Sequence record: MN895436.1
Source of the DNA: Escherichia phage teqsoen
Direction: 5' to 3' (one strand)
DNA length: 64,000 bases
Shown here: positions 1 to 64,000 of the stretch, piece by piece
Layout: the number at the start of each line of letters is the position of its first letter
How positions within the stretch are numbered: position 1 is the first letter of the stretch
Made by a program: the position numbers and the translations under genes
The notes under the pieces: model-generated
Told to the model about the DNA's origin: nothing
Database searches by the model: none
Seen by the model: only the letters and a program-made list of their open reading frames with translations

Positions 1-188
1 AATTCGACCTGCTTCTCACCATAATCATATCGAATCTCTGCGTTAAATTCAACAGACCCATCTGCGTGCATCATAAATGAATGCACAACAACTTCTGTAG
101 ACCAGGGTTGCAATTCATATTTCTTCATTACATGCCGTGAAATGATAATATCTAAATCTTCATTTGGTTTAATCCAGCGATTTAACAT
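1..188 (-). CDS. hypothetical protein, 5' portion only (continues beyond window start)
   Basis: ATG at 188 preceded by GAGGAG; open to window edge. Confidence 0.4.
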   Translation of the reverse strand, partial: MLNRWIKPNEDLDIIISRHVMKKYELQPWSTEVVVHSFMMHADGSVEFNAEIRYDYGEKQVE

Positions 189-254
189 AGTGCTCTCCTC
201 TATAAGATAATTCTATTATACCATACTCATTTTGGAAAGTAAACCATTTAAATG

Positions 255-278
255 AAAAAAGGACTCCCGAAGGAGTCC
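255..278 (-). terminator. hairpin terminator downstream of soc
   Basis: GGACTCC-CGAA-GGAGTCC stem-loop followed by T-run on minus strand. Confidence 0.7.
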
Positions 279-284
279 TTGAAT

Positions 285-530
285 TTATTCACCAGTTACT
301 TTCCACAAATCTTCGTTTGCAGTAATCCATTCAGTACGTTGATTTTCTTCATATACTGTAGAATATGCTGCTTTTTCTGAAGGGAATATCTGGTAATGAG
401 CGCCAGAAATTTTATGAACGTCAGAATAAAGAGGGAAAGCTACAGAAATTTCCTTTCCTTCAATTTTCTTATTTCCATCTAATTTTTGCTCAAATGTTTT
501 AATATTAACATAACCGCGAGTACTAGCCAT
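285..530 (-). CDS. soc: small outer capsid protein Soc
   Basis: 81 aa; matches T4 Soc as I recall it (MASTRGYVNIKTFEQKLDGNKK...). Confidence 0.9.
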   Translation of the reverse strand: MASTRGYVNIKTFEQKLDGNKKIEGKEISVAFPLYSDVHKISGAHYQIFPSEKAAYSTVYEENQRTEWITANEDLWKVTGE

Positions 531-546
531 GTAATTCTCCTTTTAT

Positions 547-756
547 TTAAATTACATGACTATTTATAATAAATTCTCGCGGAACGTTAAAATACCCAAT
601 TTTAGTTAATATAACAACATCACCGTTAATAATTACCGGAGAATAATCTTCTGGAGCATTAAATTTCCAATGGGCTCTAATATTATATCCATCAGAACCA
701 AATGCTCGAGTAGCCGGTCTCCCGGCTTTTTGCCACGCGTAGAAATCAAATTTCAT
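547..756 (-). CDS. hypothetical protein (soc.1 position)
   Basis: 69-aa ORF tightly packed between soc and next ORF. Confidence 0.55.
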   Translation of the reverse strand: MKFDFYAWQKAGRPATRAFGSDGYNIRAHWKFNAPEDYSPVIINGDVVILTKIGYFNVPREFIINSHVI

Positions 757-947
757 TTTGAATGCTCTATAATTAATTTTAAAGCTTCTTCACTGACAAA
801 AATTTCGTCAGGACCTTCTATAACTTCAACCATACGAAGTTGATTAGTTAAGAGCTCACATACGAGCTCCTTGTTATAATCTTTAAATAGCTGGTCAATA
901 CGTTTCTTATGGGCTTTCTTAAGCTGACGCTTATTTAAACGAGCCAT
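753..947 (-). CDS. hypothetical protein (soc.2 position)
   Basis: 64-aa ORF, start overlaps stop of gene 56. Confidence 0.55.
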   Translation of the reverse strand: MARLNKRQLKKAHKKRIDQLFKDYNKELVCELLTNQLRMVEVIEGPDEIFVSEEALKLIIEHSK

Positions 948-1465
948 TAATAACCTCGGTCTTGACGAGCGAAGTTTTCAGCATTTTTCAGGTAATAAAG
1001 TTTAAAGATTTCTTCAGCTGACATTCCAAGAGCAATAAATTTATTCATGAAAAAATGAAATTGGTCAATAAGTTCAAATTTAATTTCAAGCTGATCTTCG
1101 GGAGATAAATCTTGAATTTTCTTGGATTGCATTTCAGAATAACGTTTCTTCCAAGGTTTCCATACAGCAGAAGCTTCTTTTTCGCCATTACTCATACCAC
1201 CGAGAGAAGTATATAGCTCGCGAGTTTCGTCTGCGATATAATCGTCTTGGTTTCGCAGCCAAGCAAGAACTTCTCCTGCAGTTTCAAGTGAATCAGGATG
1301 ACGATTTGTTTCTGGTTTATCATTAGCCAAACGAATCTGTAAATGCCGCTGCATGTCAAGCATAACCTGCAGTGGGTCAATATTGTGCATAATATTCTCA
1401 GCATATGCACGATTTGCTTTATCAACACCTTCGATCAAATGAGCGCATTCATTAAAGTAAGCCAT
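947..1465 (-). CDS. 56: dCTP/dUTP pyrophosphatase (gene 56)
   Basis: T4 gp56-like from MAYFNECAHLIEG; start set at internal ATG 1465, not the GTG at 1558 of the track. Confidence 0.85.
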   Translation of the reverse strand: MAYFNECAHLIEGVDKANRAYAENIMHNIDPLQVMLDMQRHLQIRLANDKPETNRHPDSLETAGEVLAWLRNQDDYIADETRELYTSLGGMSNGEKEASAVWKPWKKRYSEMQSKKIQDLSPEDQLEIKFELIDQFHFFMNKFIALGMSAEEIFKLYYLKNAENFARQDRGY

Positions 1466-1536
1466 TATTTTTCCTTTCAATTCATGGGTTAGTAGATTAA
1501 TTATACAATAAATATATAAAGCAATAAGGAGGACAT

Positions 1537-1737
1537 ATGGTACAAAAATTAATGGCACTTGTTAATGCCATAAAAGGTAATAAAAAACGTATAGCTTTTA
1601 CTATTTCTGCTATGGTAGGAATTTTACTCTGGAACTTTATTTTATCACCAATTGCAATTGCGCATGGTGTTAATATTCCAGTAGTTACTCTTGATACATT
1701 CGTAGATCTAGCATTTGCTTTAGTTGGGTTAATTTAA
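1537..1737 (+). CDS. small hydrophobic protein
   Basis: 66 aa, two hydrophobic segments, AAGGAGG 6 nt upstream of ATG; plus strand inside a minus-strand early region. Confidence 0.45.
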   Translation: MVQKLMALVNAIKGNKKRIAFTISAMVGILLWNFILSPIAIAHGVNIPVVTLDTFVDLAFALVGLI

Positions 1738-2762
1738 ATCTTGGCATATTTAGATAGCCGCATTTTAGCCATCAACCCCTGGGCAATATTATTTTTCATA
1801 TATTCCATAATTTGTTCAGGGGTTGCACCTTCCTTTCTAATCATATCATTGACATCTTTTGATTTCCAGGGAGATTTATCCCAAAACATAACCCTTTCTC
1901 CTGCATCAACTAATTTAGTCATTCGTTTGATAGTGTCAGGGTGACGAGGTTCATTATCTAAAACCCACACTCGTCTATCTTTAAATGGAACAACTTCTAG
2001 GTCTAATTGACCACCCGTAATAGCTATACCATTTTCAATAAAAAGTGAATCTATAGGTCCTTCTAGAACATATACATCACCATCTTTAACTCGTTCGACT
2101 CCATATATTTTTGTTGCCTCAGGATAAGCTTTAATGGTGATATACTTTTGTGGAGCATCTTTCTTTAATGCGCGTCCTTGAAAAGACTCAGCCTTTCCGT
2201 TAGCATTATAAATTGGAATAACAAGACGAGGCTCAGGTATTTCCTTTTTATATGTTCCCGGTACTATGCTATTAACTAATTTAGGCCATTCGGTTGTAAA
2301 CCAAAGATATTTCCATTTATCCTTTGGAATACAACGAGCTTTTACATATTTTATAATTGGATGGTCTTCCACCAGTTTATCTAATCTAACACATGACGGA
2401 AGAGATTTAATTATTTTCTTCTCAGGATGTTTGGGAAGTTCTTTAGGTTTTTCTACTGGACGACTTTTACCTTTTTCTTTTCTTATTTCAAAGATATACT
2501 CACGATATAAATCAGGTTCAAACTCCTTTAAATATATTCCGATTGGTGCATGATAGTTACAGTTATAACAATGAATATTTCCTTCATTATTATCACCATA
2601 ATACCATCCACGAGCTTTATTCTGGTCGGTTTTTGAATCTCCGCAAACAGGGCATCTAAACCGTAATTTAAAAGTTGAACTATTATTTACTTGTGTGAAT
2701 TTAGGTAAATGAGCTAATGCACGATACGCAAACTCATTATCAATCCAAGGTACTGATGACAT
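1734..2762 (-). CDS. 61: DNA primase (gene 61)
   Basis: 342 aa; Zn-ribbon CPVCGDS...CYNC; N-terminus matches T4 gp61. Confidence 0.93.
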   Translation of the reverse strand: MSSVPWIDNEFAYRALAHLPKFTQVNNSSTFKLRFRCPVCGDSKTDQNKARGWYYGDNNEGNIHCYNCNYHAPIGIYLKEFEPDLYREYIFEIRKEKGKSRPVEKPKELPKHPEKKIIKSLPSCVRLDKLVEDHPIIKYVKARCIPKDKWKYLWFTTEWPKLVNSIVPGTYKKEIPEPRLVIPIYNANGKAESFQGRALKKDAPQKYITIKAYPEATKIYGVERVKDGDVYVLEGPIDSLFIENGIAITGGQLDLEVVPFKDRRVWVLDNEPRHPDTIKRMTKLVDAGERVMFWDKSPWKSKDVNDMIRKEGATPEQIMEYMKNNIAQGLMAKMRLSKYAKI

Positions 2763-2928
2763 TTTTACTCTTCTTTTTCTTTAGATTCCTCTTTTTCTTT
2801 TTAGGAATCTGTTCAGGACCTTTATTTACTACAGCGCCCGACGTTGTTCCAGTAGAGATATTTTCAGGATTACCACCTGAATCTCCAGCTACCATATCTT
2901 CTTTAATAAATTCTTTATATGTTTTCAT
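2740..2928 (-). CDS. small basic protein with capsid-targeting-like N-terminus
   Basis: 62 aa; MKTYKEFIKE then Gly/Thr-rich segment and Lys-rich tail; ATG 4 nt after upstream stop. Confidence 0.5.
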   Translation of the reverse strand: MKTYKEFIKEDMVAGDSGGNPENISTGTTSGAVVNKGPEQIPKKKKRNLKKKKSKNVISTLD

Positions 2929-2974
2929 ATTAACCTCTATTCATAAAAGCATTAAAAATTTGGTCATCAATCGA
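2926..2974. repeat. 49-bp direct repeat copy 1 (gene 3' end + RBS + ATG)
   Basis: 47/49 identical to 3284-3332. Confidence 0.8.
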
Positions 2975-3286
2975 TGGAATAGCAACTTTTTCTGCATCAT
3001 TTAGCAAATCATTAATTTCATCGGATAGCATAACACATGTACCTTTATTTCCTGTAATTGTTACTGCGCAATTACGAACGTTTTCTTTATCAAATTTTAG
3101 GTTAATATTTTCGTAGTGAAAATCCTTTAATGCCGAATATATCTTTAAAATGAAATTGTCTTTTACTACAATAAACCCAACCTCACTATTAAAACGTGGT
3201 TCATGGAAACTGTAATAAACCTTTTCATCTATAAAATCGTATGAAATTTTTTCCATTTTTAAATATGAAAATTCAGAACTATACAT
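2930..3286 (-). CDS. hypothetical protein (61.1 position)
   Basis: 118 aa; C-terminus SIDDQIFNAFMNRG shared with upstream ORF. Confidence 0.6.
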   Translation of the reverse strand: MYSSEFSYLKMEKISYDFIDEKVYYSFHEPRFNSEVGFIVVKDNFILKIYSALKDFHYENINLKFDKENVRNCAVTITGNKGTCVMLSDEINDLLNDAEKVAIPSIDDQIFNAFMNRG

Positions 3287-3332
3287 ATTAACCTTTATTC
3301 ATAAAAGCATTAAAAATTTGGTCATCAATAGA
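3284..3332. repeat. 49-bp direct repeat copy 2
   Basis: 47/49 identical to 2926-2974. Confidence 0.8.
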
Positions 3333-3914
3333 AACATTTACTTTAGACTGTTTTTCTGATGGTAATTCATATCCACATATTACAATTTTGTGATCAATAT
3401 CAAAATACACAGAAGCAATATGATTAATGATGTTTTCAGTAAAGTCTAAATCAACATCAATATCTTTTTGACCACAGCCCAAAGGATAAATAATGCGAGT
3501 AATTCGATTATCTTTAACAAATATTCCACCGACATACTCTGTGCTGCGTTTAAAGTCTACATGCCGACGAAATGAAAAATATTCAGGCTCTCTATGAGCT
3601 CGGCTCATAGGACACAACGAGTAACTAGAATAAGAGATGTCAAATCCTACGCCTTCAATATGAGCCAAAGTGTCATGATTAAACCAATTATAATCGTACG
3701 CCAAATCCATTAGATTATAATATGTAAAAGGCACCGGATTAACATCATTAGTCACAAGCATGTAATTAGCAACTGCTATAATTTCATTGTTTTTAACGAA
3801 TACAAACCGTGATTGATGTGAATGACCTGGACCCACGTTTTCACGATTAATGATATAACACTGGGCACCTTTATATTTGTATGTATCTTTGCATTTGTGC
3901 ATTTGATAGAGCAT
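3288..3914 (-). CDS. hypothetical protein (61.2 position)
   Basis: 208 aa; C-terminus SIDDQIFNAFMNKG; stop/start coupled with sp. Confidence 0.6.
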   Translation of the reverse strand: MLYQMHKCKDTYKYKGAQCYIINRENVGPGHSHQSRFVFVKNNEIIAVANYMLVTNDVNPVPFTYYNLMDLAYDYNWFNHDTLAHIEGVGFDISYSSYSLCPMSRAHREPEYFSFRRHVDFKRSTEYVGGIFVKDNRITRIIYPLGCGQKDIDVDLDFTENIINHIASVYFDIDHKIVICGYELPSEKQSKVNVSIDDQIFNAFMNKG

Positions 3915-4207
3915 TATTCACCTACCACTTCAGCGATGATATTTTTGTTATTAAAGTTTTTATCGCAATACAGAACATAATTATACTGCATTACACCACC
4001 AGACTTAAGCTGTTTTTGCACTTCAGCTTTCATTTCAGGGCGATCGCGCTCAACGATATTCATAATATCTGCTTCAATTTGAGTTTCAACCTCAGTCTGA
4101 TCCGCAGTCATAGACCATTCGCACAAATCTTTATCATAACCTGCCATAGCAGGCTGAGCAGCACAAGAAGCTAAAGCAAAAATTGTGGCAAAGATAAATT
4201 TTTTCAT
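3914..4207 (-). CDS. sp: Spackle periplasmic protein (superinfection exclusion, inhibitor of gp5 lysozyme)
   Basis: 97 aa with signal peptide MKKFIFATIFALASCAAQPAMA; T4 Sp-like. Confidence 0.85.
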   Translation of the reverse strand: MKKFIFATIFALASCAAQPAMAGYDKDLCEWSMTADQTEVETQIEADIMNIVERDRPEMKAEVQKQLKSGGVMQYNYVLYCDKNFNNKNIIAEVVGE

Positions 4208-4235
4208 GATAATCTCCTCAGTAGTTTATGTTTAT

Positions 4236-4265
4236 ATAGTATCTCAATTTCCAACAAAAGTAAAC
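4236..4265 (-). promoter_or_regulatory. early promoter upstream of sp
   Basis: GTTTAC, 18-nt spacer, TACTAT on minus strand; GAGGAG RBS downstream. Confidence 0.6.
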
Positions 4266-4267
4266 AG

Positions 4268-4525
4268 TTATTTTAAAACTTCTGCGTAATCACATGTTAC
4301 AAACTGTTTCTCTAGCTTGACGATTTTACGAAAGTATCTTTTGCATTGGCGAATCTGCCGCTTCGTGGGGCGAACAGCAAACTTAATAAATTCCACTCGA
4401 CCAAATGGAGGACTTTCTTCTGCTGGAATATCTAGCACCAATTCCCACGTATCTGCAATAAGTGCTTTGAATTGCGTATTTTTCCTGACGTTATACGGTG
4501 TAGGTTTAAATAAAACAATATGCAT
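4268..4525 (-). CDS. hypothetical protein (61.4 position, next to dmd)
   Basis: 85 aa from ATG 4525 (GAGGA upstream), 1 nt after dmd stop; track ORF extends to 4567. Confidence 0.6.
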   Translation of the reverse strand: MHIVLFKPTPYNVRKNTQFKALIADTWELVLDIPAEESPPFGRVEFIKFAVRPTKRQIRQCKRYFRKIVKLEKQFVTCDYAEVLK

Positions 4526-4526
4526 A

Positions 4527-4709
4527 TTATCCTCGGCAATCCACTTCACATACTTTCTTGTCATCAATGAAAGCTTTAACTAATGCTTTATTAACTTCAG
4601 CATATTGAGTAGTAGCCCATTGAACGTCATCTTTCATCATTGTGGTTTCTTTAGTAAACATGCTTTCATTCTTAAACCACCCCATAAAAACTACCTTTAC
4701 CAATTCCAT
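4527..4709 (-). CDS. dmd: Dmd, antitoxin against host RnlA/LsoA
   Basis: 60 aa, matches T4 Dmd (MELVKVVFMGWFKNESMFTKE...). Confidence 0.88.
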   Translation of the reverse strand: MELVKVVFMGWFKNESMFTKETTMMKDDVQWATTQYAEVNKALVKAFIDDKKVCEVDCRG

Positions 4710-4737
4710 AACAATCTCCTATTTAACCAACAAGACT

Positions 4738-4767
4738 ACTATACCATAGTCTTGTCAGCTTGTAAAC
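4738..4767 (-). promoter_or_regulatory. early promoter upstream of dmd
   Basis: GTTTAC, 18 nt, TGgTATAGT on minus strand. Confidence 0.7.
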
Positions 4768-6194
4768 TAAAATTTTAATTCATTTGCCAAAGCATCTAAC
4801 TGAGCTCGAGTGGATTCATTTCTTTGATAGCGATTCTGCTCAGCCTGAATCTGTTGTGAACCTGCTACTTCACTCACTTCAGTTGGAGTAGAATCTTGTT
4901 CAATTTCTACCCATTTTTGATTTCCTTTTTGAACACCCATCAAAAACTTATTCCACTTATTCTTATCACCATATCGTGATTTGATTTGCTTAATGAGTTG
5001 CTGTTCAGCAGCTGCTAGCTCCTCGGTTTCAATGACCGCAAGCATAAAATCAGCGGTTGCTGGAAGACCAGCAGATTCTGCAATATCGCTCATGTTAACA
5101 TCGGAAGAGTCCCAAGCTTGTTTACCAACCTGTGCTGCAGTCCAAAGAACAGTTTCGGTTTCAACAGCCAGAGCACGCAATTCCTCTGCGATAGCTTTAA
5201 CAGTTGTGTAACTATTTTCTGAGTAAACTCTAATGCGGCAAGATTTACAAATACCTAGATAGTCGACAATAATGATTGTTGGAACAAAATTCTTCTTGAG
5301 CTTTAATTCATTTAAAAGTGATCGAAATGTATTAGCGTCTGCTCCACCAGTAGGATATTGCTTAACGATTAAACGACCAAGGGTAGATTTCTCACGCCAT
5401 TTTTCCATTTTTCCTTTATATTCAGCGTAAGAAATATGTCCATCATCAATGTCATCAAGAGAAACATCAAGCATGTTAGCGTCAATACGCTTAGCACAGA
5501 CTTCTTCTGCCATTTCCATGGAGATATAAAGAACGTTATGACCAAGCTGCAAATAATCTGCTGCTAATGAACAAAGTCCTAATGATTTACCAACGTTAAC
5601 GCCAGCCATTAAAACGTTCAGTGTTCCAGTTTCAGCTCCGCCTTTAGTAATTTTGTTTAGAATTCTGAGTTTAAATGGAACCTTACGAGCTTTATTCATA
5701 TAAGATAGCCAACGCGCTTCATAGTCATCCATCCAATCATGACCAACGTAGCTATCAAATGAAATTGATAATGCTTGGCGCATGATGTCAGGAATAGCAC
5801 CTACATCTGGCATTTTCTTATTTCGTTTTTCCGGAGGAAGCTCAGCATTAGTTTGAATTTCGATTATTTTAGATGTAGCATTAAACATCGCCCTTTGCTG
5901 AACATATTTTTCTGTTTCTTTTACTAACCAGCTGTGGTCTTCTGGAGAATCAGCCAGTTTTGAAATAAGTGTTTTTACACCAGAATATTCTGTTTCAGTA
6001 AATGAACTATTTTCTAATGCAACATTTAACGCATTAATAGATGGAACGCTATGATACTCATTAACATGAGATTTAATTAATTTGAATGTATTTTTAGCTG
6101 GACCACTTTCAAAATATTCTGAATCCATATATGGCCAAACTTTTGAAAAATAAGCTTGATCAAATATGAGATGAGAAAGAATAATTTCTACCAC
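4767..6194 (-). CDS. 41: replicative DNA helicase (gene 41)
   Basis: 475 aa; DnaB-family Walker A GVNVGKS; T4 gp41 length. Confidence 0.94.
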   Translation of the reverse strand: MVEIILSHLIFDQAYFSKVWPYMDSEYFESGPAKNTFKLIKSHVNEYHSVPSINALNVALENSSFTETEYSGVKTLISKLADSPEDHSWLVKETEKYVQQRAMFNATSKIIEIQTNAELPPEKRNKKMPDVGAIPDIMRQALSISFDSYVGHDWMDDYEARWLSYMNKARKVPFKLRILNKITKGGAETGTLNVLMAGVNVGKSLGLCSLAADYLQLGHNVLYISMEMAEEVCAKRIDANMLDVSLDDIDDGHISYAEYKGKMEKWREKSTLGRLIVKQYPTGGADANTFRSLLNELKLKKNFVPTIIIVDYLGICKSCRIRVYSENSYTTVKAIAEELRALAVETETVLWTAAQVGKQAWDSSDVNMSDIAESAGLPATADFMLAVIETEELAAAEQQLIKQIKSRYGDKNKWNKFLMGVQKGNQKWVEIEQDSTPTEVSEVAGSQQIQAEQNRYQRNESTRAQLDALANELKF

Positions 6195-6203
6195 ACTTAC
6201 TCC

Positions 6204-6560
6204 TTAAAAGAATTTAAATTTTTTCTTTGACCTTTTATTAAATGCATCTTGCAGTTGCATTGTAATACATTTTTCTACATGAGGAGCTAACTCAGCTTTT
6301 CTTTCTTGGTCAAGAACAGCAAAGTCCATTACGACTTTTCCATCAACCCAATCTAATTTTGTCACATACACAATGTGTGTAGAACCATCTTCTAGTTTAA
6401 TGACAATCTCCTGGATAACATTTTCCATGGCAGATTTAATTATCTTAAGAGATTCATTAAAAAGACGTTCTTTTCTTTCTTCTTCCCCCTCCGAAGAGGG
6501 GGATTCATCGATAATTTCTAAATCTAAATCATCTTTACTCATTAAATTCTTCCATATCAC
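6204..6560 (-). CDS. 40: gp40-like protein
   Basis: 118 aa acidic ORF between 41 and uvsX; overlaps uvsX start. Confidence 0.65.
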   Translation of the reverse strand: MIWKNLMSKDDLDLEIIDESPSSEGEEERKERLFNESLKIIKSAMENVIQEIVIKLEDGSTHIVYVTKLDWVDGKVVMDFAVLDQERKAELAPHVEKCITMQLQDAFNKRSKKKFKFF

Positions 6561-7716
6561 TTAACTGCTCGAGGTCAGTTTCTAAATCAGCAGCTGATTT
6601 ACTTTTACTTTCTGGAGATTTAAATTTTTCAACCTTTGAGTTAATCAATTCATCAACTTCAGCTTCAACAATTTCATTACTATCAATAGCACCTAACTGA
6701 TAAGCACGTTTAATAGCATCTCGGAATGGTTGATGCTTAAATAAAGGACCCCAGAATGTAGTGCAGTTGGTATCTTTTGCACGCCAAGATTTTTCTTCGC
6801 GAATCATCTCGCCGGTTTCTTCATCAAGAAATTCACGAGCATACCAGCCATTTTTAGGTTTTACCACGAATCCTAATTCTAGAGCCATATCTAACAATCC
6901 AGAATAAGGATCGATACCACCGTCAAATTTAACATCAATAAAGAATTTACTTTTTTCTTTAACGGTACGAGATTTTTCTACATTTAGAACAAATTGATAC
7001 CCCTGAAGATCAGAACCATCTTTAATCTGACGCTTACCGATAATGAATACAGTATCAGCCGAATACATTACGCCTGTACCACCTGTCATCACGGTTTTAC
7101 TAAACATTTCAATTGTTTCAATTGTATGGTTAACCGCAACACATGGAATATTTTTAATGCTAAAGTAAGGAGTAACAATACGGAATAATGACTTCAGTGA
7201 TTTAGCACGAGTCATATCTGCCACAGATTTTTCATTCAAGGCATCTTCAGTTTCTTTCTTAGAAGCCATATTACCGATTGAGTCGATGAATACAATAACT
7301 TTTTCACCACGCTCAATAGCTTCAAGCTGATTCACCATATCAATTTTCAGCTGTTCAACTGACTGGATTGGCGTATGAATTACTCGTTCCGGGTCAACTC
7401 CCATGGATCGCAAATAAGCTGGAGTAATACCAAATTCGCTATCATAGAATAGACAAACCGCGTCAGGATATTTGTTCAAATACGCCGCAACCATAGTCAA
7501 AGACATATTTGATTTAAAGTGTTTAGAAGGCCCTGCGAAAATAGTTAAACCAGACTGCATACCACCATCAATCGCACCAGAAATAGCAATATTAAGCATT
7601 GGGATTTTTGTACGGATTACATCCTTTTCATTAAAGAATTTAGATGTAGTCAGTTCAGCAGTCATTTTAGAAGTGGAAGCTTTAATCAAACGGGATTTTA
7701 AATCTGCAATAGACAT
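6535..7716 (-). CDS. uvsX: UvsX recombinase (RecA-like)
   Basis: 393 aa; MSIADLKSRLIKASTSK...; P-loop GPSKHFKS. Confidence 0.94.
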   Translation of the reverse strand: MSIADLKSRLIKASTSKMTAELTTSKFFNEKDVIRTKIPMLNIAISGAIDGGMQSGLTIFAGPSKHFKSNMSLTMVAAYLNKYPDAVCLFYDSEFGITPAYLRSMGVDPERVIHTPIQSVEQLKIDMVNQLEAIERGEKVIVFIDSIGNMASKKETEDALNEKSVADMTRAKSLKSLFRIVTPYFSIKNIPCVAVNHTIETIEMFSKTVMTGGTGVMYSADTVFIIGKRQIKDGSDLQGYQFVLNVEKSRTVKEKSKFFIDVKFDGGIDPYSGLLDMALELGFVVKPKNGWYAREFLDEETGEMIREEKSWRAKDTNCTTFWGPLFKHQPFRDAIKRAYQLGAIDSNEIVEAEVDELINSKVEKFKSPESKSKSAADLETDLEQLSDMEEFNE

Positions 7717-7793
7717 TCATTTTTTCCATAGGCATCATTATATTTTCCTCACTGGTTAAAGATAGAGTAATTATAACACAATAAATTTAGGCA

Positions 7794-8642
7794 TTAATCA
7801 ACTGCTATTGGATGAATAGCATTAAACTTATGAAATGCTTCTGATTTTTCTTTGCGCGAAACACACATGCGAAGAACCTTTAATGGCTCGTCTTCTTCAC
7901 CCAACGATTTTCGTTTTTCAATATTAGAAGTTTTCCAACGAGCTTGCTCTGGAAACTCTCTATTGATTTGCTCAAGCGCTCTATTATGTTTAGAATTACT
8001 ACGAATTGAACTGCACCCGCCAGGAGCTTGTGCTTTTCCAGATACAACCAGATATTTGAACAAGGCCAAATGCGGATAACCTTGATTAATTAAATTGAGA
8101 AATGCATACATATCTTCACATAAATCAATTTTTCCATACCCAATTTGTTCTGTCGTAAGTTTTCCGAGGTCATACCATGTATTCGTGAATCCATATGAAT
8201 TTTCACGATAATTACCCCAAGATGAAGTAATTTTAAAAATAGGTAGACGAGCATGACCGTGATAATACCCGCAATCCATAGCATCTTCAACGTATTGAAT
8301 CAATTCGTAGAATTGTTCACGGGTTAATTGATTGACTTTATCTACACAGCGACGATCATCTCTTTTTCGCATTGAGCTCATACGAATCGTAGTATCATCG
8401 TCAATCATCCAGATTCGTTGACCTGCATACATATCAGTAATTGCTTTACGAGTACCGGCAATTCCGTTTACATCATCAGGAATAGTTACAATTTTAGCTC
8501 TAGACCCATAGGCATCATAATAAGCTTTTTCTTCATGTTCACGCACTACAATATGGGGTTCATAATCAGTCGGAAACATATCAAGGGCAGAAACTGCCCC
8601 TACGCGTTGATAGCTTGGAATTACGAATTGAATCATTTCCAC
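7794..8642 (-). CDS. putative glycosyltransferase (DNA glucosyltransferase candidate)
   Basis: 282 aa with DxD-type motif WMIDDDTTI; occupies the position where T4 has beta-gt. Confidence 0.5.
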   Translation of the reverse strand: MEMIQFVIPSYQRVGAVSALDMFPTDYEPHIVVREHEEKAYYDAYGSRAKIVTIPDDVNGIAGTRKAITDMYAGQRIWMIDDDTTIRMSSMRKRDDRRCVDKVNQLTREQFYELIQYVEDAMDCGYYHGHARLPIFKITSSWGNYRENSYGFTNTWYDLGKLTTEQIGYGKIDLCEDMYAFLNLINQGYPHLALFKYLVVSGKAQAPGGCSSIRSNSKHNRALEQINREFPEQARWKTSNIEKRKSLGEEDEPLKVLRMCVSRKEKSEAFHKFNAIHPIAVD

Positions 8643-9373
8643 TCACCGTTATAATCTTTTTTCACAATATGAGTTTCGCCAGTATTCCACCAATGATCAA
8701 CCAAGTAAAAATGACGAGAATATACATGAAGACTTCCAACATTCCATATAATAGAACCTGCTTTATACTGACGAGTTGAATCGCCTGCATTCAAATCAGA
8801 TACTAATTTATCTAATACGTATTTTTGCCATGCATAATCATTACGGAATCCGAAGACCACGTCATTTGAGCGCATGCTTACTACTGCATTGACTTTCTTA
8901 TCACGAATCAGGTACTGTACTGTATTCGTACACATGAAATCTGACATACCATCTTTATTGTAGTCAAATTGCATGGATGGACGAGTATAAATCATGATAC
9001 CACGTCGAGAATCAGGATTTTGACCAAGTTCAGCTAAACACATATCATACTGGGCATAGTTATCTTCTGACCAGATAGCCCAACCGTAATTTGAGTTAAT
9101 TTCACCTTTAGAAGATGCTACTTGTTGCCAAATCTTCGGTGTTTCACCCGGAATATCTTTAACAAACAGACTTTGAGACTTGTACCATTCAAGTTCACGC
9201 TGAATGTATTCATCATTAAGAGCGCCAAAAATAAACGGTTCATCTGCTACAAATGATGCGCCAATAATTTCAATAGTTTTAACACCAGTTTTATCAACTA
9301 CGAAATCTTTTTCCTTTAATGCAGTTCCCAAATGAAGACGGATTTCTTCAACTGTCATAGAGTCACTAATCAT
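8633..9373 (-). CDS. 42: dCMP hydroxymethylase (gene 42)
   Basis: 246 aa, thymidylate-synthase-like; T4 gp42 length and position. Confidence 0.9.
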   Translation of the reverse strand: MISDSMTVEEIRLHLGTALKEKDFVVDKTGVKTIEIIGASFVADEPFIFGALNDEYIQRELEWYKSQSLFVKDIPGETPKIWQQVASSKGEINSNYGWAIWSEDNYAQYDMCLAELGQNPDSRRGIMIYTRPSMQFDYNKDGMSDFMCTNTVQYLIRDKKVNAVVSMRSNDVVFGFRNDYAWQKYVLDKLVSDLNAGDSTRQYKAGSIIWNVGSLHVYSRHFYLVDHWWNTGETHIVKKDYNGEWK

Positions 9374-9526
9374 TTAAACCTCAATTGATACATTCATATT
9401 TAACTTGTAACAGTAATAAACCCCAACCTAAAATAATAGTTGGAATCATAAGAGGAACCGTTACACTATAGTATATACTTATTATAATCATCAAGATTAA
9501 AAGCAATGCTGATATAATTTTGCTTT

Positions 9527-9778
9527 TCATTCCTTCTCTCTGATGATAATTACCTGATTTGGCTGCGCAGACTTTTTAGTTTCACCTGCAATTGACCAAA
9601 TAAATGTAATAAACCAACCAATAATTGACCAGTTAAACAGTAAAGATGTGAAAAAGATTCCTACTGTCGATTTTGACCCACGCATCAAGGCGATAAACCA
9701 TGGAAGCATGTATATAATAATAGCCAACACGCCTGAAACTAAAACCATAAAAATTGAACCTGCTACTAAAGTTTCCAT
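9527..9778 (-). CDS. imm: Imm superinfection immunity membrane protein
   Basis: 83 aa, two TM helices; T4 Imm length and position. Confidence 0.85.
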   Translation of the reverse strand: METLVAGSIFMVLVSGVLAIIIYMLPWFIALMRGSKSTVGIFFTSLLFNWSIIGWFITFIWSIAGETKKSAQPNQVIIIREKE

Positions 9779-9785
9779 GTTTTCC

Positions 9786-10166
9786 TCACTTAGTCAAATT
9801 TTTTACACATGAATTATAAGAATTCACTACATACTCCATCGGAGCATTTTTACCAGTACGCCATTGGTAATTATTAGCCCAATTAGCCCAAAGCTCGGCG
9901 CAGTAGTTTTCAATTTTTTCTTCGCGTGTAATTACATCCGAATTACGATATGCTTGAGCAGATTCATCTGGACGAATAGCTTCGTCAAAATTCGCCTGCA
10001 TTTGTTCGACTGTTTGCTTTGGAGCTTCTTTATAACACTTGACATTAGGATTATAAAATTTGCTTGAACAGTTTACAATTTTTCCTACATCAGACTGATT
10101 TACTACCGGTCCTTGAGCTACACAACCAGTAAGACCTAATGCAATAACCAAAATAGCGATTTTCAT
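9786..10166 (-). CDS. putative lipoprotein
   Basis: 126 aa; signal peptide with lipobox LTGC. Confidence 0.6.
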   Translation of the reverse strand: MKIAILVIALGLTGCVAQGPVVNQSDVGKIVNCSSKFYNPNVKCYKEAPKQTVEQMQANFDEAIRPDESAQAYRNSDVITREEKIENYCAELWANWANNYQWRTGKNAPMEYVVNSYNSCVKNLTK

Positions 10167-10176
10167 AATAATTTCC

Positions 10177-10413
10177 TCAAATGCAAGTAGTAATTACTCC
10201 AGTAGTGCTTATGCAGGTATTACCCATTTGCACACCTAAAGATCCATTTGTATTCACATGAAGATTATCATCAATTTTAACTGATATTTTACCATTAGTG
10301 TGAATAACAGTGCTAGATTCAATCACAGGTTGAGTATCATTTTCAACACTAACAAATGGAACTGCTGCTAATGCAACTAAACAAACTGCTAAGCATCCCA
10401 TAACAATTTTCAT
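10177..10413 (-). CDS. small secreted protein
   Basis: 78 aa from ATG 10413 (GGAGA RBS) downstream of promoter; track ORF extends upstream through the promoter. Confidence 0.5.
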   Translation of the reverse strand: MKIVMGCLAVCLVALAAVPFVSVENDTQPVIESSTVIHTNGKISVKIDDNLHVNTNGSLGVQMGNTCISTTGVITTCI

Positions 10414-10450
10414 TTTATTCTCCAAATCCGTATCAGTAGTTGATAGTTGT

Positions 10451-10480
10451 ATAGTACCATAGAAGAACAGGGATGTAAAC
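10451..10480 (-). promoter_or_regulatory. early promoter cassette
   Basis: GTTTAC, 18 nt, TGgTACTAT; A/T-rich upstream element; near-identical copy at 52879-52908. Confidence 0.7.
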
Positions 10481-10564
10481 AGTTTTGTGAAAAAAATTTT
10501 TAGGGAATCCAAAGGGTCCAGAATCATCTCTTTTTCATAAGTATAGATTTATATTACTTGTATG

Positions 10565-10585
10565 AAAAAGGGACCTGGAGGTCCC
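10565..10585 (-). terminator. hairpin terminator downstream of gene 43
   Basis: GGGACC-TGGA-GGTCCC followed by T-run on minus strand. Confidence 0.65.
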
Positions 10586-10598
10586 TAGATTTATTCTA

Positions 10599-13295
10599 TC
10601 AGCCAAACAGGAAGTCTAACGAAGCTTTTTCTTCATAGTCCATGCCAGCCGATTCACACATACCCGCAAGCGGTTTAACAAACGATTTTTGGAACAAAGT
10701 TGAGTGGTCAATCCAAGATAGCACATCAGAACGAATTTCTTTTGGAAGTTCTGTACCCGATGGCCAAGCAATGCACTTGTCACCAAATGGATTTCCTTCA
10801 CGTAATGGAAGAACCATTACTTTATTTCCATCCAAAATTGGAGCTACACCCAGACCACTAACAGCTCGACGATAAGTTAGCACACCGCGAATATGGAACG
10901 GGCATTTAAATCCTGGCCAACCTTTATCATCATATTTCGCTATATCGTTCGCAGTTTTTACTTCAGCAATAACTTTATAGTCAAGTTGACGATATTCTTT
11001 CTCGAAGTTCTTGTAGTATTCTTGGACAGACTCTTCACCTTCCTGAAGAATACGACGAATACTTTCTTCGAGAGCTTCTTGGACCGCTTTAGGCGTTGAA
11101 CTCTGCTGAGTTTCCATACCCATGATTTTTAGATGTGGTTCAGCAAAACGCTTATCTTCCATATCATAAACGTTCAGAGCATAACGCTTTTTCGCTTTCC
11201 AAAATCCACCAACGCCCTTTGAACCAAGTGGAGGGCAAGAAATAGCTTCACGGTCCATATGCATCAGATGCTCGCGGTTATTCATATAATCACATAACTC
11301 ACGATATGCAACATCAATCATAGGTTCCATCTTTTTCTTACCGAACTGATTCATAAATTCAACCAAATCGTTCTGCTCTTTGAATCGGTCAAGACCTACT
11401 TTTTCAATAACTTTATCTACGCAAACATATACTGAATCAGTATCACCTGCTGCGATGAAATCTTCGCCATTAGTTCCGCATACTTTATTCAGATATTCAT
11501 TAATTTTACGAGCAATCCACTGAATACCAACTTGGCCGAAAATTGTGATAGCAGTAGCATTTCGCAAATCATAGTAACGGAAATGAATATTACCAAGAGC
11601 ACCATAAAGGCTGTTAATGAGAATTTTACGGTTCAGCTGATTTGTATTAGCAAGTGTAGCCGCTTTTTCACATTCCTCAATCAGACTATTGAGAACAGAT
11701 TCAGTATAATTCGATAGTTCATTTAAGAAATCATCACTGAACTTAACATATCGTTCAACTTCAGGTTTAGTTGAACAAGACCCTGCGCCTTTCATAATAA
11801 TCTTTTTAATAGCTTCGGCATTCATTTCTTCAGCGAACATTTTCTTTTTCCAATCTTTACGCTGGAAAAATACTTTAGCGATTTCCTTTGGAATGATACC
11901 TTCTTGATGCTTATCATACATCCATCCATTCGGAGAACAAGAATATTCATCACTTGGTTTAGGAGCTGTTCCTGCGATATATTCATGAATTGGATGAACT
12001 TTAAACTGACCACGAATAGTCTCAGGACTAATGTTAACCTGACGAATAATGCTCGGATACAGAGACGTCAAGTCAAAACTCATAATATATCGACGAGCAA
12101 TTGGTTTAGGTTCAAATACGAATGCACCCGGAAAACTCTGTTTAACGTGCGAACCTTGTTGAGGAATAACCTTATGTTCACCTTTCAATGAGTTAAAAAT
12201 AATGGCATCCCAGGTTTTAATAGGACTCATTACACCAGAAAAAGGCATTTTAGCGTAATAAGACATACTTAAAACTAGATCGATAAACCCGCGAATTTTA
12301 TCAATTGCTTGAACTGATTCTACGTCAATGATGTTATAACTAATGTATCGTTGATGATTAGTCTCACGAAGTTTATTAATAGGACCGTCGTATGGTAATT
12401 TACCTTTTTTGGTTTCATGTTGAGCAACTGATTCCAAAGAGAATGACGGCAAATTAGTAAATGCGAATTTCTTATACAAATCTAAATAATCAAGAATAGA
12501 TACGCCATCAATAGAATAAATTTCTTTGCTACCGTACATATTTTGGATAAGTTTAGATTTTACTCGACCGATTGGAGAGAAGCGTTTCATACTACGTTCA
12601 CCGAGAACCATTTTAACGCGATTCATGATATACGGAACGTCAAATCCCTCAATATTCCAACCAGTAAAAATAGCAGGTCGTTTCTGTTCCCAGAGATTGA
12701 TATATTCCATGAGCATATCACGCTCATTATCGAATGGCATATAAATTACTCGGTCAAGAATTTCTTGAGGAACTTCATCACCACCTTCACAGTCAAGCTT
12801 AGCAGCTAACTTTGCATCCCATTTTGATACTGAACCATACATTGAATTCAAAAGGTCGAAAACATAAAAACGATCATCAATTGAATCGTAATGAGTGATA
12901 GCATCAATTTCATATTCAGCTTTCATTGGGTCAGGAAATTTATCACCAGTAACCTCAATGTCACAGTTAGCTACACGAACAAATTTTCGGTCATAAACAA
13001 TTTCTGAACCGTATGTATCACTGATATAAGCGAGTTTAAAATCGTTCATACCGAGAGCTTCGAGACCGATGTCTTCCATTCGTTTCATCCAATCTCGAGC
13101 ATCTTTCATTGATGGAAATTTTTGAGGAGCGCAGTTTTTACCATAGATGTCTTTGTACTTTGACTCTTCCTTACAATGCCTAAACATAGTTGGAAGATAT
13201 TCTACTTCACGAGTACGTTCCTTTCCATTTTCATCAATATAACGTTCAACAATATTATTTCCGACTGTTTCAATAGAGATATAAAATTCTTTCAT
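10599..13295 (-). CDS. 43: DNA polymerase (gene 43)
   Basis: 898 aa family-B polymerase; T4 gp43 length; motifs DxxSLYPS, YGDTDS. Confidence 0.96.
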   Translation of the reverse strand: MKEFYISIETVGNNIVERYIDENGKERTREVEYLPTMFRHCKEESKYKDIYGKNCAPQKFPSMKDARDWMKRMEDIGLEALGMNDFKLAYISDTYGSEIVYDRKFVRVANCDIEVTGDKFPDPMKAEYEIDAITHYDSIDDRFYVFDLLNSMYGSVSKWDAKLAAKLDCEGGDEVPQEILDRVIYMPFDNERDMLMEYINLWEQKRPAIFTGWNIEGFDVPYIMNRVKMVLGERSMKRFSPIGRVKSKLIQNMYGSKEIYSIDGVSILDYLDLYKKFAFTNLPSFSLESVAQHETKKGKLPYDGPINKLRETNHQRYISYNIIDVESVQAIDKIRGFIDLVLSMSYYAKMPFSGVMSPIKTWDAIIFNSLKGEHKVIPQQGSHVKQSFPGAFVFEPKPIARRYIMSFDLTSLYPSIIRQVNISPETIRGQFKVHPIHEYIAGTAPKPSDEYSCSPNGWMYDKHQEGIIPKEIAKVFFQRKDWKKKMFAEEMNAEAIKKIIMKGAGSCSTKPEVERYVKFSDDFLNELSNYTESVLNSLIEECEKAATLANTNQLNRKILINSLYGALGNIHFRYYDLRNATAITIFGQVGIQWIARKINEYLNKVCGTNGEDFIAAGDTDSVYVCVDKVIEKVGLDRFKEQNDLVEFMNQFGKKKMEPMIDVAYRELCDYMNNREHLMHMDREAISCPPLGSKGVGGFWKAKKRYALNVYDMEDKRFAEPHLKIMGMETQQSSTPKAVQEALEESIRRILQEGEESVQEYYKNFEKEYRQLDYKVIAEVKTANDIAKYDDKGWPGFKCPFHIRGVLTYRRAVSGLGVAPILDGNKVMVLPLREGNPFGDKCIAWPSGTELPKEIRSDVLSWIDHSTLFQKSFVKPLAGMCESAGMDYEEKASLDFLFG

Positions 13296-13355
13296 AGATA
13301 TTCCTTAGTTTATAGCCCGAGTTATTAGGCTCTTGATATATTATACTCCAAATAA

Positions 13356-13369
13356 GGGGCCGAAGCCCC
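13356..13369. terminator. GC hairpin (GGGGC-CGAA-GCCCC), possibly bidirectional
   Basis: perfect hairpin flanked by T-rich sequence on both strands, between regA-side ORF and gene 43. Confidence 0.55.
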
Positions 13370-13375
13370 TTTGCT

Positions 13376-13612
13376 TTAAATTTCTATTGTACGACGCGAT
13401 ATAACGGACTTGCCATCTGTATTTGTGGTTTTGATAATCGCATGAAATGCGCGTTGGCGTGGGTAAACTAATCGTTGGAATTCTTTTTGGAATTCTATTT
13501 GTTTATCTTCCGGGAGGTCAAAAACCAGTTGGGTAGAAGACAGACCATATGTTTGTTTTAGATTTTCGAATATTAGAAAAGCTTCGGTAAACTGAATCTC
13601 TGATTGTGTCAT
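13376..13612 (-). CDS. hypothetical protein
   Basis: 78 aa from internal ATG 13612; track start overlaps regA. Confidence 0.45.
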   Translation of the reverse strand: MTQSEIQFTEAFLIFENLKQTYGLSSTQLVFDLPEDKQIEFQKEFQRLVYPRQRAFHAIIKTTNTDGKSVISRRTIEI

Positions 13613-13622
13613 ATAATTTACC

Positions 13623-13991
13623 TTAATTACCAATCGTATATTTAGGAACGAGTTTCCATTCATGTTTTTGTTTAAAAGAAATAACTCGGAAGTTATTAGT
13701 TAAATCTTTCATAAAAGTTCTTTGACCAGGAACGATTTCAATCAGTCCCCAATCTTCTAACAGCCATGCAATCGAATCACGACGAACTTCATCTTCTTCT
13801 GTCATTTCAACTTGGCGACCATCCATACGAAGCATTTCTTTAAAATGAACGATATAGTATAGTCCTTTTTTCTGAAGAATATGACAGGACTGATACAGAA
13901 CTTTATCTTTATTATTAGCAATTCCCATACGAGTCAAAGTTTCTTTTACTTTCAGAAAATCTTCAGGTTTTTTAAGAGTAATTTCAATCAT
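13623..13991 (-). CDS. regA: RegA translational repressor
   Basis: 122 aa, matches T4 RegA (MIEITLKKPEDFLKVKETLTRMG...). Confidence 0.9.
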   Translation of the reverse strand: MIEITLKKPEDFLKVKETLTRMGIANNKDKVLYQSCHILQKKGLYYIVHFKEMLRMDGRQVEMTEEDEVRRDSIAWLLEDWGLIEIVPGQRTFMKDLTNNFRVISFKQKHEWKLVPKYTIGN

Positions 13992-13992
13992 T

Positions 13993-14556
13993 TTACCATT
14001 CCAATGCTAGTTTTTTGAGTTGTTTCTGTTCTTTTACGTTCTTAGTCACTTCTTTCAAAAAATCATCCGTGACTAAACCTTTTAGTTCTTTTAATACTAA
14101 AGGAAGTTTTCCATTTTTAGTAAGAATTGATTTATAGTTAATTGCATCATTTGTATTAACTTGATACCGCTTAGCAAGTAACTTAATAATCAATACTTCG
14201 GTGGAATCTTCAACCAGTTTTGCCCATTTACCATATCTTTTACCACGAGGAACTGCAGCCATCAGATAATTAAAATGAGCTTCATCACTTAAGCCTGATC
14301 CAATTAAATTCATAGCATATACAGCTGGCATGCACTCTGGAAATTGTGATAATGCATTTTCAACCATGAATTTTGAATAATCTTTTTGAGCAATAGAGCA
14401 TTTAGTTTTATTATTAATAGCTCCAATTATTTCAAAAAATTCATTTTCAGCTTTTTCTTTAAAAGTATCAGCAGCAGATTGGACAGCTGTCCAATCTTTT
14501 GAATACCAAGCAACTTGATGCTCGTTTAATTGAATATCATCTTCAAATAAGCTCAT
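13993..14556 (-). CDS. 62: clamp loader small subunit (gene 62)
   Basis: 187 aa from [14 protein letters not shown]; ATG 1 nt after gp44 stop. Confidence 0.88.
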
Positions 14557-14557
14557 A

Positions 14558-15517
14558 TCACTTCCACTGCATTTCACATGCTAATTGAATGAAAAGATAA
14601 GCTAAATGTAATTCAGTGTTAGCTGCAATACCATGATACTGATTATTTTCGCCGACAATTTCGTACATACGAATAATACTCTGTGGAGTTACACGTGAAT
14701 AGATTTCTTCGGCAAGTTTACCCACGAACCACGAATAATCAGCCGCATATTTTGGTGCTAAAGCTCTGAGTTGTTTAACATCTTTATTTTTGAGAGACTC
14801 AAGAACATCATCAATAGCACCACGATCGTTAGTAACCAGTGATAAAATACCAGCATCCAAAACACCTTTAGATGAATAACTATCGAGCTCGCCAATAGTT
14901 TTACGAAAATCAGGAAAATTCTTTTTAACCAAAGCTGCTACAACTTTCATATCAGCTATAGCAATTCCTTCATGCTTACAGATTTCAGTTAACCGACGAA
15001 TCATCTGCTTCATCATTTCAATTTTATCTTCATCGGTCGGTTGACCGAACGTAATAACTCGGCAGCGTGACTGAAGTGGTTTAATAATACCATCAATATT
15101 GTTAGCAGTAATAATAATACTACAGTTTGAACTATAAGCTTCCATAAAGGAACGAAGATGTCGCTGAGATTCTGCTAAACCTGAACGGTCAAATTCATCA
15201 ATAACAATTACCTTTTGACGACCATCAAATGAAGCTGCACTCGCAAAATTAGTTAAAGGACCACGAACGAAATCAATTTTACAGTCTGATCCATTTACAA
15301 ACATCATATCAGCATTTACATCATGGCACAATGCTTTTGCTACAGTTGTTTTACCTGTTCCTGGAGAAGGAGAATGAAGAATAATATGTGGAATCTTACC
15401 TTTACTTGTAATAGATTTAAAGGTTTCTTTATCAAAGGCGGGAAGAATACATTCATCGATAGTAGATGGACGATATTTCTGTTCAAGAATGTGTTCTTTT
15501 TCATTTACGGTAATCAT
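14558..15517 (-). CDS. 44: clamp loader ATPase subunit (gene 44)
   Basis: 319 aa from MITVNEKEH (GAGGAAA RBS); Walker A GTGKTT. Confidence 0.92.
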
Positions 15518-15552
15518 AATTTCCTCATTCAAGTTTTAGTGTAAATTATAAA

Positions 15553-15564
15553 GGGCCGAAGCCC
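15553..15564 (-). terminator. GC hairpin between 45 and 44
   Basis: GGGC-CGAA-GCCC followed by T-rich run on minus strand. Confidence 0.45.
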
Positions 15565-15568
15565 TCTA

Positions 15569-16255
15569 TTAAAAATCGTGGGTGGAATCAGCTTCAAGAG
15601 CTACTACATAATTCGCATGTTCACCTTCAAATTTAGCAGCGCCTTGTTTACCTTTTGCCCAAAGCAGAAGTTTATAATTTCCTGGTTGCATTTTCATATT
15701 TGCCATATTGATAATGAAATTAAATGTATTTTCACCATCATAATCACCAAGAGTCAAAGAATATTTAACACGAGTCAAAGCAGAATCTTCTACTTTATTA
15801 AAACCGTTAATTACGATTTTACCTTCTTTTACTGTGATAGCAATTGTATCAATCTGCAGACCACGAGATACACGCAACAGTTGTTGAAGGTCTTCAGCTT
15901 TAATTTCAGTAACAACAGATGCTACCGGGAATGGAATTGGTTTATTAGGAGCAACTACTGTACTCGGATCGGCTGCTGGCCAAAAAATTGTTGAACGGGC
16001 ATCAGCAATTTTAATATTTCCATCTTCTGACTGGGAAATTTCTGCATCATCATTAACTAGAGACAGAATACCGAGAAAACCGTTCAAATCGTAAATTGCT
16101 ACATCAAAATCAATAACGTCAGAAATATTTGCTTCCGCATAAGTTGTACCATTAACTGCGCGAGTCATAATAAATTGACCGGATTTAAGCATAATACCGG
16201 AGTTAATAGTAGCGAAATTTTTAAGCAGAGCAGTAGTATCTTTAGACAGTTTCAT
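15569..16255 (-). CDS. 45: sliding clamp (gene 45)
   Basis: 228 aa; T4 gp45 length and position. Confidence 0.92.
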   Translation of the reverse strand: MKLSKDTTALLKNFATINSGIMLKSGQFIMTRAVNGTTYAEANISDVIDFDVAIYDLNGFLGILSLVNDDAEISQSEDGNIKIADARSTIFWPAADPSTVVAPNKPIPFPVASVVTEIKAEDLQQLLRVSRGLQIDTIAITVKEGKIVINGFNKVEDSALTRVKYSLTLGDYDGENTFNFIINMANMKMQPGNYKLLLWAKGKQGAAKFEGEHANYVVALEADSTHDF

Positions 16256-16310
16256 GTAATTTCCTTCAATTCAAATGAGATTTAATTTTATAACTAATTT
16301 AATAAAGCAA

Positions 16311-16700
16311 TTAACGATTAAAATCAGCCGCAATTGTTTCCGCAACAATTTGAGCAGCAACAATTAGACGTTCATCTGCATTACCACAATAATCATCTTC
16401 AAGGCGTTCACCACATGAAGTCATAATAAATTTAGCACCGGCGTTTAGGGATTCTGTAGTATGTTTGCGCATTAGTTCAATCCATTTATTACTTACTTCA
16501 CGATCGATAGCTTCATAATACGCATGACGAGCAGGTGCAGATTTAATTTTGTTCTGAATAACTTCCATTGCGTTATCAGAAAGAGACAAAACCCATGCTC
16601 GACGAATTTTATTTTGGTTTTGTGGATTTGATTCAGAACGCACGTGTTTTGGCTGAATATCTTTTACGTCAACAGTATAATTCACAGTAATTTTAGTCAT
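16311..16700 (-). CDS. rpbA: RNA polymerase binding protein RpbA-like
   Basis: 129-aa ORF immediately after gene 45, T4 RpbA length. Confidence 0.7.
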
Positions 16701-16709
16701 AATACACCT

Positions 16710-16898
16710 TTAGTCATAATAATCAGTAACAGTCCAAGCTTCATTTCTATTGGACATTATTTTTGTATATTCTGCTTTAAATGCATTCCTAAGCATAGAT
16801 TCAGTAACTATATGCTCTTCATTAGAAAAATTATTTCTCAGAATATATCGTTTTATTTCAGGAAAAGTTAATAAATGCTGTCCAGTTGAATATTCCAT
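16710..16898 (-). CDS. hypothetical protein
   Basis: 62-aa ORF between 46 and rpbA. Confidence 0.5.
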   Translation of the reverse strand: MEYSTGQHLLTFPEIKRYILRNNFSNEEHIVTESMLRNAFKAEYTKIMSNRNEAWTVTDYYD

Positions 16899-16953
16899 GT
16901 TTTTCCTCCATAGAGATTATACTCTAATAAATTAAAGCATAATCTCTTATAAA

Positions 16954-18636
16954 TTAAACCATTACAGTAAATCGACCAACTTTCTTCATTTGAAGATGCT
17001 GACCGTATGCTTGTGGGTCATGGTCTCTATGCGAAATAACAAAAACATTAGTATTTTTTAAACTATCTAAAATAGTTGAAATAGCTTTTACACCTTCAAC
17101 GTCGGTCGCTGAATCAAAAACTTCATCAAGAATTAGTGTGTTTATTTTAACACCTGAAACTTTTTCAGCAATATCACGCCAAGTAAATAAAAGAGCAATA
17201 TCAATTCGCGCTTTTTCACCTTGACTGAATGAAGCATAACTAAAATCTTCACGACCACGGGATTTAATTGTCTCATTAAATTCTTCATCTAATGTAAACA
17301 CATAATCCGCTTCCATTATTTTAAGATAATGGTTAATCTGCTTATTAAATAATGGAATGTACTTTTTAATAATAGCACCTTTAATACCAGAATCTTTGAG
17401 CATATCAGTCAAAATTCCTCGGTGGTATTTTTCCATTACTAAATTAGTTTTTGTCTTAACAATTTTATCAAGTTCTTCTTGAAGCAGTGCTATTTCATCA
17501 GCATGGTCAATAAACTCAGAAGATGCTTTTTCTATAGCTGCTTTAACTTTTTTAGCTTTATCTACTGTCGTGATTAGAGATTGCTTTTTATTGCGAATAT
17601 CATTTGCCAACGACTGCTGGGTTTTAATATTATCTCGGTATTCATCAACAAGAACTTTTAAATTATCACGGTGTGTTGAAAGCTGTTCAAACGAATGCGT
17701 GCATTCAGAAACTTTATCTTTAATTTTAGAAACAACTTTATCACCGGAACTCAATTGTGACAAACAGGTTGGACATAATCCACCTTCGTGATACATATTA
17801 ATGACTTTATTATACGAGTCAATTTTTGATTTAATTAAAACTGCTTCTTGACCGATTTTATTAAATGCATCAGTCGGGTCTTCGTCTAAAACAATATTAA
17901 CTAATCTTTCATTAGCTTCTTCTATTTCCGATTTTAGCGTTCTAGCTTCTTTTGCCAAATCATCATACATATTTTGCAGACGAGTAAGATTGTCACCCGT
18001 TAATTTTTTCTGGCGTTCAACGTTATCATTATATATTTTAATTTGTTGGATAATACTATCTTTTTTAACATCAAGCACTTGGTTTTGTGAATTTAATTCA
18101 CGTATTAGTGCTTTATTAAGCTTATCCATTTCAGCTAATGTTCCTACCTCAAGCAGGTCTTCCACAAGCTTTCTTCGTGCAGGGGTCGACAAACCCATGA
18201 AAGGGGTATACCCTGCTGTACCAAGGACAACAATCTGCTTGAAACTGGCATATGACATTCCGATAAGCTGTTCAAATTCTGCTTGGAAATCTTTACTGCT
18301 GGCAGATTCATTAAGACGTGTACCGTTAACGGTGATTTCGAAAACGTTTGGTTTTTGTCCTCTTTTGATATAGTACTTTTTCTCATCATATTCCATCCAC
18401 AGTTCAACTAAAAGTTCTTTCTTATTTGTGCTGTTTATTAATTGACCTTTCTTTACATCACGAAATGGTTTGCCAAAAAGCCCAAATGTGATGGCTTCTA
18501 ACATAGTAGACTTACCACCGCCATTTCGTCCAGTAATAAGAGTTTTTTGAACCTTATCTAATTGAATGTCAATAGGATTTCCACCTACTGACATTATATT
18601 TTGATACCTAACTCGGTTTAGTTTAAAATTCTTCAC
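16954..18636 (-). CDS. 46: recombination nuclease ATPase subunit (gene 46, Rad50/SbcC-like)
   Basis: 560 aa; Walker A GRNGGGKST, coiled-coil middle, CPTC hook. Confidence 0.94.
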   Translation of the reverse strand: MKNFKLNRVRYQNIMSVGGNPIDIQLDKVQKTLITGRNGGGKSTMLEAITFGLFGKPFRDVKKGQLINSTNKKELLVELWMEYDEKKYYIKRGQKPNVFEITVNGTRLNESASSKDFQAEFEQLIGMSYASFKQIVVLGTAGYTPFMGLSTPARRKLVEDLLEVGTLAEMDKLNKALIRELNSQNQVLDVKKDSIIQQIKIYNDNVERQKKLTGDNLTRLQNMYDDLAKEARTLKSEIEEANERLVNIVLDEDPTDAFNKIGQEAVLIKSKIDSYNKVINMYHEGGLCPTCLSQLSSGDKVVSKIKDKVSECTHSFEQLSTHRDNLKVLVDEYRDNIKTQQSLANDIRNKKQSLITTVDKAKKVKAAIEKASSEFIDHADEIALLQEELDKIVKTKTNLVMEKYHRGILTDMLKDSGIKGAIIKKYIPLFNKQINHYLKIMEADYVFTLDEEFNETIKSRGREDFSYASFSQGEKARIDIALLFTWRDIAEKVSGVKINTLILDEVFDSATDVEGVKAISTILDSLKNTNVFVISHRDHDPQAYGQHLQMKKVGRFTVMV

Positions 18637-18896
18637 AAAAGATTCCTTTTAATGTATCTTTTAGACCATTCTATCATATCATCATAATCTAAAAAGTATT
18701 CATCAAATTCAGCCATGCAAACAACACCTTGTGCTGCTTTTGATGTGATATAAATTATTCCAACATATCTAGAATCTTCTTCGGTATAATCAATATTTGC
18801 TATGAATTCATCATTAATGTCAAATGTCGAAAACTTCACAGTATGCATCCTTAATACAAGATACAGCCATATCTTGTAATGATTTAGGTGTGTCAT
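18633..18896 (-). CDS. hypothetical protein
   Basis: 87-aa ORF; true start uncertain (overlaps next ORF). Confidence 0.4.
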   Translation of the reverse strand: MTHLNHYKIWLYLVLRMHTVKFSTFDINDEFIANIDYTEEDSRYVGIIYITSKAAQGVVCMAEFDEYFLDYDDMIEWSKRYIKRNLL

Positions 18897-19083
18897 TATC
18901 TAAAATGTTGAAGTTAAAAGATACAGCCCAGTCAGTGCAGACCGTAACCTTTTTAATACAATTATCTTCAACCTCTAACGGTTCAAACCAATATTCAATA
19001 ATTTCTTTATGACCAATATCATCTTTTACTTCGCATTCAAAATGCTGACTCATCATAACATTTTTAAATTCATCAAAAGTCAT
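18820..19083 (-). CDS. hypothetical protein
   Basis: 87-aa acidic ORF, start overlaps gene 47 stop. Confidence 0.5.
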   Translation of the reverse strand: MTFDEFKNVMMSQHFECEVKDDIGHKEIIEYWFEPLEVEDNCIKKVTVCTDWAVSFNFNILDNDTPKSLQDMAVSCIKDAYCEVFDI

Positions 19084-20099
19084 TGTGTTGCCTCTACATA
19101 TAACTGATTTGCATATTGAATAAGTGCTTCACGGTCAGAATCAGTGATGTCTGGAATTGCATTAATGTATTCTTCCATCAACGTCTGAAGAGATTGAACT
19201 TCAACTTCTTCACTGTCATCTGACTCGACAGAGTTATCAATCTTTGACACAACTCGTAATGAATGCACAACTTTTTCTAGTTCAGATTCGAACTTCGTCA
19301 GATTTTTGTCTACTTCAGTTACTATAACACGTACTGATAGATTTGTAAAATCTTTATAGTCAATTTTTCCTTTAAATGGATAATGAATTCTACGATGCCA
19401 GGTAGTATTGTTTGGAATAAATTCCATTCGTTCTGTTTCTGTATCAAACATCCAGAACCCACGAGGGTCATTCTCGTCACCTGCAGTTAGTGTCCATGGT
19501 GTCCCAATATATCTGACGTTAGCAGCCTCAGAGATAGTATGGAAGTGACCAGACCACACTTCCTTATAAGTCTTAAGGAAATCAGGTTCAAGACCGTGAG
19601 ATTTCATTCCTTTATAAAAATAAAATCCGTTCAGTTCCCAGTGACCAACGCAAAAAGAAGCAGATGAAGTTTTGATGTGTTCAAGAATTTCACCAGTATT
19701 TTCTTCACACATCCAAGGAATTAAATCAATTAAACATCCGTCAAAATCTACTGTAGTAGGCTTATCATATACTTTAACATTAGGATATTTAGCCAAAAGC
19801 TCAGTAGAGGCATTTGGAGTTAAAGTATTTTTAAAGTGCATATCATGGTTTCCTACAACAGTATGTAGGGTAATACCAGCATCATCAAGCATTTGAACTA
19901 TTTCACGAGCAAACTCCATAGTTTTATGCGTGATTGCTTTTCGCACATCAAAAATATCGCCGTATTGAATCCAGGTAGTAATTCCATTTTTCTTAGAATA
20001 TTCTATTGCTTGTTTAATTCCATCCAACTGAATGGATTGAACCCACTCATCATCGGCTTTAACACCTAAATGCCAATCACCTAAATTTAAAATTTTCAT
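19080..20099 (-). CDS. 47: recombination nuclease subunit (gene 47, Mre11/SbcD-like)
   Basis: 339 aa; metallophosphatase motifs DWHLG, GNHD. Confidence 0.94.
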   Translation of the reverse strand: MKILNLGDWHLGVKADDEWVQSIQLDGIKQAIEYSKKNGITTWIQYGDIFDVRKAITHKTMEFAREIVQMLDDAGITLHTVVGNHDMHFKNTLTPNASTELLAKYPNVKVYDKPTTVDFDGCLIDLIPWMCEENTGEILEHIKTSSASFCVGHWELNGFYFYKGMKSHGLEPDFLKTYKEVWSGHFHTISEAANVRYIGTPWTLTAGDENDPRGFWMFDTETERMEFIPNNTTWHRRIHYPFKGKIDYKDFTNLSVRVIVTEVDKNLTKFESELEKVVHSLRVVSKIDNSVESDDSEEVEVQSLQTLMEEYINAIPDITDSDREALIQYANQLYVEATQ

Positions 20100-20236
20100 A
20101 TATCAAGAACCGTCATTGAAATGCAAAATAAAATTATTGAAATAAACCCATCTGGTGTGCTAAAGAACCCAATCCAACATGCTCTAGTGAATAGATAAAA
20201 TGCAAGAAAAAGTATCACATATCCAAGAAATATCAT
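20096..20236 (-). CDS. small hydrophobic protein (46 aa)
   Basis: MIFLGYVILFLAFYLF...; stop overlaps gene 47 ATG (ATGA); below track cutoff. Confidence 0.4.
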   Translation of the reverse strand: MIFLGYVILFLAFYLFTRACWIGFFSTPDGFISIILFCISMTVLDI

Positions 20237-20262
20237 TATATCAAACTCCGTATAAAGCTAAA

Positions 20263-20274
20263 GGGCCGAAGCCC
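20263..20274. terminator. GC hairpin (GGGC-CGAA-GCCC)
   Basis: perfect hairpin with T-runs on both sides, after a-gt. Confidence 0.5.
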
Positions 20275-20275
20275 T

Positions 20276-21478
20276 TTATTTTGTAATAATGTCAAACTGT
20301 TCTTTAAAGCAGAAGCTTGAATCTTGATGCTGATACAAAAATTCATAAGCTTTTTCGCGTTCGCGGTCATAAAGAGCTCGGTCAGATGACAGTTCTTTAA
20401 TACGTTCAAATGTTGATTCCATATCATTTTCATCAAACCAAATGATACCGCTATCATGCGAGGTCAAAGGAGTATTATCAACACGGAATTTTAAATTTTC
20501 GCCAGTAGATTTCCAAAATACCGGAATTGTTCCACATGCACCAAGCTCGAGATGAGTATATTCTAAAGAGCGCTGTAGATATTTTTTATCCAACTTACTC
20601 AACTGATAACCAAATCCGGATTTACTCATACGTTCAAGCATTTCGCTATTTACATAACGATCGAGAATTTGCGTTGGTAAATTAGGAGCAATTTTAATTT
20701 GGTCTACTTGATGAAGACGATAATACTCGTATGGAATTCCTTTTTCTTTAATAGGAATGAACGCTGGAGAACGTTCCAGACCTTCCATAATAGTACTTAG
20801 TCCTGCAGGTTTAAGATGTTTTTCGTGAAAATCAAACATCTGATAAAAACCTTTCCATGTAGTCGTACGACCAATCCAACGGTTGACATTCATGTTAATT
20901 TCAGAAACATCTTTCCAGTAGGTTGACCGAACCTTCGCAATATCCATAGGAGGCTGAAAGTTATATACGGTCGGCGCTTCTTCAATATCATCAAACAGAG
21001 AAACAGTTTCTGGATACCATTCTTTCATCAGAACTTTATTAAAATCACCATTATCAGAATGGCTAAAAATAACATCAGCTCGACGAACAGTTTCTTCTAA
21101 TCCCAAATTTCGACGCAAAGAAAGAGAAGAATGGTCATGTTGATAAACTACAACACGAACCGAAGGTTTAATGTTATCAATAATTTTTTTATAGTTATTA
21201 ATAGTGTCTTCTTCAACTGAAGTAGCAGGAACTGAATTGATAATTAGAATATCACAATCATTTACCAGCTTAAGTGTTTTATCGTATTCTTTTGCCAATA
21301 AAATCGGAATTGAAAATGATTTATAATCATGCGCACAGTTACGAGTAAATGATTTATCTTTGGCATAAACCAAAGTTACTTCATGACCATTTTTAATAAA
21401 CCAATCACGTTGCTCAAGAGAAAATTTAGTTACACCGCAACCTTCAAGACCTCGAGCCATAAAAATACATACTTTCAT
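20276..21478 (-). CDS. agt: DNA alpha-glucosyltransferase
   Basis: 400 aa; matches T4 a-gt as I recall it (..CIFMARGLEGCGVTKFSLEQRDW..). Confidence 0.88.
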   Translation of the reverse strand: MKVCIFMARGLEGCGVTKFSLEQRDWFIKNGHEVTLVYAKDKSFTRNCAHDYKSFSIPILLAKEYDKTLKLVNDCDILIINSVPATSVEEDTINNYKKIIDNIKPSVRVVVYQHDHSSLSLRRNLGLEETVRRADVIFSHSDNGDFNKVLMKEWYPETVSLFDDIEEAPTVYNFQPPMDIAKVRSTYWKDVSEINMNVNRWIGRTTTWKGFYQMFDFHEKHLKPAGLSTIMEGLERSPAFIPIKEKGIPYEYYRLHQVDQIKIAPNLPTQILDRYVNSEMLERMSKSGFGYQLSKLDKKYLQRSLEYTHLELGACGTIPVFWKSTGENLKFRVDNTPLTSHDSGIIWFDENDMESTFERIKELSSDRALYDREREKAYEFLYQHQDSSFCFKEQFDIITK

Positions 21479-21530
21479 TTAATATCCTCTTTGTTTTGGT
21501 TTATTTTACCAAAAATTTATAAAGCAATAT

Positions 21531-21546
21531 AGGAGCCGAAGCTCCT
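21531..21546 (-). terminator. GC hairpin
   Basis: AGGAGC-CGAA-GCTCCT. Confidence 0.4.
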
Positions 21547-21721
21547 ATCCGCATAATACGCCATACAAAGGCTCATTAGAACTTCTAAATTTTATGCGCT
21601 TATATGTTATAGTTCCTTCTGCTTTAGCTTTATCATAAGACTCTTTAAAGCGTCTCATCATTTCCTCTTTAGAGGAACGAATTTTATTATAATCTATTTC
21701 AGAAGTCTGGATGTTCATCTT

Positions 21722-21928
21722 TCACAGTTGCCACCATTTTTTAACTTGATAAGAATCAACCCACACTTTCATATTAGGGTCTGCTCTTACAATAGGAGGA
21801 TTAACTTCTTTAATTGAACTATCATGGTATTCTTTTTCAGAAATTTTCACACAAAGATGACCATTCAAAGATTCAGTAAATCCTGCATTAATTTTAAGAC
21901 GCTTGAATTTTACGTGTGTAAGCATCAA
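21722..21928 (-). CDS. hypothetical protein
   Basis: 68-aa ORF. Confidence 0.5.
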   Translation of the reverse strand: MMLTHVKFKRLKINAGFTESLNGHLCVKISEKEYHDSSIKEVNPPIVRADPNMKVWVDSYQVKKWWQL

Positions 21929-22211
21929 TCATATCCTCAATTTGCGATCTAGTAGTCTTCCAAAGAATACTGATGAGTTCATCGTTATATGGCTGTTTTA
22001 GAATATCCCGACTTTTCTTGATAGCATATTCGTATTGAGCAAAATTATTGTTTTCAGCTGCAATCTGAGCGTGCTTATAAAGACGGTTCAATTCGCGTTT
22101 GTTTTTAGACAATAACTTATTTGCTTTTCTTTCTGCTTCAAGACGGTTCTTTTCTTCAATAGAAGAAATAAGCTTTTCCACTTCATCATTAATTTCGGGT
22201 TTATCAGTCAT
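21894..22211 (-). CDS. hypothetical protein
   Basis: 105-aa helical ORF. Confidence 0.55.
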   Translation of the reverse strand: MTDKPEINDEVEKLISSIEEKNRLEAERKANKLLSKNKRELNRLYKHAQIAAENNNFAQYEYAIKKSRDILKQPYNDELISILWKTTRSQIEDMIDAYTRKIQAS

Positions 22212-22212
22212 A

Positions 22213-22431
22213 TTATTTCTCTAATATAAAATAAAAATCATCATCTGTTAAATGATATCGATAGTTTAATTCTACACCATTAGATTTAAAAGCGGTATCA
22301 TACGGATTTTCTGGATCAATATCAATGTCAAGAGCTAAAACTTCCCTGAGATACATTTTAAGTAAATAGGGAATAGCTTCAACTTCAGGTATTTCTTCCA
22401 AGAATCCGGAGAGGTTAATCGTTAGCCTCAT
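22213..22431 (-). CDS. hypothetical protein
   Basis: 72-aa ORF, overlaps gene 55 stop. Confidence 0.55.
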
Positions 22432-22972
22432 ATAAAAAATCCAAACTAGGAGAATCGTCTACAACACTTTTCTTTTCAGCCCCCGGTGTTCTATAGGTTG
22501 ATTCTTCGTAATGCGTCATTTTATCATAGATGTCTTGAATAAAAGTTTCATCTACTAACGCAACCATATCGTCGTCACGGCTGTCATAGACATTGTGAAC
22601 GAAGTAACTATATTTCTTTGCAACTTCCTTACGTTCTTTTTTAATACGCTGGACGAATGCATTAAAACAAGCTTGAGTTATATATGCATGTGGGTTTTTA
22701 TATTTCGTTTCATCAAAATTGTGAAGCCCCTTAATAGAAGCTTCTATACCATCTGCAATCATTTCTTGTTTCCAAGACTGGGTGTATCCTGAAAAGTTGA
22801 AACGTTTAGATAAGCCTTCTGCAATAAGCATAATGGCTAATCCGATAGTATCATTCTGACGAACTACTTTATTTGGGTCTTTATTATTTGCTAATTCTGT
22901 TTTCCAATCAATAATAGCTTGTAAAAGCTCTTTATTGTTTACGTAATTATATTTAGGCTTAGTTTCTGACAT
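22415..22972 (-). CDS. 55: late sigma factor gp55
   Basis: 185 aa from [24 protein letters not shown]. Confidence 0.9.
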
Positions 22973-23050
22973 TTTCACCTCTTAGCTCAATTCATAGATC
23001 TATTATATCATAATATTTGAAGATCTATCTTAAAGCATAGAGGATATCAG

Positions 23051-23320
23051 TTATCTAAGTAAACAGTATGCTTGAAACACTTTCTCCATCATCTTTTTAA
23101 ATTCATGAATATCTATATAATGACTAGTTAGATCAGCATGATATAAAAAGTCTAAAAACTTTTCATGTGTACTAACATATTCACTTTCATTTAATTCAGA
23201 AACATGGCTTTCCCAATATCCAACACCAGTCTTATTTGGGAAAAATGAAATTTTCATGTATTGGTCAACATAGAAAATGCCATAATTTTCAATAGTAATA
23301 GAAATATTAATAAATTTCAT
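23051..23320 (-). CDS. hypothetical protein
   Basis: 89-aa ORF. Confidence 0.5.
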   Translation of the reverse strand: MKFINISITIENYGIFYVDQYMKISFFPNKTGVGYWESHVSELNESEYVSTHEKFLDFLYHADLTSHYIDIHEFKKMMEKVFQAYCLLR

Positions 23321-23532
23321 ACATTCATCAACTTAGCCGCTTCAAGAGCTGCATCTAGTGAATCAAATTGGTCAACGTATTCAATCAATTCGCCGTAATT
23401 GGCATATAACCACCATTGGCTAAATTCATACTCAAGGATGAATCCGTTTCCTTCAATTTGAGTTAAACCAATGCCATTTGTATTTACTTCATATCCAGCA
23501 AGACGCAAATCGTTAATAAGAGCTTCGTTCAT
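23317..23532 (-). CDS. hypothetical protein
   Basis: 71-aa acidic ORF. Confidence 0.5.
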   Translation of the reverse strand: MNEALINDLRLAGYEVNTNGIGLTQIEGNGFILEYEFSQWWLYANYGELIEYVDQFDSLDAALEAAKLMNV

Positions 23533-23534
23533 AA

Positions 23535-23861
23535 TTATACCTTAGTAATTTTCAGGTCTGCAAATTTTTTCTTGCGTTGATTTTTCATGCGACGAATAGT
23601 TTTATCAGAAATTTCATGCTTTTGATAAGCTTTAGATTCTACACCAAAAGCTTTAACATCAAATTCTGACAAGATATATTGAACCAACAATTCACGGACA
23701 GTATTACGTCCAATCTTCTGATCATTCTGTTTCATCGTCTGATGAAGCTCTTTTTCCCATTTATCCAAAATTTGAGGAGTTACAATATCGCCTTTTTCTA
23801 GCAAAGAAACTACTTTATCATATGCGTAAGAATTAATGACGTTTTTAATTTGAATAGTCAT
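23535..23861 (-). CDS. hypothetical protein
   Basis: 108-aa ORF. Confidence 0.55.
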   Translation of the reverse strand: MTIQIKNVINSYAYDKVVSLLEKGDIVTPQILDKWEKELHQTMKQNDQKIGRNTVRELLVQYILSEFDVKAFGVESKAYQKHEISDKTIRRMKNQRKKKFADLKITKV

Positions 23862-23894
23862 ACATTATCCTCAATTACGTTAAAATTTTATTAT

Positions 23895-23916
23895 CCAAAA
23901 AAGGGCCGAAGCCCTT
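23895..23916 (-). terminator. hairpin terminator
   Basis: AAGGGC-CGAA-GCCCTT followed by 6-T run on minus strand. Confidence 0.7.
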
Positions 23917-24115
23917 AGCTAAACTTTTTGGCACCCTTCCAGCCTTCATACATCATTGCGGCTGATATTAATATTGCTCCTGAGCAACTTGAATATTTGT
24001 GATTCCAAAACCAGTTTAGAAAAACTTCATCATCAATACCTTGGGCTATCATATTTTCAAAGAACTGACGACGAGATTCGGCAATTCGTTGTGATAATTT
24101 AGATTCAGGATTCAT
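23915..24115 (-). CDS. hypothetical protein
   Basis: 66-aa ORF. Confidence 0.5.
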   Translation of the reverse strand: MNPESKLSQRIAESRRQFFENMIAQGIDDEVFLNWFWNHKYSSCSGAILISAAMMYEGWKGAKKFS

Positions 24116-24331
24116 TTAAATTTTCCAGTTACCATTTTCATCAATAAATTTAATCCAGTCATTTACTGACCACTTAGTTGTATCACCTTTTGGAGTAACA
24201 TTTAAAGTATATAGCCCTTGCTTAAAAAGCATTCGTTTGATATTCATAATTTCCTCAGCTGTAACGATAACACTCGTTTGATTTACGTTTAGCAACTCGT
24301 TGAGAAGTATTATAATCAAAATCATCGTCAA
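24116..24331 (-). CDS. hypothetical protein
   Basis: 71-aa ORF with TTG start in track; overlaps next ORF, start uncertain. Confidence 0.4.
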   Translation of the reverse strand: MTMILIIILLNELLNVNQTSVIVTAEEIMNIKRMLFKQGLYTLNVTPKGDTTKWSVNDWIKFIDENGNWKI

Positions 24332-24587
24332 TGTAAACTGATTTTTTCAACTTTCTTACTTCACCACGTAATTGGCGATTTAGCTCATCTTTAACTTCTG
24401 AATCAATACCTTTCATTCTACGCCATTTATCTGAGCGAAAAATGTTTTCAACCATATCTTTATGACTTACACCATCAGGAGCTTTACGCTTTCCGAAATA
24501 GTCATAATCACGTACTTTTAAATCTTTACGACGATACGTTTTACCCATGGAGTTTAATTTCCTTAGCAACTGAACTAAATGCAGCAC
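24255..24587 (-). CDS. hypothetical basic protein
   Basis: 110-aa Lys/Arg-rich ORF, GTG start. Confidence 0.5.
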   Translation of the reverse strand: MLHLVQLLRKLNSMGKTYRRKDLKVRDYDYFGKRKAPDGVSHKDMVENIFRSDKWRRMKGIDSEVKDELNRQLRGEVRKLKKSVYIDDDFDYNTSQRVAKRKSNECYRYS

Positions 24588-24723
24588 GATCGCAAATCAT
24601 GCGTTTATGTAACTTGAGTATAATATAGCAAACTTCAAAACTATTTACATGAGTAACACGAACAGCATTATCATTAATGAGATAATACTGTCCCTTTTTA
24701 ATTTCTTTATCAACCATAACCAT
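24541..24723 (-). CDS. hypothetical protein
   Basis: 60-aa ORF downstream of promoter at 24754-24783. Confidence 0.45.
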   Translation of the reverse strand: MVMVDKEIKKGQYYLINDNAVRVTHVNSFEVCYIILKLHKRMICDRAAFSSVAKEIKLHG

Positions 24724-24753
24724 ATCAATTCCTCAAAGGTAATTCATATGTTA

Positions 24754-24783
24754 ATAATACCACGGTTTGAACTTGTTGTAAAC
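24754..24783 (-). promoter_or_regulatory. early promoter
   Basis: GTTTAC, 18 nt, TGgTATTAT on minus strand. Confidence 0.7.
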
Positions 24784-24864
24784 AACTTTGTGAAAAATAT
24801 TTTAGGGAATGACAAGAAGGGAACGATAGCTTAGAATGGTAATATACAGAATGCGAGAAAGAAA

Positions 24865-24877
24865 GGCCCAGAGGGCC
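24865..24877 (-). terminator. hairpin terminator downstream of nrdH
   Basis: GGCCC-AGA-GGGCC followed by T-rich run on minus strand. Confidence 0.6.
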
Positions 24878-24881
24878 CGTC

Positions 24882-25190
24882 TTAATCTTCTATGATATCT
24901 CTATCATATCCAAGTGAAATGAGAGTTTCTTTGAAGTGTTTAATGTTCTTTTGTCTAGAATCATTAATGAAAATGACCGGATAACGAATGTTAAGAGATG
25001 TGAATCCAGCGCGTTTAGCAAGAGATACAATCAGTGGACGATCATACTCAATCTTACCATTATTTGTAAGAACTTTATAGAAAGTAAAAGGAGCATTGAG
25101 CTCCTTTAGAAGTTTTGTAACTGATTGACATCCAGGACAACGACCTACTTCATCTGGAATTCCATAGACTTCAATCTTATTTTGTTTCAC
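24882..25190 (-). CDS. nrdH: glutaredoxin-like NrdH
   Basis: 102 aa with CPGC redox motif; position next to nrdG. Confidence 0.8.
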   Translation of the reverse strand: MKQNKIEVYGIPDEVGRCPGCQSVTKLLKELNAPFTFYKVLTNNGKIEYDRPLIVSLAKRAGFTSLNIRYPVIFINDSRQKNIKHFKETLISLGYDRDIIED

Positions 25191-25192
25191 AA

Positions 25193-25405
25193 CTATTCCT
25201 TACTAAGAGCAGCATTCAGCTTGTTAGTAATTTTATCCAGACGCTTATTGAACTCACTAGAAGATAAGCCTTTTTCTGGAGAAATTAAGCTAATCACGAA
25301 AAATATAGCAATAAAAGGAATAAGAAAAATAGCACCAACTGCCATAAACAAAAAGAACGTTACAGTTGTAAGAAAATCAGCTAAACCTTTACGAAATTTA
25401 TACAT
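25193..25405 (-). CDS. small membrane protein
   Basis: 70 aa with one long hydrophobic segment. Confidence 0.5.
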   Translation of the reverse strand: MYKFRKGLADFLTTVTFFLFMAVGAIFLIPFIAIFFVISLISPEKGLSSSEFNKRLDKITNKLNAALSKE

Positions 25406-25520
25406 ATTTTACCCTTAATTGATTAACCAAGCATTGATAAGCACTAAACTATATTGCGAATAAAATTCTGGACCAAAATGAAAAATCATATCATTTATAG
25501 TATCCATAATGTAATTCAAT

Positions 25521-25991
25521 TTAATCATGTGTCCACACCCCATCGGTATTTGACCAAAGTCGCTGATTATCTGATCCTCGCCACAGCTTTTTGGTCGGAA
25601 GATTTTTCTCATACTTCCCATCAATAATAACATCAACATATTTAAGCATTTCTAGTTGTTTAATATCTTCAAACTTATATCCTGTCCACAACCAAATGCT
25701 TTTATTGGGATAAAGATTTTTAATAGTTTGAACCACAGAGTGAATCACGTCTCTGTTATCAGGATAGAGAGGGTCACCTCCGGTTATAGTCAATCCTTCT
25801 ATATAATCATTATTCAAACATTCAATTAATTGCTCTAGTGTCTCTCCAGTGAATGGAATACCATTTCTAGCATTCCATGTTGATTTATTATAACACCCTT
25901 CGCATTTATGCAAACAACCTGTAACGAAAAGAACGACCCTGCAACCAGGGCCATTCACAAAATCGCAAGGATAAAATCTATCATAATTCAT
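25521..25991 (-). CDS. nrdG: anaerobic ribonucleotide reductase activase NrdG
   Basis: 156 aa; radical-SAM-type cysteine cluster CLHKCEGC. Confidence 0.92.
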   Translation of the reverse strand: MNYDRFYPCDFVNGPGCRVVLFVTGCLHKCEGCYNKSTWNARNGIPFTGETLEQLIECLNNDYIEGLTITGGDPLYPDNRDVIHSVVQTIKNLYPNKSIWLWTGYKFEDIKQLEMLKYVDVIIDGKYEKNLPTKKLWRGSDNQRLWSNTDGVWTHD

Positions 25992-27805
25992 TGGTGTTTA
26001 ACCCTATGCATGATTTCTTTATTTTTACCGAGATTAAATCCGCGCTCGTTCGGATTTCCCAAATAACCACATGTTCTTCTTATGGTATTCATCTTTTTAG
26101 GATCAGTTTCTCCACAAATAGAACAAACAAATCCGTTTTCAGTAGGAGTCATTTCATGGGTACTTCCGCATGTAAAACACTTATCTACTGGCATGTTAAC
26201 ACCAAAATAATCTAAATGTTGTGCAGCATAATCCCACACGGCCTCAAGACCTTTTAAGTTATTTTTCATATCAGGAAGTTCAACATAAGAAATGTGACCA
26301 CCTGTCGCAATGAAATGATATGGCGCTTCACGAGAAATCTTTTCAAACGGAGTAACATTTTCTTCTACTGAAACGTGGAAACTGTTAGTGTACCAGCCTT
26401 TATCAGTAACATCCTTTACACTTCCATATTTTTCTGTATCAAGTTTACAGAAGCGATAACAAAGGTTTTCAGCAGGAGTAGAATACAAGCTAAAAGCAAA
26501 TCCGGTTCTTTCAGTCCACTGTTTAAGACGAGCATTCATTTTAGTTAAAATTTCTTGCCCAATATCACGACCGACAAGAATATTCAATTCGTGAATACCA
26601 ATGTATCCTAAAGACACTGAACTTCTACCGTTTTTAAATAACTCAATTATGTCGTCATCAGGTTTAAGACGAACCCCGAATGCACCTTCTTGGTAAAGAA
26701 TAGGAGCAACAGTCGCTTTAACTCCTTTTAAGGAACTAATTCTACACATCAATGCTTCAAAACATAAATCCATTCGTTCATTGAACAATTCAACAAATTT
26801 CTGTTCATTGAATTGTGTTCCAATATAAGAATCTAACGCGATACGAGGAAGATTCAGTGTTACAACACCGAGATTATTACGTCCATCAAGAATTTCATTA
26901 CCAGTCGAATCTTTCCATACGCTCAAGAAACTACGGCAACCCATTGGAGAAACAGGAATAGATGAGCCAGTGATAGCTTTATTGTTCTTAGCTGAAATAA
27001 TATCAGGATACATTCTTTTGCTTGCGCACTCTAGAGCAAGCTGTTTAATATCATAGTTCGGATCGTCTTTATAAAGATTAACACCTTCTTCAACAAACAT
27101 AACAAGCTTAGGGAAAATAGGAGTTATCCCATCACGACCAAGACCTTTAATACGATTTTTCAGAATTGCTTTCTGAATCATTCGTTCAGTCCAGTCAGTT
27201 CCTGTACCAAATGTAATTGTTACAAAAGGTGTTTGTCCGTTTGAACTAAAGAGAGTATTTACTTCATATTCATAAGCTTGGAATGCATCGTATACGTCTT
27301 TTTCTGTTTTAGACTGGGCATAATTCAACGCATCAGCGATTTGCCATTTTTCTGCATCCTCAATATGTTTTGCATAGGTGCGTTTAACATAAGGAGAAAG
27401 TACTTTATCTACATTAGCAAAAGTCGTTCCGCCGTATTGATGGGAAGCAACCTGTGCAGTAATTTGTGCCATAATTGCAGTAGCAACACCGATTGATTTA
27501 GGAGTTTCAATCTGTGCATTACCAAGCTTAAATCCATTCTCAAGCATTCCTTTTAAATCTACTAAACAACAATTAGTAAATGGAAGAGCAGGGGAATAAT
27601 CAATATCGTGAAAATGGATAATTCCGCTTTCATGCGCTTTCATAATAAAAGACGGGACCATATTTTTGGCAATGTGTTTAGACACAATACCAGCCATAAG
27701 GTCCCGTTGAGTTGGAAAAACACGAGAATCTTTATTAGCATTCTCGTTTAAAAGGTCTTTATTAGTTTTATGAATCAATCCTTCAATTTCTTTTTCAATT
27801 GTCAT
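25988..27805 (-). CDS. nrdD: anaerobic ribonucleotide reductase NrdD
   Basis: 605 aa uninterrupted; C-terminal glycyl-radical motif RRTCGYLG and Zn-ribbon cysteines. Confidence 0.95.
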   Translation of the reverse strand: MTIEKEIEGLIHKTNKDLLNENANKDSRVFPTQRDLMAGIVSKHIAKNMVPSFIMKAHESGIIHFHDIDYSPALPFTNCCLVDLKGMLENGFKLGNAQIETPKSIGVATAIMAQITAQVASHQYGGTTFANVDKVLSPYVKRTYAKHIEDAEKWQIADALNYAQSKTEKDVYDAFQAYEYEVNTLFSSNGQTPFVTITFGTGTDWTERMIQKAILKNRIKGLGRDGITPIFPKLVMFVEEGVNLYKDDPNYDIKQLALECASKRMYPDIISAKNNKAITGSSIPVSPMGCRSFLSVWKDSTGNEILDGRNNLGVVTLNLPRIALDSYIGTQFNEQKFVELFNERMDLCFEALMCRISSLKGVKATVAPILYQEGAFGVRLKPDDDIIELFKNGRSSVSLGYIGIHELNILVGRDIGQEILTKMNARLKQWTERTGFAFSLYSTPAENLCYRFCKLDTEKYGSVKDVTDKGWYTNSFHVSVEENVTPFEKISREAPYHFIATGGHISYVELPDMKNNLKGLEAVWDYAAQHLDYFGVNMPVDKCFTCGSTHEMTPTENGFVCSICGETDPKKMNTIRRTCGYLGNPNERGFNLGKNKEIMHRVKHQ

Positions 27806-28275
27806 TTTAAACTCTTTCTAAGCTGCTTCTTAAATGAAGCTATTAATTGTGTTTTAGTGTCAGATTCATTATATTCAAATCCTCTTTGAAGCATCTCAGC
27901 CATCATTTCCTCTTTTCCTAAACGAGAAAATTCCTTTGATTTATCTCCAACGAAGTTAGGGTGAATATTATTTTGGGTGTAATCGGATTTTAAATAAGTA
28001 AGTAAATTTTCTAACCATTCAAGATAATCAACACCTTGTCCCTTTAAGCCAGAACGATTAAATTTATGCTTCATTTGACCTTCTGCGGCATTGCAGAGAT
28101 TACAAAGCAATCCACGCACCTTTCCTGCTTTTGGTCCATTTAATTCATGGTCATGGTCGAGGTGATTAGCTTGAACGTCAGGATTTAGTTCTCGTTGGCA
28201 AATTAAGCATTTACCGTTTTGTGCATTATAAAATTTTTGTTTTTCTTCTTTGTATAATTTGCCAGTCAATAACAT
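27802..28275 (-). CDS. 49: endonuclease VII (gene 49), Holliday junction resolvase
   Basis: 157 aa; matches T4 endo VII as I recall it (MLLTGKLYKEEKQKFYNAQNGKCLIC...). Confidence 0.9.
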   Translation of the reverse strand: MLLTGKLYKEEKQKFYNAQNGKCLICQRELNPDVQANHLDHDHELNGPKAGKVRGLLCNLCNAAEGQMKHKFNRSGLKGQGVDYLEWLENLLTYLKSDYTQNNIHPNFVGDKSKEFSRLGKEEMMAEMLQRGFEYNESDTKTQLIASFKKQLRKSLK

Positions 28276-28324
28276 AATAAAATCCTTACCTTAAATAGAT
28301 AAGGGTATTTATTATTTTCAAGTA

Positions 28325-28789
28325 TTAAAATGCTCGGTCAGAAAAAGAAATTTGAGTTTCAAGCCATTCAATATATTCTGCCGCAGCTTGCATCAAATTT
28401 CCTTCGTAATCATCAATATCTTTTTTCAACGCCGATTTAGCTAATGCGTATGAAATACGTTCACCTTGAAAACCGGCTTTAGGCTTCTGAACAACTTGAT
28501 TAGTTCGCTCTACAACTTCTTCAATTTCGCCATTTTCTACTGATTCAGTATTCCACAAGCACCAATACGTAATTGGCTTATCGTAGATGTTAATAATCTT
28601 TCCATCAGAAAGTTCAATTTCAATAATTCCAGTATCAGGCTCTATATCATCTTCACATTCTTTTGCAAGTTCACGAACTTTAAAGACAGTACCTGCACTA
28701 AGTTCCGGCCAGTAATTACACAGCCCTGTATCAGCACGATTAATTCTAAACCACTTATCTACTGTAATCATGTCCCATCTCCATATCAA
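28325..28789 (-). CDS. hypothetical protein (pin position)
   Basis: 154-aa ORF; position only. Confidence 0.5.
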   Translation of the reverse strand: MIWRWDMITVDKWFRINRADTGLCNYWPELSAGTVFKVRELAKECEDDIEPDTGIIEIELSDGKIINIYDKPITYWCLWNTESVENGEIEEVVERTNQVVQKPKAGFQGERISYALAKSALKKDIDDYEGNLMQAAAEYIEWLETQISFSDRAF

Positions 28790-28894
28790 TTAAGTCATTT
28801 ATCGTTGGTTCATTATACACCGTTTCTTCATCAGTGTAAACCGGTTCTTCCGGCTCTGGCTCTACAGTTTCCCATCTAGCCGCCCACCAAGGTT

Positions 28895-29215
28895 TTATAG
28901 CGTAATCCATTCTCGTACTATCTGAGTTACTACACGTTCACGGGGCTCGACTAGTTCAACAGTCGGAACTGCATAATACCAGTCAGAATGATAAGAACCT
29001 GACCGAGATTCATTTACCGCTACATGTACATTATGTTTTGGACTAAAGTAAACACACTGACGATATTGGCATTTACCATCTTGCACCCAGTCTTCTATTT
29101 CGATAGGTTTAAGATAGTCGGAAAAATCGAAATCATAGTTTTCTGAAAATGCATCATGGTCTTCAATGATTTCACTCAGAACTGCATCAACATCTAATTT
29201 ATTTTCAATAGTCAT
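28895..29215 (-). CDS. hypothetical protein
   Basis: 106-aa acidic ORF. Confidence 0.5.
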   Translation of the reverse strand: MTIENKLDVDAVLSEIIEDHDAFSENYDFDFSDYLKPIEIEDWVQDGKCQYRQCVYFSPKHNVHVAVNESRSGSYHSDWYYAVPTVELVEPRERVVTQIVREWITL

Positions 29216-29225
29216 TTTTCACCAA

Positions 29226-29435
29226 TTAATTTCGCAATTTATTAAGTTCTTCATAATCAATCCAGGATTCTAATCCTGATGGCAAATCAGATTCAATTTC
29301 CCAAAGAAGTTCTTCAATTTTATGAAGACGATCTAGTTCTTCAGCAGGAATAGTAACCATTGACGGAGCTCTTGCTACATTAATATCGTAAATCATATTT
29401 ACCCCAGTTTGACCATACAATCGCCGTATTTCCAC
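29226..29435 (-). CDS. hypothetical protein
   Basis: 69-aa ORF. Confidence 0.5.
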   Translation of the reverse strand: MEIRRLYGQTGVNMIYDINVARAPSMVTIPAEELDRLHKIEELLWEIESDLPSGLESWIDYEELNKLRN

Positions 29436-29614
29436 TTAGAAATAGACTTTTCACCGTTAGAATAATAAACTTCAAGTTTAGCACGATTATTTTTAATTTG
29501 AATAACCTTTGCTGTCATCAAAGTTCCATACCCATAATAAACTGCAACTTCATCACCTACATATACCGCGCTTCCGCGGTAATCGTGAATATAGTCAGTT
29601 CCTTCGAGCATCAT
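29399..29614 (-). CDS. hypothetical protein
   Basis: 71-aa ORF. Confidence 0.5.
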   Translation of the reverse strand: MMLEGTDYIHDYRGSAVYVGDEVAVYYGYGTLMTAKVIQIKNNRAKLEVYYSNGEKSISKWKYGDCMVKLG

Positions 29615-29874
29615 TTAAAATATTCTCGCAGTTGGTCAAATCCACCAATATGACTTCCATCAGGAGCAAATACTTGTGGCATTGTCAAACCAATTTGAGT
29701 ATCACGACCTAGTTTAGTCAGAAGCTCAGCGATTTTCTCATCATCAAAAACACCTTTTTCCGGCATAATGTTGATAAATTCAAACGGCTGTTTCTTCACG
29801 GTCAAAAGACGTTTTGCATTATCGCAATACACACATTTATGAATGTTGCTATCATAACCATATACTTTAAACAT
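29611..29874 (-). CDS. nrdC: thioredoxin/glutaredoxin NrdC
   Basis: 87 aa; CVYC active site; T4 NrdC length. Confidence 0.88.
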   Translation of the reverse strand: MFKVYGYDSNIHKCVYCDNAKRLLTVKKQPFEFINIMPEKGVFDDEKIAELLTKLGRDTQIGLTMPQVFAPDGSHIGGFDQLREYFK

Positions 29875-29875
29875 A

Positions 29876-30118
29876 TTATTCCTTAATTCCTAGTACTTGT
29901 TTAAAAGTCTCGTCGTAATCAAGACTTTGGCCCGTTTGTTCTTTATGTTTGTATATAATATCACTTACTTCTGATAGCATATTTTTATATGAACGAGTTA
30001 AAGCAGATTTAAGCACGCTGTATCTATCAGGAAATTTACCATGTTCATTATAATAAGCTATTGCTAATTCACGGACTGCCTTTTCAGCAGTCTCCATATA
30101 TTCTTTACGCTTGGTCAT
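29876..30118 (-). CDS. hypothetical protein
   Basis: internal ATG taken; track ORF (to 30277) overlaps upstream gene by 173 nt. Confidence 0.45.
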
Positions 30119-30422
30119 TTTCTTCTCGGTCAAATCGGTGTTTACAATGGCGACATTTATAACGAAGATTACTAGTCTGCCAATGGACCAATTGCACCTG
30201 TTCAGTTCCACATTCAGGGCAATTAGGAACGTTTTTAGAAGCCCTTTCACGACGCTTAACCATAGCCATAATGGCATCCCATGCTGGAGGTTTAAAATCT
30301 AAATCGTCACAACCATGAATCTTTCCACGCATTTCCATATCATCTTCCTCACCAGCCATAATAATTTTAATTAAACTGGAATTACTTGAAGCTGCAATGT
30401 CTTCTAATAAACGCTTTTTCAT
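30105..30422 (-). CDS. zinc-ribbon protein
   Basis: 105 aa with CPECG...CRHCKH. Confidence 0.55.
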
Positions 30423-31348
30423 TTCAATACCTCAATAGCATTACGTAAACCATTTGCTTTTGCATTAAGAGCTTTTAACAATTTGGTGTGTTCTGTAATT
30501 TGGGCTTCAACTTCAATCAAACGGGCATTGAGATATTCACGTTCTTCACTCAGATTATCAACCTTTTCTACTTTAGGCTCTTTTACAACTGTCTTATATG
30601 TATTAGGGTTCTTCAGTTTAATTAGAATGCGTGAACTGTATAACATTGAACCATTATCTTCGGTTTCGTCATACATTTCCACTACGTCCATAATTTTTAA
30701 CATCATGCGGAGTTTATAAGACAACGAACGAATAGTTTTGTTGTGCTTATTAATTTCTTTAGCTGTCATGGTGCCAAGATTACGTGAGTAATAATAAGGA
30801 ACCTGGATATTAATTAATACTGATGAACCACCTGGCTTGTGTGTTACTTCATCAGCAATAACCCAGTCCTTAACATGAACTGTATTTGTACGGTCATCGC
30901 CCGCGGTAAATAGTTTGCGAGCATGCTTAAAAAGCATATTCACTTGGTCATTGAATTGACAAGCAAATTTATCAGCAAATTTAGTTTCAGGAATGGTAGA
31001 AAACCAATCAGCCAAATGAGTCTTTTTAACATCATTAACAATAGTAAATTCAACCAAATCGGTTATAGATGTCTCAGATTTAATGAAGCTCGGCTTCATA
31101 AAGTTTTTAATGTTCTCATGAGCTACAGTAGAAGATAACATACGAGAACGTTTAAACCATTCAAGCAAATTGCCTAACGAATGAGAATAAGCGTTTTGAG
31201 TATCTTTACAGATATGATTTTCCTGACCAACATATTGAAGGAAATCACGAAGAATATTATTGATTACTACTCTGTGTCCGATCTGATAATTACGGTGTTT
31301 AGTAATAAGACTGTCAAAATAATCAATATAATGTTTACGAGTTTTCAT
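30419..31348 (-). CDS. hypothetical protein with C-terminal coiled coil
   Basis: 309 aa; helical heptad-like tail. Confidence 0.6.
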   Translation of the reverse strand: MKTRKHYIDYFDSLITKHRNYQIGHRVVINNILRDFLQYVGQENHICKDTQNAYSHSLGNLLEWFKRSRMLSSTVAHENIKNFMKPSFIKSETSITDLVEFTIVNDVKKTHLADWFSTIPETKFADKFACQFNDQVNMLFKHARKLFTAGDDRTNTVHVKDWVIADEVTHKPGGSSVLINIQVPYYYSRNLGTMTAKEINKHNKTIRSLSYKLRMMLKIMDVVEMYDETEDNGSMLYSSRILIKLKNPNTYKTVVKEPKVEKVDNLSEEREYLNARLIEVEAQITEHTKLLKALNAKANGLRNAIEVLK

Positions 31349-31400
31349 ATTCTTCTCACTTGGTTAATGGTTTATACTCCGAGCCATCCTTGGCTTTAAA

Positions 31401-32402
31401 TTACTTAATTAACTGTAAAGCTTGTTCAAGACGATCAAGACGATTAACGGATTCTTCCCAAATCTTTTTAGCCTGCTCATATTCTTTCTGCGCTTTATTA
31501 GAAATTTCTAGAACTTCTTTATAAGCTTTTTCTAGTGCAATAACTTCTGGACGAATTTCTACCGGTTCAGGTGAATCATCAAGATTATCCATTAGTTCCT
31601 CAAGGGTAGTTTCTTCTTTAGAAGTATTCACAATTTCCTCACATTTTTGTTGATAAATTTCTTTATCAGTAGGTGAATAAGCACATTTCACTTCACGAAG
31701 ACTAATTACATTTTTATATCCTTCCCATCCGCATATATTCTTAAAAGGATATGTATGAATATTTTCTACTGTTTCCATACAAAGTAATGCAGTCTCTAAC
31801 TGACGAGTTATAGTGCTAGCAATTGAGAAAAATTTATTAATATTCTTTTGGTTAGCGTTTGGTGTAAAAAATCCATAATTCACAAAAATAGCTACTTTAT
31901 TTTCATCAAGCTCATATTCTTTTACGATAATCATATCAGAAGCCAAAGGATGAATTTGACGATAATCGCCATAACATAATTTAGAAGCTGATTTTAGAAT
32001 TTGTCCTTTGAAAAGTCTGAAATTACTAATCCAACGACGAGTAAAAATATTCTCAGGGTCTTCTTTATTATTAAGATGATAAGAATTAACATCACCGAAC
32101 CAATTATATCCTACTACATCTTTGGTTCGTTTAATTTCTTTCCCAAAATTACCAAGAATATCCCGATTAACCAAATATGAAAGAAGACGAGACTCTTTAA
32201 AAGTTTTCTTGATAACATCTTTATCTACACGGCTAGAAATTTTACGAATTTCATGAATAAATTTAGTAGAAGAAACAATACTTGCATCAACACTATTGAG
32301 CCATTGATTGATAATAGAAAGAACGATATTTTGACCAAACATCGGTATAGCTTTATCATCAATAACGCTATTGAATGATTTGATATATTCGTTACGAGTC
32401 AT
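31401..32402 (-). CDS. hypothetical protein with C-terminal coiled coil
   Basis: 333 aa from ATG 32402 (GAGGAG RBS) downstream of promoter; track start 32453 lies upstream of the -10. Confidence 0.6.
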   Translation of the reverse strand: MTRNEYIKSFNSVIDDKAIPMFGQNIVLSIINQWLNSVDASIVSSTKFIHEIRKISSRVDKDVIKKTFKESRLLSYLVNRDILGNFGKEIKRTKDVVGYNWFGDVNSYHLNNKEDPENIFTRRWISNFRLFKGQILKSASKLCYGDYRQIHPLASDMIIVKEYELDENKVAIFVNYGFFTPNANQKNINKFFSIASTITRQLETALLCMETVENIHTYPFKNICGWEGYKNVISLREVKCAYSPTDKEIYQQKCEEIVNTSKEETTLEELMDNLDDSPEPVEIRPEVIALEKAYKEVLEISNKAQKEYEQAKKIWEESVNRLDRLEQALQLIK

Positions 32403-32430
32403 AATAATCTCCTCAGTAGAAAGTAAGAAC

Positions 32431-32460
32431 ATTATACCACATCCTTGTGGCAAAGTAAAC
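32431..32460 (-). promoter_or_regulatory. early promoter
   Basis: GTTTAC, 18 nt, TGgTATAAT on minus strand. Confidence 0.7.
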
Positions 32461-33479
32461 TAGTTCAGTGCATTTAGTGCATTGTTCAGTTTAGAACGTT
32501 GTTTTGTCAGATTTTGAATCCTCGATTGAGCTTGTTCTAACGCCTTTTCAGCTTCTAGCACTTCATTGGTCGCTTTAACGAGTTCATCATCTACTGCCTT
32601 GATAGACTTCTCAATCGCATCCGCGTGCCATTTTTCAACAGGTTTAAGACTCGGATTTTCAACAGGAAGAAAATTCACTTTATTGAATTTCCATGCATCA
32701 TTATTACCTGAACTATACATCCAAAATTTAGGATCGTTTGATAAGTAATTGGATAAATTTAAGTTATCTTGCACTTCCTGCTTTTTCTCTTGCGGGACTT
32801 CGTCCTTTCTCAAAAAATCGTATTTAAATGAAACGATCATATCAAGTTCATATGATGTTGTATCTAACTTAAATCGTTCAAAACGAGGTAAAATCTTAGA
32901 TTGAACAGCAGCAACAACATCCATATACTTAAATGCTTCTGTCAGCTGTGATTTAAGACATTCACAAATTGAAAGAGAATTTTTTGTATTAGGTTTAAAG
33001 CTAATTCGTGCAGTTCTATTATTTTCTTTTAATGGTCTTACTTCCATCTGAAGAGTATAACCATCAAATTTCAGATTCTTTAAGTTAATATCAGAGCCTT
33101 TTAATCGACTAGCAGTAGACAAAATTTGCTTTAATTGTTTACGAAATAGAGCAATAAATCTCCATTCAATACGATAATGATTTGGATTAAAAAATCCTGT
33201 TGATAAATCGACCTTACTCTGACCAACACCTTGAACAAATAGAGGATTTTTATAATCAATAGTTTTACAGAAATCGGTGAGCTGCTCACGAGCAGTCATT
33301 TGTGTAATATATCCCGCTTTACTAAAATGACGTAACCATTCACTGCTATTCATATACTTAAAGTGAATGGAACTATTAACTCTATCAGGGTCTAAATTAT
33401 TTTGGCACAAAAATGTCATAACATTACGGGTATAGCTGGCATTACGAACCATATCTTCAATTTGAGAACGAGTTTTCAT
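32460..33479 (-). CDS. hypothetical protein with C-terminal coiled coil
   Basis: 339 aa. Confidence 0.6.
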   Translation of the reverse strand: MKTRSQIEDMVRNASYTRNVMTFLCQNNLDPDRVNSSIHFKYMNSSEWLRHFSKAGYITQMTAREQLTDFCKTIDYKNPLFVQGVGQSKVDLSTGFFNPNHYRIEWRFIALFRKQLKQILSTASRLKGSDINLKNLKFDGYTLQMEVRPLKENNRTARISFKPNTKNSLSICECLKSQLTEAFKYMDVVAAVQSKILPRFERFKLDTTSYELDMIVSFKYDFLRKDEVPQEKKQEVQDNLNLSNYLSNDPKFWMYSSGNNDAWKFNKVNFLPVENPSLKPVEKWHADAIEKSIKAVDDELVKATNEVLEAEKALEQAQSRIQNLTKQRSKLNNALNALN

Positions 33480-33487
33480 AGTGTTCC

Positions 33488-34396
33488 TTAAGATTTAAGT
33501 AAATCAACAATTTTAATTAATTTTTCACGCTCAGATTTAGCTTTACTACTCAATCCAGATAGTCTGAAAATTTCATCGTCATACTGTTGAATAGAAATAT
33601 TCAGCTCTTCAATTTGCTTATTAAAATAATCAATTTGCTCAGAATGTTTTTCATTACTGCGAACTGGTACAGGTTTTGTAGGCAATTTAGTTAAACTGGA
33701 TTCATCCGGGCGATAAATTAAAATACAACTTGAACCAATCGGGCATTTAGCACCAGACACATATTCTAATGTTCCGGCTTCTTTTAAAACTTCAAAAGCT
33801 AAACAGAGATGATGCCCCATATTAACATAATCTGTAGAGCGAGCTCTGACGTAATAATCATCGCCGCGAATACTAAATTTAAAGCATTTAAGGTCTTCTG
33901 TATTATTGGTCTTAAAAATCATTTGTTTATCTAGACCTTTAGCTAATCTAGCGCCTAATGCTAATAATCGTCGTTGATTTTCCCACAAATCTGCGATCAT
34001 TTGGTCAAATGATAATTTCGGCATTAGTCGACCGTAAAGGTCATATCCTTTATTATAATTACGAAGGATTTCACTCGCGTTAATACGAGACAATGCTCCA
34101 ATTTTATTAAGGGCTTTCATAATGCGATTAGATAAACCCATTCCAGACCCGTTTGTTCGTTGTAAATGTTTATCTAATCCAAACCCAATATCAACTTTAA
34201 ATTTATCTAAAATTTCAGCATGAACATCTCTGTCAATAACATTCAAATCCAAAGTTGGGTTAAATCTATGAAAAAATTTATCTGGTTCTCCACGACGAAG
34301 TACAGTCCATTCATTCAATTTTTTATTAACTAAAGATTTAATTACTGCATTGACATTATTAATTACTACTGACATATTTTCCTCACTCAATTTCAA
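33488..34396 (-). CDS. hypothetical protein with C-terminal coiled coil
   Basis: 302 aa. Confidence 0.6.
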   Translation of the reverse strand: MKLSEENMSVVINNVNAVIKSLVNKKLNEWTVLRRGEPDKFFHRFNPTLDLNVIDRDVHAEILDKFKVDIGFGLDKHLQRTNGSGMGLSNRIMKALNKIGALSRINASEILRNYNKGYDLYGRLMPKLSFDQMIADLWENQRRLLALGARLAKGLDKQMIFKTNNTEDLKCFKFSIRGDDYYVRARSTDYVNMGHHLCLAFEVLKEAGTLEYVSGAKCPIGSSCILIYRPDESSLTKLPTKPVPVRSNEKHSEQIDYFNKQIEELNISIQQYDDEIFRLSGLSSKAKSEREKLIKIVDLLKS

Positions 34397-34790
34397 TTTT
34401 ACTAAATATACAGAATAAGATGGAACAGACTATATAAGCACCACACACAGATTGAACTAATACCATTCCAAAGAACCAAACAATATTATCAAACAATGTC
34501 TGTTTTACGTCGAAAGGACGTAAACTTACAGTAATATTATCGCCTTTTTCTATTGATGAATACATCTCTGGTGAAATATATTCGCTAAATCTATAACCGT
34601 CTTTGAGTTCATATACAGCAATAAACGATAAACTAGACCCCTTTCCTTGAGTTCCTGTAAAGGTATTAACTACAGTAACATCATAATCTTTATAATGCAT
34701 ATAATCATTAATAGCATAATAACCATATGCAACTACTACACATAAACAACATATCAATAAATTCAATCTTTTAATTATCAACTGTTTCAT
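34383..34790 (-). CDS. membrane protein
   Basis: 135 aa; N- and C-terminal hydrophobic helices. Confidence 0.55.
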   Translation of the reverse strand: MKQLIIKRLNLLICCLCVVVAYGYYAINDYMHYKDYDVTVVNTFTGTQGKGSSLSFIAVYELKDGYRFSEYISPEMYSSIEKGDNITVSLRPFDVKQTLFDNIVWFFGMVLVQSVCGAYIVCSILFCIFSKIEIE

Positions 34791-34819
34791 AATAATCTCA
34801 ATTAAAAGGGCTTAGAACC

Positions 34820-34843
34820 ATTATACCATCCTTGGTATAAAGC
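34820..34843 (-). promoter_or_regulatory. candidate middle (MotA-type) promoter
   Basis: GCTTTA box, 12 nt, TGgTATAAT on minus strand. Confidence 0.35.
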
Positions 34844-34845
34844 GG

Positions 34846-35373
34846 TTATGCGAGTACCGTCTTTAACCGTTCTTCAAACTTCCGAAGAGTATTCTGGCGT
34901 TCAGCTCTTTGCTTTTTATAAGTTTCAATACGCTCTGAAATGAGAGTGTATCGTTCATTTACTGATTCTTTCATAAAATCAGGAATTTCACGAGAAGCTT
35001 TAATCTCATCAAATTTATCAATAACAGCTTGCTCTTCGGCAATTAAGTTATCATACATCAAAATATCTTTCTTGATGAACTCAATATCTTCTTGAGTTAC
35101 ACGAGATAATTTAGATGCTTTATCCTTTTTGTACTGTTCATTAGTATCACGAGACCAGTGTAATGTACGATTTTTATTCGTATTCTTGTAAATTTCTACA
35201 ATACCAATCTCATCAATAATAACGATCCAATTCCAACGGGATTTGTAAATCTGCCCTCCATCAACCGTGATTTCACCTTCGATTGAGATGTCATTAAAGA
35301 ACTTGCTTTGTGCTTCAGATTTAAATTTACCATCGTTATAATTTACCAGGTTGAAAATATCTTTAGCGTTCAT
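34846..35373 (-). CDS. hypothetical protein with C-terminal coiled coil
   Basis: 175 aa; GGAGGAACAG RBS. Confidence 0.6.
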   Translation of the reverse strand: MNAKDIFNLVNYNDGKFKSEAQSKFFNDISIEGEITVDGGQIYKSRWNWIVIIDEIGIVEIYKNTNKNRTLHWSRDTNEQYKKDKASKLSRVTQEDIEFIKKDILMYDNLIAEEQAVIDKFDEIKASREIPDFMKESVNERYTLISERIETYKKQRAERQNTLRKFEERLKTVLA

Positions 35374-35401
35374 TTTCTGTTCCTCCGTAGTTGATAGTTG
35401 T

Positions 35402-35431
35402 ATAGTACCACAGAGGAACAGTCTTGTAAAC
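35402..35431 (-). promoter_or_regulatory. early promoter cassette
   Basis: GTTTAC, 18 nt, TGgTACTAT. Confidence 0.7.
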
Positions 35432-35433
35432 CA

Positions 35434-35748
35434 CTAAAAGAAACTTCTTTCACAATTTTTTCCACTGAACCAAGCGCTCACTGCTTTCTTAGTCTCAGGA
35501 GCAGTGTTATCCATAAACCATTCAAAGGCAGCCTTTTTATGATTCTGGAGGGCTTCTCGGGCTTTAATCTGCTCACGGTCTATTAACACTAACATATGAG
35601 CCTTTCTTGTCACCAAGGGCTTCTTATGATTCTTGGAGTATTCCCAGTCATTTGTCCAACGCATTGTCGTTGCGAACTGATGAACCGCGTCTTTAATTTT
35701 AGTTTCATAAATTTCACGAGCCTTTGAGTATAACATCATTACCTCCAT
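35434..35748 (-). CDS. hypothetical protein
   Basis: 104-aa ORF. Confidence 0.5.
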   Translation of the reverse strand: MEVMMLYSKAREIYETKIKDAVHQFATTMRWTNDWEYSKNHKKPLVTRKAHMLVLIDREQIKAREALQNHKKAAFEWFMDNTAPETKKAVSAWFSGKNCERSFF

Positions 35749-35837
35749 TTACCAGTTTAATTCTAGTCATCTTTTTAATGGCAGTCCATATAATCTATTT
35801 CTGAACTGCCTTTTTGTCATAGAAGGCCTCTTATGAA

Positions 35838-36818
35838 TTATTTCAGAAGAGTAACCTCAGCGATTTCTTCCCAACCGTTTTTGTCGGTCATAATAAAGTC
35901 AGCAAGATAAAGCGCAGTACGCAGTGAAACATTGCGTAAACGATTAACATTAACTTTCATCCATGATAATGCTTTATAAGTTTCTTCATCAGAAAGACCG
36001 CGCTTTTGCATCATGTCAGTTGAAAGAATAACATCTTCAACCCTGACCATAATTTCTTCATTAGTGTGAACACCCAAATCTAAATAAACTGAGCGGGACA
36101 CTAATGCTTGTAAATGTGGAGCAAGTTTAGTACCACGGTCTAATTCGCGGTCAATGTCAACGTTTGTGATAAAAACAATCGTTCCTTTAAATTCAAACTC
36201 ACGCTCAATGCCTTTTTCTTCTAAGTAAGAAGATGCAGTGCTCCAGCAGACTTTACGGGTCTCTCCAGTGTCCAGAGCAGCTTTCAGAAGATTAAGAATG
36301 TCCATATCAGAGAAAACATCCACATCATCAATCAAAAGTACAGAATTCTCTTCACGATTATTCCAAAGCTGTTCATAAAGACCGATACCGGAGATTTTAC
36401 CGTTAATGCTTTTATATTCAATGTATCCAATATCATTTGCTTTATTTAAAGCTTTATCTAAAGAATACGTTTTACCAATACCTGCTGCTCCCGAGATAAT
36501 TAATGAACGAATGTTTCCGTTAATAATACCATTCGTCATCATTCCCATAACATTAAATCTTTTATTAATGCGGGTTTTCATATCTTCATATGATTCTTTA
36601 ACTTCTTCAACTTTTACACCATCATATGAAATGTCTGATTTGTAAACCCAAACACCGCGACGCTTACCGTCAATTTCAACAAAAACTTTACCATCTCCTT
36701 GTGCATCTACCGGAGCATTATCTGGGAACCATTCGCCTAAGAGCTCAAAAGTTCCAGAGATTTCTTTACCGAAGTAGATACCCTTATTGATAGTTACAGT
36801 TTTCATTTTATTCTCCAA
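35838..36818 (-). CDS. P-loop NTPase
   Basis: 326 aa; Walker A GAAGIGKT, Walker B LLIDDVD. Confidence 0.65.
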   Translation of the reverse strand: MENKMKTVTINKGIYFGKEISGTFELLGEWFPDNAPVDAQGDGKVFVEIDGKRRGVWVYKSDISYDGVKVEEVKESYEDMKTRINKRFNVMGMMTNGIINGNIRSLIISGAAGIGKTYSLDKALNKANDIGYIEYKSINGKISGIGLYEQLWNNREENSVLLIDDVDVFSDMDILNLLKAALDTGETRKVCWSTASSYLEEKGIEREFEFKGTIVFITNVDIDRELDRGTKLAPHLQALVSRSVYLDLGVHTNEEIMVRVEDVILSTDMMQKRGLSDEETYKALSWMKVNVNRLRNVSLRTALYLADFIMTDKNGWEEIAEVTLLK

Positions 36819-36840
36819 ATCCGTATCAGTTGATAGTTGT

Positions 36841-36870
36841 ATAGTACCATAAAGCTTTATGCTTGTAAAC
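36841..36870 (-). promoter_or_regulatory. early promoter cassette
   Basis: GTTTAC, 18 nt, TGgTACTAT; leader shares about 45 bp with the 10414-10460 copy. Confidence 0.7.
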
Positions 36871-36892
36871 CATTTTGTGAAAAATTTTTGAA

Positions 36893-36918
36893 ATAAAAAA
36901 GGGAGCCCGAAGGCTCCC
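36893..36918 (-). terminator. hairpin terminator
   Basis: GGGAGCC-CGAA-GGCTCCC followed by T-run on minus strand. Confidence 0.7.
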
Positions 36919-36920
36919 TA

Positions 36921-37934
36921 TCATTTATAATAACTTCGGTGGTTTTCAAGATAGACCTTCTCAAGGAAGTCATCCCAGAAACTCATGTCTACTTTTTGCT
37001 GCATACCGTTCTTAGAAGCTTCAGTAGATGCTGCTTCTACTTGATCGACCACATCTTCCAAAAACTCTTGAACTGTTTTAAATGGATGTTTACCCAACTT
37101 CACGTCGAGAATAAATGGAGCATCTTTGAGTGGATAAACCAAGTCACCAGTTTTGTAAATTTCCAATAGTTGGAGTCCACCACGGCAAGCATGACTCAGA
37201 GCTTTCCAGTCAATACCTTCATTGGCTTCGGCCTTACGAGCACGTTCACCATATTCAGCATCTAATTTGTTCAGTGACTGCTTAAGCTCAATAAGAGAAA
37301 GCGTTGTCTGATATTTACGACCCAACACAGTGTAGAACGTTTGTGGGCCTGTTTTCTCATGATTATGGAACACCCATTCACAGAATTCGTTTTCTGGAAG
37401 ACGATGCTTAATATCTTCAACTTTAGTACGACGCTGCTTAATGGAACCGTCTTCTTGGTAATCAACCCATTGCTCAGGGATTTGATTAACTACTTTCAAT
37501 ACATCGCGTAATGCAGCCAAACGAGAACCCTTGACACCGTATTTAGAAGCTTGCTTGCGGACATATCCTAAATAGGATTTCATGTTAGTCGTATAAAAAC
37601 GAGAACGGTTGTCTTGAATAAACTTCCACACATCAGGCAAATCAGATTTAACCACTAGTTTAGGTGGAGTATGAAGCATATCCAATGCTACAGTTTCACC
37701 ATCTGCTGCTAATTTAAAGAAATATTTAAGACTGTATAGTTCATGGTCAATATCATCTTTAGTGTTTTTAGATGATGTATTGTTAGTATTTTTACTCATA
37801 TGCTCTTTAACATTTCCGACAAGAATATCGCGAGCAGGAGGAACAAAGATTTCTTTAAAATCTACATCAGATTCTGGGGTAGAAGTTCCATAAAGATGAC
37901 TACCAAAATAGCTTTTCATTACTGTTTTCATCAT
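36921..37934 (-). CDS. Pol-beta-superfamily nucleotidyltransferase-like protein
   Basis: 337 aa; N-terminal GS-x10-DVD motif (YFGSHLYGTSTPESDVDF). Confidence 0.55.
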   Translation of the reverse strand: MMKTVMKSYFGSHLYGTSTPESDVDFKEIFVPPARDILVGNVKEHMSKNTNNTSSKNTKDDIDHELYSLKYFFKLAADGETVALDMLHTPPKLVVKSDLPDVWKFIQDNRSRFYTTNMKSYLGYVRKQASKYGVKGSRLAALRDVLKVVNQIPEQWVDYQEDGSIKQRRTKVEDIKHRLPENEFCEWVFHNHEKTGPQTFYTVLGRKYQTTLSLIELKQSLNKLDAEYGERARKAEANEGIDWKALSHACRGGLQLLEIYKTGDLVYPLKDAPFILDVKLGKHPFKTVQEFLEDVVDQVEAASTEASKNGMQQKVDMSFWDDFLEKVYLENHRSYYK

Positions 37935-38392
37935 TCAGCCTTATATTCAATAACAGGACATACTTTAGCTTTACGAGCTTTTAAAAATTCAACGATAATC
38001 GATTTCTTGGGTTGAATAGGAGGTAAACCTTTATACGCCCTATCAATATTTTCTACGTGTAAAGCATAATCCTTTTTCCATTTATAATCTTTATATTTTT
38101 CACGCAAATGTACAGGAATAACAAATGAACCAATAATAAGTAAAACAACCAAAAGCGCAAGTATAAATGCTAATGGAAGCAAAGTCCATAAACTACCAAA
38201 AATAAGCCAACGCTGTAAACTTTCTGCACAAATAATTGTTAGCCCTACGAGTATAGCACACCCAAAAATAGAAACGAAAAATGTAGGGATAACAATAGAC
38301 CAAAAATATGCGCATAGTGTCTTAGGTCGTTGCCATTCATCGTTAAACAATTTGAATAATTTATAGTGCCAAGAGTTTTCATTAATAATCAT
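37931..38392 (-). CDS. polytopic membrane protein
   Basis: 153 aa with about four hydrophobic helices. Confidence 0.55.
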   Translation of the reverse strand: MIINENSWHYKLFKLFNDEWQRPKTLCAYFWSIVIPTFFVSIFGCAILVGLTIICAESLQRWLIFGSLWTLLPLAFILALLVVLLIIGSFVIPVHLREKYKDYKWKKDYALHVENIDRAYKGLPPIQPKKSIIVEFLKARKAKVCPVIEYKAE

Positions 38393-38394
38393 AA

Positions 38395-38916
38395 CTATCC
38401 TTTCATTGAAGGCGTAACAGTTGTTAAATACTTAATCATAGCTTCAGCTTCTGATTTTGATAGTGAAATTTCTTCACCGTTTTGGCGAATAGAAACAAAA
38501 TCTGGATGACGATCACCACCAGCTTTTAAAACACACATATAAGTATCAGCTTCGCCTTCAATATTTGAAATGATTGAAGCAGTTCCACATGAATGCGGTT
38601 TTTGATAAATCAATACAGCTTTTCTTCCACCATTTGACTGTTCATAGGCTTTTAATACATCAAGCAAATCAGTTCTTTTATCAATAGCTAAGATGTTATT
38701 TTCATCTTCAATATTAAATCCTTCGGATACTTCATAAAGAGTTACCCATAAATCACCAATGTCAATAACAGCATTTACTTTTCCACGGCTTTCAAGAGTA
38801 TGACAAATTTTCTTGATTTCGTCATAACTCATTTTAATAATATCATCTCCTTGACTAAGGAAGATGTCATTTTTAAATTCAACACGAATTAAACCACTTC
38901 CACTTGAAATAAACAT
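38395..38916 (-). CDS. hypothetical protein (paralog of next ORF)
   Basis: 173 aa; C-terminus VSIRQ...KSEAEAMIKYLTTVTPSM. Confidence 0.55.
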   Translation of the reverse strand: MFISSGSGLIRVEFKNDIFLSQGDDIIKMSYDEIKKICHTLESRGKVNAVIDIGDLWVTLYEVSEGFNIEDENNILAIDKRTDLLDVLKAYEQSNGGRKAVLIYQKPHSCGTASIISNIEGEADTYMCVLKAGGDRHPDFVSIRQNGEEISLSKSEAEAMIKYLTTVTPSMKG

Positions 38917-38922
38917 ATTTCC

Positions 38923-39477
38923 TCACTTTGAAATCATAATTGGAATGACAGAATCAAGATAAGTCTTTAGCGCAATAGCTTCGTCTTTGGTAAATGTGAC
39001 AATATGTGCTCGAAAATCGTCAATTTGACGAATAGATACTACATCTCCCTCTTCATAGCATTTTGACACATTTAAAATAGTTTCATCATTCTGATTGCAA
39101 GCGTTAGTAATAATAGCATTGCAATTTTTAAACCATTTTAAACTGCGTTTTCTTTCATTAGAATAATAAAAATATTTAATCTTATCTATAAAACTATCCC
39201 AATGGATAACTGATAAGCATATTGACTCGCTTTCAATATTAAATCCTGGGCATGAAGAATAAAAATGAATTTTATGCTCATCATTAATGCTTACAATTTT
39301 ATCAGTATAAGGATTTTCAATTTGGGTTAAATGAATGATTTCACTAGGCGTAAAATATAGCATATCGTCTTCTTGTGTCAAACGATACATATTATTTACT
39401 TTTTCTATAGCCAATTCACCAAAAAGTGAACTAACTTCTAATACTAATCGTTTCATATTAATCCTTTTTATTGGCAC
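38923..39477 (-). CDS. hypothetical protein (paralog of previous ORF)
   Basis: 184 aa; C-terminus VSIRQ...KDEAIALKTYLDSVIPIM. Confidence 0.55.
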   Translation of the reverse strand: MPIKRINMKRLVLEVSSLFGELAIEKVNNMYRLTQEDDMLYFTPSEIIHLTQIENPYTDKIVSINDEHKIHFYSSCPGFNIESESICLSVIHWDSFIDKIKYFYYSNERKRSLKWFKNCNAIITNACNQNDETILNVSKCYEEGDVVSIRQIDDFRAHIVTFTKDEAIALKTYLDSVIPIMISK

Positions 39478-39736
39478 GAATTTGTTCTAAAATTTTAGAG
39501 TATTCCTTTGTATCAGATTTACGTACAATCGATACACTATACGGCATACTATCGGTGTCTTTTATAAAGCGTTCCAAATGACACTCTAATAAAATTTCTG
39601 GATTATAAATCGTGTACATCAAATTACCTGTTGCTCCACGATATTGACAGATTTCTACTGATTGAACACCATTCCATAATTTTGTTAAGACCAAATCACC
39701 TACTTCTAATTTAGGAAAGCCCATGTTATTCACCAA
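39458..39736 (-). CDS. hypothetical protein
   Basis: 92-aa ORF. Confidence 0.5.
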   Translation of the reverse strand: MVNNMGFPKLEVGDLVLTKLWNGVQSVEICQYRGATGNLMYTIYNPEILLECHLERFIKDTDSMPYSVSIVRKSDTKEYSKILEQIRANKKD

Positions 39737-39911
39737 TTAAAGTTTCAATATAAGAATCAAGATTTACTTTAGCTTCTTCCATAAGAGTTTTGTATTTAAT
39801 CTTGTTAGCATGTCCGGAGAAAGCTGATTCATCAATAACTGTTGATGTATGAACAGCTCTACTATACGTCTCAATTAATTCTCTTAATTTAAAAGCCTGC
39901 TCACTTGTCAT
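39726..39911 (-). CDS. hypothetical protein
   Basis: 61-aa ORF. Confidence 0.5.
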   Translation of the reverse strand: MTSEQAFKLRELIETYSRAVHTSTVIDESAFSGHANKIKYKTLMEEAKVNLDSYIETLIGE

Positions 39912-40043
39912 TACATACTCCTTTGAATCATATCAATAATATTGTTCACCAGATTATAGGTAAACATTGGGTAATTATATTGAATCATCACATATATAAC
40001 AAACAAAACTTTCATTCTCTTCTCCTTGACAGTTGACAAGATT

Positions 40044-40073
40044 ACTATACCATAACCTTGCCAACTTGTAAAC
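40044..40073 (-). promoter_or_regulatory. early promoter
   Basis: GTTTAC, 18 nt, TGgTATAGT. Confidence 0.7.
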
Positions 40074-40238
40074 CGTTAAATGTTGTTTTCAATAAAATTC
40101 TGAAGCTTTGTGTGAGCATCAACCATGATTTTCATTTCTTCCTTTGCGAAAGCTGTACCTCTTTCCCGAGCAGAATACTCATAGTCAGAAACTGCATTAG
40201 CATATTCTTCAATTAGCTTCATTAAAAACATCTGCTTT

Positions 40239-40433
40239 TCAGTTTTCATTATTCCACCTAATCATTTCAAGATATTGAACTAACTTAGCTTTAGATTTAT
40301 CCAAATCCTTTTTAGCTGCTTCTATACCGTCGTATGAATATCCTTCACAATGCTCAACTGCTAATTGATATGAATCTATTTCAATATCACGTGCTAATTT
40401 AATGATTTTTTCAAACTGTTCGCGTGTTAGCAT
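40239..40433 (-). CDS. hypothetical protein
   Basis: 64-aa ORF. Confidence 0.45.
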   Translation of the reverse strand: MLTREQFEKIIKLARDIEIDSYQLAVEHCEGYSYDGIEAAKKDLDKSKAKLVQYLEMIRWNNEN

Positions 40434-40435
40434 AA

Positions 40436-40639
40436 TTAAACTCTCGTATTATGATCGATAATTTCATCAAGAAACATATCTAACGCTTCTACAGCATTGT
40501 TAACTTTATCTTCAAATTCTTCAATACTTTTATTTGCAATGCCTGACGAAAACCAAGCAAAGTCACTAAGTTCCTCATCTGCTTTACGAATTAAAGCTAC
40601 CAATTCCTTAATTTTATCAGCTTGTTCGATACTAATCAT
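40436..40639 (-). CDS. hypothetical protein
   Basis: internal ATG taken; TAATG overlap with upstream stop. Confidence 0.45.
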   Translation of the reverse strand: MISIEQADKIKELVALIRKADEELSDFAWFSSGIANKSIEEFEDKVNNAVEALDMFLDEIIDHNTRV

Positions 40640-40827
40640 TATTCCACCACATATGAAAGAGAGAATATTGCACACGCCATGTGAGTTGCAACTTCATCAC
40701 ACATATTATAACGTTTCTTAAGAAGTTCTACAAGTTCTTCACTAGTAACTTCATCCATGTCGACGAAAAAATCACCATTAATGATGACGTAGATATTTCC
40801 TTCTTGATTGAGTGCTTCAATTTTCAT
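40639..40827 (-). CDS. hypothetical protein
   Basis: 62 aa from ATG 40827 with AGAGGAGAA RBS downstream of promoter. Confidence 0.5.
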
Positions 40828-40855
40828 GATGTTCTCCTCTTTATCCGATAGTTGT

Positions 40856-40885
40856 ATAGTACCACAGCTCAAACGGAAAGTAAAC
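40856..40885 (-). promoter_or_regulatory. early promoter cassette
   Basis: GTTTAC, 18 nt, TGgTACTAT. Confidence 0.7.
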
Positions 40886-40893
40886 CGGTAAAA

Positions 40894-40919
40894 TGAAAAA
40901 AGTCTCCCGAAGGAGACTA
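40894..40919 (-). terminator. hairpin terminator
   Basis: GTCTCC-CGAA-GGAGAC followed by T-run on minus strand. Confidence 0.65.
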
Positions 40920-40922
40920 ATG

Positions 40923-41309
40923 TTATTCGAGGGAAAGAAGATACTTACTTTGGTAAAACATCCCAGTAATATCATCTATCGTGCTTTGAATGGCTGGAGG
41001 CATTTCTTTATAAATGCTGTTAGATTGGTCTAGTATGCGATCAATCATTTTAATTGTGTCGGTAGGAAGTTTACTGGCATCTGGAATTGAAGGCGTGTAT
41101 TTTCTACCAGAATACCCCAAATATTGCTCACCAAATTTATCAATCAAATCTGGCAACTCGGAGAAAATAAAATCGTATGCTTTGTGTCTAGCATAACTTT
41201 TAGTTTCAAAATGTGCAGAATGAAAATAAGCTTGTGCAGCCATTAATAAACCTAAGTATTCATCTGCCTTTGAAGGTTTTCCACTTTGTGAAAAGTCGCT
41301 GAATTTCAT
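40923..41309 (-). CDS. hypothetical protein
   Basis: 128-aa ORF. Confidence 0.5.
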
Positions 41310-41599
41310 TCAGTCTCCAATTTAATGTTCATAATTCTAGCGTATGATTGTGCCATCTCCGCGCCTCGCTCTATACATTCAAAATCAGAAGAGCACGGGT
41401 CATTTTTATAGGTCGTTCTCATAAAACTATAGAATTGTTCAGACGATTCTACGCTTTTATTTTCAAAAAGCATATAAACGTGCCTAATACCAGATTCCAT
41501 AAATTTATCAAAATGAGGATCGACATTCGCTTCAATCGATGGAGATAAAACAAATGACAATCCTAGCATGGCAAATAGTGCCGTTGCTTTTAAGGCCAT
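41306..41599 (-). CDS. rI: lysis inhibition regulator RI (antiholin)
   Basis: 97 aa with signal-anchor; T4 RI length and position. Confidence 0.85.
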   Translation of the reverse strand: MALKATALFAMLGLSFVLSPSIEANVDPHFDKFMESGIRHVYMLFENKSVESSEQFYSFMRTTYKNDPCSSDFECIERGAEMAQSYARIMNIKLETE

Positions 41600-41611
41600 A
41601 AAGGCCTCCTA

Positions 41612-41824
41612 TCATTTTTGTCCTGTATTTACTTTATGCCGATGCACGGCCTTAACTTTATCAAGGTATTTTTCAAAATTTCGCAATCTAGTATAGTCTG
41701 CCGGAGATTGGTTGAGTGATACCTCTCGACGCAAAGCTGAAATAACATTTCCAACTTCCCTACGAATTTCATCTAATTGAAGAACAGTAAGATTGCGAAG
41801 TTGCTTTTCAGTTAATTGTAGCAT
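41612..41824 (-). CDS. hypothetical protein
   Basis: 70-aa basic ORF. Confidence 0.5.
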
Positions 41825-41866
41825 ATATACCCCTTTAGTTAGATAAACCTATTTATAACTTTTGCA

Positions 41867-42448
41867 CTAACCGAGCTTTTTAGTTAATTCATTCCAATGT
41901 TTTCTACACAAAGAAACATAAATTTCATCACCAATACAGATTTGATTACCTTCTTTAACTGGTGTTCCATCTTCCATTAATCGAGCTGTCATAATCGCTT
42001 TTTTGCCGCAATGACAAACTGCCTTTAGTTCAATAAGTTTATCTGCAATCGCTAAAAGTTCTTTAGAACCTTCAAACAATTTTCCAGCGAAATCAGTCCT
42101 TAATCCATAAGCCATAACAGGAACATTATATGTATCAACAATTCGACTTAATTGATGCACTTGTTCAGTTTTTAAAAACTGAGCTTCATCTACAAATACG
42201 CAATGAATATCTTTTTGTGCTTCAGCCCATTTATAGAACTCGAAAATATCCATATCATCTGTAATAATATTCGCTTCCTGTTTAATTCCAATGCGAGAAA
42301 CAACTTCACAGACAGAATCGCGAGTATCAATAGCAGGCTTAAGAACTAATACACTCATTCCACGTTCTTTATAATTATGTGCAGCAGTCAAAAGAGAAGC
42401 AGATTTTCCAGCATTCATTGCTGCATAAGTAAAAATTAAACTCGCCAT
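41867..42448 (-). CDS. tk: thymidine kinase
   Basis: 193 aa; P-loop NAGKSAS and C-terminal Zn-binding cysteines. Confidence 0.92.
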   Translation of the reverse strand: MASLIFTYAAMNAGKSASLLTAAHNYKERGMSVLVLKPAIDTRDSVCEVVSRIGIKQEANIITDDMDIFEFYKWAEAQKDIHCVFVDEAQFLKTEQVHQLSRIVDTYNVPVMAYGLRTDFAGKLFEGSKELLAIADKLIELKAVCHCGKKAIMTARLMEDGTPVKEGNQICIGDEIYVSLCRKHWNELTKKLG

Positions 42449-42457
42449 ATCACCTTC

Positions 42458-42643
42458 TTAAAGCGTATTCACATAAGCTATTAATTCATTTTCTTTCTTA
42501 TCAAACCGATCAGCAAATTCTTCCTGCTGTTCGGGAGATAGCGGGCCGTATTCATCATAAAAGGTGTTTGCTTCTATATGCTCATCTAGAAGTTCATGGA
42601 TAAGCTCAAACAATTTATCTTTTTGTTCTTTACTCAGACTCAT
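42458..42643 (-). CDS. hypothetical protein
   Basis: 61-aa acidic ORF. Confidence 0.5.
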   Translation of the reverse strand: MSLSKEQKDKLFELIHELLDEHIEANTFYDEYGPLSPEQQEEFADRFDKKENELIAYVNTL

Positions 42644-42809
42644 ATATTAATTTCCAGGAGTTTTAAAATAATTCGCTTTTGCTTAAATATTTCCATAGTT
42701 AAATGACCAGTATCTTTTTGACCGATTCCAATGGCAAAACCTTTATTAACAGCGAGTTCAATTAAATTATCAAGCTCACGTAACACTTCGTATTGTAACT
42801 CAAAACTAT

Positions 42810-43037
42810 TCATTTTGATTTACCTTCTTTAACGAAATCAGGATAAGGATAAAATCCTGAATAAAATCCTTCACCTTTATGATTGATGCATCCTTTATTA
42901 GAACAATAGCACCAATAATCGAAATCACAAGCCATTTCATCATTACATAAAGCAAAAACAACAGGCCATTTACACTTTTCACAATGGGCATTTTTAAGAA
43001 TACTAGTTTGGCTCATAACCATGTAACCTTTAAGCAA
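42810..43037 (-). CDS. cysteine-rich small protein
   Basis: 75 aa with 10 Cys. Confidence 0.45.
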   Translation of the reverse strand: MLKGYMVMSQTSILKNAHCEKCKWPVVFALCNDEMACDFDYWCYCSNKGCINHKGEGFYSGFYPYPDFVKEGKSK

Positions 43038-43225
43038 TATTCTTCTACATGTTGTTTACGACCTTTCTTATCAATAAAGGTATATTCAACGAATGTTCCA
43101 ATGTAGTCTTTATCTACATCATGTGGACTATTAATTGGACATTTAGTACGGCAAATGCGTTCCCATTGACGAATAATTTCCACTTTGTTTTTAGGATCAA
43201 ACGGATGTGGGTAATGTACTTTCAT
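43013..43225 (-). CDS. hypothetical protein
   Basis: 70-aa ORF. Confidence 0.45.
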   Translation of the reverse strand: MKVHYPHPFDPKNKVEIIRQWERICRTKCPINSPHDVDKDYIGTFVEYTFIDKKGRKQHVEEYCLKVTWL

Positions 43226-43676
43226 AATCCACCACTATTAAATCAATATCAGGAGTAAACATGTCGATTAATTTAGAAACCTTATCCCAATCGCCGCCAG
43301 CAATACCACAACCTATGCGTGGAATGTAAATTACTGGTTTAAACAAAAGGGTTTCTGCCTGTAGATTTAATTCTATCATGCAGTTTACTAAAGCACCATA
43401 ATCAAGATTAGGACCTGGTTCGTATTGCGTATACAGGTTATAGCATATACCAAAACCATTAGGTTTATGTTTAAAAACAATAGACATATCGCCTAATTTA
43501 TCACGAGAACCGTACTCAGTAGTGGTTTTATCTATTTCTAAAATTTTGGGATAGGCTCTTGCTAATTGACCAGCTACACCTGAACCCATAGTATGAAAAC
43601 AATTGCACCCGTGCGCAATAATATTACCTTGAAGAAATAGGGCGACAATATCGCCCTTGATATATTTTACAATCAT
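43197..43676 (-). CDS. macro-domain-like protein
   Basis: 159 aa; N-x6-GSGVAG and IGCGIAGG motifs resembling macro-domain ADP-ribose-binding loops. Confidence 0.6.
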   Translation of the reverse strand: MIVKYIKGDIVALFLQGNIIAHGCNCFHTMGSGVAGQLARAYPKILEIDKTTTEYGSRDKLGDMSIVFKHKPNGFGICYNLYTQYEPGPNLDYGALVNCMIELNLQAETLLFKPVIYIPRIGCGIAGGDWDKVSKLIDMFTPDIDLIVVDYESTLPTSV

Positions 43677-44014
43677 CTAGTACTCAATCCTCGATTATAA
43701 GAATCTACCAAACGGTCAACCATTGAATGACAAGCGGCTTTATCTTTCTCCTCCGCAACTGAACATTCTAAGGTATTCCACTTTTTAGCATATCGTTTTA
43801 ACAATGTATCATTTTTGTATCTGCTTGATTTATCTCTTTCTCCGTCTTTATATGCATATATTAATTTCTGCGCAAATTCAGCTTGGCATGCTTTATTTTT
43901 CCCGCAATAATCCGCTGCAGTACGGTTTACATACTCTCTAATTTCAGTATATGATGTATCTGCTAACGCAGAAAATGAAATTAATCCTATACATAAAACC
44001 AAAATTTTAGTCAT
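43673..44014 (-). CDS. secreted protein
   Basis: 113 aa with cleavable signal peptide, 4 Cys. Confidence 0.5.
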   Translation of the reverse strand: MTKILVLCIGLISFSALADTSYTEIREYVNRTAADYCGKNKACQAEFAQKLIYAYKDGERDKSSRYKNDTLLKRYAKKWNTLECSVAEEKDKAACHSMVDRLVDSYNRGLSTR

Positions 44015-44552
44015 TTACTATTTCCAAAAGTTTATTATTTTTAAGGTAATTAGCCTTTTCTAGGACTTCAGAAGCATATTTAGAACCTGCTTTAACATTC
44101 CATCCCGAATTATAAGAGGATATTGCTTTTCTTATATCGCCCTTATGTATATTTAACCAATAAGAAAGTTCAATGTACGCCCAGGAAGCTGAATTGGACC
44201 GTTTATTCAACATTCTTTTTATTTCAGCATCGGTCATATTATAACCAAGTTCCTTAACTCTTGCTCGCATAGTAGGCAAATAATTTTGGAACATTCCGTA
44301 GGCGTGATGCTTTGCTTTAGATTTTAAATTAACTCCGCCAGAGCTTTCTTGCCATAAAATAGCAGCCATTATATGACCCAATCCGCTCTTGTGGATATTT
44401 TTGTGTGTTTTATATTTTCCATCCTTAGAAAATTGTTCCCCGAATTGATACGCGTAACGCATGTTATCGAGTTGGACATTACTGAAAGTATGCTCGGAGC
44501 TATGTGCCATCATTGAAATGGCCAATAGACCAGCGAGTAGTGCTTTTCTCAT
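44007..44552 (-). CDS. periplasmic lytic transglycosylase (SLT domain)
   Basis: 181 aa; signal peptide; motifs WQESSGG, AYGMFQ, SYNSG. Confidence 0.75.
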   Translation of the reverse strand: MRKALLAGLLAISMMAHSSEHTFSNVQLDNMRYAYQFGEQFSKDGKYKTHKNIHKSGLGHIMAAILWQESSGGVNLKSKAKHHAYGMFQNYLPTMRARVKELGYNMTDAEIKRMLNKRSNSASWAYIELSYWLNIHKGDIRKAISSYNSGWNVKAGSKYASEVLEKANYLKNNKLLEIVND

Positions 44553-44559
44553 GCTTACC

Positions 44560-45021
44560 TCATTGAGTTTTAATTACTGCTTTAGAAGCCTTTCCTGGTA
44601 AACGACGACTGTTGATAATTGCCATCCTGCATTGAAGTGACGGGTCTTTGAACTTCTCATTAGGCTTACAAACCGTAAATCCAAGCCAAAGATTTCCATC
44701 TGTGATTTCTAAACGTCCAGGACGATATTCAACCCCATCAATAAAATCCTCGTCAATGTCAGGACGCGGAGGCATACTCAGGAATTCATTAACTTCTAAA
44801 ACATGGTCTTTTATTTTATGGAATAATTCAAAAACATATGTCTCATCAATCTCCCGTTGAATTGCACGATCAAGAAGATGTTGAGAATATTTTAGATGAA
44901 ACGATGAGACTCCTGCTGCTTTTGATGCCTCACGAATCTCATTGTTAATTTGACGAAACTCCGACTCAAAGTGACGACGAAGCTTATTTCGACGGATAAA
45001 AACTTCTGTATTGATAGTCAT
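44560..45021 (-). CDS. regB: RegB endoribonuclease
   Basis: 153 aa; T4 RegB length and position; own early promoter. Confidence 0.85.
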   Translation of the reverse strand: MTINTEVFIRRNKLRRHFESEFRQINNEIREASKAAGVSSFHLKYSQHLLDRAIQREIDETYVFELFHKIKDHVLEVNEFLSMPPRPDIDEDFIDGVEYRPGRLEITDGNLWLGFTVCKPNEKFKDPSLQCRMAIINSRRLPGKASKAVIKTQ

Positions 45022-45048
45022 GTTGTTCTCCTCTTAACTGATAGAAAA

Positions 45049-45078
45049 ATTATACCACAGTCAAGAGGAAAAGTAAAC
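45049..45078 (-). promoter_or_regulatory. early promoter upstream of regB
   Basis: GTTTAC, 18 nt, TGgTATAAT; AGAGGAG RBS follows. Confidence 0.75.
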
Positions 45079-45080
45079 AG

Positions 45081-45401
45081 TTATTCTTTAAATCTAATCA
45101 ATTTATTCATAGACTTTGAAACTTCTGCACGAACCTCATGTAAGTTTTTAAGCTGTTCAAGACGCTGCTCATAGTAAGCAATTTCATCTTCTTCGAGACA
45201 GTCCTGTGAATCTTCTTTAAGATAGCGTGCATAGTCCTGGAAAGCTTTACGGACTACTTCCTGGAAGTCATCAAGACTTTGAATTTTCTTAGGAGCGGCA
45301 GATACACGACGAGGGGCAGTATAATACTCATAACCAAACCCTGCACTTAATTGAGCCATTAGTATTTTTCCTCTGGTTGGAACACAGCACGGCAAGCCCA
45401 C
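45081..45401 (-). CDS. hypothetical protein
   Basis: 106-aa ORF. Confidence 0.5.
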
Positions 45402-45661
45402 ATACTTGCTTCTTTGAGTTTCGTTTTAGCAATAGTTAACTGATCGAGGCTTTCGGCGTAATTCTTCGCGAGTTCATCATCTTCACAGCTATCAAATGCT
45501 TCCCAGAATTCATCGTATAAAGCGTCAAAGATAAGTCCTAAACGAACTTCAGCGTCTTTGATAGCATTCACTTTACCGATTTTCTCTTCAGTATGCGGCT
45601 TATAACCTTTAATGTCTTCAATCATATTTGACTTCCTCACCAGTACATAAATCGTATTCAA
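45359..45661 (-). CDS. hypothetical protein
   Basis: 100-aa acidic ORF. Confidence 0.5.
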
Positions 45662-45839
45662 CTAAACGAATAGGTTCATGAATGCCATATCCCTGAACAG
45701 AAATTTCTGTAGTAGGATAAATTCCATCAATATCACCCATATTCCACGCTTCGTTAAATTGCTGTTCGCCTGAATTACTAAACCACTCGGCGAAAGCATT
45801 TAGCACATCTTTAGAACCTTCAATAATTATCTTTGCCAT
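45618..45839 (-). CDS. hypothetical protein
   Basis: 73-aa ORF. Confidence 0.5.
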   Translation of the reverse strand: MAKIIIEGSKDVLNAFAEWFSNSGEQQFNEAWNMGDIDGIYPTTEISVQGYGIHEPIRLVEYDLCTGEEVKYD

Positions 45840-46201
45840 TATAAGCTCTCAGTAAAGGTACGAGCAATAACGTCGCGCTGCTGTTCCGGAGTCAGAGAGT
45901 TAAAGCGAACTGCATAACCGGATACACGGATGGTCAGCTGCGGATATTTTTCCGGATGCTTAACTGCATCTTCCAGAGTTTCACGACGCAGAACGTTAAC
46001 GTTCAGGTGTTGACCACCTTCAATTTTAACTGTAGGCTGTGGCTCAATTTCAATTTCACGAGCATGCAAACCGTAGAAAATTTCTGGGTCTACAAAAGAG
46101 TCCTCTTTAAAGGTTTTAGAGACAATAATTCGTGCTTGAATACCATCTTCAAAATAAATAGTACCTTTATGTGTGCCTTCAAGAATTTGATATGCTTTCA
46201 T
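45839..46201 (-). CDS. autonomous glycyl-radical cofactor-like protein (GrcA/YfiD-like)
   Basis: 120 aa; glycyl-radical motif RVSGYAVRF near C-terminus. Confidence 0.7.
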
Positions 46202-46208
46202 ATAAACC

Positions 46209-46589
46209 TCAATTAGAAAATAAATTTATCCAAGATTGTTCTTTAATTAAAAATGGCTCAGAATCATATGCCATTAAACTTTGGGTGATTAGTCCTTTAA
46301 AAGGTCCATCAATAAATTCCATGGTAAAATATGGAATTTTATTCATTAACTGTGCGTTAGGAGCAGTGCACAAAACTCTGCATCCTTTGAATACACCTTT
46401 TTGTAATTTGTATTGCTTGGGATAAAATTCGCTTAAAATGTTGTTATTTGCCAAAATTTCAAAATGATTTACCAATTTATTTTTAATAGTTTTTGGCGAA
46501 AAATAGAGATATTCGAAAAGCTGTGTGTCTGTCATTATTGCATTCCGATTACGAAAAACTGTGGACGAGTAATACCACCAATGCAACAT
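46209..46589 (-). CDS. hypothetical protein
   Basis: 126-aa ORF. Confidence 0.5.
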
Positions 46590-47131
46590 TTACTATTACA
46601 GCAGTAGTGTACAGTGTCAATATGGACGCTATAAATCTTATCCATATCAGGAGATTTGACAGGCTCATCAATTATATACAAAATTCGCGAAAGCGATAAA
46701 CCTCTGAACTTGCTTCCTTTATTACCAATAAAACTGCGTACAGAATCAGTAAATAAACGAAAACGTATATCATCATTAGAATAACGCGAAAATTCCTTTT
46801 TAATGTTATTTGCAGAAATTTTAGCGTAAGCTGAAGTATTAGAAAGAACAATAACTGTTCCGCCATCATACAGCCAATTAGCAGCAAAGTTAGTCACAGC
46901 AATTGATTTACCAGATTGACGTCCACCATCTATACGAAGTGTGCAGTACTGTTTAAGTAATTCTTCAAATGGCGGGATATATTCGTTTTTACAAATTTCT
47001 TCTACTCTAGCATCAGAATGGTGTGTAAAAGCATTCATCAGGGATAGATACGGGCCAGTTAAAAATGTTCTCATATTTTCTCTCTTAATTTTTGGGCCAT
47101 TCCATGGCACATGAGTTGTCCATTCCTGCAT
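46535..47131 (-). CDS. P-loop NTPase-like protein
   Basis: 198 aa; Walker A GGRQSGKS, Walker B ILYIIDEP. Confidence 0.55.
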   Translation of the reverse strand: MQEWTTHVPWNGPKIKRENMRTFLTGPYLSLMNAFTHHSDARVEEICKNEYIPPFEELLKQYCTLRIDGGRQSGKSIAVTNFAANWLYDGGTVIVLSNTSAYAKISANNIKKEFSRYSNDDIRFRLFTDSVRSFIGNKGSKFRGLSLSRILYIIDEPVKSPDMDKIYSVHIDTVHYCCNSKCCIGGITRPQFFVIGMQ

Positions 47132-47209
47132 TACCCATTACCGCGCTTTGGCTCGACCTTATCACAGGTTGACGGGAATACCTCAAATGAGGTCCAGGCT
47201 GTTCCCATA

Positions 47210-47683
47210 TTATTTGAACGATTTAACGTACTGAATAGAACCTTTACTATTTACAAAGGCAATTTTACCATTTTTATTATACATGGTAGCAGTACGTTGA
47301 TAACCATAAGTTTGTTTACCAGATTGATAACCAACTAATGCGAAATTATCTTCGCCCATTTTATTCTGTTTAGCGCGAATGCGTTCATGACCATGTGCCA
47401 TAAGAACCTTAGCATCACCGGTTGCAATGGATCGACGAGTTTTTTCATCTTCAACTGTATTAACAAAGTCGTCAAATGAATCAAATTTAGCATGAGATTT
47501 ATTATACAGTTTTCCATCTACTGCATAATTATATCCCTGTACATCCATCTCAACTTCTGTACCATCATCCAATACAGCAGTGATTTTTTGACCTTTTTTA
47601 AATTTCAAAAGATCAGTAAAAGATTCAGCAATAATTTGAGAATTAATAGCTGCTTCAGTGATAAATTCTTGATATGTTTTCAT
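47210..47683 (-). CDS. internal protein with capsid targeting sequence
   Basis: 157 aa; N-terminus MKTYQEFITEA. Confidence 0.7.
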   Translation of the reverse strand: MKTYQEFITEAAINSQIIAESFTDLLKFKKGQKITAVLDDGTEVEMDVQGYNYAVDGKLYNKSHAKFDSFDDFVNTVEDEKTRRSIATGDAKVLMAHGHERIRAKQNKMGEDNFALVGYQSGKQTYGYQRTATMYNKNGKIAFVNSKGSIQYVKSFK

Positions 47684-47699
47684 ATGATTCCTTTAATTT

Positions 47700-48017
47700 T
47701 TATTCTTTAGGAAAATTTTTAGAATATGCGTCGTAAAGCTTATTTCCAATACGACGAAAAACTCTAGCTGCAAAACGATTTTCTGGGTTTTTAATCATAA
47801 TTTGCATCATATAAGTACCCGCGTCTGAAAGAGCTTCTTCATAGTACCCGTTAATTTCTTTAAGAGTCCTACGTTTACCACCAGGACCATCAACAGTGAT
47901 TTTCCATTTACCTGTAGAAGTGCGACTCGGCGGCTCAACTTGTTCAATCCAAATATAACCGCCTTCTACACGTTGTCCTGCAGCAGATTCTGCAATAAAT
48001 TCTTGATATGTTTTCAT
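47700..48017 (-). CDS. internal protein with capsid targeting sequence
   Basis: 105 aa; N-terminus MKTYQEFIAES. Confidence 0.7.
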   Translation of the reverse strand: MKTYQEFIAESAAGQRVEGGYIWIEQVEPPSRTSTGKWKITVDGPGGKRRTLKEINGYYEEALSDAGTYMMQIMIKNPENRFAARVFRRIGNKLYDAYSKNFPKE

Positions 48018-48026
48018 ATGTTTCCT

Positions 48027-48443
48027 TTAAATGTAAATATTTTTACCGTAATACTTATACCAATGTGGTTTCATTAAAATTTTTTCATCAAGTCGTTGTT
48101 GACTCAATTTAATAGCTGATTTGCATGGATTATAATCATTTTTCCATTCTACTGGAATATCGCTGATGTCAGGAACTTCAGTATCTTTTATACTGAACCC
48201 TCGTTTTAAGCATTCCGTTATAATGTCTAATTGACGCTTTCGCAAAAATTCTAACTTATCGTAAAAGAACGTAACATGACCAGAACCTAAAATAAACTCG
48301 GAAGATATTTTAAAATCTTTAACGCGCTTACCGTTTGCCACATGCTTACGAACTATACCAAAAACACGTGGCAATTCACGGTATTCTGCGATTAAATGTT
48401 GATCAGCAAGTTCAGATACTAAAGTCAAATTAATACGAGTCAT
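48027..48443 (-). CDS. denV: endonuclease V, pyrimidine-dimer DNA glycosylase
   Basis: 138 aa; matches T4 DenV as I recall it ([27 protein letters not shown]). Confidence 0.9.
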
Positions 48444-48468
48444 TTTATCCCTCCAAGTAACTGTGAAT

Positions 48469-48498
48469 ATACTATCACAATTCTAGGAGAAAGTAAAC
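48469..48498 (-). promoter_or_regulatory. early promoter upstream of denV
   Basis: GTTTAC, 18 nt, TAGTAT on minus strand. Confidence 0.65.
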
Positions 48499-48502
48499 AA
48501 CT

Positions 48503-49471
<969 letters not shown>

Positions 49472-49490
<19 letters not shown>

Positions 49491-49960
49491 TCAGTGATAA
49501 AGCTATTTAAATTTTGGGTATATTTCTTTTCATCAAAAATCTTTTGTTGTCTGCGTAAACGCCATGGCATTTCAATGAACGTGTACCATATCCCAGATAA
49601 TATTGCTGCTGTAAAAATATTAACAAGTATGGTTAAAATAATCCAATCTCCCGTTCTGTCTACTGGACTTTCTCCAAAGAAGCAAAATACAAATGATGTC
49701 ACAGGAAAACTAATAATGTACCACAGAATCATAATTTTATCTGTGAACCAATCAGCATTTGTTAACTTAGCACGACCATTATGAATACACACGAATTTAT
49801 CATCTGTTATAATAGATGGCTTAGCTGCTTGATATCCCATTCTAAACTCCCTAATCAACAAATTTTTCATATCTTCGGAACAACCATTCCAGTCAACTCT
49901 ATTAACTGAAATGCCATCATCCCCATCATCTAAATCATACCAGCGAGTTTTTAAAATCAT
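49472..49960 (-). CDS. membrane protein (paralog family)
   Basis: 162 aa; TM helices; C-terminus FITECRKLK. Confidence 0.5.
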
Positions 49961-50319
49961 TTAATTTTCCTACAATCACTCACAAACTCTTCCATTGATT
50001 CTTTTTCAATATAAGACATGTAGCTATTATATTCCTTTAATTGTATTTTGTAATCCTTTTTTCTTTGCCAATTTATTTTAAAATTATCATAATGAAAATA
50101 TAACATGGTACCAAAGAATGAAAATAATGAAATAATTTTAGTATAGTGAAGTTCACTCCAAACTTCTATTATATTTACTGTGCCGTCAATGTTTAAAATA
50201 AGACAGTCAATTAACAATCCAAAAAGACTACCCGCAAGAGCTGCAGCCAACGCTACAGCAAAAATTAAAAATGACTCAGGAAGAGAATATTTGACTTTAT
50301 TTAGTTTTGGCTTTTGCAT
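49957..50319 (-). CDS. membrane protein (paralog family)
   Basis: 120 aa; C-terminus FVSDCRKIK. Confidence 0.5.
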   Translation of the reverse strand: MQKPKLNKVKYSLPESFLIFAVALAAALAGSLFGLLIDCLILNIDGTVNIIEVWSELHYTKIISLFSFFGTMLYFHYDNFKINWQRKKDYKIQLKEYNSYMSYIEKESMEEFVSDCRKIK

Positions 50320-50714
50320 CGTGATTCCTTAACAAATTTCATAATTTCATCAAATTCATGCGCAGCAAGTTTAAGCTGATGTTCCTTTTTAATCTTTTTA
50401 CACTGAGCTTTCCAATCACGTACACGTTTACGATAGTGTCTTCCTTGATACCAGTATCCTATCCAATTTATAGGTACTAATAAAAGCGGAACTACCAATG
50501 GAAGAATTAGTGTTGCTCCAAATATTGCACCAGATTCAATATCAGTCATAACGTCTATAACTATTCCAGCAATCAGCAGAATCACAAATGATACGGCTAC
50601 CACAGGACCTATTAACACATCAGTAGAAATTATCTGACGCTTTAATTCATACTTCAACGGTTTACTTGGAAGGTATAGTGATGGCTTTGACATATTCTCT
50701 ACATTCCTTAACAA
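50301..50714 (-). CDS. membrane protein (paralog family)
   Basis: 137 aa; C-terminus FVKESRCKSQN. Confidence 0.5.
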   Translation of the reverse strand: MLRNVENMSKPSLYLPSKPLKYELKRQIISTDVLIGPVVAVSFVILLIAGIVIDVMTDIESGAIFGATLILPLVVPLLLVPINWIGYWYQGRHYRKRVRDWKAQCKKIKKEHQLKLAAHEFDEIMKFVKESRCKSQN

Positions 50715-51267
50715 ATTTTTCTAATAATAAATCGCTTTCAAAATTGGGATTTTCTACGAATTTATCAAAAAGATCATCAACAATAGTTAAGATATTCTTT
50801 TTACTAAGAATACGTTTATTTTCATGCTTTGTTTCAGAATCAACTATAAGAGTAAAGAAATATTTCTTGCCCTGAAATTTTACAGTAGTATCAATATAGA
50901 ATAAATTTGACTTTTGTAAATTACGTTTAAACCATGCATCACTTAAACTATAAACACCAAGATAATCATAATCGTCGTTTAAATAACATACTGTCCATTC
51001 AGGAGAAATGAAATCAGTAAATTCAACATCAAAATCACATGTTAATGAATGAATTGATTCAATACTGTTAATAAGTATTCCAGGACGTATTAAAGACTTT
51101 TTACCTTTATAAAATCCAGAAAGACTTTCATCAGTTTCATATGAAGAACCCCAATAATAATTACGTCCTTCTGCCATACGTTTAAGAGCATTTAATAATT
51201 GGTCTGGAACATCAACCTGTCTTTGGAACTCTTCAAACATTGAATTGAAATCACTTTGCATTTTCAT
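50662..51267 (-). CDS. hypothetical protein
   Basis: 201-aa ORF. Confidence 0.5.
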   Translation of the reverse strand: MKMQSDFNSMFEEFQRQVDVPDQLLNALKRMAEGRNYYWGSSYETDESLSGFYKGKKSLIRPGILINSIESIHSLTCDFDVEFTDFISPEWTVCYLNDDYDYLGVYSLSDAWFKRNLQKSNLFYIDTTVKFQGKKYFFTLIVDSETKHENKRILSKKNILTIVDDLFDKFVENPNFESDLLLEKFVKECREYVKAITIPSK

Positions 51268-51288
51268 TCCTACTTACTCCAAGTAATA

Positions 51289-51302
51289 GGGGCCGAAGCC
51301 CC
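51289..51302. terminator. GC hairpin (GGGGC-CGAA-GCCCC)
   Basis: perfect hairpin in intergenic gap. Confidence 0.45.
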
Positions 51303-51308
51303 TTATCA

Positions 51309-51902
51309 TTATTTCAGAGAATTAATGTATTCCTGAACATCGGCAGAGGTAGTTTCAACCCCAGAAATATTGCCATTAAAGGTTTCAACTCGAGCAAGAG
51401 TATCTTCAATATCAACCTTAGTCAGTGCTGCAATTTCAACTACATCATCAGCAGTACTAATTCCAAGGGCATTTGCTGCACGAGTTTCACGGATATATTC
51501 CAATTTAACTGCAAGTTCTTGGCGAGCATCATCCAATTCAACTACTTTCTTGGCGATTTCAATTCGCATTTCAGCATAACCATCAGCTTTAGTAGTCAAC
51601 TGTTCAGCTGTTCGACGATATAGCAAGCCGAGTTTAGCATGCATTGTTACATCTTGACCTTCCGAAAGAAGCTTGCGAATTTCACGCTCTTTTGATTTGG
51701 CCTGCTTATTCTTTTCGACAATAAGTTCACGAATACGCTTTTCTTCATTAATAGATTTAACAGAAGCAGTTTTTAGATCTTTAATTTTATCAAGCAATTT
51801 TGCTGCTGCGGCAGTATACTGCTCTTCAACAGATAGATTTTTAGCCATAGCAGAACCAAGTTTAGTGCGAATAAACTCAACAATTTTCTTCAGTGTGTTC
51901 AT
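51309..51902 (-). CDS. coiled-coil protein
   Basis: 197 aa, largely helical with heptad-like pattern. Confidence 0.5.
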
Positions 51903-51958
51903 AGTATTTCCTTAGGTTGGTATAATTAGATAATATCACGTTTTAATAGATTGTAAAC

Positions 51959-52294
51959 TTATTCTTCGTCTAGCTCGTCGATAAAGACGTTGATGGCCTC
52001 GATAACGGCATCATTGATAGCTAATAAAATAAAATCATCGTCAGTACCTTTAGAAGATTCTAAAGCATTGATATATGCTTGGTTGGCGAGTTCCCAAGCC
52101 TTTTTAAAATAAGGAGCTTCATCATCAGGACAAATATCCCGCACGCCTTCAAAGATACGTTTGGCATAATCTAACACCCATTGTACAGGCATGTTTTGAG
52201 AACGTTCGTTAAACTCTTTAAAGTCCTTAGATTCAAAAAGCTCTTCAGGATAATTATTTCTATTACAAAAAGCTTTACTAAAGTTACGTTTCAT
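51959..52294 (-). CDS. hypothetical protein
   Basis: 111-aa acidic ORF. Confidence 0.5.
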   Translation of the reverse strand: MKRNFSKAFCNRNNYPEELFESKDFKEFNERSQNMPVQWVLDYAKRIFEGVRDICPDDEAPYFKKAWELANQAYINALESSKGTDDDFILLAINDAVIEAINVFIDELDEE

Positions 52295-52338
52295 AATGTT
52301 TTCCTTGTGATGATAAGTCTATAGTAACGCCTTCATAC

Positions 52339-52503
52339 TTAGATGTAAACTATTTCAACATCGCCTTTTGCTGTTTTATAACCTTCAGCCCAAGATACAA
52401 CCGAGTTTTTATCTGAAGATTCAAATTCTGGCATTGGGCTTTCGCCAATGTTCACGCAGTATGTTTCTTCATTTTCGTCGAACCAAATAATTAAAGTAGT
52501 CAT
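52339..52503 (-). CDS. small acidic protein (54 aa)
   Basis: MTTLIIWFDENEETYCV...; GGAGAAATAA RBS; below track cutoff. Confidence 0.35.
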   Translation of the reverse strand: MTTLIIWFDENEETYCVNIGESPMPEFESSDKNSVVSWAEGYKTAKGDVEIVYI

Positions 52504-52571
52504 TTATTTCTCCGTTTCTGTATTTGTTTTGATAAGTCTATAATAACACCATCCTTGGTGTTTGTACACAA

Positions 52572-52847
52572 TTATTTCATATTATTGAAATATTCTTCTG
52601 CGATTTCGTCGTTATCATGGTAAACTTTAGAAGACAGTTTAACATAACCTTCAGCAGTGAACATGTTAATCACAACCTTTACAGTATACCACTGACCATC
52701 TTCATTACCCATTACTGCGTAAGTTTCAAACATCGGATGGTCAGGACCGATAACTTTAATATCATTCACTGTACGACCGAAATCTTCTGAAACACATTTC
52801 ATAAAGAAGTTGAACAGTTCGCCGTAATTATCCATTTTATTCTCCAA
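52572..52847 (-). CDS. hypothetical protein
   Basis: 91-aa ORF directly downstream of promoter cassette. Confidence 0.5.
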   Translation of the reverse strand: MENKMDNYGELFNFFMKCVSEDFGRTVNDIKVIGPDHPMFETYAVMGNEDGQWYTVKVVINMFTAEGYVKLSSKVYHDNDEIAEEYFNNMK

Positions 52848-52878
52848 GTTGTTTTCTGTATCAGTAGTTGATATTGAT

Positions 52879-52908
52879 ATAGTACCATGGAAGAACAGGG
52901 ATGTAAAC
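52879..52908 (-). promoter_or_regulatory. early promoter cassette
   Basis: GTTTAC, 18 nt, TGgTACTAT; about 65 bp near-identical to 10435-10500. Confidence 0.7.
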
Positions 52909-53041
52909 AGTTTTGTGAAAAAATTTTTTAAAAAGTTTTGGGGAATTCTGGGGCAGGGAGGGGCAATTAAAGGATAGGATAATATATTATAACGGGTAGA
53001 AACTAAATGATGTCTGGAGAGGCCCAGAAAGGCCTAGATGC

Positions 53042-53069
53042 CAAAAAGCCCCAATCTTTCGGTCGGGGC
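53042..53069 (-). terminator. hairpin terminator
   Basis: GCCCCGACC-GAAA-GAUUGGGGC followed by T-run on minus strand. Confidence 0.7.
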
Positions 53070-53077
53070 TAAGAATG

Positions 53078-53551
53078 TTATTTGATTTGTTTAGCAGACC
53101 AAATGCGGTCTTTGATAATTTTTTGGATGTCTTCAACATACTCAAGAGAGTGAACATGTGGATTATCTTTGAAACTATGAGCTCGCGCAAGTTTCTGGCC
53201 TTCAGTTTTGATTACTAAAAGCTCTTTAAGGATAGCTTCATATTTGGAGATAATTCCTTTAACAATATTTTTCTCTTGTGCGACTTTAGGATCTGCTTTA
53301 GGAGCAGGTTTACCCGAAGCCTTTGCAAAAGCAGCGCCAGTAGCAACTAAACTTTTCCAGGCCATACTAACTGCATTTCCCGTAAATCCTTCCGCTTTCA
53401 TGTCGCGTGCGAACTGGAATCGCGATTCATCAGAAGCATCTTTATAGGAATATTTACCCGCTGCAATGGCTGCTTTTGCGACAGCTTGAATTTCGGTGCT
53501 AGATGCTTCATTTAACACCGCTTCATTTAAAAATTGAGTATATGATTTCAT
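53078..53551 (-). CDS. protein with capsid-targeting-like N-terminus
   Basis: 157 aa; N-terminus MKSYTQFLNEA; Ala/Lys-rich; TATAAATA upstream. Confidence 0.65.
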   Translation of the reverse strand: MKSYTQFLNEAVLNEASSTEIQAVAKAAIAAGKYSYKDASDESRFQFARDMKAEGFTGNAVSMAWKSLVATGAAFAKASGKPAPKADPKVAQEKNIVKGIISKYEAILKELLVIKTEGQKLARAHSFKDNPHVHSLEYVEDIQKIIKDRIWSAKQIK

Positions 53552-53591
53552 CTTATTTCCTGTTTTAATTCGTGGATTTAATATACTACTA

Positions 53592-53599
53592 TATTTATA
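53592..53599 (-). promoter_or_regulatory. late promoter motif
   Basis: TATAAATA on minus strand about 40 nt upstream of ATG 53551. Confidence 0.55.
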
Positions 53600-53600
53600 C

Positions 53601-53628
53601 CAAAAAGCCCCAACCTTTCGGTCGGGGC
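53601..53628 (-). terminator. hairpin terminator downstream of tRNA/stable-RNA cluster
   Basis: GCCCCGACC-GAAA-GGUUGGGGC (9-bp stem) followed by T-run on minus strand. Confidence 0.75.
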
Positions 53629-53669
53629 TAAGCCTTGCGGCAACCTTGTCGGGGTTCCACCTGCTAAGG

Positions 53670-53943
53670 CAAGTGTTTGTACGAAACGCCGGGATTCGAA
53701 CCCGGTTATTAAGCAGTTGACGCTACTCAATATTTTTAAAAGGCCATATCTCGACCATATCCGAACGTTCCGTCAAAAACGCTACTCGGCTTACGGCAAA
53801 GATATTTCCTCGAATCGATAATTCGGTGCGCCGTTTCTGCTGTGATGTAAGAGGGCATCAATAAACGCAAGGATTATTAACGCAATTCCTTACTCAGGGA
53901 ACATCAGTCCGACGACTTGCCGGTAGCGACCCGGCTTCTTGTC
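53670..53943 (-). ncRNA. candidate structured stable RNA(s) with tRNA-like 3' domain
   Basis: T-arm-like CCGGG-TTCGAAT-CCCGG and 8-bp acceptor-like stem but no canonical cloverleaf or CCA; no ORF. Confidence 0.35.
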
Positions 53944-54019
53944 TGGTCGAGGCAGTAGGGATCGAACCTACGACCCAGGACTTAGAAGGTCCTTGCTCTT
54001 CCTTCTGAGCTATGCCTCG
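53944..54019 (-). tRNA. tRNA-Arg: tRNA-Arg (anticodon UCU)
   Basis: hand-folded cloverleaf, 76 nt, acceptor CGAGGCA/TGCCTCG, CCA encoded. Confidence 0.85.
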
Positions 54020-54023
54020 TATT

Positions 54024-54098
54024 TGGCGGACGTGATAGGATTCGAACCTATAACCAATCGCTTAACAGGCGATCGCTCTGCCATTGAGCTACACATCC
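54024..54098 (-). tRNA. tRNA-Asn: tRNA-Asn (anticodon GUU)
   Basis: hand-folded cloverleaf, 75 nt, anticodon loop CUGUUAA, T-loop TTCGAAT, CCA encoded. Confidence 0.75.
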
Positions 54099-54102
54099 AA
54101 AT

Positions 54103-54189
54103 TGGTGGGGAGTGGTGGAGTCGAACCACCCGAGTCGCAATGACAATGAATTTACAGTCCACACCGCTACCTCTACGGGATAACTCCCC
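54103..54189 (-). tRNA. tRNA-Tyr: tRNA-Tyr-like (anticodon GUA), class II
   Basis: 87 nt; perfect acceptor GGGGAGT/ACTCCCC, T-arm, variable-arm hairpin, loop CUGUAAA, CCA encoded; D-arm pairing imperfect. Confidence 0.6.
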
Positions 54190-54201
54190 TAATTCATAAT
54201 T

Positions 54202-54276
54202 TGGTGGCCCTGGGTGGAATTGAACCACCATCTGGCGATTATGAGTCGCTTGCTTGAACCTTCCAGCTACAGGGCC
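54202..54276 (-). tRNA. tRNA-Ile: tRNA-Ile (anticodon CAU, Ile by analogy with T4; could be Met)
   Basis: 75 nt cloverleaf, acceptor GGCCCTG/CAGGGCC, CCA encoded. Confidence 0.75.
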
Positions 54277-54277
54277 T

Positions 54278-54353
54278 TGGTGCTGATTGACGGAATCGAA
54301 CCGCCGACGTCCTCATTACAAGTGAGGTGCTCTACCTACTGAGCTAAATCAGC
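54278..54353 (-). tRNA. tRNA-Thr: tRNA-Thr (anticodon UGU)
   Basis: 76 nt cloverleaf, acceptor GCTGATT/AATCAGC, CCA encoded. Confidence 0.9.
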
Positions 54354-54359
54354 AAAAAC

Positions 54360-54449
54360 TGGCGGAGGCGATAGGATTTGAACCTATGAGTCGCCGGAGC
54401 GACTGCCGGTTTTCAAGACCGGTGCATTAAACCACTCTGCCACGCCTCC
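54360..54449 (-). tRNA. tRNA-Ser: tRNA-Ser (anticodon UGA), class II
   Basis: 90 nt with long variable arm, acceptor GGAGGCG/CGCCTCC, CCA encoded. Confidence 0.9.
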
Positions 54450-54451
54450 AG

Positions 54452-54525
54452 TCTCCATACAAGGATTTGAACCTTGGACCTCCTGATCCCAAATCAGGCG
54501 CTCTACCAAACTGAGCTACACGGAG
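54452..54525 (-). tRNA. tRNA-Pro: tRNA-Pro (anticodon UGG)
   Basis: 74 nt cloverleaf, loop UUUGGGA; acceptor stem has two G-U pairs; CCA not encoded. Confidence 0.75.
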
Positions 54526-54535
54526 TAAATTAAAT

Positions 54536-54609
<74 letters not shown>

Positions 54610-54614
54610 AAATT

Positions 54615-54701
54615 TGGTGCGAGAAGTGGGACTCGAACCCACAAGGAAATCATTCCGCAGCATTTTAAGTGCTGTGCCTTTACCAATTTGACCATTCTCG
54701 C
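54615..54701 (-). tRNA. tRNA-Leu: tRNA-Leu (anticodon UAA), class II
   Basis: 87 nt with long variable arm, acceptor GCGAGAA/TTCTCGC, CCA encoded. Confidence 0.9.
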
Positions 54702-54702
54702 G

Positions 54703-54775
54703 CTGGGAATAAAGGACTCGAACCTTTGCATCCTGGAATCAAAATCCAGTGCCTTACCAACTTGGCTAATTCCCA
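54703..54775 (-). tRNA. tRNA-Gln: tRNA-Gln (anticodon UUG)
   Basis: 73 nt; D-arm GCCAAGUUGGUAAGGCA as in bacterial tRNA-Gln; CCA not encoded. Confidence 0.85.
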
Positions 54776-54872
54776 ATTATTAACAAAGGCTCTCAAACAA
54801 GAACCCTTGATGATAGAGGGTATTAATCAGTGCGGTATGAGTTAATAATAACAAATAATTCTTAAAGCATAT

Positions 54873-55166
54873 TTACCATTTATGATAATACATATTTACG
54901 ATGCATTCAAGACCCAAAGGATTCTTGAAAATATCATATTCAAGAGGACCTTTTTCTGTTTCAATAAAGAAATCAAAATTTACTGTATTAAATTTACGGT
55001 CTTCCTTCACTAATTTAACTTGAGAAGATGAACGGTCAACATAAACCTTTTCAACTTCAAAACATGTTAAAATGCCATAATCATCAATCAAGGCTTTAGC
55101 TGCTTCTTGATCATATTTATATCCATTTTCAATGGATGATACTTTAGCATAAAGAATCATTATCAA
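54873..55166 (-). CDS. hypothetical protein
   Basis: 97-aa ORF. Confidence 0.5.
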   Translation of the reverse strand: MIMILYAKVSSIENGYKYDQEAAKALIDDYGILTCFEVEKVYVDRSSSQVKLVKEDRKFNTVNFDFFIETEKGPLEYDIFKNPLGLECIVNMYYHKW

Positions 55167-55585
55167 CCTTCATCAACAATAGTATGAGTATGGGCATTTA
55201 CAATTTGCCACCAATCAAAGCGATTAGAACCATACATCGGTTTGTTTTCATTTTCTTTGATAATATCACGAAGTTCATCTTCAGTAGCGGCTTTCGCGAT
55301 TAAATCAGCATATCCACCACGAGGATAATAATTATCACCTGCAAAAAGTAAAAAGTTTGGTTTAATGTTATTGAACTCTTCAAGAGTAATAACTGTTCCT
55401 GATGGTAGTTGAACAATCTCTACATATTTATATCCTAATTTTTGAGCAGCATCTACTGCTTCAAGCAAAGTATCATGAGCCCATCCAATTTGACAACCTG
55501 GCTTTTCAGATGGATTAGCCTGATAATCCGCGTACACTTTATACATTCTATTCACCTTTAGAAATTTTATCCATAACGACAGCAA
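55163..55585 (-). CDS. hypothetical protein
   Basis: 140-aa ORF. Confidence 0.5.
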   Translation of the reverse strand: MLSLWIKFLKVNRMYKVYADYQANPSEKPGCQIGWAHDTLLEAVDAAQKLGYKYVEIVQLPSGTVITLEEFNNIKPNFLLFAGDNYYPRGGYADLIAKAATEDELRDIIKENENKPMYGSNRFDWWQIVNAHTHTIVDEG

Positions 55586-55733
55586 TTAAACCAATTAAAA
55601 ATGCTACTACAAGTGAAAACACATTTTCTGCTGTAGTTAATAATCCGCATATAAATCCAACAAACATTGAAAAACTAAAAGCGGAAGCAGAAATTGCAAT
55701 AGCAACATTTCGAATTAATTCACAACGTTTCAT
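55548..55733 (-). CDS. small membrane protein
   Basis: 61 aa, two hydrophobic helices; AGGAGAA RBS downstream of promoter. Confidence 0.45.
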   Translation of the reverse strand: MKRCELIRNVAIAISASAFSFSMFVGFICGLLTTAENVFSLVVAFLIGLIAVVMDKISKGE

Positions 55734-55761
55734 TTTATTCTCCTCAGTAGTTGATAGGGTA

Positions 55762-55791
55762 ATAGTATCACCACCCTATCTAAAAGTAAAC
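55762..55791 (-). promoter_or_regulatory. early promoter with -10 inside an inverted repeat
   Basis: GTTTAC, 18 nt, TACTAT; flanked by GATAGGGT/ACCCTATC. Confidence 0.6.
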
Positions 55792-56025
55792 TTATTTTTT
55801 ACGAAAAATTGATTTATTTTCTGCTGCCCATTTTTCAATAACTGCAGCAGGACCAGTAACAACAATTTTATCACCGTAATCTTCTGCGGCGAGTTGACCG
55901 AAATTATCTAATGCATCACGAAGAACTCCATGAGGCATTTCACCCATTTTATCTTTCTTGCCGGTGTAAATAAACTCAACTTTTACATCAGAAGATTCAG
56001 CGATAAACTCTTTGAAAGTTTTCAT
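55792..56025 (-). CDS. protein with capsid-targeting-like N-terminus
   Basis: 77 aa from internal ATG: MKTFKEFIAES...; track ORF starts further upstream. Confidence 0.6.
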   Translation of the reverse strand: MKTFKEFIAESSDVKVEFIYTGKKDKMGEMPHGVLRDALDNFGQLAAEDYGDKIVVTGPAAVIEKWAAENKSIFRKK

Positions 56026-56059
56026 TTTGATTTCCATTTGGTTTTGTTTTGATAGAGTA

Positions 56060-56089
56060 ATAGTATCACTACTAAAACCCTGTGTAAAC
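56060..56089 (-). promoter_or_regulatory. early promoter
   Basis: GTTTAC, 18 nt, TACTAT. Confidence 0.65.
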
Positions 56090-56101
56090 AACTTTGTGAA
56101 A

Positions 56102-56359
56102 TTATTTTAAATCTTCTAATCGTTTCTTCATCTTAGAACCATTTTTAGCAATTTCTCCTGCATCTGAGCATAATGCTAAAAGTGCTTTAACTTTAGTTTG
56201 GTCTCCTTTAAAAGATGAAGGATCGACTGCAGCAGCAAGTTCTTTAATACGAGAGAAAAGACGCTCAGCTTCAGCTAAAGCCATTCCAAGCTTTACTTCC
56301 ATACCGTGGGAAGATTCGGTGATAGTAGTTTTTGTAGCAAACTCTTTGAAAGTTTTCAT
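56102..56359 (-). CDS. protein with capsid-targeting-like N-terminus
   Basis: 85 aa; MKTFKEFATKTTITES; AGGAAAA RBS. Confidence 0.6.
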   Translation of the reverse strand: MKTFKEFATKTTITESSHGMEVKLGMALAEAERLFSRIKELAAAVDPSSFKGDQTKVKALLALCSDAGEIAKNGSKMKKRLEDLK

Positions 56360-56389
56360 TTTATTTTCCTAATTAATTTTGATGAGATA

Positions 56390-56419
56390 ATAGTATCACT
56401 ACCTCATCAGCGTGTAAAC
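56390..56419 (-). promoter_or_regulatory. early promoter with -10 inside an inverted repeat
   Basis: GTTTAC, 18 nt, TACTAT; flanked by GATGAG/CTCATC; upstream element identical to the 56091-56113 copy. Confidence 0.65.
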
Positions 56420-56431
56420 AACTTTGTGAAA

Positions 56432-57128
<697 letters not shown>

Positions 57129-57129
<1 letters not shown>

Positions 57130-57854
57130 TATAGTACCTTTAGTGTATTTTTAATTTTAGAAAAAAGTTCTTCAAGAGAACCATCGTTTGTAATTACTAA
57201 ATCGCCATCACGAATTGGCAATCCAGCTTCTGTAATATGTGTATCATTGGATTTTTGACCAGGACGAACTACATGAATTACTGTAGCACCCATCGCCCTA
57301 GCCGCATCCATTTCATGATCTTGACGAGTATCAGGAACGATATAATAATCATAACCTGAGTTAAATTTATCAAGATAATCTAAAGCAAATAATTTTACCC
57401 AGTACATGCGGTCGAAGTTATTAACAATCAAATCCGTACCTAGGGCTTGCATCAGACGACGGACTGACCATTGATCTTCAATATTATTTATAACGTCAAT
57501 AATCTTGTTAAATGCTACGGAATTAACTGATTCTTGTCCTTCGTCATCAAAAACAAACACACCCTTAATTGGGCTTTTACCGTTAAGATAGCAAAATGCT
57601 TGTTCCATAATCGTGATTACTTCTGATTTAGTCAGATTTAAATTAGTCTCACGATCATAGTCAATTCCTTCAAACTCTTTACGAGTTAAGCAAGGATAGT
57701 CAGTGTTTTCTGCAAATACGCCCCATGCATAAGCCAATGCATCCTTAATAGGACCAGCAAGTTGGTATTTAACTGCAGAATAATTGCTCATGATAAAATC
57801 AGCAGTAGTATCTTTTCCACTACGCTTTACACCGCTTAAAAAGATTAGTTTCAT
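57129..57854 (-). CDS. 1: dNMP kinase (gene 1)
   Basis: 241 aa from MKLIFLSGVKRSGKDT (P-loop); track GTG start 57893 is upstream. Confidence 0.9.
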
Positions 57855-57903
57855 GTGTTTCTCCTCAAATTTAATTAAGATTATAACACACAAAACTGAA
57901 GCA

Positions 57904-58434
57904 TTAAACTTCTGCTATAATTTTTCCATCTTTTTCTACTTGAAAATATGTGTAAGGAATCGTTGCAGTACATACTAAAGCCGGGTCTGAATCTTCTGTG
58001 TAGCTAAATTCTACTTCAGATAGGTCAGAAACCCAAGGCTTATAAAAATTTATTGACATCACGATTTCAGTTTTGCTATTATCTAAGATGTAAAGCGTAA
58101 TGTACTCAGGACCTGTTTTTTGGGCAGTATTTTCACCTGTAAGATAGTTGCTAGTTCCTAGCATCCATTCATACATTCCTATCCACGACTTAAGTTCTTC
58201 ATCAACTATAAATCTCACAATGAGTGGATCATACTCAAATGTAACACCTGGACGTTGTGCTCGGCCCAGTCCAAACGGCCCAGTCACGGTATCAGTAACA
58301 GGTATTCTAATTCCTGGAATAGGAACTGACTGAGCATTTAAAGTAAAAGCAGATGTAGTATTACTATGTGGTATTGATACTACAAAGTTAGTTGTATTTG
58401 CTTGGTTAAAAATTTGTTGCAGAGCTTGCGACAT
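57904..58434 (-). CDS. 3: tail completion / sheath stabiliser (gene 3)
   Basis: 176 aa from ATG 58434 (GAGGAA RBS); T4 gp3 length. Confidence 0.85.
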   Translation of the reverse strand: MSQALQQIFNQANTTNFVVSIPHSNTTSAFTLNAQSVPIPGIRIPVTDTVTGPFGLGRAQRPGVTFEYDPLIVRFIVDEELKSWIGMYEWMLGTSNYLTGENTAQKTGPEYITLYILDNSKTEIVMSINFYKPWVSDLSEVEFSYTEDSDPALVCTATIPYTYFQVEKDGKIIAEV

Positions 58435-58540
58435 ATATTCCTCATAATGCTTTATAACTGTTGGTGGTATAATGGGTCTAAGTCCCTTCCATTCAATTCC
58501 ATTTAGAACAAACAACAGAAAAGAATGGAAGATAATAGAA

Positions 58541-59365
58541 TTAGATATTTGACCAGACTTTGTTTGTAGAGAAACGTTTTCCTTTTGAAACGAACTGCTG
58601 AAGTGGCATCAACACAACGTTCGCCCAGTCTTTCGGGGCGATTTCAACAAGGCTACCCATAATATTACCAGGTATATATGCCTTAATCATTTGGTCTGCA
58701 CCCCTAAATCCTTTCACTTGACTCCAATCAATTTTTAATTTCGTTTTATTAGTAATAGTAGGTGTATTTGCATATTGCTTTAAAAGCTCTTCTAGGAATT
58801 GCTGACGAGCTTTAGGTGGAATATAGTGCAAGTTTAATCCGTACATTAAGTTATGCTTACCTAAACCAAGATAAATTATCAAAGGAAATTTATCCCAGTA
58901 AGGAAGAGTTTCCTTGTGTTTAGCATCATAAGCAAAAGCATATATTCGTCCCGGCTGCGGGCGAACAACTTTATGTCCTTTTACTTGCTTAATAGTTTCA
59001 GCAAACCATTTTCTGGTTTTATTATTAATTGCTGCACCTTCATTACGAATTTTATCACGCAATGTTTGTCTGAATGAATTTATCATAAGCAGTTGTCTTT
59101 CTTGCTTATTGAGTTTATTCATTGGTTTTGATTCAAGCTTTTGAATCTTTTCAGCTGTTTTAATTCCTGAAGCATATTTTGACATCGCTGAAGTAAACGT
59201 AGAGTATTTGATTCCTCTTTCTTCAGCAAATTGCTTTCCTGTCATTCCTTTTGCTTTGGCCTTTTTATATTCAAGACCTATTTGAATCCATTTCTTTTCG
59301 TTTAATGATTGCTTAACCTTTGGAACTTGGGGAGTGCTTTCATTAATTATTTGAAAAATAGCCAT
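58541..59365 (-). CDS. 2: DNA end protector (gene 2)
   Basis: 274 aa, T4 gp2 length and position. Confidence 0.88.
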
Positions 59366-59817
59366 TATGCCCCCTTAAAGCCAAGAGCTCGTAATCCATC
59401 TTCTGTTAGAATTCTAAATTTTATTCTACGCTTTTCAGCTAAAGCTTGCGCTGCTTTCCATTTGTCGGTATTAACGGAATATGTATAAATTTCATTCATA
59501 AATCTTTTCTTCGCTGCGGTTGTTAGATGTGCTGGTTTAACTGGTGGTTGTGTTTCTTTTTTAGGTTTTATTTCAATAAAAAATTCTTGTCCAGAAGAAT
59601 CTTTCATCCAAATATCCATGAAGTATCTACGTTTTTTCCCTTCTGCATTACAAAAATAAGGAATTACTGCTGTTTCACTACCCCATGCAATAATTTCTGG
59701 ATTTTTATCTAACCATTCAAAAAAGAATTTTTCCCAATTTGATCTATACGTAATTTTTTTAGGGTCACCTCTATACTTTGATATATTTTTAGGAACCCAT
59801 TTTCCAGAATATGCCAT
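59365..59817 (-). CDS. 4: head completion protein (gene 4)
   Basis: 150 aa, T4 gp4 length and position. Confidence 0.88.
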
Positions 59818-59828
59818 TGGATTCTCCT

Positions 59829-59836
59829 TATAAATA
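59829..59836 (+). promoter_or_regulatory. late promoter motif for 53-5 operon
   Basis: TATAAATA on plus strand 29 nt upstream of gene 53 ATG; CAGGAGG RBS. Confidence 0.7.
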
Positions 59837-59843
59837 GATAATA

Positions 59844-59851
59844 TATTTATA
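59844..59851 (-). promoter_or_regulatory. late promoter motif for gene 4/2/3 direction
   Basis: TATAAATA on minus strand, divergent from the plus-strand motif. Confidence 0.65.
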
Positions 59852-59864
59852 AACAGGAGGGCCC

Positions 59865-60455
59865 ATGCTCTTTACATTTTTTGATCCGATTGAATATGCG
59901 GCCAAAACGGTGAATAAAAACGCGCCGACTATTCCTATGACAGATATTTTTAGAAACTATAAAGACTATTTTAAACGCGCTCTTGCGGGATACCGCTTAC
60001 GTACTTATTATATTAAAGGTTCACCACGCCCGGAAGAATTAGCAAATACTATATATGGAAATCCACAGTTGTATTGGGTTTTATTGATGTGTAATGATAA
60101 TTATGACCCGTATTATGGATGGATTACTTCGCAAGAAGCTGCTTATCAAGCATCTATACAAAAATACAAAAACGTAGGTGGAGACCAAATAGTATATCAT
60201 GTAAATGAGAACGGTGAAAAATTTTATAATTTAATATCATACGATGATAATCCATATGTTTGGTATGATAAAGGCGATAAAGCTAGAAAATATCCTCAAT
60301 ACGAAGGAGCACTTGCTGCGGTCGATACGTATGAAGCGGCTGTTCTTGAAAATGAAAAACTTCGTCAAATAAAAATAATAGCAAAATCAGACATTAATTC
60401 ATTTATGAACGACCTTATACGTATAATGGAGAAATCTTATGGAAATGATAAGTAA
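59865..60455 (+). CDS. 53: baseplate wedge protein gp53
   Basis: 196 aa, T4 gp53 length; first plus-strand late gene. Confidence 0.9.
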   Translation: MLFTFFDPIEYAAKTVNKNAPTIPMTDIFRNYKDYFKRALAGYRLRTYYIKGSPRPEELANTIYGNPQLYWVLLMCNDNYDPYYGWITSQEAAYQASIQKYKNVGGDQIVYHVNENGEKFYNLISYDDNPYVWYDKGDKARKYPQYEGALAAVDTYEAAVLENEKLRQIKIIAKSDINSFMNDLIRIMEKSYGNDK

Positions 60456-62166
60456 TAACCTTAATTGGTTTGTTGGTGTTGTTGAAGATAGAATGGACCC
60501 ATTAAAATTAGGTCGTGTTCGTGTTCGTGTTGTTGGTCTGCATCCACCACAAAGAGCGCAAGGTGATGTAATGGGTATTCCAACTGAAAAATTACCATGG
60601 ATGTCAGTTATTCAACCTATAACTTCTGCAGCAATGTCAGGAATTGGAGGTTCTGTTACTGGACCAGTAGAAGGAACTAGAGTTTATGGTCATTTTTTGG
60701 ACAAATGGAAAACTAACGGAATTGTCCTTGGCACGTATGGTGGAATAGTTCGCGAAAAACCGAATAGACTTGAAGGATTTTCTGACCCAACTGGGCAATA
60801 TCCTAGACGTTTAGGAAATGATACTAACGTACTAAACCAAGGCGGAGAAGTAGGATATGATTCCTCTTCTAATGTTATTCAAGATAGTAACTTAGACACC
60901 GCAATAAATCCTGATGATAGACCACTATCAGAGATTCCAACTGATGATAATCCAAACATGTCAATGGCTGAAATGCTTCGCCGTGATGAAGGGTTAAGAC
61001 TAAAAGTTTATTGGGATACTGAAGGATATCCGACAATTGGTATTGGTCATCTTATCATGAAGCAGCCAGTTCGTGATATGGCTCAAATTAATAAAGTTTT
61101 ATCAAAACAAGTTGGTCGTGAAATTACTGGAAACCCAGGTTCTATTACAATGGAAGAAGCGACGACTCTATTTGAACGTGATTTGGCTGATATGCAACGC
61201 GACATTAAATCACATTCTAAAGTAGGACCAGTCTGGCAAGCTGTCAACCGTTCTCGTCAAATGGCATTAGAAAATATGGCATTTCAGATGGGTGTTGGCG
61301 GTGTAGCTAAATTTAACACAATGTTAACTGCCATGTTAGCAGGAGATTGGGAAAAAGCATATAAAGCCGGTCGTGATTCATTGTGGTATCAACAAACAAA
61401 AGGCCGTGCATCCCGTGTTACCATGATTATTCTTACGGGGAATTTGGAATCATATGGTGTTGAAGTGAAAACTCCAGCTAGGTCTTTATCGGCAATGGCT
61501 GCGACTGTAGCTAAATCTTCTGACCCTGCTGACCCTCCTATTCCAAATGACTCGAGAATTTTATTCAAAGAACCAGTTTCTTCATATAAAGGCGAATATC
61601 CTTATGTGCATACAATGGAAACTGAAAGTGGACATATTCAGGAATTTGATGATACCCCTGGGCAAGAACGATACAGATTAGTTCATCCAACTGGAACTTA
61701 TGAAGAAGTATCACCGTCAGGAAGAAGAACAAGAAAAACTGTTGATAATTTGTATGATATAACCAACGCTGATGGTAATTTTTTGGTAGCCGGTGATAAA
61801 AAGACTAACGTCGGTGGATCAGAAATTTATTACAACATGGATAATCGTCTTCACCAAATAGATGGAAGCAATACGATATTTGTTCGAGGCGATGAAACTA
61901 AGACGGTTGAAGGTAATGGAACTATCCTAGTTAAAGGTAATGTTACTATTGTAGTTGAAGGTAATGCTGACATTACAGTTAAAGGAGATGCTACCACTTT
62001 AGTTGAAGGAAATCAGACTAATACAGTAAATGGAAATCTTTCTTGGAAAGTTGCTGGGACAGTTGATTGGGACGTTGGTGGTGATTGGACAGAAAAAATG
62101 GCATCTATGAGTTCTATTTCATCTGGTCAATACACAATTGATGGATCGAGGATTGACATTGGCTAA
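60439..62166 (+). CDS. 5: baseplate hub and tail lysozyme gp5
   Basis: 575 aa; internal lysozyme domain (MAEMLRRDEGLRLKVYWDTEGYPTIGIGH) and C-terminal VxGxxxxxV beta-helix repeats. Confidence 0.96.
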   Translation: MEMISNNLNWFVGVVEDRMDPLKLGRVRVRVVGLHPPQRAQGDVMGIPTEKLPWMSVIQPITSAAMSGIGGSVTGPVEGTRVYGHFLDKWKTNGIVLGTYGGIVREKPNRLEGFSDPTGQYPRRLGNDTNVLNQGGEVGYDSSSNVIQDSNLDTAINPDDRPLSEIPTDDNPNMSMAEMLRRDEGLRLKVYWDTEGYPTIGIGHLIMKQPVRDMAQINKVLSKQVGREITGNPGSITMEEATTLFERDLADMQRDIKSHSKVGPVWQAVNRSRQMALENMAFQMGVGGVAKFNTMLTAMLAGDWEKAYKAGRDSLWYQQTKGRASRVTMIILTGNLESYGVEVKTPARSLSAMAATVAKSSDPADPPIPNDSRILFKEPVSSYKGEYPYVHTMETESGHIQEFDDTPGQERYRLVHPTGTYEEVSPSGRRTRKTVDNLYDITNADGNFLVAGDKKTNVGGSEIYYNMDNRLHQIDGSNTIFVRGDETKTVEGNGTILVKGNVTIVVEGNADITVKGDATTLVEGNQTNTVNGNLSWKVAGTVDWDVGGDWTEKMASMSSISSGQYTIDGSRIDIG

Positions 62167-62200
62167 TATACTTCCAATGAGCGCTGATTTAGGAGAATCC

Positions 62201-62695
62201 ATGGAAGGTTCTTCTATCGACGTCACCTTTACCGCTCAATTAGAAACAGGTGAAACGTTAGTATCTATAAATATAACTAGTTACGAAGAAACTCCTGGGG
62301 TTTTAGTAGAAGAAAATCGCTTATATGGAACATATGAATCTGTATTTGGTTTCGGAAATGACGCGTTGAAATATCGTTTAGGCGATGAATTTAAAACTGC
62401 TGCTTCATGGGAAGAACTTCCTACTGATTCTGACACTCAGTTGTATTTGTGGAAAGCTCCTCAGAATCTCCAGAAGACATTCACTTACGAAGTAACATTA
62501 ATATATGACTACCAAGAACAAAGTGAATCTGGAGGTTCTGGTAGTAATTCTAGGTCATCTTCTGATACTACTGAACCAACAGATCCTCCTGCTCCAGTAA
62601 GAAAAACTCTCGTTAAAAATTATACTAAAACTATAGTTGGAAATTGGAGTCGTTGGGCTAATAAATTGAGAAGCTATGTGTATGAGAGGCCATAA
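62201..62695 (+). CDS. 5.1: gp5.1-like protein
   Basis: 164 aa from ATG 62201 with AGGAGA RBS; track ORF starts 62138 inside gene 5. Confidence 0.7.
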
Positions 62696-62989
62696 ATGTC
62701 AGGATTAAGTTATGATAAGTGTGTTACTGCTGGCCATGAAGCGTGGCCTCCAACAGTTGTGAATGCTACACAAAGTAAAGTATTCACTGGAGGAATTGCT
62801 GTTCTCGTAGCAGGTGATCCAATTACAGAACATACAGAAATTAAAAAGCCATATGAAACACATGGCGGAGTGACACAACCTAGAACTTCTAAGGTATATG
62901 TCACTGGAAAGAAAGCTGTTCAAATGGCTGATCCAATATCATGCGGTGATACTGTGGCTCAGGCATCATCTAAAGTATTCATTAAATAG
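62696..62989 (+). CDS. 5.4: PAAR-repeat tail spike tip protein gp5.4
   Basis: 97 aa, T4 gp5.4 length and position. Confidence 0.88.
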
Positions 62990-62997
62990 GATTTAAA

Positions 62998-64000
62998 ATG
63001 GCAAATACCCCTGTAAATTATCAATTAACAAGAACAGCAAATGCTATTCCCGAGATATTCGTCGGGGGTACGTTTGCTGAAATAAAACAAAACCTCATTG
63101 AATGGCTTAATGGCCAAAATGAATTTTTGGATTATGATTTTGAAGGCTCAAGATTAAACGTTCTGTGTGACCTTTTGGCTTATAATACGCTGTACATTCA
63201 ACAGTTTGGTAATGCTGCTGTGTATGAAAGCTTTATGCGTACTGCTAACTTACGAAGTTCAGTTGTTCAAGCTGCACAAGATAACGGATATTTACCTACT
63301 TCAAAATCCGCTGCGCAGACCGAAATTATGTTAACATGCACCGACGCATTGAATAGGAATTACATTACTATTCCTCGCGGAACTCGCTTTTTAGCATATG
63401 CAAAAGATACTTCTGTTAATCCATATAACTTCGTTTCTACCGAAGACGTTATTGCCATTCGTGATAAAAATAACCAATATTTTCCGCGTTTAAAATTGGC
63501 CCAGGGACGTATAGTAAGAACTGAAATCATTTATGATAAATTAACACCTATTATCATTTATGACAAAAATATAGATAGAAACCAGGTTAAATTATATGTT
63601 GATGGAGCGGAATGGATTAACTGGACGAGAAAGTCAATGGTTCATGCTGGTTCAACATCAACGATTTACTATATGCGTGAAACTATTGATGGAAACACTG
63701 AATTCTATTTTGGTGAAGGTGAAATTTCTGTTAATGCTTCTGAAGGAGCTTTGACCGCTAATTATATCGGAGGTCTTAAACCTACTCAGAACTCTACGAT
63801 TGTTATTGAGTACATCAGTACTAATGGTGCTGACGCGAACGGAGCAGTCGGATTTTCATACGCAGATACATTAACAAATATAACTGTCATCAATATTAAT
63901 GAAAATCCAAACGATGACCCAGATTTTGTTGGGGCAGATGGCGGCGGTGATCCAGAAGATATTGAACGTATTCGCGAATTGGGTACTATTAAACGCGAAA
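62998..64000 (+). CDS. 6: baseplate wedge protein gp6 (N-terminal part, continues beyond window)
   Basis: ATG 62998, open to window end; MANTPVNYQLTRTANAIPE... Confidence 0.88.
   Translation, partial: MANTPVNYQLTRTANAIPEIFVGGTFAEIKQNLIEWLNGQNEFLDYDFEGSRLNVLCDLLAYNTLYIQQFGNAAVYESFMRTANLRSSVVQAAQDNGYLPTSKSAAQTEIMLTCTDALNRNYITIPRGTRFLAYAKDTSVNPYNFVSTEDVIAIRDKNNQYFPRLKLAQGRIVRTEIIYDKLTPIIIYDKNIDRNQVKLYVDGAEWINWTRKSMVHAGSTSTIYYMRETIDGNTEFYFGEGEISVNASEGALTANYIGGLKPTQNSTIVIEYISTNGADANGAVGFSYADTLTNITVININENPNDDPDFVGADGGGDPEDIERIRELGTIKRE

Follow-up and report, generated by a model that had tools for sequence, protein, structure and literature searches.

Which glycosyltransferase lies between uvsX and gene 42 in Escherichia phage teqsoen, and which sugars would it leave on the phage DNA? 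The question arises because T4 is annotated with segA and a 351-aa b-gt at the syntenic position, and a sequence-only reading of the teqsoen locus had described an ORF shorter than the T4 b-gt of about 351 aa. Within the 64,000-nucleotide stretch of record MN895436.1 that we analyzed (the window), the list of ORFs contains an uninterrupted minus-strand ORF at 7794–8642, encoding 282 aa from a GTG codon, with the neighbours which that reading had named. The length given there holds for the mechanically called ORF but probably not for the gene. An ATG at 8636, two codons inside the ORF, overlaps the stop codon of gene 42 as ATGA, and the annotated ba-gt copies of RB32 and T2 begin at that ATG and encode 280 aa; based on this, the true gene most likely spans 7794–8636 on the minus strand (280 aa plus stop).

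The downstream flank of the gene is the uvsX recombinase (6535–7716, minus strand; assigned from the ORF list and synteny with RB32), separated from it by a 77-nt spacer (7717–7793). On the other side lies gene 42, encoding dCMP hydroxymethylase (8633–9373, minus strand; Pfam Thymidylat_synt, 1.2e-15), which is syntenic with gene 42 of RB32, T2, T6 and T4 and is predicted to be translationally coupled to the ORF, which would be read from the ATGA overlap. The same slot holds ba-gt in T2, T6 and RB32. A scan of 7600–9700 for promoters and terminators returned 14 sites vs. 8.9 ± 3.2 in shuffled sequence, which is not above expectation. The homing-endonuclease genes that flank the glucosyltransferases in T4 are missing from the window: segA is absent between uvsX and ba-gt, and mobB is absent beside the a-gt (21479–21721), in both cases as in T2 and T6.

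Direct alignment showed that the encoded protein shares 99% amino acid identity with the T2 enzyme over 280 aa, 98% with the T6 enzyme over 261 aa and 99% with the RB32 copy, while the annotated copy of Bas40 (FelixPlatter, a BASEL phage) is 100% identical. A DNA search matched the ORF to 478 phage records; in 474 the match spans 80% or more of the ORF, and vB_EcoM_R5505 is the nearest (100% identical). The named features among these matches are beta-glucosyl-HMC-alpha-glucosyltransferase or beta-alpha-glucosyltransferase. Protein homologs were found in 688 phage records, of which 471 were at least 95% identical and approximately 200, from T4-like phages of Klebsiella, Enterobacter and Salmonella, were 60–80% identical. 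Judged by this conservation in 478 records for DNA and 688 for protein, the ORF is a real gene and a chance ORF is ruled out. The protein also matched PHROG 842 (E = 1.1e-89) and the TET-associated glycosyltransferase family of Pfam (TAGT, PF20691; E = 2.1e-9, profile positions 2–205 of 205), where its 38.1 bits exceed the curated gathering score of 27.5 bits, and the literature places the T2/T6 enzyme in this same family (PMC13216743, PMC13390438). NCBIfam held no model for this protein and none for a-gt. We estimate a probability of about 95% that the ORF is the T2/T6-type beta-alpha-glucosyltransferase gene (beta-glucosyl-HMC-alpha-glucosyltransferase, ba-gt, ggt or TAGT), the second-glucose enzyme that the sequence-only reading had offered as an example, and nothing contradicts this assignment.

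The fold of the protein points in the same direction. The motif WMIDDDTTI, picked out from the letters alone as a GT-A-like DxD, is present, with the DDD codons at 8394–8402 (minus strand) encoding D79-D80-D81. A search for homologs yielded 11 relatives with identities between 98% and 28%, and in a 10-sequence alignment reaching down to 32% identity all three aspartates were invariant, as was D175, with E174 nearly so. From the single sequence AlphaFold gave too poor a model to use (pLDDT 39), and the model used was built from the 10-sequence alignment (pTM 0.71, mean pLDDT 69, with 84–95 over residues 1–80); it is moderately confident, with residues 126–151 and the C-terminus below pLDDT 50 and only ten sequences behind it. 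The model contains a beta-alpha-beta-alpha-beta-alpha-beta Rossmann-like half ending in the DDD motif, which follows strand 74–77 at the end of strand beta-4, and E174-D175 (8112–8117, minus strand) lies approximately 95 residues past the DxD, at the N-terminus of helix 174–184. Foldseek comparison of the model retrieved GT-A and inverting GT2-type matches with modest E-values. The modelled protein thus has a glycosyltransferase fold, a single Rossmann-like alpha/beta/alpha domain of GT-A type that matches solved GT-A structures and is nearest to inverting GT2 enzymes. An AF3 model in the literature likewise assigned the T6 enzyme to the GT-A superfamily, as a sister to GT2 (PMC13216743). The protein sequence alone, searched against the PDB, gave chance matches only (E > 1) and no TAGT-family structure; a profile search gave one weak match (E = 0.23), to a PglI-like beta-1,3-glucosyltransferase over residues 2–83, which is suggestive only. 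By analogy with general GT-A enzymology D79–D81 should hold the metal and the UDP-sugar, and E174/D175, placed like the ED/TED motif in inverting GT2 enzymes, is a candidate catalytic base.

The proposed partner of this enzyme is the DNA alpha-glucosyltransferase a-gt, a GT-B enzyme. As the sequence-only reading had it, the a-gt gene of the window is intact (20276–21478, minus strand), and it encodes 400 aa, which align over their whole length with T4 a-gt at 91% identity and match Pfam AGT (PF11440) at 8.5e-237. In the pathway that we envisage, gene 42 would make hydroxymethyl-dCMP, which is built into phage DNA as the source of 5hmC, and a-gt would add alpha-glucose to approximately three quarters of the 5hmC, creating the acceptor for ba-gt. 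With host UDP-glucose as donor, ba-gt would then attach a second glucose, beta-1,6 onto the alpha-glucose, to give gentiobiosyl-5hmC. This transfer is most likely metal-dependent and inverting, because a UDP-alpha-glucose donor gives a beta-linked product; inversion also fits the GT2-like fold. T2 and T6 carry no b-gt, their a-gt alpha-glucosylates approximately 75% of 5hmC, and the second glucose is beta-1,6-linked (PMC6024577, PMC13160076, PMC11078745). Glucose transfer onto alpha-glucosyl-5hmC DNA is documented by T6 genetics and biochemistry, and deletion of the T6 gene leaves alpha-glucosyl-5hmC only (PMC11078745, PMC13160076). The activity and its effects on host defences are taken from the literature, whereas the catalytic residues and the sugar ratios of teqsoen are what we infer.

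Since a-gt and ba-gt co-occur in the window and b-gt is missing, the virion DNA should contain bare 5hmC, alpha-glucosyl-5hmC and gentiobiosyl-5hmC, without beta-glucosyl-5hmC. This T2/T6-type prediction agrees with the earlier expectation of a different sugar pattern. LC-MS of ten Tequatroviruses with the same gene set detected exactly these three species in two patterns, one with 5hmC, alpha-glucosyl-5hmC and gentiobiosyl-5hmC at approximately 1:2:2 and the other with 5hmC making up about a third and gentiobiosyl-5hmC the remaining two thirds (PMC13390438).

A rival reading is that the protein is a diverged orthologue of T4 b-gt, which would place a single beta-glucose straight onto 5hmC. 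T4 b-gt does sit at the same position, and several GenBank records loosely name the gene 'b-gt' or 'beta glucosyl transferase'; however, BLASTP of the window protein against T4 b-gt found no similarity (best E = 2.2), and tblastn of T4 b-gt against all 64 kb of the window returned nothing under E = 8.9 and thus no b-gt homolog. The Pfam assignments are likewise split, with T4 b-gt scoring 9.4e-98 to the GT-B family PF09198, which the window ORF does not match, and the window protein matching PF20691 only. Further, its model matches GT-A structures only, and LC-MS detected zero beta-glucosyl-5hmC in phages with ba-gt and without b-gt (PMC13390438). We therefore reject T4 b-gt orthology, to which we attach practically no probability and which these comparisons of sequence and fold already refute; the suspicion that the ORF was not T4 b-gt was correct.

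Two other readings accept the family but question what the enzyme does. A TAGT enzyme might use another donor or acceptor, e.g. another sugar or bare 5hmC, as the family is diverse, solitary TAGT homologs without a-gt or b-gt suggest other specificities (PMC13216743) and a homolog at 28–32% identity exists. The window copy, however, has only three differences from T2 in 280 residues and four from T6 in 261, is identical to the Bas40 protein and co-occurs with a-gt, and at this level of identity to T2 and T6 a change of specificity is very unlikely. Somewhat less far-fetched, but still improbable, is that ba-gt is inactive or weak, leaving DNA with essentially alpha-glucosyl-5hmC only. T2, with a 99%-identical gene, makes only about 5% gentiobiosyl-5hmC (PMC13160076, PMC6024577), and T6 record MH550421 carries a TAG at codon 10. 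Against this, the window ORF is intact, lacks the T2-specific H11 and S251 and belongs to the allele common to RB32 and Bas40, and all ten measured Tequatroviruses with a-gt and TAGT had approximately 40–67% of cytosines gentiobiosylated (PMC13390438). An active beta-alpha-glucosyltransferase of T2/T6 specificity is the reading that we retain.

How much gentiobiosyl-5hmC such an enzyme would produce is a separate matter. The gentiobiosyl share of hmC is approximately 5% in T2 and 72% in T6 (PMC6024577, PMC13160076, PMC11078745). Relative to the window protein, T2 ba-gt carries R11H, V50I and P251S and T6 ba-gt carries Y40N, V50I, D55G and R106H (the second letter being the residue of T2 or T6), substitutions for which no functional difference is known. 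The window allele lacks the T2-specific H11 and S251 as well as the T6-specific N40, G55 and H106 and is the common allele, also found in RB32 and Bas40; because these phage-specific residues are absent, a substantial gentiobiosyl fraction is expected in teqsoen DNA. The exact fraction is not predictable from sequence, since near-identical enzymes accompany values as different as approximately 5% (T2) and 72% (T6), and the Durham phages have about 40% or 67% of their cytosines in this form. That H11/S251 in T2 and N40/G55/H106 in T6 set the conversion of alpha-glucosyl- to gentiobiosyl-5hmC is conceivable but unlikely, and expression level or differences in a-gt are equally plausible causes of the gap between T2 and T6. 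If true, such an allele effect would explain the old puzzle of 5% in T2 vs. 72% in T6, and with the consensus allele the ratio would be a defined one and, through it, would set the sensitivity to Brig1, BapA/Brig3 and GmrSD-type defences.

The T6 record itself contains an oddity. In MH550421, at about 5951–5953 on the minus strand, ggt has an in-frame TAG at codon 10, which is CAA (Gln10) in the window, T2 and RB32. The gene is annotated there as 261 aa from Met20, and the product would miss IQFVIPSY, the first beta-strand of the nucleotide-binding fold, which is odd given the 72% gentiobiosyl-5hmC of T6. Either a mutation in the phage stock or an error in sequencing could account for the TAG.

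Several small minus-strand ORFs were noted near the locus. ORF 9381–9530, which encodes a hydrophobic protein of 49 aa between gene 42 and imm, corresponds to 42.1 of RB32, matches phrog_3610 at 1.3e-25 and is unannotated in T4, T2 and T6. ORF 10177–10527, between imm.1 and the DNA polymerase gene 43, has a hydrophobic signal-like segment and matches phrog_4189 (unknown function) at 1.4e-29; because the match begins at residue 39, the true start is probably internal. In this interval T4 has no annotated gene and T2 has an 83-aa hypothetical. ORF 13376–13663 (95 aa), between gene 43 and regA and overlapping the 3' end of regA, matches phrog_3826 (unknown function) at 1.5e-33, and the gap between 43 and regA is approximately 327 nt in the window vs. 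78 nt in T4, T2 and T6.

Teqsoen is an ordinary Tequatrovirus; over 25 kb the window shares approximately 97.5% identity with several coliphages of known sequence. Thomas et al. reported that most RB phages have an a-gt about 91% identical to that of T4 and a ba-gt about 99% identical to that of T2, with no b-gt (PMC6024577), and the window shows the same pair of values. In a 2026 survey most phage genomes with these enzymes paired a-gt or b-gt with TAGT, and a-gt and b-gt occurred together in just 6 of 753 genomes, those of T4 and close relatives (PMC13216743). In Tequatrovirus the combination of a-gt and ba-gt is the common published arrangement, and the b-gt of T4 is rare (PMC13216743, PMC6024577). 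Both the gene and its activity are already in the literature, as are its distribution and anti-defence role, with T6 deletion mutants and LC-MS data on related phages among the published work, and the assignment made here is an annotation-level fact established for hundreds of related phages. It matters because the 5hmC sugar pattern determines which of the host's defences a T-even phage is exposed to: Brig1, in vitro, excises alpha-glucosyl-5hmC and spares gentiobiosyl-5hmC (PMC11078745), gentiobiose resists the BapA hydrolase (PMC13160076), and gentiobiosyl DNA is still targeted by GmrSD-type enzymes (PMC13216743). The host range of teqsoen, and how it behaves in restriction or CRISPR assays, thus become easier to predict once it is known to carry a-gt and ba-gt without b-gt.

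Among known systems the closest are the T2 and T6 enzymes, which share with the window protein the locus, the 280-aa length, 98–99% identity and a-gt as partner. T4 b-gt is alike in its syntenic position, in using UDP-glucose and in joining glucose to modified phage DNA by a beta-glucosidic bond, but it is unrelated in sequence, has a GT-B rather than a GT-A fold and acts on bare 5hmC, whereas the acceptor of the window enzyme would be alpha-glucosyl-5hmC. The inverting GT2 enzymes of GT-A fold (BcsA, TarP/TarS, GlfT2 and the PglI-like beta-1,3-glucosyltransferase) share just 10–17% sequence identity with the window protein, which would differ from them in accepting a DNA-borne glucose and in having no membrane domain. 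The TAGT family is matched above threshold across the full 205-position profile; the 5hmC of teqsoen, however, would come from the gene 42 dCMP hydroxymethylase before replication rather than from a TET/JBP dioxygenase, and its ba-gt would act on a sugar already on the base rather than on the hydroxymethyl group of the base.

Follow-up and report, generated by a model that had tools for sequence, protein, structure and literature searches.

Positions 10414–10500 of the 64-kb window (the whole stretch of DNA analysed, 64,000 nt) lie between gene 43 and imm.1 and share long blocks of sequence with loci tens of kilobases away. What this segment does, and why it recurs, are the questions raised by the locus. 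Judged from its sequence, the window represents a Tequatrovirus early-gene region; it is collinear with T4 16.3–82 kb at 92–98% identity, and R5505, the closest relative, is 98.6% identical to it. Comparisons were made across a panel of eight genomes (T4, RB59, R5505, ES26, ESh34, LF73P1, PYps15T and HY03). The 10414–10500 segment itself is very probably a sigma-70 early promoter with its leader. The repeated cassettes to which it belongs are T4-type early promoters, a class already in the literature, and the finding is real but ordinary.

The focal cassette and its promoter family

Read along the minus strand, the focal cassette is preceded by a terminator-like hairpin just past the gene 43 stop codon (AGGGACCTCCAGGTCCCT and a T run, 10564..10586), 88 nt upstream of the -35, and the annotation of R5505 places a terminator at the same position. 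An A/T-rich UP-like tract (AAAAATTTTTTTCACAAAACT, 10481..10504), which contains TTTTCACAAA, leads into a -35 of the T4 early type (GTTTAC, 10475..10480) and an extended -10 (TGG followed by TACTAT, 10451..10459), giving a promoter of the form GTTTAC / 18 nt / TACTAT. The initial transcribed region and 5' leader (ACAACTATCAACTACTGATACGGATTTGGAGAATAAA, 10414..10450) include a predicted start site near 10444, within a conserved cTATCA; the corresponding predicted starts of the cassettes at 36870 and 52908 are ~36834 and ~52872. The leader ends in a Shine-Dalgarno (SD) sequence, GGAGAATAAAA (10413..10423), that overlaps the A of the ATG and perfectly matches the optimal RegB/S1 site. The cassette drives a 78-aa ORF of PHROG 4189 with a hydrophobic N-terminus (10177..10413, minus strand). 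This ORF is missing from T4, RB59 and ESh34, where the same leader leads straight into imm.1, and the T4 sequence upstream of imm.1 is orthologous to the focal cassette.

The promoter has many counterparts. The pattern GTTTAC-N17-19-TANNNT occurs 25 times in the 64-kb window against 2.6 +/- 1.5 expected, a roughly tenfold enrichment that none of 100 shuffles reaches, and 23 of the 25 matches are on the minus strand. After inspection 23 cassettes were kept, all on the minus strand: 21 exact matches, a GTGTAC variant at 52569 and a GTTTAA variant at 57909. The first-pass annotation had counted at least 14 minus-strand promoters with an 18-nt spacer and a frequent TGn, and had called them early promoters; all of this holds. 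The spacer in the GTTTAC register is 18 nt in 22 cassettes (17 nt in the TTGACA register), 18 of the 23, the focal one included, have TGn, and an SD followed by an ATG, the latter 19–61 nt after the -10, is found in every one. A further suggestion, that an element of the TTTTCACAAA type is general to the cassettes, fails, as only six of 23 carry it (10480, 24783, 36870 and 52908, and with one mismatch 56089 and 56419).

These elements agree with the published T4 early consensus, in which GTTTAC occupies -36 to -31, the UP region is rich in A and a stretch rich in G and T lies 5' of -12 (PMC1524935), and with the description of T4 early promoters as 'uber UP/-35/TGn/-10' promoters (PMC2988021). 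The assignment to this class rests on the tenfold enrichment, the confinement to one strand, the TGn, the constant SD/ATG spacing and the match to the T4 consensus. Chance resemblance in an AT-rich genome would fit one result, namely that generic TTGACA/TATAAT scans for sigma-70 sites find about as many matches as in shuffled sequence (91 vs 83, 107 vs 88 and 78 vs 76), without enrichment. The T4-specific pattern, its 23 to 2 distribution between strands, a 19-nt UP/-35 pattern with six matches against none expected, and repeats of 76–105 nt at 88–92% identity already refute it, and its probability is practically nil. In AT-rich DNA a generic scan is thus insufficient, and the T4-specific pattern is needed to find these promoters.

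Orthologous cassettes occupy 16 sites in T4 16–84 kb, and the -35, spacer and -10 of the regB cassette, whose promoter a review describes as 'a typical early promoter', are identical to those of its T4 counterpart. Across 553 Tequatrovirus-type records, the cassette family is present in 7–9 copies per genome. Like T4 early promoters, the cassettes combine a GTTTAC -35, TGn, -10 and A/T-rich UP tract with early-strand orientation and orthologous positions; the focal promoter differs from its T4 equivalent in driving the extra 78-aa ORF before imm.1 and in carrying an e.8-type instead of a T4-type spacer, and nothing essential differs. No promoter features are annotated in the GenBank and RefSeq records of T4, no usable map of T4 early start sites turned up in the literature searched, and the main text of a T4 omics paper makes no mention of imm.1, nrdC.10 or e.8. 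By analogy with established T4 biology, unmodified host RNA polymerase would read all four promoter elements together and fire right after infection, and an upstream hairpin would terminate the preceding transcription unit. The outcome is some 20 early transcription units mapped in an unannotated T4-like genome, which mostly confirms textbook T4 biology.

The general order of parts is the stop codon of the preceding gene, a terminator hairpin in some cassettes, an A/T-rich UP-like tract, the GTTTAC -35, a spacer with TGn at its end, a TA(C/T)(T/A)AT -10, a cTATCA start site, a leader of 25–43 nt, a GGAG-type SD and the ATG. All members of the family lie on the minus strand. Those at the left end of the window are a cassette with an adjoining upstream terminator hairpin (186..280; hairpin 259-280), one before sp (spackle; 4205..4289) and one before dmd in which a 15-bp hairpin spans the -10 (4707..4791). 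The 55.6 cassette (24721..24878) includes the TTTTCACAAA tract, with a GC hairpin (24864-24878) upstream. Further cassettes precede nrdC.4 (32400..32484), nrdC.8 (35371..35455), nrdC.10 (36804..36919, with a focal-type leader and SD and the upstream terminator hairpin 36900-36919) and the 61-aa ORF at 39726-39911 (39909..39989). The mobD.2a cassette (40013..40097) is a paralogue of the cassette at 4767 and likewise has a 15-bp hairpin across its -10, and the mobD.5 cassette (40825..40918) adjoins the terminator hairpin 40901-40918. Next come the regB early promoter cassette (45019..45102) and those of denV (48441..48522), e.6 (51900..51982, with a 17-nt spacer), e.7 (52292..52374), the 54-aa ORF at 52339-52503 (the GTGTAC cassette, 52501..52593) and e.8 (52833..52932), the last being the closest paralogue of the focal cassette and carrying the SD GGAGAATAAAA. 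The trna.4 cassette (55731..55815) has the same SD and a hairpin spanning its -10; one internal-protein gene is preceded by a cassette with a ATTTCACAAA tract (56023..56113) and a second by a cassette with a 13-bp hairpin across the -10 (56357..56443). Three promoter-like sites are doubtful as early promoters and may not be real: 24338 (24245..24362), a weaker candidate within coding sequence with a 61-nt leader; 28841 (28769..28865), a site kept in all relatives that lies within 49.1 and upstream of pin; and 57909 (57852..57933), the GTTTAA site before gene 1, also a weaker candidate.

Several cassettes had been proposed to sit directly downstream of GC hairpins. The hairpins named are real, at 36900-36919 and 40901-40918, but only five of the 23 cassettes have one nearby upstream. 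Terminator-like GC hairpins with a T run are found at 259-280, 10569-10586, 24864-24878, 36900-36919 and 40901-40918, within 30 nt of the -35 in three cassettes and 80–90 nt away in two. A stem-loop of the kind described in the promoter-early stem-loop (PeSL) shuffling model of T4-type phages (Arbiol 2010, PMC2839356) accompanies 14 of 23 cassettes, in five as one of these upstream terminators and in nine as an internal or -10-spanning hairpin with z < -2, and a convincing stem-loop is missing in the other nine. The sole stem-loop of the focal cassette is the gene 43 terminator, and no stem-loop was found within 100 nt of the cassette at 52908.

The shared leader and a predicted RegB/S1 site

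The SD of the focal cassette belongs to a small and exact set. The motif GGAGRAYARAA has four perfect matches in the 64 kb against 0.28 expected, and all four are cassette SDs: GGAGAATAAAA at 10413-10423, 36806-36816, 52835-52845 and 55733-55743, belonging to the cassettes at 10480, 36870, 52908 and 55791. The optimal RegB/S1 site in T4 is GGAGAAUAAAA (Durand 2006, PMC1702504), and by letter identity the SD of these four cassettes is exactly that cleavage site. The focal SD and the three others therefore resemble in sequence the T4 RegB/S1 targets of Durand 2006; a difference is that six of the 23 cassettes, counted by eye, have a GGAA-type SD without GGAG. By analogy with established T4 biology, an exposed SD would also be a target of the phage RegB/S1 endonuclease. 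Since one sequence would serve as both ribosome-binding site and RegB target, we propose that the message is translated briefly and then inactivated. That the leader carries an optimal RegB site would also account for its strong conservation.

The leaders of the focal ORF, nrdC.10 and e.8 are nevertheless longer than an SD demands. Some 37–43 nt are conserved between three unrelated genes, the three leaders measure 34–43 nt against the usual 25–28 nt, and the middle of the leader, CAACTACTGATACGGATTT, is conserved besides the SD/RegB site and the start-site motif. This would suit a cis-regulatory RNA, either structured or an operator for a protein other than RegB/S1, that co-regulates the 10177-10413 ORF, nrdC.10 and e.8. 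The three leaders, however, fold no better than shuffled sequence (z = 0.4, 1.0 and -1.1 for 10480, 36870 and 52908; not significant) and are predicted to be unstructured, the matches of an Rfam search of the window are nine tRNAs and nothing else, and the leaders of relatives carry indels of 3 nt and longer, or replacements, with the downstream gene retained. The structured form was rejected for all three leaders on the lack of a significant fold, and a cis-regulatory RNA as a whole appears improbable.

Probable sequence exchange between cassettes, and the genes around them

The focal cassette matches its closest paralogue, before e.8, at 92% without gaps (10427-10502 vs 52855-52930), and local alignments extend the resemblance to 92 of 105 positions with that locus (10405-10502 vs 52826-52930) and 93 of 114 with the nrdC.10 locus (10403-10516 vs 36796-36902). 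About 100 bp at 82–88% identity is common to the cassettes at 10480, 36870 and 52908. Long identities of this kind had been reported in the first-pass annotation, and over 76 ungapped nt they are real, but the partners were placed out of register: read literally, 10435-10500 vs 52861-52926 agree at 24 of 66 positions and 10414-10460 vs 36817-36863 at 13 of 47. The true registers are displaced by 2 nt for the 52861 pair and by ~10–13 nt, with a 3-nt indel, for the 36817 pair.

Could the cassettes have reached a common optimum of promoter, start site and RBS-RegB site independently, with no recombination between them? Such convergence would fit the observations that the most conserved blocks are the functional ones (UP tract, GTTTAC, TGn, -10, cTATCA and GGAGAATAAAA) and that other genera also have the cTATCAACTAC start region ahead of denV and nrdC.8. 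Under convergence, both the spacer ATCCCTGTTCTTC and the stretch CAACTACTGATACGG of the leader would be expected to matter for activity, yet spacers are otherwise free to vary. Over the first 15 spacer nt, the mean number of identical positions is 4.7 +/- 1.95 (231 cassette pairs), whereas the cassettes at 10480 and 52908, 42 kb apart, agree at 14 of 15. Because an otherwise unconstrained spacer agrees so closely, the long identities are ascribed neither to chance nor to convergence. Two further patterns count against convergence. First, at the orthologous gene 43/imm.1 locus, nine genomes display three leader variants and three spacer types that are combinations of the e.8 and nrdC.8 types, found at two other loci; the spacer type of the nrdC.8 cassette is present at the focal locus of PYps15T and ESh34. 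Second, deleted ORFs are marked by chimeric cassettes. Convergence without exchange is thus an unlikely account.

From the mosaic spacers at one orthologous locus in nine genomes we infer gene conversion between paralogous cassettes. The identities among the cassettes at 10480, 36870, 52908 and 35431 exceed what function requires and would reflect common descent with continuing non-reciprocal exchange, presumably through the phage homologous recombination system. Sequence would in this way pass between cassettes across tens of kilobases, and for pairs of cassettes separated by a few hundred bp this homology would also serve to delete or insert the small ORF between them.

Gene content changes of the latter type are seen among the relatives. 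The cassette before trna.4 in T4 and ESh34 is a chimera, its 5' part from 56089 and its 3' part from 55791, and one internal-protein gene is lost. Four distinct indels are found in the e.7/52339 region; all of them begin and end within cassettes, and both the e.7 and the GTGTAC cassette are endpoints of several indels. The leader of the nrdC.10 cassette (36816-36830, at the nrdC.10/nrdC.11 junction) is an insertion hot spot, with one extra ORF in R5505 and two extra ORFs plus a second cassette in HY03 and PYps15T. Indels in the denV cassette relative to T4 and HY03 break at 48454, and HY03 has lost the nrdC.4 coding sequence, one of the breakpoints lying just past the start codon that follows the cassette. 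Six single-ORF modules each lie between a pair of cassettes spaced at most 400 bp from each other, and four of the six are among the most variable ORFs. The 61-aa ORF at 39726-39911 is the most variable of the panel, missing from six of seven relatives; in a PHROG search it was labelled 'helicase loader', and the other variable cargo ORFs fell in function-unknown families.

The proposal that cassettes flank the least conserved ORFs is weakly true. Seven of 15 cassette-first genes are variable compared with 16 of 74 other genes (one-sided Fisher p = 0.049), but cassette-first genes make up only seven of the 23 variable genes. The remaining eight cassette-first genes (regB, nrdC.8, nrdC.10, e.6, e.8, pin, 55.6 and mobD.5) are present in every relative. 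The opposite pattern, with cassette-flanked ORFs the most conserved genes, was looked for across the relatives and is not what they exhibit.

Cassette-mediated shuffling is therefore partly supported, and it is already published. Under the PeSL model (Arbiol 2010), and in the T4/PST pair for which Comeau 2014 (PMC4122927) gives the consensus TTTACW-N17-TAYWAT, the units resemble the present cassettes: an early promoter with an AT-rich tract, an SD and an ATG, plus a stem-loop that precedes the promoter, lies within it or overlaps it, with chimeric cassettes at indels between close relatives here too. They differ in that a convincing stem-loop is lacking in nine of the 23 present cassettes and in that, in this panel, the association with indels is no stronger than at other gene junctions. 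Of 61 breakpoints, 10 fall in cassettes where a uniform null predicts 3.0 (p = 7e-4), but when cassettes are compared with other gene junctions the proportions with breakpoints are 10/17 and 32/81 (p = 0.12), which is not a significant enrichment. Many indels are homing-endonuclease or intron differences or occur at short start-codon homology; start-codon microhomology, terminator repeats and homing endonucleases are behind most of the gene-content differences. For the PeSL model this is a caution: exchange is real at tightly spaced cassettes, yet cassettes are not measurably better breakpoints than other junctions.

The same data bear on whether the cassettes are dedicated site-specific recombination sites, comparable to integron attC, from which a specialised protein moves ORFs as small circles. 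Using inverse PCR, Arbiol 2010 (PMC2839356) found mini-circles of PeSLs in RB49 and phi1 and raised, as speculation, a stem-loop-binding protein, and the insertions of an ORF plus cassette at nrdC.10/nrdC.11 fit a cassette model. Against this, the breakpoints are scattered, with some at the start codon, some in the leader and some in the -10/+1 region; other indels rely on terminator repeats, coding-sequence repeats or 8 nt of homology at start codons; breakpoints are not significantly more frequent at cassette junctions than at others; and no recombinase is associated with the cassettes. General recombination in T4 copes with homologies of <50 bp (cited in PMC2839356). A dedicated system is accordingly very unlikely, and exchange by general homologous recombination is preferred. 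Like lambdoid morons and integron gene cassettes, the units are small accessory genes with their own promoter and terminator inserted between conserved genes; unlike them, they have no integrase or attachment site, and exchange appears to rely on ordinary homology shared by regulatory sequences.

Pairing between promoter spacers and Shine-Dalgarno regions

In three cassettes, those of regB (45078), denV (48498) and nrdC.8 (35431), the spacer between -35 and -10 is complementary to the SD region of the same cassette, and the pairing exhibits covariation, with compensatory changes, across several T4-like genera. The regB arms occur in three sequence types (TTCCTCTTGACTG / CAGTTAAGAGGAG; TTCTCCTCTAGTTG / CAACTAGAGGAGAA; TCTCCTGTAAG / CTTACAGGAGA). 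At denV the pairing is kept in at least four sequence types, and a second architecture exists in which the 5' arm lies just past the -10. MAFFT misaligned two of the denV sequence types by one or two columns, and an alignment-free comparison of cognate with non-cognate duplex energies was therefore added. A separate test over all 23 cassettes, setting cognate against non-cognate promoter context, gave p = 0.08; anti-SD pairing as a rule for every cassette was rejected on that result and kept for the subset with strong hairpins.

It is possible, although we lean against it, that some early-promoter cassettes also act as translational gates and that this role is both functional and unpublished. 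The spacer would be transcribed only in read-through from upstream, and the read-through RNA would form a hairpin of 15–18 bp that buries the ribosome-binding and RegB site. RNA from the cassette's own promoter would be without the 5' arm and would stay open. With the 5' arm upstream of the cassette's own start and the 3' arm over the SD, only transcripts from the proximal promoter should be translatable, and expression of gated genes would be confined to the short burst of their own early promoter. If true, this would be a simple rule for limiting certain genes of T4-type phages to a brief pulse of expression from their own promoter, and it would account for the only moderate RegB cutting of the nrdC.8 GGAG.

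Spacer-SD gating at early promoters was not found described in the reviews consulted, and regB, denV and nrdC.8 are not among the genes given for RBS-sequestering hairpins in one such review. The nearest parallels are the hairpins of T4 e, soc, 49 and I-TevI, in which the 5' arm likewise lies upstream of the start and the 3' arm covers the SD. In those genes the embedded promoter is late; in the present cassettes an early sigma-70 promoter takes its place, with the -35/-10 spacer itself as the anti-SD arm. The known e and 49 hairpins were also picked up by the hairpin scan.

T4-type early promoter cassettes in teqsoen

The recurrent feature of this region is a family of early promoter/leader cassettes of the T4 kind. 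The pattern GTTTAC-N17–19-TANNNT matches the 64-kb window 25 times (2.6 ± 1.5 expected; 0 of 100 shuffles reach 25), with 23 of the 25 matches on the minus strand. A generic TTGACA/TATAAT scan of the window shows no enrichment, and the signal is therefore specific to the T4-type −35. After flank inspection, 23 cassettes were retained, all on the minus strand and each named here by the window position of its −35. The spacer counted from GTTTAC is 18 nt in 22/23 and TGn is present in 18/23, as the first-pass annotation had described for at least 14 minus-strand promoters; its upstream element, TTTTCACAAA, does occur, but in six cassettes rather than in all. A Shine-Dalgarno sequence and ATG follow in all 23, at 25–28 nt from −10 to ATG in most cassettes and 34–43 nt in the three focal-type cassettes, 10480, 36870 (preceding nrdC.10) and 52908 (preceding e.8). 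Five nucleotides past the −10, a cTATCA motif conserved in about half of the cassettes probably holds the transcription start site, whose position we infer.

This anatomy matches that published for T4 early promoters, in which GTTTAC occupies −36 to −31, the UP-like region is rich in A, a GT-rich stretch precedes −12 and the −10 is of the sigma-70 type (PMC1524935). Termed ‘uber UP/-35/TGn/-10’ in the Hinton review, these promoters win over those of the host and gain further strength when Alt ADP-ribosylates the alpha subunit (PMC2988021). In its −35, spacer and −10, the regB cassette (45078) does not differ from that of T4, and published work classes the regB promoter as a typical early one (PMC3014915). 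The focal cassette family is present in 7–9 copies in each of 553 Tequatrovirus-type records. Earlier publications cover both the identity of the cassettes and the shuffling hypothesis.

Several hundred Tequatrovirus genomes match at 95–99% identity (megablast of 9000–12000 and 20000–44000), the closest being vB_EcoM_R5505 at 98.6%. A blastn map places the T4 counterpart at 16.3–82 kb, spanning gene 56 through gene 6, with 92–98% identity and ~20 indels. The focal cassette, 10480 (10414–10500), lies directly downstream of gene 43 (DNA polymerase; 10599–13295, minus) and is orthologous to the T4 gene 43/imm.1 intergenic sequence. The T4 genes segA, mobB, mobC, mobD, segB and segC and the nrdD intron with I-TevII are absent from teqsoen; the sites of these gene-content differences and of the replacement described next are 7704–8651, 21469–21494, 25971–25991, 27267–27270, 37935–38898, 53989–54257 and 62692–62697. 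An unrelated 280-aa ORF (7794–8636), annotated in HY03 as beta-glucosyl-HMC-alpha-glucosyltransferase, stands in place of the T4 beta-glucosyltransferase. Rfam identifies nine tRNA genes at 53947–54775 on the minus strand (T4 has eight), and several mechanically listed ORFs there are therefore spurious.

Probable sequence exchange between cassettes

The focal cassette is nearly identical to two distant ones. Positions 10427–10502 and 52855–52930 are 92% identical without gaps, and local alignments give 92/105 matches for 10405–10502 against 52826–52930 and 93/114 for 10403–10516 against 36796–36902. The long identities noted at first pass thus exist, but their partner coordinates were out of register and, read literally, give 24/66 and 13/47. 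Functional constraint does not account for the near-identity: at the first 15 spacer positions, cassettes average 4.7 ± 1.95 identities over 231 pairs and 10480 and 52908 share 14.

Comparison with a panel of homologous 40–68 kb regions from T4, RB59, R5505, ES26, ESh34, LF73P1, PYps15T and HY03, from which all cassettes were extracted and their flanks mapped back onto the window, reveals three spacer forms at the gene 43/imm.1 locus. T4, RB59, R5505 and LF73P1 carry AAGACTGTTCTTCCATGG; PYps15T and ESh34 carry AAGACTGTTCCTCTGTGG, the nrdC.8-cassette type; and the window, ES26 and HY03 carry ATCCCTGTTCTTCTATGG, the e.8-cassette type. Indels distinguish three variants of the leader at this locus, and in HY03 the cassette is identical to the e.8 cassette from −35 through −10. 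These mosaic spacers and leaders point to gene conversion between cassettes 25–42 kb apart; only non-reciprocal exchange would be survivable, because crossing-over between these cassettes would delete essential genes.

Gene shuffling at promoter-early stem-loop (PeSL) cassettes has been proposed for RB49/phi1 (PMC2839356) and for the T4/PST pair (PMC4122927), and several loci provide examples here. First, the trna.4 cassette of T4 and ESh34 is a hybrid of window cassettes 56089 (upstream half) and 55791 (downstream half), and the internal-protein gene between the two is missing from both phages. Second, the e.6–e.8 interval exhibits four different indels with both ends within cassettes 51958, 52350 or 52569. 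Third, the 36870 leader (36816–36830) holds one extra 66-aa ORF in R5505; in HY03 and PYps15T it holds two additional ORFs and, after them, a second cassette, of the type seen at the internal-protein locus. Fourth, a 78-aa ORF driven by the focal cassette and lying between it and imm.1 (10177–10413, minus) is present in 5/8 relatives and absent from T4, RB59 and ESh34, where the focal leader is joined straight to imm.1; an 8-nt ATGAAAAT repeat, found at both start codons, delimits the insertion. The N-terminus of this ORF (PHROG 4189) is hydrophobic and resembles a signal peptide. The nrdC.11/nrdC.10 junction (36816–36830) is a hot spot that is empty in T4 and the window; one of its two ORFs in HY03 and PYps15T encodes a DUF4031 protein. 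The corresponding intervals in the relatives are L005 29424–29799, L010 19086–19495 and L011 29337–29746.

Statistical support for shuffling is weaker than these examples imply. Cassettes make up 4.9% of the region and contain 10/61 breakpoint clusters (p = 7e-4). At the level of junctions there is no significant excess of breakpoints (10/17 with a cassette vs 32/81 without; one-sided Fisher p = 0.12); this test takes in a few spurious tRNA-cluster ORFs, and dropping them would shift the result only slightly toward significance. The first-pass claim that cassettes flank the least conserved ORFs holds only weakly: cassette-first genes are variable in 7/15 cases vs 16/74 other genes (p = 0.049), but they account for only 7/23 variable genes, and eight of them are kept in all relatives. 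Overall, the first-pass observation of the cassettes is partly confirmed and its interpretation partly supported.

Other routes also alter gene content. Many differences are homing endonucleases plus one intron, present in T4 and absent from teqsoen, and some are bounded by non-promoter repeats (repeat families D10 and D15). Direct repeats of 49 bp (2926–2974 and 3284–3332; 96% identical), each comprising the end of one ORF and the Shine-Dalgarno sequence and ATG of the next rather than a promoter cassette, flank a 118-aa ORF (2930–3286) that is not collinear with T4 here and has only a 35%-identity tblastn match elsewhere in T4. Repeats of 36 bp forming a strong terminator hairpin (53038–53073 and 53597–53632; 94% identical) flank a 157-aa ORF (53078–53551) absent from T4, RB59 and HY03. 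The internal-protein-type genes (47210–48042, 55792–56359 and 2893–2953) have in common 61-nt repeats that span the leader and the sequence encoding an N-terminal MKT(Y/F)(Q/K)EF, and ESh34 has lost one such gene via crossover between these repeats. Two internal-protein-type genes lie downstream of denV, and the interval from e to denV, which holds ipII and ipIII in T4, contains neither. The most variable ORF of the panel (61 aa; 39726–39911, minus) matches PHROG 4859, labeled ‘helicase loader’ (E = 1e-38).

Predicted RegB sites and hairpins in cassette leaders

The leaders of 10480, 36870, 52908 and 55791 end in a common GGAGAATAAAA, then TG. These four carry the only perfect matches in 64 kb to GGAGRAYARAA, the strong RegB/S1 consensus (0.28 expected); Durand et al. 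(PMC1702504) concluded that efficient RegB cleavage requires the sequence GGAGAAUAAAA itself. Read by eye, GGAG lies within the Shine-Dalgarno sequence of 17/23 cassettes. Folding of the three focal-type leaders yields no significant structure (z = 0.4, 1.0 and −1.1), and an Rfam search over them finds no match. Given these consensus matches and the absence of fold or Rfam match, the best reading is that the leader would be open, strongly translated and inactivated by RegB within minutes.

A second arrangement is present in three other cassettes. RNA folded from −35 to ATG forms long hairpins at nrdC.8 (35371–35431, minus; −23.2 kcal/mol, z = −6.2 to −6.3 in two runs), regB (45019–45078, minus; −22.4 kcal/mol, z = −5.3 to −5.5) and denV (48441–48498, minus; −18.8 kcal/mol, z = −4.0 to −4.4), in which the −35/−10 spacer pairs with the gene’s own Shine-Dalgarno region. 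Applied to the starts of 100 other genes, the same scan also picks up the known e and 49 hairpins. The T4 denV cassette differs in sequence and has the same hairpin architecture. In IMG/VR regions upstream of regB, denV and nrdC.8 (L012–L104; 55–99% protein identity), including other genera of T4-like phages, pairing is retained via compensatory changes. Cognate promoter/Shine-Dalgarno duplexes are more stable than non-cognate ones for denV (−13.8 vs −8.3 kcal/mol), regB (−19.0 vs −12.1) and nrdC.8 (−18.5 vs −9.6). In 13 aligned denV cassettes, 88% of cells are paired vs 67% in shuffles (0/500 reach 88%), and the covariation score is 0.65 vs 0.31 in shuffles (0/500) and 0.02–0.36 for slid partners. 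Pairing is not significant as a general property over all 23 cassettes (p = 0.08) and does not apply to the focal-type cassettes.

In all three, the 5’ arm precedes the predicted start site, and the nrdC.8, regB and denV hairpins should therefore form only in read-through transcripts. The same logic operates at e, soc, 49 and I-TevI, but with late promoters; a review names only these four plus homing-endonuclease genes in this context. Durand et al. (PMC1702504) report moderate RegB cleavage at the nrdC.8 GGAG, and no more than that.

GC hairpins followed by T runs occur at 36900–36919, 40901–40918, 259–280, 10569–10586 and 24864–24878, the first two corresponding to those reported at first pass near 36893–36918 and 40894–40919. 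Stem-loops accompany 14/23 cassettes, as five upstream terminators and nine hairpins within or across the −10 (z < −2); the search found none in the other nine, and for the focal cassette the gene 43 terminator, some distance away, is the only one. These placements fit the PeSL subclasses. Hairpins of 12–15 bp span the −10 on the minus strand at dmd (4731–4762), mobD.2a (40037–40068), trna.4 (55755–55786) and an internal-protein gene (56383–56414); their arm sequences differ, complementarity is retained, and the Shine-Dalgarno sequence lies outside.

Follow-up and report, generated by a model that had tools for sequence, protein, structure and literature searches.

The minus strand of a T4-like phage genome carries five co-oriented open reading frames (ORFs), each ending in a Lys/Glu/Leu-rich segment, and the locus raises the question of whether they encode unrelated proteins assembled on one common tail or diverged copies of a single gene, and of what such proteins would do for the phage. 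The analysed DNA, here called the window, comprises 64,000 nucleotides of Escherichia phage teqsoen (record MN895436.1). The locus showed 97-98% identity to Tequatrovirus genomes and is collinear with T4 nrdC.3-nrdC.8, and judged by its sequence the window belongs to Tequatrovirus (T4-like phages). A first-pass annotation had described a tandem array of five ORFs without stating the strand; all five were confirmed at their coordinates, in one orientation, as homologues of T4 nrdC.3, nrdC.4, nrdC.5, nrdC.6 and nrdC.8 (309, 333, 339, 302 and 175 aa as first listed; Table 1). The array is not contiguous, however, as the nrdC.7 ORF lies between the fourth and fifth ORFs; nrdC.7 gave no heptad signal, is not a member of the paralogue family described below and is missing from the Dhakavirus and Gaprivervirus arrays. 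The 302-aa form of nrdC.6, starting at 34396, is a TTG extension, and the gene likely spans 33488-34375, since the PHROG match starts at residue 8 and 295 aa are annotated in related genomes. The nrdC.4 homologue shares 95.8% identity with T4 NrdC.4 and has a ribosome-binding site, GAGGAG, 6 nt upstream of its ATG at 32402.

Table 1. Genes and promoter-like sites of the nrdC.3-nrdC.8 locus (positions in the window).
Feature	Position	Strand	Remarks
nrdC.3 homologue, 309 aa	30419..31348	-	phrog_1435, E 1.1e-115, full length; tail ~residues 262-309 (30422-30565)
nrdC.4 homologue, 333 aa	31401..32402	-	phrog_1435, E 9.9e-168, full length; tail ~residues 286-333 (31404-31547)
T4 early-type promoter-like site	32431..32459	-	upstream of nrdC.4, right after nrdC.5 stop codon
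nrdC.5 homologue (DUF7235), 339 aa	32460..33479	-	PF23882, 406.3 bits; 95% identity with T4 NrdC.5
nrdC.6 homologue, 295 aa from ATG	33488..34375	-	phrog_2257
nrdC.7 homologue, 135 aa, predicted membrane protein	34383..34790	-	phrog_2547; T4 annotation
T4 middle-type (MotA-box-like) promoter-like site	34820..34843	-	upstream of nrdC.7; GCTTTA, 12 nt, TATAAT
nrdC.8 homologue, 175 aa	34846..35373	-	phrog_2274; heptad-patterned C-terminus ~residues 130-175 (34849-34986)
T4 early-type promoter-like site	35402..35430	-	upstream of nrdC.8; TTTACA, 17 nt, TACTAT with TG; 9/12

The main finding of this work is that nrdC.3, nrdC.4, nrdC.5 and nrdC.6 are old, diverged paralogues along their whole length, a conclusion that is well supported. 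The products of nrdC.3 and nrdC.4 both match phrog_1435, gave a pairwise BLASTP E of 1e-5, aligned over their full length and matched each other in hhalign (probability 97.5, E 7e-12). When profiles of the remote pairs were enlarged by solid intermediates, nrdC.6 matched nrdC.5 with a probability of 96.3 and E 1.6e-9 (reversed-profile control, 0.47), nrdC.5 matched nrdC.3/4 with E 2e-7, and nrdC.6 matched nrdC.3/4 with E 3.4e-5 and a probability of 72, these three alignments spanning 235-268 columns each and reaching the C-terminus. The last link is weaker and holds partly by transitivity via nrdC.5. Reversed-profile controls were all at or above 0.07, and controls with NrdC.10 were about 0.5. 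The relationship was also recovered from the bodies by themselves, with E 3.8e-6 for nrdC.6 against nrdC.5, 9.1e-6 for nrdC.5 against nrdC.3/4 and 1.9e-4 for nrdC.6 against nrdC.3/4 (reversed controls, 0.42-0.53), and from the tails of nrdC.6 and nrdC.5 (E 1.1e-7). Among 265 ORFs of the window, the top non-self matches of the nrdC.6 profile were nrdC.5 and nrdC.4. A joint alignment of nrdC.3, nrdC.4, nrdC.5 and an nrdC.5-like protein of Dhakavirus and Gaprivervirus revealed a common M(K)TR N-terminus, F70, P163, an MD.VE helix and a C-terminal L..A...LK.

The nrdC.5 homologue is the orthologue of T4 NrdC.5, matching PF23882 over its full length (residues 1-339 against model positions 1-307 of 307; gathering score, 30 bits). 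The other three have the same architecture and are remote homologues in body and tail, with sequence kinship to the DUF7235 protein emerging only in profile-profile comparison, but they fall below the DUF7235 model and are filed as separate families: PF23882 gave no match at E<=0.1 to nrdC.3, nrdC.4, nrdC.6 or nrdC.8, and precomputed protein-database domains assign PF26897 to nrdC.3 and PF26899 to nrdC.6, with phrog_1435 and phrog_2257 as the PHROGs. PHROG cross-matches connect families 1435, 2351, 26858, 33957, 31182 and 23608. The family was found only in T4-like phages (Straboviridae), with three or four copies in the T-even group and one copy in distant genera, where phages PG7, Mexia and Maestro each carry a single member whose tail is of the same kind.

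The nrdC.8 product, by profile comparison, is outside this family. Its body and tail, compared by hhalign with every family, gave E values of 0.016-0.41, close to the reversed controls, so that profile comparison of the five proteins joined the first four and left out the fifth. Nor is nrdC.8 diversified: no other gene of the array is as conserved, with at least 60% identity in all 741 phage records that have it. Its tail did show heptad periodicity (p 0.009 and 0.019), and its C-terminus would be merely helical.

The paralogues are built of a globular alpha/beta body of ~225 residues, a flexible linker of 15-55 residues and an amphipathic heptad helix of 45-55 residues ending in L..A...LK, an extreme C-terminus that, with the stop codon, is conserved in nrdC.3, nrdC.4, nrdC.5, nrdC.6 and distant relatives. 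The AlphaFold2 model of nrdC.5 (pLDDT 72.9) consists of a body (1-225), a disordered linker (226-278; 32646-32804) and a helix (283-338; 32463-32633), and that of nrdC.6 (pLDDT 79.2) of a body (1-226), a linker (227-241; 33653-33697) and helices 242-271 and 277-294 (33491-33652). Confidence in both models, at pLDDT 73 and 79, is moderate. Both present the same order of elements, namely helix pair, hairpin, helix, hairpin, disordered linker and terminal helices, and both match the same uncharacterised BFVD proteins of T4-like phages, including Klebsiella phage Mineola (E 1.1e-7 and 1.2e-3 for the two models) and Yersinia phage fHe-Yen9-01 (E 1.7e-6 and 2.7e-4). The helical Lys/Glu/Leu-rich tails predicted earlier were recovered: a home-made score of a/d periodicity, applied to Pro/Gly-poor segments, exceeded shuffles in all five (over 28 residues, p<=0.016 with protein composition kept and p<=0.028 with tail composition kept), and long helices, continuous over at least four heptads, were seen in nrdC.5 and nrdC.6, the two proteins modelled. 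Conservation was higher in the tail than in the body for nrdC.3, nrdC.4, nrdC.6 and the unrelated nrdC.8, four of the five ORF families. The heptad pattern, together with predicted helices of isolated chains, suggests that the tails oligomerise, while that of nrdC.6 may alternatively fold back as an intramolecular hairpin.

The invariant columns of the paralogues are nearly all hydrophobic or structural, with no conserved catalytic-looking residues, and sequence searches of Pfam, NCBIfam, PADLOC and PDB returned otherwise only generic coiled-coil cross-matches; therefore the proteins appear to be non-enzymatic in character. Many homologues bear the GenBank product name thioredoxin, in several records on all ten genes of the region. 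None of the five had a thioredoxin or glutaredoxin Pfam match, and the label was probably propagated from the nrdC.x gene names.

Internal promoters had been proposed at 32431-32460 and 34820-34843, and consensus matches do exist there. The former, at 32459-32431, reads G-TTTACT, 17 nt, TG-n-TATAAT, matches sigma-70 at 10 of 12 positions and resembles a T4 early promoter. The latter, at 34843-34820, lacks a -35 element and so escaped the sigma-70 scan; read directly from the sequence, it shows TATAAT with GCTTTA 12 nt upstream, similar to a MotA box. A site at 35402..35430, absent from the earlier annotation, is likewise a consensus match only. Since sigma-70-like matches in the region (44) were not enriched over shuffles (37.3 +/- 5.6 expected), all these sites are regarded as consensus matches only, and the idea of individually regulated modules is unsupported.

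The first-pass annotation had envisaged diversified bodies, too diverged to align by eye, on a common tail. This amounts to a modular architecture in which recombination would place unrelated bodies on a single coiled-coil tail, their sole element in common. Some variation among phages agrees with such an architecture. The body of nrdC.3 is hypervariable (DNA identity to T4 of 51-72% within 30514-31310, compared with 94-99% in the rest of the array) and behaves as a mosaic cassette, replaced between conserved ends, with reassortment between its body alleles and tail alleles; a metagenomic ORF (P0093, locus L021) joins an unrelated 120-aa body in frame to the final 53 residues of nrdC.5, after which come the promoter and the start of nrdC.4; and phage Manna carries a fusion of an nrdC.6 body with an nrdC.4 tail. 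Nevertheless, the only source of P0093 is one 803-nt contig, no match to its body exists in the phage collection and it could be an assembly chimera, while the variants of Manna and ACG-C40 are microhomology deletions rather than cassette exchanges. The tail of nrdC.8 is unrelated to the other tails, at the DNA level the paralogues have no repeats in common that could drive swapping among them, and their bodies are homologous by themselves, which makes swapping of unrelated bodies quite improbable. Chance likeness of Lys/Glu/Leu-rich ends in unrelated genes of an AT-rich phage is hardly credible: nrdC.8 is indeed unrelated, and cross-matches to LmuB, BrxC, PgrA and DUF4164 illustrate how readily such segments match, but the heptad score exceeded composition-keeping tail shuffles, the tail profiles matched in register where reversed profiles did not, and the bodies are homologous; the profile comparisons with their reversed controls refute chance for nrdC.3-nrdC.6. 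A third possibility is that the tails have a single binding partner in common, or hold the paralogues together in a hetero-oligomer, instead of forming homo-oligomers. The conserved C-terminal motif, the co-location and co-orientation of the genes and the stronger constraint on tails than on bodies are compatible with it; however, PG7, Mexia and Maestro have a single member with the same tail, so a hetero-complex of paralogues is not required, and we consider this arrangement very unlikely.

As to function, T4 nrdC.5 overcomes Dsr1, a SIR2-domain defence protein, and on a plasmid it restores plating of a deletion mutant on dsr1-carrying cells (Srikant, Guegler and Laub 2022, PMC9391042). The host-range or counter-defence role suggested in the first-pass annotation is thus published for nrdC.5, and nrdC.3, nrdC.4 and nrdC.6, being remote paralogues of the only gene in this block whose role is known, are candidates for a similar role. 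The T4 accessory counter-defence genes tifA, dmd, adfA, ipI and ipIII are also non-essential, early, clustered and variably present, form 'anti-defence islands' lost by microhomology deletion and set host range (PMC9391042); they are small and mutually unrelated, whereas nrdC.3-nrdC.6 represent one gene expanded to four large paralogues that share a coiled-coil tail. DSAD1 of SPbeta-like phages (anti-DSR2) is reported to bind directly to a SIR2-domain NADase defence protein and thereby neutralise it (PMC10973363, PMC10981675). It might be an analogy for the action of NrdC.5, although its target is DSR2 rather than Dsr1 and it is not known to have a coiled-coil tail.

We somewhat favour the hypothesis that the paralogues are Straboviridae-restricted binders of defence proteins with a coiled-coil oligomerisation tail. 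Made early or mid-infection, they would bind or inhibit host immune proteins stoichiometrically, with the diversifying body giving target specificity and the tail forming an intermolecular coiled coil that would yield a multivalent inhibitor. In this scheme nrdC.5 neutralises the SIR2-domain NADase Dsr1, as published for T4, and nrdC.3, nrdC.4 and nrdC.6 would most likely neutralise other, possibly related, host defence proteins. Alternatively, the paralogues could be host-takeover or housekeeping accessory proteins, such as binders of host or phage complexes, with an indirect or incidental effect of nrdC.5 on Dsr1. The literature searched offers no mechanism for nrdC.5, direct or indirect, and functional data only for this gene, which also weighs against the counter-defence hypothesis; nrdC.10 (AAA ATPase) and nrdC.11 (nucleotidyltransferase), conserved across Straboviridae, lie nearby and suggest some other pathway; and nrdC.6 and nrdC.8 show high conservation and occur in every one of the 741 T-even-group records, a within-genus conservation that fits an arms race less well than nrdC.3 does. 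Still, a host-takeover or housekeeping role is unlikely, as nrdC.5 alone suffices in trans against dsr1, hypervariability like that of the nrdC.3 body typifies arms-race loci, and the genes are dispensable, with repeated deletion or frameshift in natural isolates and evolved T4. The presence/absence polymorphism anticipated across T-even genomes was indeed found: array genes occur in 553-741 phage records each, and the array carries natural deletions and in-frame fusions (phages Manna, ACG-C40 and Pinarejo) and one frameshift, as expected for accessory genes. A bolder version of the counter-defence hypothesis, possible but rather doubtful, is a four-paralogue arsenal with bodies retuned to different immune proteins (e.g., SIR2/NADase effectors), in which the conserved N-terminus and the coiled-coil tail would serve as oligomerisation module and recombination anchors for body cassettes exchanged between phages. 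The nrdC.3 mosaic allele and the P0093 body replacement can be cited for such anchor-mediated exchange.

Although no lytic phage has been studied better than T4, most genes of its nrdC-mobD region have no function. Our findings make nrdC.3, nrdC.4 and nrdC.6 concrete counter-defence candidates and suggest a shared design of specific body and oligomerising tail. In addition, the paralogy is a reason to merge several orphan Pfam and PHROG families, and the analysis provides a basis for correcting the widespread thioredoxin mislabels on nrdC.x genes.

The homologues of T4 nrdC.3, nrdC.4, nrdC.5 and nrdC.6, four of the five ORFs that the first-pass annotation had read as diverged bodies on a common tail, are paralogues over their whole length, as profile comparisons, structure models and cross-hits between families together indicate, whereas nrdC.8 is not. 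A single paralogue family thus becomes newly apparent, with a design of globular alpha/beta body, disordered linker and C-terminal coiled coil. The array region is collinear with the nrdC-mobD interval of phage T4, and about 6 kb around it have 97-98% identity with many Tequatrovirus genomes. The fourth ORF exists as described, but its 34396 start belongs to a TTG extension of a gene that likely begins at an ATG, and the five-ORF array had omitted nrdC.7, which splits nrdC.6 from nrdC.8. The upstream neighbours are nrdC.9, nrdC.10 (AAA-type) and nrdC.11 (a nucleotidyltransferase gene). In many deposited T-even genomes every nrdC.x gene (window equivalent 30105-37934) is called "thioredoxin"; a thioredoxin domain is absent from all five proteins, and the label looks like a carry-over from gene names that reflect map position. 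In a 2026 paper nrdC.8 is handled as a nucleotide reductase, apparently from the gene name.

Genes of the array, with the number of matching records in a 50,697-record phage collection
Gene	Coordinates	Strand	Length (aa)	Identity to T4	Records	Remark
nrdC.3 homologue	30419-31348	-	309	61%	653	
nrdC.4 homologue	31401-32402	-	333	96%	553	
nrdC.5 homologue	32460-33479	-	339	95%	581	
nrdC.6 homologue	33488-34375	-	295	96%	741	likely ATG start
nrdC.7 homologue	34383-34790		135			predicted membrane protein
nrdC.8 homologue	34846-35373	-	175	98%	741	

At the sequence level, nrdC.3 and nrdC.4 are clearly paralogues: both match phrog_1435, and they align over their full length (BLASTP E 1e-5; hhalign E 7e-12) with N- and C-terminus in common. 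The Dhakavirus/Gaprivervirus counterpart of nrdC.5 is 25% identical to it, and an alignment of both with nrdC.3 and nrdC.4 retains an M(K)TR..EY N-terminus, an invariant Phe, a Pro, an MD.VE helix and a terminal L..A...LK. Initial hhalign comparisons with shallow alignments gave only nrdC.3 with nrdC.4 and a weak signal between nrdC.4 and nrdC.5, and nothing for nrdC.6, whose link emerged only after three distant relatives (P0206, P0208 and P0209) and the Mosigvirus homologues were added. The nrdC.6 profile, run exhaustively as an HMM against 1.84 billion representative proteins, matched only 14, these three among them, and the tails of the three are intermediate between those of nrdC.6 and nrdC.5 (HYAD.MEKSI ... 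E[IV]F[RQ]LS ... QR.[KL]L..AI[KE]AL).

Conservative profiles were built from solidly assigned sequences only, leaving out the weakly assigned Maestro, Mexia and PG7. Their full-length comparisons, given here with the E-value of the reversed profile, related nrdC.6 to nrdC.5 (probability 96.3, E 1.6e-9, 236 columns; reversed 0.47), nrdC.5 to nrdC.3/4 (93.6, 2e-7, 268 columns; reversed 0.3) and nrdC.6 to nrdC.3/4 (72, 3.4e-5, 235 columns; reversed 0.29), and the alignments extend to the extreme C-terminus. The bodies, too diverged to be aligned by eye in the first-pass annotation, do match as body-only profiles, at E 3.8e-6 for nrdC.6 with nrdC.5 (reversed 0.42), 9.1e-6 for nrdC.5 with nrdC.3/4 (reversed 0.47) and 1.9e-4 for nrdC.6 with nrdC.3/4 (reversed 0.53). 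Tails alone gave 1.1e-7 for nrdC.6 with nrdC.5 (reversed 0.18) and 4e-4 for nrdC.5 with nrdC.3/4 (reversed 0.068). Reversed profiles preserve composition and periodicity, and their values ranged, tail pairs included, from 0.068 to 0.53; NrdC.10 control comparisons gave about 0.5. Body and tail of nrdC.8 reached only E 0.016-0.41 against the other families, near the reversed controls, and this protein, as far as its sequence tells, is clearly not part of the family.

Structure predictions and further searches agree with this grouping. The AlphaFold2 models of nrdC.5 and nrdC.6 have an identical order of secondary structure, and in BFVD both match the same proteins, uncharacterised and 310-335 aa long, from other T4-like phages (E 1.1e-7 and 1.2e-3 from the two models for a Mineola protein; 1.7e-6 and 2.7e-4 for one of fHe-Yen9-01). 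PHROG cross-hits link the families of several genera, and when the nrdC.6 profile is compared with the 265 ORFs of the window, the neighbouring nrdC.5 and nrdC.4 rank highest after nrdC.6 itself. DNA repeats between the paralogues amount to short chance matches only, so that recent gene conversion among them has not occurred. PDB sequence searches with nrdC.4, nrdC.5, nrdC.6 and nrdC.8 gave nothing meaningful, and PADLOC and NCBIfam just weak coiled-coil cross-hits (LmuB, BrxC, PgrA). Alignment A2, used in a word-indexed search, retrieved proteins of the nrdC.3 and nrdC.5 types but none of the nrdC.4 or Dhakavirus types, which the query also contained; this gap probably stems from the candidate selection of the tool.

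The tails bear out the first-pass annotation. They abound in charged and aliphatic residues and contain hardly any Pro or Gly. Scored for a/d heptads over 28 residues with a simple measure, all five exceeded shuffles (p<=0.016 when whole-protein composition was kept, p<=0.028 for tail composition); nrdC.3 and nrdC.4 each have an internal helix that slightly outscores the tail. The nrdC.5 model (26 sequences, pLDDT 72.9) comprises a body (1-225), a disordered linker of 53 residues and a single unbroken helix (283-338); that of nrdC.6 (55 sequences, pLDDT 79.2) comprises a body (1-226), a short disordered linker and helices at 242-271 and 277-294. Tails are better conserved than bodies in the families of nrdC.3 (83-88% vs 58%), nrdC.4 (56-67% vs 40-51%), nrdC.6 (56-69% vs 38%) and nrdC.8 (78-82% vs 63-67%), but not in that of nrdC.5. 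In the same region, Klebsiella phage Mexia (11724-12149 of locus L023) and Enterobacter phage PG7 (15571-16008 of L024) carry 141-145-aa proteins, again with an amphipathic helix at the C-terminal end (...ELKNRIELIRYEVLK and ...AQLRIIEAREILWKS); no relationship of these to nrdC.8 was detected.

Comparison of the interval across T-even genomes revealed the polymorphism that the first-pass annotation had proposed to look for, with deletions, a fusion, a duplication and differing gene sets. In Salmonella phage Manna (L003 6215-7252), nrdC.6 is fused in frame to the linker and tail of nrdC.4 at a QQ..EI microhomology, with loss of nrdC.5. ACG-C40 (L026 4805-5216) has a deletion from nrdC.5 to nrdC.3 that leaves an N-terminal stub of the former and the tail of the latter, Pinarejo (L027 4001-4141) retains nothing of nrdC.6 but its final 47 codons, and in Shigella phage Sf25 (P0094) nrdC.6 contains an internal tandem duplication of 83 residues. 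These natural variants show the array genes to be dispensable and recombinogenic. A 1-nt indel separates the T4 reference nrdC.6 (NC_000866; L001 12067-12894) from window 33506-33605 and from most relatives, and the T4 product, 275 aa long and ending ...IFLFNNMMMKFSDYLD, stops before the helical tail is complete. The indel is either a laboratory-strain mutation of T4 or a sequencing error.

A sharp mosaic block lies within nrdC.3. DNA identity between the window and T4 is 94-99% over the array except in the nrdC.3 body (30514-31310), where it is 51-72%. Its breakpoints fall within the gene, at the conserved N-terminus and the conserved tail; body and tail alleles are found in both combinations, and identity bands in the phage collection define at least three allele classes. 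In P0093 (L021 120-641), known from one 803-nt metagenomic contig (ENA ERZ27280904), an unrelated 120-aa N-terminal body is in frame with the 53 C-terminal residues of nrdC.5, after which come the promoter and the start of nrdC.4. Its body has no match in the phage collection, PHROG and Pfam gave no informative family for it, and the ORF could be a genuine body replacement or an assembly chimera.

The paralogue family is confined to Straboviridae. Tequatrovirus has nrdC.3, nrdC.4, nrdC.5 and nrdC.6; Mosigvirus, tandem nrdC.6-like, nrdC.5-like and nrdC.3-like genes; Dhakavirus and Gaprivervirus, nrdC.4, a distant nrdC.5-like gene and nrdC.6. A single 324-335-aa gene near nrdC, with a similar tail, is present in Karamvirus, Jiaodavirus-like Klebsiella phages and Acinetobacter phages. 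A viral-contig scan with the nrdC.3/nrdC.4 alignment found 14 loci, all T-even-like. In Gaprivervirus/Dhakavirus a 62-71-aa hydrophobic ORF lies between the nrdC.5-like gene and nrdC.6 (L004 5826-6041, L005 5855-6043, L006 5856-6071), a different position from that of Tequatrovirus nrdC.7, so that a small membrane protein recurs in the array at differing places.

Both internal promoters proposed earlier match a consensus: 32459-32431, before nrdC.4, is a good T4 early promoter match (GTTTAC, 17 nt, TG-n-TATAAT), and 34843-34820, before nrdC.7, resembles a MotA-dependent middle promoter (GCTTTA, 12 nt, TATAAT). Early-type matches also precede nrdC.8 (35430-35402) and nrdC.10 (36869-36841). As a class, such matches are not enriched over shuffles, and the sites therefore remain candidates. 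The two internal sites have AAGGATG(T)GGTATAATG(G)TTCT in common (32441-32452 and 34826-34837), which at 32441-32452 makes a small hairpin (CCACAAGGATGTGG) overlapping the promoter spacer. Between nrdC.11 and nrdC.10, directly upstream of the match at 36869-36841, a strong GC-rich minus-strand hairpin followed by a T-run (36900-36919; AGGGAGCC-TTCG-GGCTCCCT) is likely an intrinsic terminator.

The block is already known in T4, and its one characterised member is a counter-defence gene. An evolved T4 clone carrying compensatory deletions failed to plate on ECOR17 and on MG1655 with ECOR17 dsr1, and expression of T4 nrdC.5 restored its plating (Srikant, Guegler and Laub, 2022; PMC9391042). This rescue against dsr1, which encodes a SIR2-domain defence protein, is the sole experimental datum for the array; literature searches found nothing on nrdC.3, nrdC.4 or nrdC.6, nor on the mechanism of nrdC.5. 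The first-pass annotation was largely correct as an observation and half right as an interpretation; its counter-defence reading is borne out by nrdC.5, and nrdC.8 lies outside the family. The conserved columns of the family look structural rather than catalytic and its proteins match no enzyme family, from which we infer a role as binders or inhibitors: the body would set which host defence protein is targeted, and the isolated amphipathic tail would oligomerise the protein. The array is of moderate interest because nrdC.3, nrdC.4 and nrdC.6 become directly testable counter-defence candidates in a model phage.

Follow-up and report, generated by a model that had tools for sequence, protein, structure and literature searches.

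What does a small stand-alone macrodomain protein encoded between tk and regB in Escherichia phage teqsoen act on, and with which type of active site? The window analyzed here is a 64,000-nucleotide stretch of that phage (MN895436.1), and an initial annotation, made from sequence alone, had noted at 43197-43676 a 159-amino-acid (aa) open reading frame (ORF) encoding a macrodomain-like protein that could reverse ADP-ribosylation-based host defense. The ORF is real, begins with ATG, and lies on the minus strand:

tk.4/adfM allele: 43197-43676, minus strand; ATG-to-stop ORF for a 159-aa stand-alone macrodomain

The tk.4 ATG overlaps the stop codon of the gene vs as ATGA (43673-43676), and the N terminus of the protein, MIVKYIKGD, lines up with those of its homologues. 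Pfam Macro (PF01661) matched the protein at 33.1 bits (gathering cutoff, 22; E value, 6e-8) over profile positions 2 to 117 of 118, a macrodomain match well above chance, and PHROG 335 matched it with an E value of 1e-71. Binding of ADP-ribose is predicted from two glycine-rich loops, G31-S-G-V-A-G36 and I121-G-C-G-I-A-G-G128. Both loops had been recognized at the outset, as N-x6-GSGVAG and IGCGIAGG, and only the spacing requires a trivial correction, as five residues rather than six separate N25 from G31 (N-x5-GSGVAG).

Structure prediction, proposed earlier as the check on the macrodomain idea, gave the same picture. AlphaFold run on the single sequence reached a pLDDT of 36.8, and a model built from a 51-sequence alignment, in which the T4 row was swapped for a database homologue, was then used (pLDDT, 93.9; pTM, 0.88). 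The predicted model is a three-layer alpha/beta/alpha macro fold, and Foldseek matched it in the PDB to TARG1, Poa1p, BT1257, SCO6735, and the DarG proteins of Thermus aquaticus and Mycobacterium tuberculosis, each with a probability of 1.00 and TM scores of 0.68 to 0.73. Through its matches to TARG1, Poa1p, DarG, and SCO6735, the protein as modeled belongs to the ALC1/TARG1-like class, to which it is closer in both structure and sequence than to the MacroD, PARG, macroH2A, or viral nsP3 classes. Fold, PF01661, and PHROG 335 together bear out the macrodomain-like designation, and the fold mismatch that had been named as its refutation did not occur.

The position of the gene identifies it further. 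In T4 (NC_000866), the gene order at this slot is regB - vs.1 - vs - tk.4 - tk.3 - tk.2 - tk.1 - tk, and the assignment to the tk-regB interval holds, with the order here being that of the T4 tk.4 slot. The genes on the vs side are as follows:

regB: 44560-45021, minus strand; upstream in the same transcription unit (43673..45021)
vs.1: 44007-44552, minus strand; SLT transglycosylase domain (25.4 bits; cutoff, 21.3)
vs: 43673-44014, minus strand; 97% identical to T4 vs, annotated valyl-tRNA synthetase modifier

With the same gene order and with flanks 93 to 100% identical, the ORF is the positional orthologue of T4 tk.4. The two proteins share the slot (regB-vs.1-vs-tk.4-tk.3-...-tk), the fold family, and the invariant residues H22, N25, Q84, G122, and G124, and they are similar in length (155 aa in T4 versus 159 aa here). 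In contrast to their neighbors, they are only 57% identical (57.4%); the diphosphate loop reads IGAGIGKG in T4 and IGCGIAGG here, and the window protein has a 4-residue C-terminal extension overlapping tk.3 by 29 nucleotides (nt).

The ORF is thus the allele of T4 tk.4 (adfM) in this Tequatrovirus, and a function has already been published for the T4 orthologue. The T4 record (NC_000866) annotates tk.4 as "phosphatase; contains A1pp phosphatase motif". In the HIDEN-SEQ preprint of November 2025, tk.4 was the sole significant hit when a library of T4 transposon mutants was screened on a host with DarTG2, and a clean tk.4 knockout sensitized T4 to DarTG2; because its deletion has this effect, the gene was renamed adfM (anti-DarT factor Macrodomain), with enzymatic removal of ADP-ribose from DNA as the proposed activity (10.1101/2025.11.20.689424). 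In addition, T4 without both adfA and adfN stays resistant to DarTG2 (PMC11825919), from which a further factor is predicted, and adfM fits. The idea that this macrodomain could reverse ADP-ribosylation-based defense is therefore supported by the DarTG2 sensitivity of the T4 deletion, and it is not new. For T4, the support consists of genetic evidence in a preprint, obtained with an allele that has only 57% identity and a different diphosphate loop; DarTG2 counterdefense by the window allele may reasonably be expected by analogy. The gene would then be the T-even answer to DarTG2, beside AdfN and AdfA against DarTG1, and such DNA ADP-ribose erasers decide whether DarTG-carrying bacteria resist T4-like phages, therapeutic ones included. 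A chimallivirus macrodomain, PhiKZ gp104, is also named AdfM and was biochemically shown to remove DarT2-made ADP-ribose from DNA (PMC13309987, Cell Rep 2026).

AdfN is T4 gene 30.3 (PMC11825919). By its position on the T4 map, the AdfN gene presumably falls outside the window, of which positions 1-6000 were inspected for it.

The type of active site was approached by taking the sequences of solved relatives from PDB alignments and aligning them with the phage family, with 120 homologues used for residue counts. Three segments carry the comparison:

HGCN motif codons (H22-G23-C24-N25): 43601..43613, minus strand; aligned with SCO6735 H24-V25-C26-N27
N80-L-Y-T-Q84 codons: 43425..43439, minus strand; placed by profile-to-TARG1 and family alignments
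I121-G-C-G-I-A-G-G128 codons: 43293..43316, minus strand; diphosphate-binding loop, placed by alignments

Gln84 occupies the column of the catalytic lysines of TARG1 (Lys84), DarG (Lys80), and PhiKZ gp104 (in FPTK), and the same column holds the essential Gln85 of Streptomyces coelicolor SCO6735 (PDB 5E3B) and a Gln in Bacteroides BT1257 (2AFC/2FG1). All 120 homologues have Gln at this position, and H22 and N25 are kept in 118, the remaining two being gapped there; C26, D49, and Y82 are invariant residues specific to the phage family. The tk.4 protein and SCO6735 share the signature H-x-C-N, N-x-x-x-Q, and IGCGxAGG, and the loop P-R/K-I-G-C/A-G-I/L-A-G-G-x-W is common to the phage family, SCO6735, and BT1257. 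Thus, H22, N25, Q84, G124 (SCO6735 G128 in the alignment), and IGCGIAGG are all features of the SCO6735/BT1257 type, even though identity with these two proteins is only 26 to 29%. SCO6735 cleaves thymidine-linked ADP-ribose from DNA, and this activity is abolished by Q85A and nearly abolished by N27S; its authors propose that the N27-held Gln positions the ribose and that a water held by the V25 backbone initiates cleavage (PMC9411070). Differences from SCO6735 are also evident. The tk.4 protein lacks the lysines K34 and K89 with which SCO6735 positions DNA, having S32 at the K34 position. Its loop following Q84 is 4 to 6 residues shorter than the extended mobile loop of SCO6735 that carries K89 and contains no Lys. 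Furthermore, SCO6735 is cellular and DNA damage inducible, whereas tk.4 is a predicted phage counterdefense factor.

The differences from the Lys-type proteins are of another kind. In DarG (T. aquaticus, 5M31; M. tuberculosis, 5M3I) and PhiKZ gp104, the catalytic Lys stands where the tk.4 protein has Gln84, the His22 position is taken by Asn and Ile, respectively, and a loop of the form L-G-x-G/A-N-G-G-L replaces IGCGIAGG. Human TARG1/OARD1 (4J5R) relies on a K84/D125 dyad; the corresponding pair in the tk.4 protein is Q84/A126, Ala126 sitting where TARG1 has Asp125. BLAST scores follow the same division: the tk.4 protein scored 59 bits against BT1257, 52 against SCO6735, 42 against M. tuberculosis DarG, and 23 against PhiKZ gp104, whereas PhiKZ gp104 scored 82 to 97 bits against DarG. 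On these pairwise scores, the two proteins named AdfM appear to represent different macrodomain lineages of one class. Because the invariant Gln84 replaces Lys and the signature is that of SCO6735, T-even AdfM is best described as SCO6735-like and not as an orphan DarG. What the present analysis adds is the Gln-type active-site assignment, the separation of T-even AdfM from the Lys-type proteins DarG and PhiKZ AdfM, and, as described below, an allele replacement with sharp boundaries. In practical terms, inhibitor or mechanism work built on DarG may not transfer to the T-even macrodomain, as its site is a Gln of the SCO6735 type and not a Lys.

Genomic context also separates tk.4 from DarG. 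DarG is about 340 to 350 aa long with a C-terminal DarT-binding domain that the 159-aa tk.4 protein lacks, and the DarG equivalog NF048014 matched the tk.4 protein at only 27.8 bits (cutoff, 250), over profile positions 2 to 142 of 338; PADLOC and NCBIfam gave subthreshold matches to the DarG macro region only. DarG genes adjoin DarT (DUF4433), whereas the neighbors of tk.4 are vs and tk.3, and a tblastn search with one DarT query, which has limited sensitivity, found DarT within 5 kb of a Gln-type homologue at none of 80 bacterial loci. Among plasmids, strong tblastn matches were all stand-alone macro proteins, and true DarTG loci (macro plus DUF4433) appeared at E values of about 3e-4 or weaker. 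One of these plasmids, Haliscomenobacter hydrossis pHALHY02, carries at 1860-3565 a complete DarT-DarG operon of the DarTG2 type whose two genes bear only the annotations "DUF4433 domain-containing protein" and "macro domain-containing protein"; the pair scored 218.8 bits (DarT) and 415.7 bits (DarG) against the NCBIfam equivalogs, and the locus was used to recover DarG sequences for alignment. The best plasmid match, a 43% identical macro homologue, lies on CP057073.1 (Escherichia coli "plasmid" pRHB39-C03_2; 137.6 kb). Over 8.4 kb, this record shares 98.9% identity with rV5-like phages such as vb_EcoM_bov10K2, and it is a misfiled phage genome rather than a plasmid. Other macro homologues were found under genes annotated "SLOG family protein" on plasmids of about 235 to 240 kb from Bacillus thuringiensis and Cytobacillus oceanisediminis; SLOG and macro domains may thus be fused or adjacent in plasmids of the Bacillus group.

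The boundaries vs.1/vs and vs/tk.4 both overlap. Nearby, a single strong sigma-70-like site was seen, immediately upstream of regB, in a region where the total count of such sites in a consensus scan was not above chance:

promoter-like site: 45049..45077, minus strand; sigma-70 type, TTTACT-17-TATAAT with TG, 10 of 12 consensus matches

The overlapping boundaries and this candidate early promoter suggest early cotranscription of regB-vs.1-vs-tk.4. The secreted protein and the lytic transglycosylase that had been noted next to the macrodomain gene (43673-44552) are both real, being vs and vs.1, but they lie upstream and not downstream of it in the order of transcription. By eye, vs and vs.1 have N termini resembling Sec-type signal peptides (MTKILVLCIGLISFSALA/DT and MRKALLAGLLAISMMAHS). 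Such a start sits uneasily with a cytoplasmic role in modifying valyl-tRNA synthetase, so either the annotation of vs or its predicted localization needs a second look; vs has been reported as conditionally important in minimal medium (10.1101/2025.11.20.689424).

The reading that we favor, at a probability of roughly 0.78, is that tk.4 encodes an early-made macrodomain enzyme that removes DarT2-placed thymine-N3 ADP-ribose by SCO6735-type catalysis and so defeats DarTG2. The regB-vs.1-vs-tk.4 unit would supply the enzyme, probably early in infection; host DarT2 would place ADP-ribose on thymine N3 of single-stranded phage DNA; and the enzyme, a predicted DNA thymidine-N3 ADP-ribosylglycohydrolase, would hydrolyze the N-glycosidic bond joining ADP-ribose to thymine N3, which would restore replication and overcome the abortive-infection defense. 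In the active site, Asn25-held Gln84 would position the distal ribose and a backbone-held water would initiate cleavage, most likely as in SCO6735 and by a mechanism different from the Lys-based one of DarG and TARG1. T4 genetics and SCO6735 biochemistry together point to thymidine-ADP-ribosylated (T-ADPr) DNA as the probable substrate. T4-type DNA has glucosyl-hydroxymethylcytosine in place of cytosine. Since the DarT2 modification motif, TNTC, contains a cytosine (PMC13309987), direct modification of T-even DNA by DarT2 is assumed here from the phenotype.

The historical T4 annotation embodies a different view, in which the protein would be a small-molecule phosphatase or esterase resembling yeast Poa1p (6LFQ), a soluble Appr-1''-p phosphatase, and would act on ADP-ribose-1''-phosphate or O-acetyl-ADP-ribose, disposing of by-products that RNA repair or sirtuin reactions form from NAD. 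The sequence similarity of the tk.4 protein to Poa1p is of the same order as that to SCO6735, and H23, one of the Poa1p residues mutated by the depositors, aligns with invariant H22. However, Poa1p S30, also mutated, aligns with the variable T29; a literature search for the roles of these 6LFQ-series mutants (H23 and S30) found no paper. The T4 annotation, moreover, was assigned by homology only, and the sole recorded tk.4 phenotype is specific to DarTG2, which leaves this view unlikely. To our knowledge, T4 has no Tpt1/KptA-type 2'-phosphotransferase and thus no source of Appr>p. RNA repair by T4 Rnl1 and Pnkp leaves no 2'-phosphate.

Alternatively, DarT2 might be neutralized mainly by stoichiometric binding of the toxin or of its single-stranded DNA (ssDNA) substrate rather than by hydrolysis, with the divergent tk.4 patch as an adaptation to DarT2 variants. 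This is conceivable because SCO6735 Q85A, although catalytically dead, retains the ability to inhibit DarT in vitro and does so more strongly than DarG or TARG1 mutants (PMC9411070), and the extreme divergence of tk.4 alleles within otherwise near-identical genomes would be in keeping with it. Against this, the DarT-binding domain of DarG is missing from tk.4, as its length and NF048014 score reflect, and the invariance of the active-site residues across 120 homologues indicates selection for catalysis; we therefore give the binding explanation very little credence.

Similarly improbable is the view that the targets freed of ADP-ribose by the enzyme are RNA (N3-uridine) or proteins, modified by another host ADP-ribosyltransferase (ART) or by phage Alt, ModA, or ModB, with DarTG2 protection as a side activity. 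SCO6735, DarG, and TARG1 do also hydrolyze ADP-ribosylated uridine (U-ADPr) on ssRNA (PMC13036486), and SCO6735 also acts on Glu/Asp-ADPr protein (PMC9411070). T-even phages nevertheless reportedly stay sensitive to the mRNA ADP-ribosyltransferase CmdT (PMC11618068), and the adenine modification made by CmdT has to date been reported to be irreversible (PMC13036486). In addition, E. coli has no known host U-ADPr defense. The idea that the enzyme undoes the Alt/Mod modifications made by the phage itself was rejected on linkage chemistry, as Alt, ModA, and ModB modify arginine and we know of no TARG1-class macrodomain that cleaves the arginine-ADP-ribose linkage.

Returning to the predicted thymidine-directed hydrolase, its gene differs strikingly between isolates. 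A 2.7-kb region around it shares 99.9% identity with several Tequatrovirus genomes, among them REP1, teqhal, and vB_EcoM_R5505; 748 phage records match, and in these the ORF is annotated "hypothetical protein", "phosphatase", or "macro domain protein". Protein identities to T4 along the locus are as follows:

rI.-1: 100%
rI: 100%
tk: 99.5%
tk.3: 92.9%
tk.4: 57.4%
vs: 97.4%
vs.1: 99.4%
regB: 100%

These per-gene values and sliding-window DNA identity to T4 delimit the divergence:

mosaic patch: 43190..43654, minus strand; low identity to T4 confined to tk.4

In 60-nt windows, DNA identity to T4 stayed at 100% down to position 43655 and was then 82% over 43535-43654 and 45 to 70% over 43192-43534; the range just outside the patch was 95 to 100% on the vs side and 87 to 100% on the tk.3 side. 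This amounts to replacement of the tk.4 allele alone. Of the records in the phage collection, 318 were at least 90% identical to the window allele, 117 were 60 to 80% identical, and 2,337 were below 60%, the band that includes the T4-type alleles (about 57%). Natural allele classes lie at about 100, 76 to 81, 62 to 65, and 57% identity. Alleles occur in Straboviridae-type, rV5-like, Felix O1-like, Pseudomonas, Vibrio, Campylobacter, and other phages, and all alleles keep the active-site residues. It is possible, although we regard it as doubtful, that T4-type AdfM is a separate Gln-type (SCO6735/BT1257-like) lineage, not a captured DarG, that reached its counterdefense role independently of Lys-type PhiKZ AdfM, and that the tk.4 patch is an arms-race cassette whose alleles differ in the DarT2 variants or the ADP-ribosylated bases or nucleic acids that they neutralize. 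The very different natural tk.4 alleles among Tequatrovirus isolates could shift host range on DarTG2-carrying bacteria.

Three further features of the locus deserve mention. A match to the T4 middle-promoter consensus of the MotA-box type, TGCTTTA-N12-TAGAAT, lies inside tk.4 (43370-43395, minus strand). The window contains 18 such matches (expected, about 5), almost all of them on the minus strand, and a consensus scan of the corresponding T4 locus found none; the tk.4 match could drive tk.3-tk in the window allele or could be due to chance. Codons 7 to 13 of tk.4 contain a GC-rich inverted repeat of 8 bp (AGGGCGAT att GTCGCCCT; 43639-43657), which has a terminator-like score on both strands and is probably a coding coincidence. 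Lastly, replacement with respect to T4 is seen in the tk.1/tk.2 interval as well (42458-43037, minus strand). There, the ORF at 42458-42643 shares only 54% identity with T4 tk.2, nothing in the T4 locus matches that at 42640-42813, and a zinc-binding ORF at 42810-43016/43037 (Pfam PF23895; E value, 1e-28), located between tk.2 and tk.3, is extra compared with T4.
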